From: Nemertoderma westbladi
Lineage: Eukaryota; Animalia; Xenacoelomorpha
Length of the DNA: 33,468 nt
Assembly: GCA_032718475.1 (NCBI GenBank)
Contig: JAUCBJ010007845.1
Coordinates: 1-33,468 of the forward strand
Direction: 5' to 3'
Part shown: one piece after another, positions 1 to 33,468 of the stretch
How positions within the stretch are numbered: the first letter of the stretch is position 1
Layout of the letters: the number at the start of each line of letters is the position of its first letter
Made by a program: the position numbers and the translations under genes
The notes under the pieces: generated by a model
What the model was told of the DNA's origin: nothing
The model's input: only the letters and a program-made list of their open reading frames with translations
The model's database searches: none

Positions 1-1404
1 CTACAATATACAATAGATCACAATCGAAATAATACTAAATGTACTTGTACAGCAGTACCGGTACCGGTGATGACAGTTAGGCCTACTGACCTACAGAAGC
101 ACCGGTTCAGTTTTACCAGTCACTACGGTATTTTGCAACCCTATTGCCTACTGCAATAAGATTATAACTGTTACTGTTCGCGCTTTTGAAGACCTTTAGC
201 AGTTTAACCTGCCAAAATTTATATGTCTTTTAGTTAATTAACACACCTTTAGCATACGACAATATTTTATGCTAATAAACAAAACATTAGCCGAAGCCAG
301 CCCATGCGCGATCATTCACCCGATGGATCTACACCCGGGAGGCTGAATTCGGATGCTTAGATTTTATTATTGCAGTATAAGGTTGCAGTGTAAGCCTACT
401 GTATTATTCGATTGATCGCTAATATGTAATTTCTGACAGATATTATTAACTTTCGGGAAATATTAACAGTTCCTTTAGGACGTGGCGCTCTATCTATTTA
501 AACAGAGCTAGGACTTATACTAAACGCAACGATAAGGCTTATGATTAAAGTATAAGTCGCATTCTTTAGGAAATGCTTTGTTACCAGTCACATCACACTC
601 ACAATTATGCACACTATTCTGCCGACCGTCAGTATATTTGATCACACATAAAGAGAATAGCAATTGACTCAGGTAGTGTCTACTAAATAACATTAGATTC
701 AATACACACCACATTGATATAAATCGCAATTGTTATATATAGCCCGCCTCTCTAACCTGTAGTGTATCAAGAAAATTGGGAATTTTGGGTGATTTATCCG
801 TATTCTCCAAAGAGCAATATTTCCATCAACAAATAGATACAATTAATAACTGACGGTAAATAGCAGTACAAACAATATGATTAGTGCAGTTAAATTAAGT
901 GAGGTAACACCGCCGGTAACAGTTATACTTTCTATAATCTAAGCAGTTTTACTAGAGTTCTTAGAGCCGGTGTTTCTGGCTTAGACAGCAATAACAACAA
1001 AGTATCAAGTAAAAACAGTAAGACTGAACACTCTCCTTATGATCGGCCGAAAAGCTACACGTCGACAGGAAAAATCGCTCTGATTGGCTCAAGCCAAACA
1101 AAGAACCATGCATCCACTGGCTGTTTCCATGTCAGCAACCAGCTGTTAGATGTCGTAATATGAATCATCACGGCTAAGCTGTGAAAGGTAGTTGGTGCAT
1201 TGCAGGTTTTTTGCCTTACCATGTCCGCCAAAACACGTATATAGCAGAATGACTTTTATGTCCGTTAAAACACCTGTAACGGTACCTTGCGGGCGAGGGG
1301 AATATATATACAGTTAGAGAACCTTTTTAGAGTATTCCAGCGCCTGGGGGGAAACTGGATTGCGAAGCAAAAGGGGCCAGTTATATCCCACAGAAGCTTT
1401 TACA
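1..1404 (-). mobile_element. 5' LTR (175-1404) plus start of leader (1-174) of a second, diverged BEL/Pao retrotransposon that continues left of the window
   Basis: 175-1404 starts TGTTCGCGC, ends AAGCTTTTACA and is colinear with the LTRs at 3631-4792 and 18324-19485. Shared blocks include cagtttaacctgccaaa, acattagccgaagccag, actttcgggaaatattaacagttcctttaggac and ctctgattgg. Bases 1-174 resemble the leader at about 18167-18323. Confidence 0.85.
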
Positions 1405-1542
1405 AATGGCGTAGGCCAGTTGAATGGCTTAGGCCAGTTGAATGGCTTAGGCCAGTTGAATGGCTTAGGCCAATTGAATGGCTTAGGCCAGTTGAATGGC
1501 TTAGGCCAATTGAATGGCTTAGGCCAGTTGAATGGCTTAGGC
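1405..1542 (+). repeat. 18-bp minisatellite (aatggcttaggccagttg), about 7.7 copies
   Basis: Near-perfect tandem units starting immediately after the LTR end. It explains the repetitive ORFs 1287..1547 and 1360..1647. Confidence 0.95.
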
Positions 1543-2800
1543 TATGATCTGTTGCAATGGCTTGGTGAGGAGATTAAGCTAGTGGCATGCGGCAGACGTT
1601 GCCTCACAGACTGTGAAACAAGGTGGGCGACAATCAAATTACTGTAGAATGTGCTGCCATAAAATATGGAAAATGAATGAATGCCGTCTGTACTTGGTGG
1701 GGCTTCCGACTTTTACAGTCGTGACTCATCACCAACCGCTGGTTCGCATATTCAATGACTTTACGTAGATCAAGTCGAGAACTCAAAGATCCAGCGAATA
1801 AAGAATGATTTACAATCCCGATATGAGTTCCGTTTGGAGTGGAAACCAGGGAAATCCCGTAGGAGAGCCGATGGACTGAGCAGAAAACCCATAGACGACC
1901 ATGACTCTCAGGAAAAATATGACTCTGAGACTACTCATAGGCTTACTTCAGTAATTGCTGAACTAGGTGTTAACGCAGAGGAGAAACCAATGCCAATATG
2001 GATGACCCATTTATAAAGGACCTCAGGCAAATTGCGCTCGCTTCCTAAGCCTATACAGAACGCTTGTATGGGTATACATATGTAAATGAATGAGCTTGGG
2101 ATCCTTCATCCAAACAAGTCACGCTTTGCTGCGGCATTTCGGAGACCTCGATGTCCCTATTATACTGCGAACGTATGGAGGACCCCAATTCGACTCTCAC
2201 TATTCTAAAACATTCGTCAACCACTGGGGAGTAAACTGGGGTCAAGTACGCCCCATTACCCCACCAGCAATGGCCACACAGAGGCATCAGAAAGGCTCTG
2301 CATATTAAATGTAAACAACCGGACATAAACTCAGAGGAATTTAATGAAGGTTTGATGGAAATCCGAAATTCACCTAGTTCGAAATTCGAGAGCTAATATC
2401 ATTTCTCAAAGTGAAATCGATTTTGGGCGTCTCCTCCGTACGCGACTAGCTGCTCACCATTATAAATTTTCCCAAGTCCAGGCAAGATACAGCCGACTAA
2501 GCGTCTGCAAACACTCGTCAGAAATCGGAGCAATACTACAACCAAATCAGCACACGATCTTCAACCCATTAAGATCGGAACATGACCTACTATAGATATA
2601 TAGTATATAGTATAGTATATACTATATACTACTTGTTTATGCTCCGATCATGACATACTATAGATAGATCTATAGTAGGTCATGATCGGAGCATAAACAA
2701 GGATTCAGGACCCAAAATCAAAGCGCTGGACTCAAATTGGAACCGTAGTTGGGGTAGGAAGAAATCGTGACTATAGGGTGAAGTTGCCTTCTGTGCCCAC
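1531..2800 (+). pseudogene. Decayed Ty3/Gypsy pol fragment (RNase H and integrase)
   Basis: Fragments across frames: NGLGYDLLQ..LVACGRRCLTDCETRWATI, FTVVTHHQPLVRIFN and EWKPGKSRRRADGLSRKP (RNase H); VPIILRTYGGPQFDSH..FVNHWGV (integrase core); RIQDPKSKRW..GTVVGVGRNRDYRVKLPS (integrase C-terminus). It has many stops and frameshifts, and the integrase zinc-finger region appears deleted. Confidence 0.85.
2581..2684. mobile_element. Probable P-superfamily transposon excision footprint inside the Gypsy integrase
   Basis: Perfect 17-bp inverted ends CATGACCTACTATAGAT (2581-2597) and ATCTATAGTAGGTCATG (2668-2684). The flanks atcggaa / atcggag form a 7-bp duplication with 1 mismatch. The interior is AT filler plus an inverted copy of the right flank. 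Confidence 0.65.
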
Positions 2801-3630
2801 GTCCTGGCCGCTACCTACGGACGTACATGTCACGCCATCACCGACACGGAACTCATCATGTCTGCTTCTGAGACCAACAAGTACAACCATGGGACTGAAA
2901 ACTTTGAAACTGAAAGTAATTAAGCTCTTCTTAGACATAGCTACCGCTTCAGGGAGAAACACGTTAAATTATCAAACTTTATCACGACTTCAAAGTAACA
3001 AACTTAATATAGTTGAAAGAAACTTTTGAAGTAATAAAAAGTTCTTTTGAAGTACAAAAATGGGAGTTATGATGGCCCTATTAAAATACTGTACTTAATA
3101 TACGGTAAGGAATCAGGATGATGGGATACAGTACTGCTTATGGTGATACTGCTACCAGTTATGGTGATGGGCAGAGAGTGATAGGCCCCGGAGGCCTATA
3201 CTTCTGCACTTGTACTGCTTCCATACGTACTGTATATAATATATACTAAATATTATATATTGGTTGTCTTTATTATATTAATCATTTATATGGTGCCACA
3301 CACACTAAGTTCATAACAATATTTAGTTTATATTTTACTTGTGTATTATTGACCGGACCCTTATTACCACAATTAAGTAACCTGCATCAAATCTTGTAAC
3401 ATGTGTTAACTTTCGTATATTGCTTTGGATCCCCCAACACGCCTCTGTAACCTGCTCCTTTAAATGGCAATGGGTCCAGGACAATAGATCCGGTCAACGG
3501 GTCCGGTCAACTGAGCAATAGGTCCGGTGAGTAGCCTTTGCCGACATTGTCAGGCAGACAAACGATATGACCTAACCGGCTAGCGCGACTTGAAATTTTG
3601 GTGCTGTGTGACGGGATCCAAGAAGGATCC

Positions 3631-4792
3631 TGTTTGCGCTTTTAAGACTTTTGACAGTTTAACCTGCCAAATTGGGATGTCTTTTAGATGATAGATAGTC
3701 TTTAGCCTATGACGAGTATTTGATACACTACATTAGCCGAAGCCAGTCTATGCGCAACCATTCACACGCTGGATATACCCGGGAGACTGGATTCGGAAGC
3801 TTAACTTGATTGAGGTGTAAGCCTACTGTATTATTCGACTGATCGTAATATATAATCTCTGACAAATATTATTCACTTTCGGGAAATATTAACAGTTCCT
3901 TTAGGACGTGGCGCTCTAAATATGTAAACAGAGTTATGACTTAAACTAGACACAACGAACTGGCTATAGATTCACGTATATGGCGCATTCTTTAGGAAAT
4001 GCTTTGTTATCAGTTACAATCATACACAATGCTGCACAATACTGCACACTAATCTGCCGACCTTCACTAATTTTAGTCACATATAAAGAGAGCAACAGAC
4101 AATCTATGTCGGGCCTATGAAATAGCATTAGATTCACTTCAAACCACTTAATGTAAGTCGCAATCGTTATATGTATCCGGTCTCTCTAACCTTTAGTATA
4201 TCAAGAAGATTGGGGTGTCTGATTTTTGATCAGTATTCCGATATAATATTTATTCAACAAATATAATGAATAACCGACAGCAAAGCAGTAATGTTAAGTA
4301 AGATATGTATGATATGTTAAGGTAAGAGTTGAGTTGTTTTGGTTTGATAACAGATATACGTTCTATAATTAAGCCTACTAATGTTAAGCTAAAGACTGAA
4401 ACACGGAGGTGCCAAAAGCCGGTGTTCTTAGGCTCTGGGCAAAAACATATACACTGAATTCATGAGTTTCTGTATCCAACCTCCAACACAGAGTCAAAAA
4501 ACGCTCTGATTGGTCGACCGAACAAAGAGAGAACAAAGAACAAAGAAATGTTCGACGTGGCAATATCAGCTGTTAGCCGTCGTCATGGTAGCCACACTGT
4601 TTTCAAGAGTATCCGGCTTATTGCGTCACAAAATTGCGGATTATGTCCGCTAAAGTACACCTACAGAAGAAATTACTCTTATGTCCTCTAAAACACCAGT
4701 ACAGTAAGGACACGGCCTTTTTATGCCCAGTAAACCAACTACAGAGTACTTTACGGGGAAAATAACCGGCTAGTTACGCAAAAGCCTTTACA
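3631..4792 (-). repeat. 3' LTR
   Basis: TGTTTGCGC...CCTTTACA; direct repeat of 18324-19485 with about 7 mismatches counted by eye. Confidence 0.95.
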
Positions 4793-4800
4793 CCGCTCCC
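4793..4800 (-). other. Polypurine tract (GGGAGCGG) for plus-strand priming
   Basis: The minus strand reads ttttctGGGAGCGG directly before the TGTAAAGG start of the 3' LTR. Confidence 0.7.
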
Positions 4801-4870
4801 AGAAAATGGGATTTAAGTCTATAAAATATAACAAATCACAGTTTCTAAAATATAAAAATACTCTAAACAG

Positions 4871-6392
4871 TTAGTCTTTCTTACGCGGACGGCGTTTACG
4901 CAGTTTTTTGAGGCTAGCAAGAGTCCTTTTCTCTTTGGGGCGAGCCACTTTACTAGGAGGGCTGTAACTCCTGGGTAAAGGGTGCAATATGATTGCATCA
5001 GAAGGTGTAGGATTATGGTCGGGGTGTCCACCGTTTCGATATGCTTCTCCTCGAGCTGATTTTCCTCCGCTCGTAGCTGGATACGTTCATCCAAAAACTC
5101 TCGCAGAGAATAGGATCGTCCAAGTTCGATAACTTCTTAGAGATTCTGGATTTCCCGATCAAACTGAGATATAGTTACTTTGTTGACCGCTTGGACTTGC
5201 TAGTGCAATTTACGTTTATCTGAACAAGCGTAAGTTCTTTTTCTGATCTTTGTAGAATAGCGTCTAACTCATTTGGTACAACGCTCTCCGCCACTTTGGT
5301 GACAGGTTATATCGTGTTAAGCCGGGACGATGGTAAGGGTTAAACGGCGATATTAAATGTCCGCGTCCCAATCCGGCTAGGTAGGATGGGCTAATATCTA
5401 GGAAGCCCACAACCGGGTGCCACCGACTAATTGTTCAGGTAACACTAGATCTTTGAGCAGTGAGTACAGCTCGGGAGGATCCGTCATACTAATAGGATCA
5501 AGAGTCTGAGGTCTCACTAGGGAATGAGGAGGTCTGATCGAGTATTCCGAAACTCTGATCATTGGTTTATTTAAGGATCATCTGAGTCGAACGAGCGTAG
5601 GTGATACATCGAACAAGTTTCGCTCGAAACTCCCATAAATATAGCGAGTAAAACCGTGTTTAAAGCAACGTCTCCGCGGATGTTTGTGTCTTTCTGTTTG
5701 TTGGGTGGGTCTTGGGCATTCATCGCAATAATACCAAAAACGCACGTCTGGTAGGGGAAACGCGAGCAATCTTTCTCCAGCTTACAATATTCCTCCATCT
5801 GCTTGAAGCTATCCGGTACAACAGGTAGCGGTTGATCGGCGGTAAGATACATCATAGTGGAATAGAGCCGTTTGAGTTCTACCATGCGGTCATGATGTAT
5901 ACCTTGAGGATACCGAGTTTCTAGATTCTGTTGACTGGTAATATCGAGATAGGTTTCTCTTAAAATTACAGGTATTTGGTGAAGTTGCTGCGTTTATCCG
6001 GCTCTTCAACATCTTCACTTTCGAGTCGGTTTCGAATAGAATTTTCGTGTTCGAGTCTCAGTTTATCATTCCGCTTCCGCTGGGTATGATATTTAAATAA
6101 AACCATTTCCCTTTTCGGTGTCTATATCGTCCGTATCATGTAGGTCGATAGGATGACCAGTAGTTAAGAAGTCCACATACGTATCATTACGATGTGTATA
6201 GCGAGCGGTGAATTTCCTATAGTCCAACTCACGCGTGAGCTGCTCTTGGGACATTGGCGGTTCGATATAACGACCATCGTCCTCCGCAGCAGTTGGACCA
6301 GCGTCGCCGCGTATCAAGCTATCAACAAACGCTTGTAAAGGTAGAGTATATCGCTCCCTGATACCAAGATCATCTTCTATCAACTCAATCAT
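4871..6392 (-). pseudogene. Decayed additional ORF of unknown family between pol and the 3' LTR
   Basis: Chain of same-strand protein-like fragments (ORFs 6093..6392, 5571..5885, 4819..5094 and intervening frames), ending ...SLKKLRKRRPRKKD-stop at 4871. It is GC-richer than the AT-rich spacer at 6900-8030. Confidence 0.55.
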
Positions 6393-7225
6393 ATCTGCTA
6401 TATAAGTTTATCCATATTATAATGAGTTTATATTTAGGCGAGCGGGCGTCGCTGCCTACCCCTCTCTGCCCCCGGACAGTGCGAGATCCTCAGCACTGGT
6501 GTACTTTCGCCGATGTGCCTATCGCCAACGTCGTAGCTGCACAACGACTACAACGACCAGCACGAGCCACTCCACCGTCCGTCCCAAAGGCTTAGATATA
6601 CTTCAGGTTCTTACTGGAGAGTTAGGGTTACTTTCACAATTGCGACTCGCTACTGTAAACACACCTTAGTAGTAACATTCACCTACAAACGCACAAATTC
6701 CACATAACTGTCACAAATTGTACACGTTCTATCACACATTCGGGTCATTTGTCCGTTAGTCAAGTGCTTTCCAGAATGTCACGGTGTTATTATGTATCCT
6801 TGGATACTAGCGGTGTGCTATTTATTCCGTATGCTATTCAATGTGGCAAGCCTTCTATTGTTCTTTTAACTCACTTCTAATTCTAGCGTGGTTGTTGCCA
6901 TGGTGACATTATGGAAAGCTAGCAGTAGAATTAGGGTAATTCTCATGCATACAGATCTGGGATGCTATTTAATAGTAATTCTTTAATTGTCAATATCCTC
7001 TCTATATATGATTTTATGAATTTTATCGGCTATTGACTATATATTGGAGATTCTCGCACACAAATACACTTAATAGAGTGAATCTCCGCTCCCATGATCT
7101 ATTAATTAATGGAATTTTGGGAATGTTATAAATTGTATAAAATGACAATTTATTAAATTCATTGAAATATATGAATTTAAATTTATTCCCGTAAATTTTA
7201 TTATTTAATGTTAAATAGACGTAAT

Positions 7226-7490
7226 TTTATTCCAGAACGTGTCTGGGGACTGGGATCCTTGATTCTAGGAATTTTGTCCTTTTAAGAGTATCGGTAAGTG
7301 CTACGATATCTTAATCGACTAGAATGTTAAAGGATCTAAAATTTGACAGATTTTGTAAATATTAATAATTAATATTTAGGATGGGCACCAGTTTATTCCA
7401 GAACTTGTCTGGGGACGTTAACCACTGATTCTAGAATTTTGTCTTTCAAGTATATCGGTGGGTGCCGCGATATCTTAATCGACTAGGATT
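7226..7490. repeat. Two diverged copies of an about 100-bp motif (about 7226-7326 and 7392-7490)
   Basis: Shared tttattccagaac.tgtctggggac, tgattctag, aattttgtc, tatcggt and cgatatcttaatcgactag. Confidence 0.8.
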
Positions 7491-8035
7491 GCAGATGGTC
7501 AAAGGGTTTAACAGATTTATTTTGCGTTATACGCTACTGTTAAAGGGAAATCACGCTACTATATGTATTATTTAATATACGGTATGAGAGCAATATCGCA
7601 CGAAGCAATGTCAGTGTGAAGAGGCAAGTCGTTTCCAAGGTCTACCCAGAGCTTGGTTTAGCCTAGACACGAGGATCTGAACTTTGCATTCCTAATACTC
7701 TGCCTACCAATAATACTTGAATATAGTAGTGGCTTTATTGTACTTTAATAAGTACGGACATTTCATCTTACTATAGTTACGTATTCGTAATGTAATACGG
7801 GCAGCAAGGAAAGAGAAAAAGAATTGTTTCTCGCCATCGCACTAAATATATAATATAAGTAATTACGTAATAAACGCGAATATATTGCACTAATCTACTA
7901 AATAATCGCTAAAATAACATGCTACTAAATAAAATTAAATAAAACGATTATAATAAAATTACATAATAATACATACATAAATATAAAATAATAAGAATAT
8001 AAAATAATATGGTCACACGCCCACTCCATATGCTA

Positions 8036-11000
8036 CTAAGCTGGGGAGTCCCTAGATGTTTGTTGGATTAGGGAGGTGGTCGTGGGAAGAGTATCTTGTC
8101 TCCCATAGTTTCCGGAGAGTTCTCTGTCTCTTTCCAGTAAACATAAGCGACCAACTGGGCGATTGAGCTGCTGCGTCTCGAAGACAATTCCCGGTTTCTT
8201 GAAGTTACGTCGCATGACGACGAGTTCTACCGATCGCACCAAACCATCATCAGAGATGTGAGTCTCGATGATACGACCTGTCTGCCACCGCTTACGTGGA
8301 AGATCTACATCCACAATAAGAACCATGTCTCCAGCGCTGACGTTTTCTAGCTGCGCAAACCACTTAGTGCGAAGTTGTAGCGTGGGCAGATAATGTTTTT
8401 CAAAATGATCAGCGAAACGACGGGATAACAACTGCATGAGTTGCCAAGTTTGCCGGCAGTATTCGTCTCCGTCTGTGATTTCCGATTGTGGGAGCATGGC
8501 TACAGGTTTCTTTAGTAGGAAATGCGCGGGTGTTAGCGCTTCCAGGGAATCGGGACTCGATGAGACTGGCATAAGCGGTCTCTCGTTGAGATAGGCGGCG
8601 ATTTCCTCCATTAACGTCCGCAAAAGTTCGTCGGTGAGATACGCGCGGCAAGGCACTATAAAGTGAAATGCTGTCTTCACACTTCTTATTAATCTCTCCC
8701 AACTTCCTCCCCACCAAGGGGCGTCGGCGGCGTTGAAGGTCCAGCTAGACGCTGTTACTCGTAGCTGATCGTCCACCTGTCTTTGGTTCCAGTCCTTGAC
8801 GTAAGCTTTGATTTCATTGTTGGCACCAATGAAGTTTGTTCCCTTATCAGATCTCATCGTGTTACTAGTGCCAAAGCGAGCGATCTGTCGTCGTAAGCTT
8901 AATAGAAAGCTGTTGGTAGATAAATCGTTCACCATGTCGAGATGGATAGCTCTACAAGTCATACAAACAAAGATGACACACCATCTCTTGACTATAGTCC
9001 TAGCACGATATACTTCAATAGGGCCAAATAAATCCACACTGGTATTAGTAAAGGGTGGTTCATAGAAGCTTACTCGTTCCCTAGGTAATTCTGCCTCTCG
9101 CTGTGTTAAAGGCCTACTGAATGCTTTCCTACAGGGTATACAGTTCCTAAGAACTTGGTTCAGAGCTCTACGGGGTTTATAAAAATAATAGCGAGTTCGA
9201 ATTTCGCTAAGAACTCGTTCCCTAACAGCATGATAAAGTTTGCTGTGAACGTCTACAATCATCTTGACTTGTATTTCAAGATTTCTAATGAGTATGGGAA
9301 ACTTAGTGTCAAAGGATAGTGGAGCATTCGTTAATCTTCCTCCAACACGTATCAACCCATCTATCATTGTACTAGAGAAACGATCCCTTAAGCGCATCTG
9401 TGGATTTCTCAACAACAGGAAATACTTATCGGAATCCTCATAGCATTGCAGGAGTCTCAGCATCTGCTTGTTGGTTTCGTCATGCTCCTGATAACTGATC
9501 TTCTCCTTCAGAAACCTGTCGGGTATCTTATATTTGGGAAGATCTTTAATAACATGGACCTGCACTGATGTTATTGGAGAGGTATCACCTTTGGCCTTCA
9601 TCCCGGAGTAGTGATGGTGAAAACATCTCTTTAAATATGTAACGGCCTTACAGAGCCGATTCCAGGAACTGTAGTGATGTATCGCTCTCTGCAGAAGAGG
9701 TGAGAGTCCTTGCGAGACATCTGGTATTCCAGATTTCCAATCCTTCTCACGGATTTCCACAACACGTTTATTGGTGGCTGTGGGTTTCTTATCCAAAACG
9801 TCGTCTCCGGAAATATGTAGTACAGACAGATCTACCATGGGTTTGAATAACTTCGATTTACTCGCCCGAGTTTTAGGTTTGACTTTCTCCGCTCCCTTGG
9901 CCTGTCTAATCTCTGCTGTAGTAAGATGAGGAGGCCATTCTTCTTCTTCTTTGTAGAGGAAGTCGGGTCCACCTAACCAGTCTGGAGTGTCTACCAGTTC
10001 TTGTGGAGTTGCTCCCCTGGAAGCGATGTCTGCTGGATTAATCGTTCCGGGGCAATGTCTCCATTGATCCATCGTTGTGCGACTGAGTATAATGGCTACT
10101 CTGTTGGTAACGAAGACGCTGAACTGACAGACTTCATTGGTTATATACTCCAACACGAGTAAAGCGTCGGTCCAATAGACAGTTTTCTCCAGTGGATAGT
10201 CGATCTGTTCTGTTACATTCCGGCCGATGGCTGTAGCGTATAGAGCCGCTTTTAACTCCGCTCGAGGAACTTTCAACTTGTTGTTTATCAATGCCTTAGA
10301 GGTAACCAAGGCGACTTTGATTCCGTCCGGAGTTTCCACCCTTAGGTAGGCTACTATACCTATTCCCATATCGCTGGCGTCTCCAAACACATGGAGTTGA
10401 TAGGAATACGTAGGGAGAACATGACCAAAATATGAACGGGAAATTATAAAGTTCTCGATGGCTGGTAGAGAATCTTCCCATTTCATCCACTTCTTTAACA
10501 ATTCTCCCTTAAGTGGATCGTCCCATGAGTGGTTTTCAAGCCACATTTGTTGTACTAAACTCCGAGCAATCAATATAACTGGGCTAATAAATCCCAATGG
10601 ATCGAAATAAGTGCTCAGGATACTTAAACAAATCCGTTTAGTCCGAACTGGATTATCTCGCTGTTTTAGTTGGAAAAACAGGATATCTCTTTCAGTGTCC
10701 CATTTCAAACCAAGAGTCTTAGTTTCTGGGAGATCATCCTTTATTAGATTCAGGTCTTTTGCTCCTCGATCTTCTACCGGGATCGACTCCAGAAACTCAC
10801 GGGAGTTGCTGGTGAATTTAGTTAATCGAAATCCACCTCTTTTTAAGCACTCTACCGTTCCTTTAGCGACCTCAATGGCTTCTTCGACTGATGGAAGGGA
10901 CTTTAGATTATCGTCCATGTAGATGTCTCGTTTGATATTGTCGATCACCTCTTTAGAGAAGGCGTCTCGGTTGTCATCCGCGGTGGTGCGCACCACGGAA

Positions 11001-12976
11001 CAGGCGTTTGAAGGGCTCGAGATTATCCCAAAAGCTTGGATGGTCATCCAGTACTCCACCGGTTTCTGGTTGAGGTCTCCTTCAGGCCACCACAGAAATC
11101 GTAGGCTATCTCGATCCCTATCCAGCACTTTGACTTGTAAGAACATGCCTTCTATATCTGAGGCGAAAGCAATTGAATATTGTCTTAATCTTAAAAGTAT
11201 TCCCAACAATGATTGGAGTAAGTTGGGTCTGGGTAACAATTCGGAATTAAGGGATTGGCCCATATAGAGGGCGGAGCCGTCAAACACCACTCGTACTTCA
11301 TGGGGTTTACCGGGTTTGGGAACGTAATGGTGAGTTAAATAATACGTTCTCTCAGTTATAGGTGTTTCTTCCGGTACTAGCTCCGCATATCCCTTGCTAA
11401 TAAACTTCTTCAACTGCGTTTGATACATTTCTTTAGCTGAAGAATTTGCCGTAAGGCATCGATGTAGTTGAGCAATTCTTTTCTCCGCCAAGGGTCTGTT
11501 GTTTACGAACTTTGGTTCTCGCTTTCGGAAAGGTAGACCGATCTCATATCTACCTTGATCTTTAAGAAAACGTATAGTTGTCGCTTGGATCTGCTTGGCT
11601 CTTTCTTCCTCTACCGATAGGGCCTTATCGTAGGAGTTGGGCTCTACAGCCTCTTGAGTAAAGAATCGTACGGCATGTTCATCCCGAGTCTTGGCATTAT
11701 AACGTTCAACGACGTCGTTAAGCTCGTCGTTATAGTCATCTCGTTCTGATGGAAGAAGGAGTTGACATAAGTTCACTTGGTTTTGCCAAGTCTCGTTTTC
11801 CTGAAGGAGATCGATTGTATTCTCCTCATCGAAGAGTTGGTGTATATCGTCGTTGTCTGAGGAGTACGGAGTTCCCTCAGTTGGATCGTCTAACTCACTG
11901 TTCTCAACTTCCCATTCTCGCACTTGATATACCTGATCTTTCGGTAATCTTTCCATGAGAGTTCTATGGGAAGGGCCAGTAAAGTACCAACCCACTCTAG
12001 TTCTTCCCGCATAAGGTTGTAATGGTTGCGGTTGAGCGGGCCGTTTCTCCAATGTCTCGAGCGCTTCATGCGCGTTTTGACCGATGAGTATTTGCACTCC
12101 AGGGTAATCGGTGTCGAATCTAGGTATTTCCAGTTGCTGGGTGAAATCGTCCTCATCCCAGTTATAAGGTTCCACTTGGGTGGTAGCGAAGTTCTTTATC
12201 GCCACCATTTTTACTGACCTTATACTATGTTCTCCTAGTTCATCCTGGGGGGTGGACAACGCACCTACATAATAATCCGCTATTACTGTAGATTTCCAAA
12301 CCTGCATAATTCCTGACATGTTTAGCTTAGTTCGGAACTTTGGTTGTCCAGCAAAGATGTCTTCGGCTAGTTCTTTGTCGATGAATGTTCCTGTACTACC
12401 GGAGTCAAGGAGGGCGTTCACTACATAACTCCTTTTAGGTCCGTGGACCCTTACCTGTACTACAGGAAATTCTCGGATTCCTACATTAGAAGTTGGCGCT
12501 TTCCAAGATGGTTGTCGATCAGAAGTAGTTAGAGTGAGGTCGCTGTCTGTATCTTTTTCATACATGAGTGCTCGATACACTGCGGTATTTATCATGTAAC
12601 AGGATTCGTTTTCATCGGAGAACTCGTCCGTATAGAATCCTTCCATCTCAGATTGATCAGTGTCGTTCACATCACTGAATTGGACATGTAGTTCGGAATC
12701 ACTTACCTGACTCGGACTATTTCGCTCGAATTCAGTGTGCAACAAGATATGATGTTTCGCACCGCACTTTGCACACCTTGTGTCGGAGTAACAGGTTCGC
12801 CGTTGGTGTCCTTGTCTGAGGCAATTATAACACAACCGCTTATCCCACATGACTTCCCGTCTCTCCGTTAATGATTTCTTCAGGAATTCATCACACATAT
12901 TCAAGCGGTGGGTCCCGTCACATAGCGCACATTTCGGTTTGATGTTACTTACCTTATTTTGAATAACATTGTGCAC
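8036..12976 (-). CDS. pol: Uninterrupted 1646-codon nucleocapsid-pol portion (zinc knuckles, protease, RT, RNase H, integrase)
   Basis: Zinc knuckles CALCDGTHRLNMC, CYNCLRQGHQRRTC and CAKCGAKHHILLH; protease ALLDSGS; RT SDIEGMFLQV and YMDD; RNase H LHVFGDAS, PRAELKAA and YWTDALLVL; integrase HSKLYH..CIPC, VDLFGP, RSDKGTNF and APWWGGSWERLIRSVK. Confidence 0.93.
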   Translation of the reverse strand: MHNVIQNKVSNIKPKCALCDGTHRLNMCDEFLKKSLTERREVMWDKRLCYNCLRQGHQRRTCYSDTRCAKCGAKHHILLHTEFERNSPSQVSDSELHVQFSDVNDTDQSEMEGFYTDEFSDENESCYMINTAVYRALMYEKDTDSDLTLTTSDRQPSWKAPTSNVGIREFPVVQVRVHGPKRSYVVNALLDSGSTGTFIDKELAEDIFAGQPKFRTKLNMSGIMQVWKSTVIADYYVGALSTPQDELGEHSIRSVKMVAIKNFATTQVEPYNWDEDDFTQQLEIPRFDTDYPGVQILIGQNAHEALETLEKRPAQPQPLQPYAGRTRVGWYFTGPSHRTLMERLPKDQVYQVREWEVENSELDDPTEGTPYSSDNDDIHQLFDEENTIDLLQENETWQNQVNLCQLLLPSERDDYNDELNDVVERYNAKTRDEHAVRFFTQEAVEPNSYDKALSVEEERAKQIQATTIRFLKDQGRYEIGLPFRKREPKFVNNRPLAEKRIAQLHRCLTANSSAKEMYQTQLKKFISKGYAELVPEETPITERTYYLTHHYVPKPGKPHEVRVVFDGSALYMGQSLNSELLPRPNLLQSLLGILLRLRQYSIAFASDIEGMFLQVKVLDRDRDSLRFLWWPEGDLNQKPVEYWMTIQAFGIISSPSNACSVVRTTADDNRDAFSKEVIDNIKRDIYMDDNLKSLPSVEEAIEVAKGTVECLKRGGFRLTKFTSNSREFLESIPVEDRGAKDLNLIKDDLPETKTLGLKWDTERDILFFQLKQRDNPVRTKRICLSILSTYFDPLGFISPVILIARSLVQQMWLENHSWDDPLKGELLKKWMKWEDSLPAIENFIISRSYFGHVLPTYSYQLHVFGDASDMGIGIVAYLRVETPDGIKVALVTSKALINNKLKVPRAELKAALYATAIGRNVTEQIDYPLEKTVYWTDALLVLEYITNEVCQFSVFVTNRVAIILSRTTMDQWRHCPGTINPADIASRGATPQELVDTPDWLGGPDFLYKEEEEWPPHLTTAEIRQAKGAEKVKPKTRASKSKLFKPMVDLSVLHISGDDVLDKKPTATNKRVVEIREKDWKSGIPDVSQGLSPLLQRAIHHYSSWNRLCKAVTYLKRCFHHHYSGMKAKGDTSPITSVQVHVIKDLPKYKIPDRFLKEKISYQEHDETNKQMLRLLQCYEDSDKYFLLLRNPQMRLRDRFSSTMIDGLIRVGGRLTNAPLSFDTKFPILIRNLEIQVKMIVDVHSKLYHAVRERVLSEIRTRYYFYKPRRALNQVLRNCIPCRKAFSRPLTQREAELPRERVSFYEPPFTNTSVDLFGPIEVYRARTIVKRWCVIFVCMTCRAIHLDMVNDLSTNSFLLSLRRQIARFGTSNTMRSDKGTNFIGANNEIKAYVKDWNQRQVDDQLRVTASSWTFNAADAPWWGGSWERLIRSVKTAFHFIVPCRAYLTDELLRTLMEEIAAYLNERPLMPVSSSPDSLEALTPAHFLLKKPVAMLPQSEITDGDEYCRQTWQLMQLLSRRFADHFEKHYLPTLQLRTKWFAQLENVSAGDMVLIVDVDLPRKRWQTGRIIETHISDDGLVRSVELVVMRRNFKKPGIVFETQQLNRPVGRLCLLERDRELSGNYGRQDTLPTTTSLIQQTSRDSPA

Positions 12977-14836
12977 ACTCGTTCATTCTTCGGGCTTTCT
13001 CACCTGAATTCTCTTGGGAGACGTAGGAGGATTTTTTCTTACCTGTTCTCTCCTGTCATTGGTTCGAGACTTGAATTTACTTACCTGATCTTTAGGCATT
13101 TTATTGACATAATAAGATCTTTCAGTGTCTTTCCCGCTATCCTCTCCTTGAGAAGTCTGGCTTTCGCCGTCGTCTGTATAACACACTGGTGTTACCTTTC
13201 TCCTAGAGACGGGTTTCTCACTTACCTTGTTTTCCGGTGTCTTTTCTCTGGACTGCTTTATGAGCTGTAGTTTCACTTCGCCATCCAAGAATGACATGAG
13301 ATCAGCCATGGTAGGGTCTCATTGTTGTTGTTCCATCATATATAACACTTTCTTGTCCCAGCGTGTACCTACTCCGCCCTTCGGTAAAGTAGAAGCCACT
13401 GCCCTAATAACCATAGCACTCTGATACTCATGAGACTTACCTAGGCAATCTAATTGTCGGCAGATCTCCTGAATCTCATCGGAAAACTCTATAATCCCGC
13501 TGCTAATAAACTTTCGGGGCGCTACCAACTTTGCATACAAATACCCAGCTATGTTATTCCTATTACCATACCTGATGTTTAGTGTATCCCAAACTTGCCT
13601 TAATCCGTCTGGATGTCCAATAAACTTTAACGCCATTAACTTGGGAGATCCTTCCAAGCACTCGATGAGGAATCTAAGTTTCTCTCCATTAGATAGTACA
13701 GAGTTCTGTATGTTATCTTTGTAATATTCATTAAAAGGTAACCATTTCATCTCATCTCCATTGAACTTGACGATCTCTCCCACCTTTACCGCTTGCCGGG
13801 CTTCGGTTCTAGCCATTTGATGCGTAAAACTTTCTTGGGCCATCGTGTTATTTAATATCGAGTTATCGGTATATAAATTTCTCGGATTATGATCAGGTCT
13901 ATAGGGAATATCATTATCAACAGGTCGATAATTACCCTTAATAGGGTTCACTATAGGAGTTTCTACTTCGCTAGCAGTATATATGCGTGTAGGCTCCACA
14001 CCTTGCGCATGAGATACTTCAGACCTAACAGGTTGACACATTGTTACCGGGGGTGGTGGTATACCCTTTTGTAAATTTGCCAATTTATCGCGTTCTAGCG
14101 CGATACTTTGCTGCACTTCTTGCAACTCTAACCTACTTTCCTTTACGGTTCCCTTTAACTGTTGAACAGTCCCTTCTAACTCTCGGACCTGTAGGGAGGA
14201 TCGCACTCGATTCTCCTTCATCTCTCCGAGGAGAATATCCATCCCCCGCCGTCTCTCGTCTACCCAATCAACCGCAGAAGCGGGATCCGCCAACGTCGTA
14301 GCGGGCAGACGAGGGACTACGGGCTATATATCCTTTATATTTCGCTCGGAGTCCAGGACCGACACTGTTTCGGGGGCTGTTCCTCTAGGCACAGGTAATT
14401 TGGTGCTGTGTAAAGGGAATTTAAAGGTGGGTTCTGGGAGCACAGGTGTCTCTATCACCAAAGGGGTGATTTCAAGAACAGGCCTAATTATTTCAGGCTC
14501 ATCTACTATAGTAGGGAGTCTTTCTATTTCAATTATTTGTTCTGTGGGTTCTGTACTACCTAAGTTTGTGTTATTTAGTTGTTTTCTAACAGCTGGGGGC
14601 AAATCAGGCAGTTTCTGGCGGTGGGATATTCTTCTACGTCTGCTTAGACGAGATCTATTTCCTCCGCCTTCAGCATCGGTGGTATCGCCTTCCTCAGATG
14701 ATGTATATCCCTGTCTTTTGGGAGTAGATCGATTCATCATCTGCATATTACTAGCTGTTAATTGTTTATTGATGTTGTCTTGCCTCTCTTGAAGATTTTC
14801 CAACTCTAGTTGGGTGGTCTCTTCAGCCGCTCTCCG

Positions 14837-14947
14837 TTCTGCTTCTGCCGCTGCAGCTGCCAAAGCCGCTTTGCTTTCTGCCTCTGCCACTGCAGCTGCC
14901 AAAGACGCTTTTCTTTCTGCCTCTGCCACTGCAGCTGCCAAGGCCAC
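14837..14947 (-). repeat. 39-bp in-frame tandem repeat (3 copies) encoding ALAAAVAEAERK-like helical units in the Gag N-terminal extension
   Basis: ttctgcctctgccactgcagctgccaa recurs at a 39-bp period. Confidence 0.85.
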
Positions 14948-17469
14948 TTTCTTTCTGTCTTCTATCCGTTTTTTCTTTACTTGTTCTTCTTGGACTCTAG
15001 CGATGCGGAGTTGTTAATCAAATTTAGCTTGGTTCGCAGCTATCCTATCCACATCAATGGCGTCCAACACACGCTGGGCTCCTTCACTATTAGGGCTAAG
15101 CCCCTCTAGTCTTCTCCTCAACTCTTCATCTCCTACAAAACGTTGATAGTCCGACAGATAGATGTCAATGGCATCCCTCTTATGCGGCTTCTCTGCCGTC
15201 GCTTCACTCTCCACTTGGGAAAAGGTAGCGTCTGTGGATTCCCCAAGTGTTGAGCGCTCATCTAACTGCGATTTCCACGGGGCAGCTCTTTGAACTTGGA
15301 GACTCACCCGTTGAAACCAAGTCTTTACGGCAACTTGCAACGACGTGTCTTGTTTTCTTTTAGAAGCCTCCTCAAAGGCCGATAAGATTAGCCTGATTCG
15401 TAGAATTCTTTCTCTAACTTGATAAAGCAGCTGTCCCTGCTCTTGAGGTCCTTGTGGTTGTTGAAACAGTTGTTTTTCTAATCGCTCAATGGAGCTGAAG
15501 AATCCCTGTACGTATCCGGCTGCTGACCTCTTCCACACAGCTGGATCGATGGTTTCCTTGGTTACTCCCATCCTGTGTATATCTTCCCAGACAGCTTCTG
15601 ATAAATCAAACGGGAGTCCGGGTCCGGGGAAGTTCCATTGCGACTCAACAATAGACTTCAGTTCTTCCCTTGTGTATCCCGCATAACTATCTTTAGTCGA
15701 TTGCTTACTTCTCGCCCAATCGATCTGGTGTTCTTCCACCGCAATCAATAACCTAGTGAGTACGGCTGCAGGAAGGATGAGAAGGGGATCCGAATAAACC
15801 GCATCCGTCATCTTTGCCCCGCGCTCGGGTGTCAGCTCTACAGTATCCTCACTACTGGAGCTGTCGGGCCATTGAGAAATAAGTTCTTGGCTCGCGGGTT
15901 GTTGTTCCGCTGCTTCTTGGTCCCGCTTGACCTGAGCTCGAGTGCCTATGATAGACCTACGGTGTTGGATTAGCCTAGGGTCTGATATTACTACAGGAGG
16001 GATGACCTTCCTCACAGTAGGAGGCGATCTGAACTTAGGTCTAGACGGTTCTACATCCCTATCTGAGTCGCAGATAGTTACATCTAATAAACTGTCTGAC
16101 AGGTTCTGCTTAGTATCAGACATGTTTGTTTGCACAGTTGAATGCTTACTGCTATATTACAGTCTAAGCAAGTCTAGTAATTCAGTATTAACTGTTAGCC
16201 TAGTAATTAATTACCGATACTGCTACTCAGTGTAGCGTGATATATATATAATATGATATATTATAATACCGGTATGCTTGTAGTATATATAAATTTTATT
16301 ACAGACTAGGTTTGTCGCAGAATACCGGTATATAATTTTAGCACAAATATATATAAATATATAATAGGCCTATCGTGAATACCGGTATACAGGCCTACAC
16401 TTATAGTATATATAAGTATAATTCTGGACTAGAATTAATTACAGAATACCGGTATAATTTCAGCCTAAATTTATAGAAATAAAGATAATAGGCCTATCGT
16501 AAATACCGGTATATCAATTATTTAAATAATTGAATTTCTGAATTTTAAGGGTTACTTGGTTACTTTAACTTACTTTATTACCGTTATTTAAGCAGTAGTC
16601 CAACTGATATTGAGACCTAATTGTTGTATGGCAGGCCTACTATTTATAAATCGTTTGAGTTGATTTATAATATATATACCCTTATAATGGGTTTTGTCAA
16701 TATTTGAAATAAATGTTATTATTTCTGGGGAGTCACTACACAGAAGCTGTGCGCTCTCAGTGAAGTGCTACTTGTTGGACACTAAAACAAATAATTCTAA
16801 TTTACCTAAGTTACTTAATACTACAAATTACGTACAATTCGGGTTGAGATTACAATCTCTAAATAAACACAAAAATTTAATTACAAATACACAAATACGA
16901 AATTTTAGGGTAATTTTACAAGAAGTCTACAAACCAGCCTAACAAAGGGTTAGAATATCTGGTTATTACAACGGACAGGGTACTACGGTATTTGAAAATA
17001 ATAAGTAGTAGTAAATATACTGCGTTGTCCAGATAGGAAAATACCACCGTCTGACGACCTATAGCCGTATCGCTATAGGTACTACGTTATGTATCACGGA
17101 GTGTTCCTACCCAGAAGTTAATTACCGCGGTCTACCAGAACCAACGTGCCTATTAACCACTTTACAACACAAATATACTGCCTACACGCTAATTACCTTC
17201 GGAAAGCACTGTACACTAAACCCTAAATTAGGTACAAGTACTTGTACAACAAATAATTAGTAGTTAAAAATACTTGAACAGCTAAAAGAACCACGGTATC
17301 TGCCGGAGTGACCAAAGCATAAAATCTCCAGTCTTTACCTACGCCGAGCAGCCCTGATGTAGTACCGGGGTTAGTTTAACTATTACGGTATGTATAACAA
17401 GCACAATTACTGAAGGAATAAACTTGGGGATATGAATGTTGCGAATAATCGCATAAACTCTGAATAATA

Positions 17470-18041
17470 AATATTACGCTACGCGTACAAACTACTCAAA
17501 CAAAATGCAGACTAAATACTGACAGACTACTATCAAGCCTAAACAAACTACGGTATGTGCAGACTCCGAAATGGTTAGTTAGTATGCGTTCTAACCTAGT
17601 AGTACGACTTATTCTTTCACAGGGGGTTTACCTCACAGCACTGGAAGCCCCTACGTTCCCAACTGGCACTTTATCGGACATACACTCCACACACACCGAA
17701 ACTTCTTCAGACCTAGCAACAGCCAGACAACTATCCAGCCTACAAATTATCTAAATAAGAATTATACGCTACCTGTACAGACTACACAAACAAAATACAG
17801 ACCAAACGATGGCAGACTACTATCAAGCCTAAATAAACTACAGTATATGCAGACTCCGAAATGATTAGTTAGTATGCGTTCTAACCTAGTAGTACGACTT
17901 ATTCTTTCACAGGGGGTTTACCTCACAGCGTTTGAAGCCCCTACGTTCCTAACTATCACTTTATCGGACAGATGCTCTACACACACTGCAATCCGTTCAG
18001 ACTTAACAACAGTTAGACAACAGTCAAGCCTACAAATTATC
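17470..18041. repeat. 290-bp tandem duplication in the 2.2-kb 5' leader of the BEL element
   Basis: tatcaagcct at 17531 and 17821; long identical block ttagttagtatgcgttctaacctagtagtacgacttattctttcacagggggtttacctcacagc. Confidence 0.9.
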
Positions 18042-18312
18042 TGTACAATCTGAGCAGGCTTACACGCCTTCTGCTCAATACTGGCCTACAAATAAACAAA
18101 ACTTGACAGAAATAAGTAAGCTCCAAAAGAAACAAGGGGTGTACAGTCCCTAATCTCTTAAACAGCCTACCGGTATACAATTTCACAATCGAATAATACT
18201 GCTGTACCTGTACTGCTGTAAGTACCGGTCCGGGTGATCAGGCAGTCAGGCCTACAGGTTTCCGGTCGACCGGTACTTTCGACTTGATTGCTTACGCCGC
18301 AATCCAGAAGCA

Positions 18313-18323
18313 ATATCTGTTAT
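18313..18323 (-). promoter_or_regulatory. Candidate self-priming primer-binding site (ATAACAGATAT on the minus strand)
   Basis: It abuts the 5' LTR, lacks the TGG of a tRNA PBS, and is the exact inverted repeat of LTR positions 19040-19050. The same arrangement is present in the second element (163-174 vs 916-927). Confidence 0.75.
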
Positions 18324-19485
18324 TGTTTGCGCTTTTAAGACCTTTGACAGTTTAACCTGCCAAATTGGGATGTCTTTTAGATGATAGATAGTCTTTAGCC
18401 TATGACGAGTATTTGATACACTACATTAGCCGAAGCCAGTCTATGCGCAACCATTCACCCGCTGGATATACCCGGGAGACTGGATTCGGAAGCTTAACTT
18501 GATTGAGGTGTAAGCCTACTGTATTATTCGACTGATCGTAATATATAATCTCTGACAAATATTATTCACTTTCGGGAAATATTAACAGTTCCTTTAGGAC
18601 ATGGCGCTCTAAATATGTAAACAGAGTTATGACTTAAACTAGACACAACGAACTGGCTATAGATTCACGTATATGGCGCATTCTTTAGGAAATGCTTTGT
18701 TATCAGTTACAATCATACACAATGCTGCACAATACTGCACACTAATCTACCGACCTTCACTAATTTTAGTCACATATAAAGAGAGCAACAGACAATCTAT
18801 GTCGGGCCTATGAAATAGCATTAGATTCACTTCAAACCACTTAATGTAAGTCGCAATCGTTATATGTATCCGGTCTCTCTAACCTTTAGTATATCAAGAA
18901 GATTGGGGTGTCTGATTTTTGATCAGTATTCCGATATAATATTTCATCAACAAATATAATGAATAACCGACAGCAAAGCAGTAATGTTAAGTAAGATATG
19001 TATGATATGTTAAGGTAAGAGTTGAGTTGTTTTGGTTTGATAACAGATATACGTTCTATAATTAAGCCTACTAATGTTAAGCTAAAGACTGAAACACGGA
19101 GGTGCCAAAAGCCGGTGTTCTTAGGCTCTGGGCAAAAACATATACACTGAATTCATGAGTTTCTGTATCCAACCTCCAACACAGAGTCAAAAAACGCTCT
19201 GATTGGTCGACCGAACAAAGAGAGAACAAAGAACAAAGAAATGTTCGACGTGGCAATATCAGCTGTTAGCCGTCGTCATGGTAGCCACACTGTTTTCAAG
19301 AGTATCCGGCTTATTGCGTCACAAAATTGCGGATTATATCCGCTAAAGTACACCTACAGAAGAAATTACTCTTATGTCCTCTAAAACACCAGTACAGTAA
19401 GGACACGGCCTTTTTATGCCCAGTAAACCAACTACAGAGTACTTTACGGGGAAAATAACCGGCTAGTTACGCAAAAGCCTTTACA
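18324..19485 (-). repeat. 5' LTR
   Basis: 1162-bp direct repeat of 3631-4792 with TG...CA termini. It contains CCAATCAGAG on the minus strand (about 19197-19206), conserved in the diverged LTR. Confidence 0.95.
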
Positions 19486-19855
19486 TACAGTAAATACATA
19501 GTAAAGGAGCTGGTTACAGATTGAAACAGTTGAAACGAATCAAAACAATAAACGAGAGTTAGTAATATTGTAGAATAGAAAATAAAATTTAATTGAGAAT
19601 CAAAATCGACCTACTGGAACTCTGAAAAGCCTGGAGGCCCCGAAACAGGATAGTTGTAGGCCTACTGTACTGTTGTATAATTATTTTCTAGTTTATGTTT
19701 TTCATGCTGTATAAATAAAATGGACTGTTCTACAGTACAACAATGATACCAAATACCGTTAAGTACTGATGGCCTTAGAGTACAGCAGTAGAGATACCGG
19801 TTCCCTGGAAACAAAATAAAAAAACTGACAAAAACGTAAAAACACCACAATCTTC

Positions 19856-20304
19856 TACGGTGGTGATTTTGGGCCACTTTGTTCTTTTTTCAAAGGTTCG
19901 TGAGTTTTTCCTTTCCAGTTTTCTGCAAATATGAAAAGCAAAAAGTTTATTAGTGGTTTTTACTTTCTCCTTTTTAGACAGTTAGAAATGTGTAAAGCAA
20001 AAAGTTTACTTAGATATATTATAGTTTTTGCTTTCTCGTTTTCAGAAATATGAAAAACAAAATGTTTATTACCGGTATTTATTAGCGCCCAGCTGACCTA
20101 CATACTGTCCTATAGCAATGGGTCTAGCCTATTAAAATATTACACATTTCTGAACAGAATAATACACTTTTGCTTTACATATTTCAGAAAAGGAGAAAGC
20201 AAAAGCTAATAATTAACATTTTGCTTTTCGTATCTGCTGATCTGCGTTAAACTGTAAAGCAAAAACTCAATGAAAGAACGAAGTGGCCCAAAATCACCAC
20301 CGAA
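19856..20304. mobile_element. Non-autonomous IS3EU-like element (MITE)
   Basis: TIRs TACGGTGGTGATTTTGGGCCACTTTGTTCTTT / AAAGAACGAAGTGGCCCAAAATCACCACCGAA and 6-bp TSD ATCTTC (19850-55, 20305-10). TAYGG termini with a 6-bp TSD are typical of IS3EU. Confidence 0.75.
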
Positions 20305-20336
20305 ATCTTCTTAGCAGCTCAGTCTATTCCTTCCTG

Positions 20337-21264
20337 CCCAGTGAAAAATGCGCATGCGTATCGCAAGTGATTTTAAAGCGTCATGCGTTTTTATTGCGGC
20401 TCAATAAATAGCGATAAAACTCTTGTGATTCGCATGTGATTCACATGTAAAATAGGGAAGCGATTCCACGCATGCGATTCACAACTTATTTTACGCATGT
20501 GATTCCGTGCATGAAAATCGCATGCGAATCACACCTCATTTAACGCTTATTTTACGCATGTTTTACACCATGAGAATCTCATGCGTTTATTCCCATGTGA
20601 ATCGCATGGTTTTAATTACACTCAAGATTATTAATTAAAATAAAGTTGCCTATCAAGAAATAAATAGTTTTAAAATATAAAATTGATGAATATGAATTAT
20701 CTAATATGGCTGTCGAATTCAGTGATTATATTAATATATTTTATAGAATTGAAAATTATAGGGAATAGTTAAAAGTGTATCATGGTTATTCTAATCTATT
20801 TGTATTATCCTTTATATTAACAACCATTTCTAGTATTGATTCATACCGTATGTCTAATATTATATGTCTAGAGAGTGTAATGTAATGTAATGTAAGGTAC
20901 TGTAAGTACAGTAGGCAGATGATATGGAAGCCAATAGTATCAAACAGTAGTGGAATAATCAACTACTGTATCATATTTTCTGTCACAAAGTTCTCAATAT
21001 ATTACACAAAATTCACAACCAGTAGATTTCTGTGATATTTATGCGTCATCACGCTTGAAAGTCGCAAGTGAATCGCATGTGTGTTTGATGCGACTGAACG
21101 CAAGTTGTTGCGATATTTATGTGACTTAACGCAAGTTGTTGCGATATCTATGCGGCTTAACGCAAGTAGGTCGCTTGCGTAAAGGTCGGGCCATAACTCT
21201 TGGGAATCACATGAGATACGCCTGCGTTGCACGCTTGCGATACGCTTGCGCACTTTTCACTGGG
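20337..21264. mobile_element. Non-autonomous EnSpm/CACTA (CMC)-like element
   Basis: TIR CCCAGTGAAAA(A/G)TGCGCA(T/A)GCGTATCGCAAG at both ends, 2-bp TSD TG, and many subterminal cgcatg/cgcaag motifs. Confidence 0.8.
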
Positions 21265-21265
21265 T

Positions 21266-21410
21266 GTATTCAATGATACAGATTTGAATTTACCGCCAAA
21301 ATATAGGTGCCAGATCTGATCTGCCACCCTTTCCAGTACAAATTATATGTGTTTCAATCATTTAGAATTTCCTGGGCTATGGGACAGGGTGGCACCTTTT
21401 AGGGACTTTG
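21266..21410. mobile_element. Orphan terminal arm of the same foldback family as 21876-22885
   Basis: Matches 22766-22885 directly and 21876-22023 inverted (agatttgaatttaccgccaaaatata, cagggtggcaccttttagggac). Confidence 0.75.
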
Positions 21411-21875
21411 TGTGTTAAAATCTAAGCATCTTTGGATGAAGTAAGCATAAGCCTGTAAGCTGAAGCTGAAGGTTCACCCAGCTGACCGGAAGGTCACTCA
21501 CTGTGTATTTGTGACGTCAGCACGTCAAAATCGGGAATCAGGGGAACTGGAATCAAACCGCAAGTATTGCAAGAGTGATAAGAGAGAGTAGGACAGGACG
21601 ACCAGTGCAGAACTGCAGAATACTAATGTAGTAAGGCAATACACAGGTACAGCTGTACAGAAGTGCAGTAGCAGTACAGCAGTTAGTCCTTTGTCCTTTA
21701 TTCTGTCTGTCAGTCATTCATTATTCTGCAGTTCTGTCAGGTACCGGTACCCTAATTCTGAGTGCTGGCTGGCTCGTAACCTCGTACTACTGTACTACAG
21801 TACTAGGCCTAACTGTTCTGCTGTTAGCGGGAGTGTTTGGCCTATAGTAGGCCTACAGTATACCGGTACCGATAG

Positions 21876-22885
21876 ACAATTCCCTAAAAGGTGCCACCCT
21901 GCTCCATAGGGCGGGAAATTCAAATGATTTGAAAGACATGTTTTTTGTACTGGAAAGGGTAGCAGATCAGATCTGCCACCTATATTTTGGCGGTAAATTC
22001 AAATCTGTTTTAACATTGAATACTGGAATACGTCATGAATAGACTGATAGAGTAAGACTAATGTAATTAATTGAATCAGAATACAGGAATAAAATATTTA
22101 TTATCGGTTCAACTCACTCATCTGTCGTTGTTGTTGTTTTATCTATTCTGGGACTTCAAGCAGCACGTGAACAACTAAGCTGATTGGTTAACTGCTAAAC
22201 TGACTACTACAGTAAGAAGTTTACAGTACTGCAGTATGAAGTCTACTACCCTAGCTCCTTGACCTTTTAGTACGTACCAACGTACATACAGACATACTGC
22301 AGCACACTGTGTACAGTTTGTAATGGAAATATGCTAATTCTGTAATTTGAATCAACCGCAAAAAATATATCAATTAACTGCTCCTTTCAGCCTTTCTTTC
22401 ATCTATCTACTTAAAATCTACTATTAATATACTAGGTATAACTGGTATAAGTGTATAATTGTTATAATTATAATGTTCTGATGTAATTATAAGTGATACA
22501 AGCAAGTAATAAATGTTCTTTACATTTACTGATAGAAGTTAAGCCAAATCCGCCGACCCCCCCCCCCCCCCCCCCCTCATCAATTTTCAATTTCGCCCGA
22601 AGTCCCAGACTGCCAGACTAGTTAACCAGTCAGCTTAGTTGTTCACGCCTGCTCGAAGCTTCAGAATAGATAAAACAACAACAATAACGGATGAGTGCGT
22701 TAATTAAACCGATAAGAAATAATTTATTCTGATTCAATGAATTACATTCGTCTTACTCTATTCATGTATTCAATGTTAAAACAGATTTGAATTTACCACC
22801 AAAATATTCCAGTACAAAAAACATGTTTTTCAATCATTTGAACTTCCCGCGCTATGGAGCAGGGTGGCACCTTTTAGGGACTTGT
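21876..22885. mobile_element. 1-kb foldback MITE with about 270-320 bp inverted arms and 8-bp TSD (superfamily uncertain, possibly P-like)
   Basis: Ends ACAATTCCCTAAAAGGTGCCACCCTGCTCCATAG / CTATGGAGCAGGGTGGCACCTTTTAGGGACTTGT; TSD ACCGATAG (21868-75, 22886-93); arms about 21876-22195 and 22620-22885. Confidence 0.85.
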
Positions 22886-23139
22886 ACCGATAGTGAGTGG
22901 AGTATACCGTTAACTGTATACACACCACACAATCTGCAATCAACCGCATCCATCCGTTTACAGGTACAGCAGGGCTGGCTGGCTGGACTGGCATTGAACA
23001 CAGCTGCACAGTGACACTGCTGCGCTGTCTGATTGTCTGCAGACTGCCAGAACCAGACTGTTGCAGCTCAATTTTACTTTAATACTCTCACTCTGTTCAG
23101 TGTTCAGCTGTTGCTGCTCTGGGCTGCTGGGCTTAGCCT

Positions 23140-23152
23140 ATGGAACCGAAAG
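23140..23152 (+). CDS. SLC40A1: Ferroportin, probable first coding exon (MEPK-G)
   Basis: ATG GAA CCG AAA G|gtttgt; the phase-1 donor is compatible with exon 2. The exon is short, so it is less certain. Confidence 0.6.
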
Positions 23153-23499
23153 GTTTGTTGTTGTTAATACTGTAATATAGTATTATGTATTATAGTAGAG
23201 GTACTGGACTGGTGGCCCTGCATGGAATACTAACTAAAAGAGCGCCACACGGGCTGACGGGTTCCAGCTTCTAGTGCAGAAGTTAGGTCAATAAATAAAA
23301 GCTACACTGAACTGCAGTAACGTACGGGTCTGTATCTCAACATAAAAATGCGAGCGTAGTAGTAGGCCTAGTACTATATACCGGTACAGCCTAGTATCTG
23401 ATCTAATATCAGAACATGACCTGCTACAGTAGTAGTATTAGTATAACCTAGTGATAATAAGTAGCATGAATTTATAATAAGTATTTGTTTCCCTTTCAG

Positions 23500-23570
23500 G
23501 CTGCTTTATATCGCGGTATTTCGGGACGCCCAAAGCTCGACTTTATATTAGCCATGTGTTATCAATGTGG
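23500..23570 (+). CDS. SLC40A1: Ferroportin exon 2 (GCFISRYFGTPKARLYISHVLSMW)
   Basis: ccctttcag| acceptor and |gtaagt donor; matches the ferroportin TM1 pattern LYxxHxLSxW. Confidence 0.9.
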
Positions 23571-23960
23571 GTAAGTTAAGTTTAATAGCCGGACCGTATC
23601 GTACCCAAAAAGCCATGGGCTGTCTTGTACACCATGCTTATTCTCACCATGAGACAGCCCAATCACAATATTGTGCATTGGCGTCGAAAGCAATGTCCTG
23701 CAAAGCGGAGGCGGATCCGTTCAAGTGTCAAGCTTGGTAGACTAATGCCTGAATGCAGTAATTAGGCACCTCCAATGCTGTATTGGAACTACATAACTAC
23801 TGGCCTTGGAGTTCTGCCTACTTGTCTAAAATTAACTTTATCCATTACTAAATAAATGTTGATTATATTTCAATTATTTACGTAATTAAATTAGGGAATA
23901 TCTTACTCTGCTATTAGCCCGACCAGCACTAGCTACTCTTCCTTGTGTTTTCCAACCCAG

Positions 23961-24120
23961 GGCGATCGGATGTGGAGTTTCGCAGTTGGTTTATTCCTCG
24001 TTAAGATCGCCGGTATGCAACTCCAACTCACCGCTATTTACGGACTCGTTCGGTCTCTCTGTCTCATATTCTTTATTACCCTACTGGGTGATTGGGTGGA
24101 TAAAAACCCCAGACTTAAAG
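23961..24120 (+). CDS. SLC40A1: Ferroportin exon 3 (GDRMWSFAVGLFLV..LTAIYGL..LGDWVDKNPRLK)
   Basis: aacccag| and |gtcagt; hallmark GDRMW and GDWVDKNxRLK motifs. Confidence 0.95.
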
Positions 24121-24224
24121 GTCAGTAGTTAATCTACACTGAGAAAACAGAACCCGGGCAGCCGGGTTATTTACTAAAAAAATGCCGGTTTCTGCAATAA
24201 AAGTTTGACACAACATTACCGACC

Positions 24225-24427
24225 TAGTTGCCAAGGTAACGTTGTTTATATTTACCCTTTTAGTTGCCAAAGTAACGTTGTTTATATTTACCCTTTTAGT
24301 TGCCAAGGTAACGTTGTTTATATTCACCCTTTTAGTTGCCAATGTAACGTTGTTTATATTTACCCTTTTAGTTGCCAAGGTAACGTTGTTTATATTTACC
24401 CTTTTAGTTGCCAACGTTACGCTGTTT
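24225..24427 (+). repeat. 36-bp tandem repeat duplicating the exon 4 splice acceptor (about 5.5 copies)
   Basis: Unit ttgccaaggtaacgttgtttatatttacccttttag; AG acceptors end at 24227, 24263, 24299, 24335, 24371 and 24407. Confidence 0.95.
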
Positions 24428-24632
24428 GTACAGAACTTCTGCGTGGTCTGCGCGGCTGTATTTATCGTATTAGTACTGTCTCTAGAGCCGAGCGCCCATT
24501 GGTTCCGTATGATTAACGCGCTAATCATAACGATATCCTCGATATCCGCCTTGTTTAGTTCCGGTAGGAAGATTGCGGTGGAGCGCGACTGGGTAGTTGT
24601 TATCGCCGGGGGGGATTCCGCGCTATTGGCTA
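24408..24632 (+). CDS. SLC40A1: Ferroportin exon 4 (VANVTLFVQNFCVV..IAVERDWVVVIAGGDSALLA); start given for the most distal acceptor
   Basis: cccttttag| acceptor and A|gttagt donor; conserved VQN and ERDWVVVIAG motifs. Confidence 0.88.
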
Positions 24633-25021
24633 GTTAGTTTATTAATTACAATATAATTACTCAAACTGCGGTATTTAAAACATTTAATAATTAAATTAAA
24701 ACAACCGAAAATTAATTTGTTATTTATTGTCCCTGCGAGACTAAAGGCCATTTTTTATCATGTGATGATATTTCTTTGGCAAGTTGTTACTTCTAGTTTC
24801 TCGCATTCGGGGTAATTTGTTAAGATTTCTAAAATATTTTTCCCCTATAGACGAGATTTCATACAAAATAATATTCGTTCAAAAATCTTTCTTTTTATCG
24901 AAATGTAGATTTATTTTATATATAAGGGTATCGATATCAGCTCATTAGTTCTATAATGTAAGACTTTATACTTCGGGTGAGAATCCTGTTAGCGTCCGAA
25001 GGATTTACAACGTAGGGGTTA

Positions 25022-26990
25022 GGCCTGGTGTCGGTAGCGGTCCGACAGCTAGCCGTTTAACCGGCCTGGTGTCGGTAGCGGTCAGACAGCTAACCGTTTA
25101 AACGGCCTGGTGTCGGTAGCGGTCCGACAGCTAACCGTTTAACCGGCCTGGTGTCGGTAGCGGTCCGACAGCTAACCGTTTAACCGGCCTGGTGTCGGTA
25201 GCGGTCCGACAGCTAACCGTTTAACCGGCCTGGTGCCGGTAGCGGTCCGACAGCTAACCGTTTAAACGGCCTGGTGTCGGTAGCGGTCCGACAGCTAACC
25301 GTTTAACCGGCCTGGTGTCGGTAGCGGTCCGACAGCTAACAGTTTAACCGGCCTGGTGTCGGTAGCGGACCGACAGCTAACCGTTTAACCGGCCTGGTGT
25401 CGGTAGCGGTCAGACAGCTAACCGTTTAAACGGCCTGGTGTCGGTAGCGGTCCGACAGCTAACCGTTTAAACGGCCTGGTGTCGGTAGCGGTCCGACAGC
25501 TAACCGTTTAAACGGCCTGGTGTCGGTAGCGGTCCGACAGCTAACCGTTTAAACGGCCTGGTGTCGGTAGCGGTCCGACAGCTAACCGTTTAACCGGCCT
25601 GGTGTCGGTAGCGGTCCGACAGCTAACCGTTTAACCGGCCTGGTGTCGGTAGCGGTCCGACAGCTAACCGTTTAACCGGCCTGGTGCCGGTAGCGGTCTG
25701 ACAGCTAACCGTTTAATCGGCCTGGTGTCGGTAGCGGTCCGACAGCTATCCGTTTAACCGGCCTGGTGTTGGTAGCGGTCCGACAGCTAACCGTTTAACC
25801 GGCCTGGTGTCGGTAGCGGTCCGACAGCTAACCGTTTAACCGGCCTGGTGTCGGTAGCGGTCCGACAGCTAACCGTTTGACCGGCCTGGTGTTGGTAGCG
25901 GTCCGACAGCTAACCGTTTAATCGGCCTGGTGTCGGTAGCGGTCCGACAGCTATCCGTTTAACCGGCCTGGTGTTGGTAGCGGTCCGACAGCTATCCGTT
26001 TAACCGGCCTGGTGCCGGTAGCGGTCTGACAGCTAACCGTTTAATCGGCCTGGTGTCGGTAGCGGTCCGACAGCTATCCGTTTAACCGGCCTGGTGTTGG
26101 TAGCGGTCCGACAGCTAACCGTTTAACCGGCCTGGTGTCGGTAGCGGTCCGACAGCTAACAGTTTAACCGGCCTGGTGCCGGTAGCGGTCCGACAGCTGA
26201 CCGTTTAACCGGCCTGGTGTCGGTAGCGGTCCGACAGCTAACAGTTTAACCGTCCTGGTGTCGGTAGCGGTCCGACAGCTAACCGTTTAACCGGCCTGGT
26301 GTCGGTAGCGGTCCGACAGCTAACAGTTTAACCGGCCTGGTGCCGGTAGCGGTCCGACAGCTAACAGTTTAACCGGCCTGGTGTCGGTAGCGGTCCGACA
26401 GCTAACCGTTTAACCGGCCTGGTGTCGGTAGCGGTCCGACAGCTAACCGTTTAATCGGCCTTGTGTCGGTATCGGTCCGACAGCTAACCGTTTAACCGGC
26501 CTTGTCTCGGTAGCGGTTCGACAGCTAACCGTTTCACCGGCCTGGTGTCGGTAGCGGTCCGACAGCTAACCGTTTAACCGGCCTGGTGTCGGTAGCGGTC
26601 CGACAGCTAACCGTTTAACCGGCCTGGTGTCGGTAGCGGTCCGACAGCTAACCGTTTAATCGGCCTTGTGTCGGTAGCGGTCCGACAGCTAACCGTTTAA
26701 CCGGCCTGGTGTCGGTAGCGGTCCGACAGCTAACCGTTTAACCGGCCTGGTGTCGGTAGCGGTCCGACAGCTAACCGTTTAATCGGCCTTGTGTCGGTAG
26801 CGGTCCGACAGCTAACCGTTTAACCGGCCTGGTTTCGGTAGCGGCCCGACAGCTAACCGTTTAACCGGCGTGGTGTCGGTAGCGGTCCGACAGCTAACCG
26901 TTTAATCGGCCTTGTGTCGGTAGCGGTCCGACAGCTAACCGTTTAACCGGCCTGGTGTCGGTAGCGGTCCGACAGCTAACCGTTTAACCG
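25022..26990. repeat. Intronic 41-bp tandem satellite, about 48 copies
   Basis: Unit ggcctggtgtcggtagcggtccgacagctaaccgtttaacc, head-to-tail with no unique spacers. Confidence 0.97.
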
Positions 26991-27006
26991 CCATCTCTAT
27001 ATACAG

Positions 27007-27213
27007 ATATCAATGCTACGATGCGTCGGATCGATTTGACATGCGCCTGTTTGGCGCCGGTCGTGGTCGGCCAGGTCATGGCGTTTGCGTCCATGATAGC
27101 CTGCGCTGTTGCCATAGCAATATGGAATGTAGTGAGCGTGGTGGTGGAATATTATTTGCTGCGTCGCGTCTACGATTCGGTTCCAGAACTTGCTATTAAG
27201 GTGCCATATAATC
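27007..27213 (+). CDS. SLC40A1: Ferroportin exon 5 (NINATMRRIDLTCACLAPVVVGQVM..WNVVSVVVEYYLLRRVY..PELAIK)
   Basis: atacag| acceptor and C|gtaagt donor; conserved NATxRRID, LAP..GQxM and WNxxS..EY. The C-terminal half of the gene was not found in the window. Confidence 0.93.
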
Positions 27214-28002
27214 GTAAGTAAATAAATATATTCCGGTTCTTAACTTTTTTTACTCCGCTCTAGGGATTACTACCACTACAGCCGAATTACAACCTAAATT
27301 GTAACTATAACCTGTTCTATTGACTTTTGTTTATTATTTTGGTTAGAATAACGTGTCACTGTAACCTGTTCCTTTGTCTAAATTGTGAATTTAACATTGA
27401 GGCGGAAAAAAATTAATTCGCCGAAATAGGATTTGCGTTCAGTTTTCCACCTGTCTCTGGAGCTTACCGGCAACTCATTGGGAAAGTTATCAAACCTTTG
27501 TTTCGATTCCTGATCGCAGCGTTTATTTGTCATATATTCATACTATTTGAACTTGACCAGCAGATTCCAGACTGTTATTTATTTAAAAATAAACTCGTGT
27601 TCTAGAAAGAATATGTTTTGTTATAGTCCATCCATAATAAATGAGTTAGTTGAGGGGGGGGGGGGGGGGGGGGGGGCAGGCACTAGGCATAGCTAAAATT
27701 TCATCCGGAGCCCGGAGGTTTCTCCGGGTTACAATATGAGCTCCGGCCGGAGGTTTGGGGATGGATAATTCCAATGTATTATTATAGTAGACATAGACAG
27801 ATATGTATTCATTCATTCGCCGCACTTATCGAAATATTTCGTGGTTCTAATGGAGAAACAATGGCTGCTGTACAATGATGCAGCACACAATGGCTATCTG
27901 TGGCGAAGCCAAAAATTATATTTGGAGGGTGTGCGGGATAAAAGAGACCAATTCTTAAACACAGTACTAATATATATAGAAAACTATATAAAATACTGTA
28001 GT

Positions 28003-30921
28003 TTACGAGTCAGCTAGGAATGATTCCTCCCAAATTGGTGATGAGAACGTAGTGAAAACTGGCATCACATCCTCCCCATAATCCGCAACCTTCGCTTCAT
28101 CATCACCTACTTTGTCCCGGCCACACTCTGCCTCAACGATGACCTGGCGACACGCTGCCTCAACGATGACCTGGCCACACTCTGCCTCAAATATGTCGGT
28201 CCCGATCACATCTTTGTCCTCAAATCCTAGAAAAGGACCCACAGTCTTCTTTTCCTGAGGATGTACCGCCATGTGTCGTCCAACAGCAGCCTTATTCGGC
28301 CAGGATTTACCACATATGGGGCATTGGCAGGTGCTGATCTTATCAACCATTGAGGGGCAATATGTATCGAATGGAAGTGTTATAGGCACGCGAATAAGAG
28401 TGCGCTCCTGTAGACTGGCGAATCTAGGTTTAGGCAGTTTAACTGCCTCGCTGGATGGGACCAGCCCTAATCCCCTTCGCGAATATTCGACAACAGCAGG
28501 TGGTGGCAAGAAGCGTTGGGGGAATATAGCTAACCAATTAGAAATGAACTTCTTGCAGCAGGCAATGTTTTCACACTTAACAATTTGAAGTGCATACTTC
28601 GATTGCTGTACATGGGTTGCTAACCACTTGGCACTCATAGAAGCTGGTTTAATTTCTGATTCTTTCGGACGAACGTTTGTAATGACTGGATGATTGTCAA
28701 TTATGGTCGATGACCAAACATCAGCCAGTGCTTCAGCGGCAGCTCGAAAATTGGCAATTTCCAGTTCGGTATCAACTGTCTTTCCTGCCGAATCGAGATG
28801 GTTACCATAGCTATCATGGGGCAGTATAATACCAGACAGGTCGTGTGACAGGGGTGCCATTCGCCGCTCACATGGATTAAATGCTGATAGACCAGCAGCA
28901 TTAGCTGCTCTAATCACAACGTCATATCCGAATGTCTGAAAAATATGGATATCAGCGTCGAGGATTTTAGGGTAACGCGGACCCTCGTCACTTGCTCCAT
29001 CGCTTTCTATTAATAGTATTGGCGTTTGTGGTACGTGAACCTCATCTCGTAATACTTCCACCATGTCAAACAGGTGGGAAAACGATGTAGATTTATCGTG
29101 CTTTCCAGATCTAATGCTAATGAATGTGTCTCCTGAGTAAGTTAGTTTACCTCCTTCGCTGATATCACACTTGGCATAAACTGAGGGGATCAATTTATGC
29201 CTGGGAGCCACCACAAAATCATGGTCAGGAAGGCGCACCCGATATTCCATATGCATTGCTAGTGGAGCTTGAGAGTTGGCTGCAGTTAGACCAATTGGAA
29301 TTCGGGCCTTATCATCAATGGACATGAATGTCACTGCTGTACCTCCAAATAAACAACACACCTCGTGGAGATCTTGTACGAAGGAGGCAGCAAACTGGCG
29401 GTCGATATTTCGTTTACGAAGGTTTGACTCGGGACGCAGCAGTTTTACTGGGACTGTGGAAACATGTCGCTTTCCTTCCTTTGAATTACAGCGACGTGGA
29501 AGTAGGCGGATATATAAGGCAGATCTGTGAAAACATATAGTTTTTTTTATACCTAATTATTTTATACTTTCTACGTATATACATTTACACTGTAACACTA
29601 ATACACCATAAAACAGACAGAGACGGATATCAAATACTTGGATCGTCGTCATCTGTGAATAATGTGACTTACCTACACTGAAAAAACATACCTGTGGTTA
29701 TTTTTTAAAAAACTGCCAGTTTCTCGTTAAACCTCTGGTTAATCTCGGGACAAAATAACCAGAAGTTTTTCTAAGAAACTGGCAGTTTTCAGTACTAAAA
29801 TAACCCAGGGTTGTCACTTGCAAAAACGACAGGTTCTTTAGTATATTAAACCCCAGGTCAAGTTAACAAGGGGTTTATTTATGGAATATTAATTAAAATA
29901 TTAATATTAATTAAGATAATTAAAAAAAGGCTATAAAAAATGGCTATTTTGGTGCAACGGGGCGGGACACCACAGCCATAGGCCGCTAATGAGCGTAAAT
30001 GTAATATGGTAAAACTGTAATTGTGCCTAACCTAGATAATTTGAAGTCTAGCTTCATTAGTTACTCATGCAGATCATCTATGGTAGTAACTGTTCTCAAA
30101 GTATTTGTACGACGGCGATCATCTGCAGCGGTTGACTGCAGCACTATATTAATTATAGCCTTTAGAAGCTCAGGTTGGTCAGTCTGTAGTGAAGGTCGGC
30201 CTTTCTTTTCCTTTACTTTGTTGAATATCTTATTACTTTCTGGTAATTCCTTGCGAATTTGTAGTATTGCGTCCCTCATTCTATCCCGAGCCTTCTTTTT
30301 CCTCTTTGCATCATTTACGAGTGCATTAAGTTTCCTTTTTGAAGCCTTTATTTTCAATTTTTGAGTTTCTATATCGCGCGTTGTCACATTGGATAACCCC
30401 GACGAACGGCAATCCAACATAGTTAGTAGTCTTTTCTCATCCATTGTAATTTCTCCCTCAATCCTATCACGAGCTGGGGTTTCCAAGTTTCTAGGCTTTT
30501 CAGAATCCGACGTGGTAACATGCATTGCAGACTCTATTTCACCTGGCAATGCAGACTCTATGACCTCAGGGGAGGCAGATTCTATGATCTGGGGGGAGGC
30601 AGACTCCATGATCTGAGGCGATGCTGTCAATGCACCTCGTATGGCAGAGGCAGGTTGACCTGTCTCTGCGGATTCTGCAGCACCACATGCGCTGGACTCT
30701 GTGGCGCCAATCGAATAAGTTTGGAACATATGCCATGCATTTATCTTCGCGGCTGATTGGCGGTGTACCAATTCTTGTAATTGTGATTTCTTGGCCAACA
30801 GGGCCGCTTTATCTTTTTTGAGCAAGTTCCATTCTTCTTGCCCCTTTCGGAATTGCTTCTCTCTAGATAACTCGCTATGCGACTTTCTATATAGTTCGAT
30901 AAATTTATTGTATTCCGACAT
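28003..30921 (-). pseudogene. Zator-superfamily DDE transposase, two exons (30921-30032, 29524-28003), about 803 codons with one premature TAA (30061-63)
   Basis: Motifs GRPSLQTDQPELLKAI, SALYIRLLPR..EGKRHVSTVPVKL, SIDDKARIPIGLTAA, LPDHDFVVAPRHKLIPSVY, IRSGKHD, SDGASDE and SAFNPCERRMAPLS; C-terminal C2H2 finger CPIC..HMAVH. The GT-AG intron 30031-29525 restores the frame (LSR|SAL). Confidence 0.85.
29676..29870. mobile_element. Truncated CACTG-ended (CMC-like) MITE fragment in the transposase intron
   Basis: ta|CACTGAAAAAA start and internal inverted repeat aactgccagtttct / agaaactggcagtt; second terminus not found. Confidence 0.4.
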
Positions 30922-31393
30922 TGCTGGGAGTTATTACCGGTACCGGTAGCCTATTTATCGTGCAGCCTTAGGCCTGCCGGGAGTGGGCACTAGTAAAGAA
31001 TAGGGGACCGCAGTACTGACCAGTACATTATCAAACTGAAACTACTTATTAGCCAGTATAATATAGCGTTACGGTACGGGCTTAATACATTGTAATACAT
31101 GATAAACTTCACGTATACTGTACAGTGTACAGGTACACCCATCAAGGGTTAGGTTGGCCGTCTCCCCAGATTCTGAAATTGAAACTGAAACGTTTACTTT
31201 CACTTTAAATATGCGGGGCCTAGGTGCCCATCCCAAAGTTAAGTTTAGACTACATTTGGCCATATGGGCTGCAAAGTTGACAATAAAAAATTTAAAAACA
31301 GACGTCCGAATTTTGCTACACCCCCCCCCCCCCCCCCCCCCCCCTGTCCGTAAATGTCCGGATTTGGCCGACCCCCCTCCCCCCCCTCTAGCT

Positions 31394-31417
31394 CGGACGT
31401 CTTTTATGGATGACCCC
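31394..31417 (-). repeat. Zator 5' terminal inverted repeat (GGGGTCATCCATAAAAGACGTCCG)
   Basis: Typical Zator terminus followed inward by G-runs, about 500 bp upstream of the transposase ATG. A matching 3' TIR was not found. Confidence 0.75.
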
Positions 31418-32589
31418 AGATGTAAAATGTAAATAAAATAGTTCTAGAATTATTCTGAATTTATACTGATTATGAGAAAAAATGTAGAACTTTTTTCACT
31501 ATTCTCGAGGCATTTTATTTACCGATCGCTAGCGAGGATAATGAATGGTAGATATAATATTGAACAAAATATGTTAACTACGTTTTTTCCAATGTAATAC
31601 GTAATTCTATTGTAAAATTAATATACTTTTTGTTGCTCAATTCTTTTAAAATATAGAGCAATTAGTGTAACAAATCAAGTAAAGCCGAATAAAGTAAAAT
31701 CAATGCAATCCGATGGATTATTTTTTTGATTACTCTTATTTCTCCCGATTTTGAGGTATATTCGAGCGAAAAAGTAACAATTTAAGAATAAAACCTAATA
31801 TTTTAATTCGAATTTAAACAACATAAGCTCCGTATTGGCTCTGGGTTAATTCGCCCGGAGCCGGAACCAGAAAATAGGCCCATAGCTTCGGATTTCCGGA
31901 GCCGGAGCTCTGTTGCATCCCTAGCAGGCACGTAACTATTTTCTTGTCGCCGCCTTTACAACTAACTCATCAGCCAACCGTGATTTATTTTGACTGATTT
32001 CCCACCATCCTGGCTATAGAATCTAGTTTCGAATATAGAATCTAGAATATTATAATATAAAGAATATATAATCTTTGTTAGTTGCTATATTTTGCCACAG
32101 TAGCAAGTGACAGTGGCAATGACAGAATGATATAGGATAAACATTCACAGATATTGAAAATCATCCTGTCAGTCTGTCCTTCTTTTTGAATTTATTAACA
32201 TATAATATACGTTACGTTCGGTAATATACTAATTTACGTTACGTTCGGGAGCCAGTAGTTAGTCAAGCAGACAGCCAAGTGCCAGCAAGTCCAACCGAGA
32301 GAAATACGCAGCAATATTACAACAACAACAATTCCATAGGGCACGGAAGTAGAGGAAAACCGGACTTTTAATTTAGTTTATATTACGCGATTAATTTCCA
32401 CTCGTCATGTATCCAACAATATACAATACATTAAAATGAATTCCATGGTCTATGCTCTATGGTCATTCACCCGTCTTTAGTTTGAATTTTGAAAGACACG
32501 AGTGGGGCCTTCGTGCAGCAAAAACTGCAAGACATCTTAGCGAACAATTATGATTTTACTATGGCTAGTTATATTTTGGCTTCCAACAC

Positions 32590-32648
32590 ACTGATACACA
32601 CACACAGACAGACAGACAAACAGACAATGCACATTTATATATATTAGA
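32590..32648 (-). mobile_element. Possible 5' end of a non-autonomous Helitron-like repeat
   Basis: The minus strand reads A|TCTAATATATATAAAT followed by (GTCT)n/(GT)n microsatellites. The 3' CTAG end was not located. Confidence 0.4.
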
Positions 32649-32708
32649 TAACCCAATCGGATCGACACACGAAGTTAGAAACGGCTACTTTTTTACCCAC
32701 TCACTATA

Positions 32709-32952
32709 AAACAGAGTGGAAGGGTTTACTGTGGAAGATCACCTAGGGTGGTGAACGGGATTTCCTTTAGGAAATAGAGTGGAAGGGTTTACTGTGGAAG
32801 ATCACCCATGGTGGTGAACAGGCATTCCTTAAGGAAACATAGTGGAATGGTTTACTGTGGAGGATCACCCATGGTGGTGAACAGGCATTCCTTTAGGAAA
32901 CAGAATGGAAGCTGAAGGGTTTATTGTGGAAGATCACCCATATGGTGGTGAA
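32709..32952. repeat. About 63-bp tandem repeat, about 4 copies
   Basis: agggtttactgtggaagatcacc..ggtggtgaac..ttcctttaggaaa recurs at about a 63-bp period. Confidence 0.9.
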
Positions 32953-33468
32953 TAGGGATGTCCCGGAATCGATATTTTGATTCCGGCCGGAACCGGAACC
33001 GGAATTCAACATGCCGGAATATTCCGGAAATGACCCAGGAAATTTTATAATTTTTTATGAAACAAATGAATTTTTTAATTTTTTAATGACCTGAGCTGTT
33101 TGTTACGGCCTATCGCGTCATTAGGTCCTTTGGTGCAATATCCTGGTGTCTTTAAGGGAAAGGAGCATGTTACAGTGACATGTTATTCGAACCAAAACAA
33201 TAAACGAGGCCAATAGTACATGTTACAGTTTACTTATTGCTGGGAATAAATATATTTATGGTAAGAAATGGATTTGCTGTAAATAGAAATTAAACTACTA
33301 TATTATGCAGCACCTACGACGCAGAACTGAACTAAAGAAACTTAGAAATGTGTTACATACCCATCAAGACTGAATTCACTGTAATACACAGGGTGGCTGT
33401 GAATTTTCCCTCGTTACATAGGTTAGTTAGGTTCCACCTTGGTGTAGTGGTTGCATTGATTCCACTTC
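32953..33468. mobile_element. Left end of another hAT-like element; right boundary unknown
   Basis: TAGGGATGTCCCGGAA start with clustered CCGGAA subterminal motifs (32963-33030); it truncates the 63-bp array. Confidence 0.55.

Follow-up and report, generated by a model that had tools for sequence, protein, structure and literature searches.

Several LTR retrotransposons prime reverse transcription with their own RNA. [quoted passage not shown] Such self-priming is described for the Tf1/sushi group and predicted for Tcn1 and TAR in the portions consulted of PMC6317226, PMC4600332, and PMC10085805, and the sections seen of PMC5445492 and PMC5443660 mention it for Tf1 only. For TAR-type elements, the rule applied is that at least 10 nt of the LTR are complementary to the region 0–5 nt after the 5′ LTR (PMC6317226, excerpt). 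The Belpaoviridae, or BEL/Pao elements, are described by the ICTV as carrying an 18-nt PBS that pairs with the 3′ end of tRNA-Arg or tRNA-Gly from the host in a genome of 4.2–10 kb (PMC8742986). Word searches of the accessible text of a BEL/Pao survey (PMC3118150) and of the Sinbad paper (PMC554778) returned no statement on the PBS or on priming, and neither "primer" nor "tRNA" occurs in the text available of PMC6238403. Self-priming or a splice-built primer in BEL/Pao was not found in the open literature searched.

The window analyzed here is a stretch of 33,468 nucleotides of Nemertoderma westbladi DNA (contig JAUCBJ010007845.1), within which a 15.9-kb LTR element (element 1) lies on the minus strand. 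Its 5′ LTR (18324–19485) and 3′ LTR (3631–4792) are each 1162 nt long with TG...CA ends and are 99.4% identical (7 differences), and a polypurine tract (4793–4800, minus strand) precedes the 3′ LTR. The gag region (12983–16156, minus strand; first ATG at 16123) matches DUF1759 and contains in-frame stops at 15016–15014, 14326–14324, 13321–13319, and 12985–12983 (TAA, TAG, TGA, and TGA), with no frameshift. It is followed by an open pol frame of 1648 codons (8036–12982, minus strand; 4.9 kb), in which a domain search and motifs placed, in order, three Cys-His boxes, protease, reverse transcriptase (RT; YMDD), RNase H/Pao peptidase PF05380, integrase, and DUF5641. Domain matches comprised PF05380 (E = 4e-36), DUF5641, an integrase zinc finger, and DUF1759; the same search gave no chromodomain match in element 1. 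Among the matches listed, the best homologs were Pao polyproteins with about 43% identity over RT–RNase H, those named coming from cnidarians, a nemertean, tunicates, a fish, and a barnacle.

Element 1 therefore has the PR–RT–RH–IN order, the Pao-type Pol and Gag domains (PF05380, DUF1759, DUF5641), the three Cys-His boxes, the TG...CA LTRs of 1.2 kb, and the polypurine tract of the Belpaoviridae, but it differs from the ICTV description in being without a tRNA site and in its length of 15.9 kb as against 4.2–10 kb (PMC8742986). It is an atypical member of BEL/Pao, retained there despite its non-tRNA PBS because the superfamily is defined by Pol phylogeny. No target-site duplication of 4–7 bp was found around it (19486–19500 compared with 3616–3630); near-identical LTRs without such a duplication could have arisen by recombination between two insertions or by integrase-independent insertion. 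The leader (16157–18312) is unusually long at 2.2 kb and includes a 290-nt tandem duplication at 17459–18042. The 3′ region (4793–8035) is also long, at 3.2 kb, and its short frames at 5571–6407, perhaps a decayed extra gene, gave no Pfam match. Elsewhere in the window, a 41-nt unit forms an array of 48 copies with 95% matches (25022–26990), and there are short arrays at 1405–1542 (18-nt unit) and 24225–24427 (36-nt unit), several nested inverted repeats at 19858–23000 typical of small non-autonomous DNA transposons, and two long minus-strand frames at 28003–30930 (517 and 289 amino acids), one with a weak C2H2 zinc-finger match, possibly a DNA-transposon gene.

Directly after the terminal CA of the 5′ LTR, the PBS of element 1 (PBS1; 18313–18323, minus strand) has no TGG. 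Its contiguous, perfect 11-nt complement, the predicted self-primer, is found on the minus strand within the LTR itself at 19040–19050, 716 nt from the LTR end, with a copy in the 3′ LTR at 4347–4357; the reverse complement of PBS1 occurs in the window at these two places only. A diverged second element (element 2) has its 5′ LTR at approximately 175–1405 (minus strand), about 76% identical to that of element 1 over the downstream ∼700 nt; with its other LTR lying outside the window, its ends were fixed by homology to element 1, and its internal part also extends beyond the window. Here, PBS2 (163–174, minus strand) again has no TGG, so that neither element has the 18-nt site for a host tRNA of the ICTV description, and its perfect 12-nt complement, the predicted self-primer of this element, lies at 916–927 (minus strand). 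In both elements, the predicted duplex begins at offset 0 from the terminal CA. PBS1 and PBS2 differ at two positions, and both differences are mirrored at the partner sites such that the pairs are kept; that the same 2 of 11 positions should change by chance has a probability of 1/55 (hand calculation). When internal positions were used as mock primer sites, 3 of 13,501 gave at least 11 complementary bases in the element 1 LTR (2.2e-4), and 5 of 13,501 gave at least 12 in the element 2 LTR (3.7e-4). The family is highly repeated, with 9595 contig records of sequencing run X1 aligning to a 1.6-kb stretch, and among the 40 of 326 differences listed between four contig sets and the window, none fell at either duplex site; these sets gave no indication of a start site or of the strand.

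This pairing had been proposed in a first-pass annotation made from the letters of the sequence. All of its coordinates for the LTR sites, PBSs, and partners checked, and the missing TGG, the perfect 11- and 12-nt complements flush with the terminal CA, and the covariation of two positions at both partner sites were recovered on recomputation. The pairing feature in the two window elements is confirmed as real. The accompanying remark that neighboring LTR sequence is poorly conserved holds downstream of the partner site but not upstream, where about 13 nt are well conserved. On a larger scale, conservation between the elements is much stronger in the downstream half of the LTR (18324–18900; 175–780), where identical blocks exceed 20 nt, than in the upstream half. 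Rfam gave no credible match over 16000–19700 (best E = 2), so that there is no support for a known ribozyme within the conserved portion of the LTR. There is no A(A/T)TAAA in the 5′ LTR of element 1; element 2 has an AATAAA at 368, inside a 17-nt segment missing from element 1.

Where transcription would start bears on whether the primer is the very end of the RNA, as in Tf1. A CCAAT box with a putative promoter role (19199–19206, minus strand; 1087–1080 in element 2) and a TCAGT motif (19146–19150, minus strand; 1027–1023 in element 2), a putative initiator by its resemblance to the consensus, are both kept. They lie 156 and 161 nt (CCAAT) and 100 and 101 nt (TCAGT) upstream of the partner site in elements 1 and 2, respectively, a spacing that points to a start near 19148 and thus to an internal primer. 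A pyrimidine–purine step is also kept at 19050 in both elements, and a start there would give 11-nt primers. TATA-like motifs were of little help: in relatives they lie 31, 49, or ∼133 nt upstream or are missing, and their spacing, which fits L012, is inconsistent overall as a predictor of the start. As judged from these motifs, the internal-primer geometry is slightly ahead of a start at 19050. The Tf1-style proposal of the first-pass annotation survives in part: for tRNA-independent self-priming, the support is good and reaches further than claimed (the signature is present in 13 of the 16 relatives without TGG and in none of the seven with TGG described below), but that the primer is the first 11 nt of a transcript beginning at 19050 is doubtful given the motifs ∼100 nt upstream. 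The lengths assigned to U3 and to R plus U5 depend on that assumed, not observed, start.

The end of U5 (18324–18480, minus strand) appears to be structured, with a predicted helix of 18450–18445 with 18332–18327 beside the PBS and an 8-bp hairpin. In the LTRs of both elements, folding of the last ∼160 nt is more stable than that of shuffled sequences (z = −3.04 and −2.57). The helix ends three bases before the PBS, on its 5′ side, and in element 2 one of its pairs has changed on both sides, from U-A to C-G; double changes were seen in 2 of 49 predicted U5 pairs. In whole-leader folds, which were unstable, the primer:PBS helix of the window elements formed under one of five settings, and it reached a mean probability above 0.7 in three of six spliced relatives.

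For relatives, searches were carried out with an alignment of the window pol and 39 of the 120 homologs listed. They yielded 118 loci, BEL/Pao elements from host DNA, of which 42 came from genome contigs and 76 from metagenome contigs; the latter were drawn from the best 80 of 599 confirmed stretches and so number at least 76. The 42 animal-type loci L077–L118 lie in contigs that are filed as genomes of bacteria or archaea, an indication that these bins contain host DNA. No relatives were found among viral contigs, the exact LTR pattern gave 0 matches in metagenomes, and ARAGORN found no tRNA in the window or in the 118 loci. The end of the 5′ LTR could be defined in 23 of the 118 from the repeat between two LTR copies; it was moved by motif in L041, L049, and L112 and rests on a 55-nt overlap in L001, L012, and L070. 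For each, the score was the length of the longest perfect complement that starts 0–4 nt past the LTR end and is either contiguous or joined across a splice donor and an acceptor separated by 40 nt or more; 600 internal and 600 shuffled mock sites per locus served as the null.

All seven loci with TGG near the LTR end scored 4–6 bases, the background level, whereas 13 of the 16 without TGG scored 10–15, a level reached by no more than 3 of 600 null draws. The 13 positive loci represent nine families on the FastTree tree, and the match length is centered on 11–12. The three misses were L081 (8; a single mismatch leaves 10 of 11), L064 (6), and L027 (6); in the 3′ LTR of L027, a contiguous match of 13 nt at a greater offset was noticed only after scoring. 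Between the closely related L079 and L080, two bases of exon 1 differ, and the two matching PBS bases differ as well. A cross test of 13 × 13 sites (one locus per family, L080, L081, and both window elements) gave at least 10 bases in 12 of 13 own pairs and in 0 of 156 foreign pairs. Ten of the 13 positive relatives have A(A/T)TAAA downstream of the primer, as is required for an R region, and AATAAA follows the primer directly in L079 and L080. When the scan was run without known LTR ends, 21 of 86 loci matched, compared with 10 and 6 of 86 in two controls; because of this high false rate, the extra candidates are treated as leads and are not counted. A contiguous match in L065 was dropped as false, since it lies outside the LTR.

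Only one of the 13 positive relatives (L061) has a contiguous match; in the other 12, a match of 10–15 bases exists only across a predicted GT-AG intron of 67–451 nt. Few complements came from a contiguous search of the relatives; the partial matches follow splice acceptors, and their other halves precede GT(A/G)AG donors. The donor rule was fixed after the first sequences had been looked at. With no splice rule applied to 10 split LTRs, the GT-AG split was the single best in three, tied in three, and beaten in four, so the splice signals themselves form part of the evidence; a relaxed junction scan was too permissive. In most relatives, splicing would thus be predicted to build the primer, and in the window it would be ready-made: GT(A/G)AG occurs nowhere in the LTR of element 1, which rules out an intron-split primer there. 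The sister loci L011 (contiguous) and L017 (split) align too poorly in the LTR to show precise intron loss. Going by these sequence patterns, the predicted splice-built form in relatives is the more surprising part of the finding.

A FastTree phylogeny of RT–RNase H comprised the window and 104 of the 118 loci, the others being too short. An 82-row group (support 97) held the window and 22 of the 23 split-labeled rows and none of the nine TGG rows. With IQ-TREE on 33 chosen RT–RNase H rows, a split with support 93/92 separated 22 rows, the window and L096 included, from 11 rows with all seven TGG rows, and TGG versus self type required one change on this tree; split versus contiguous required five changes among 19 labeled rows, some of whose labels come from the loose scan. 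The branch of the window RT is long, and its placement on the TGG side is not rejected by an AU test (p = 0.30), for which reasons its shared ancestry with the split elements is no more than likely. We regard the window element as likely to belong with the split-type lineage, with moderate support from these trees. L096, a divergent element with a 14-nt split match (2179–2812), fell outside the self group in FastTree and inside it in IQ-TREE.

Among known systems, the window element is most like Tf1, Tf2, and Tj1 and the wider Tf1/sushi group of Ty3/gypsy chromoviruses, sharing with them the lack of a tRNA site, a perfect same-strand complement of ∼11 nt inside the 5′ LTR, a PBS flush with the terminal CA, and a structured U5 beside it. 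The match lengths of the relatives, centered on 11–12, are likewise close to the 11 bases of Tf1 (PMC7175516, in the part consulted). The Tf1 PBS also begins with ATAAC (PMC11042837, in part), probably a coincidence since the relatives vary. The differences are that Pol is of the Pao type and has no chromodomain match, such that the element would work like a member of this group but is not one; that its primer may be internal, in place of the first 11 bases; that 716 nt separate the primer from the LTR end; that a predicted splice junction divides the primer in most BEL/Pao relatives; and that the three-duplex "pretzel" of Tf1 (PMC10085805, as far as that text was available) was not recovered in the window, where, with whole-leader folds unstable, one conserved helix lies 5′ of the PBS. 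For the Ty1/copia elements TAR, Houba, and Osr-1 and for Tcn1 of plants, self-priming is likewise predicted from sequence (PMC6317226, excerpt), in superfamilies other than BEL/Pao. The window passes the TAR-type rule; taking contiguous matches only, that rule would miss intron-split primers.

The best explanation of these observations is a known mechanism, self-priming, in a superfamily described as tRNA-primed: BEL/Pao elements whose PBS perfectly matches their own LTR are likely primed by their own RNA and not by a host tRNA, to which we assign a probability of roughly 0.75. On the best reading, Tf1-like self-priming would span a BEL/Pao lineage in which the primer is usually built by splicing. 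The alternative that survives best, although we think it improbable, is that a primer of the same sequence acts in trans, as a separate short LTR transcript packaged with the genome and derived from solo LTRs, from the 3′ LTR, or from a 5′ LTR in which polyadenylation came early. The high copy number of the family and the AATAAA right behind the primer in L079 and L080 would suit such a transcript, but a 3′ end at the primer would still require a cut, and the PBS/LTR covariation within single elements is most simply explained by priming in cis. A little less probable again is that the pairing is a regulatory or packaging structure, such as a leader closure or a translation switch, with something else used for priming. 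The structured and conserved end of U5 is in keeping with this, as is a primer helix that folding does not consistently favor; set against it are a match that begins 0–4 nt from the LTR end, the place at which synthesis of DNA has to begin, that is present without TGG and gone with it, and whose length is confined to 10–15 nt.

Distinctly unlikely is priming by a host tRNA half or other small RNA, as in copia, Osser, and Bianca, with the LTR match secondary. The hexamer CTGTTA, common to both window primers, resembles a tRNA-Asn anticodon loop, in favor of this possibility. Half-tRNA priming does exist (PMC6317226, in the portion consulted), but the PBS changes from family to family yet fits its own LTR, and a fixed host RNA leaves the double changes and the matches across splice junctions unexplained. 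Chance complementarity in AT-rich sequence, for which the false matches of the loose scan and of L065 might speak, is very improbable indeed, being rejected by the mock-site nulls on loci with defined ends, by the cross test, and by the double changes.

Self-priming in these elements could proceed as follows. Pol II would initiate within the 5′ LTR, either at 19050 or, as is more probable, ∼100 nt upstream; in most relatives, splicing would then remove the LTR intron and so create the primer, which in the window would already be contiguous. The primer would anneal to the PBS, and the element's RNase H would cut at its 3′ end (19040/19039), as in Tf1, to leave a 3′-OH. From there, extension by RT would run through U5 and R, and minus-strand DNA would be copied to the cut before its jump to the 3′ end. 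As the primer site lies upstream of the cut, it and any intron would be rebuilt from the 3′ LTR, and an RNA whose 3′ LTR had also been spliced would yield an intron-less LTR like that of the window. Plus-strand synthesis would copy the primer into a new PBS, much as at the ends of Tf1 cDNA (PMC11042837, in part), keeping both matched during drift; we propose that this is why the PBS varies by family yet stays matched to the LTR of its own element, junction-spanning matches included.

Taken together, we lean, though not strongly, towards a reading in which a large BEL/Pao lineage of aquatic animals swapped its tRNA primer for one built by the spliceosome from two LTR exons. Intact regeneration would then come only from RNA that had lost the intron of its 5′ LTR but retained that of its 3′ LTR; intron-less forms such as that of the window would have arisen repeatedly via reverse-transcribed, fully spliced RNA, and the primer would perhaps be cut from inside the leader and not at the cap end. 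Self-priming in these elements, if true, would be a third independent origin of the mechanism, after the Tf1/sushi Gypsy elements and the predicted TAR Copia elements, and it would explain the BEL/Pao elements that have no findable PBS. Splice-made primers would be missed by existing screens for contiguous matches, and they would couple RNA processing to the onset of reverse transcription.
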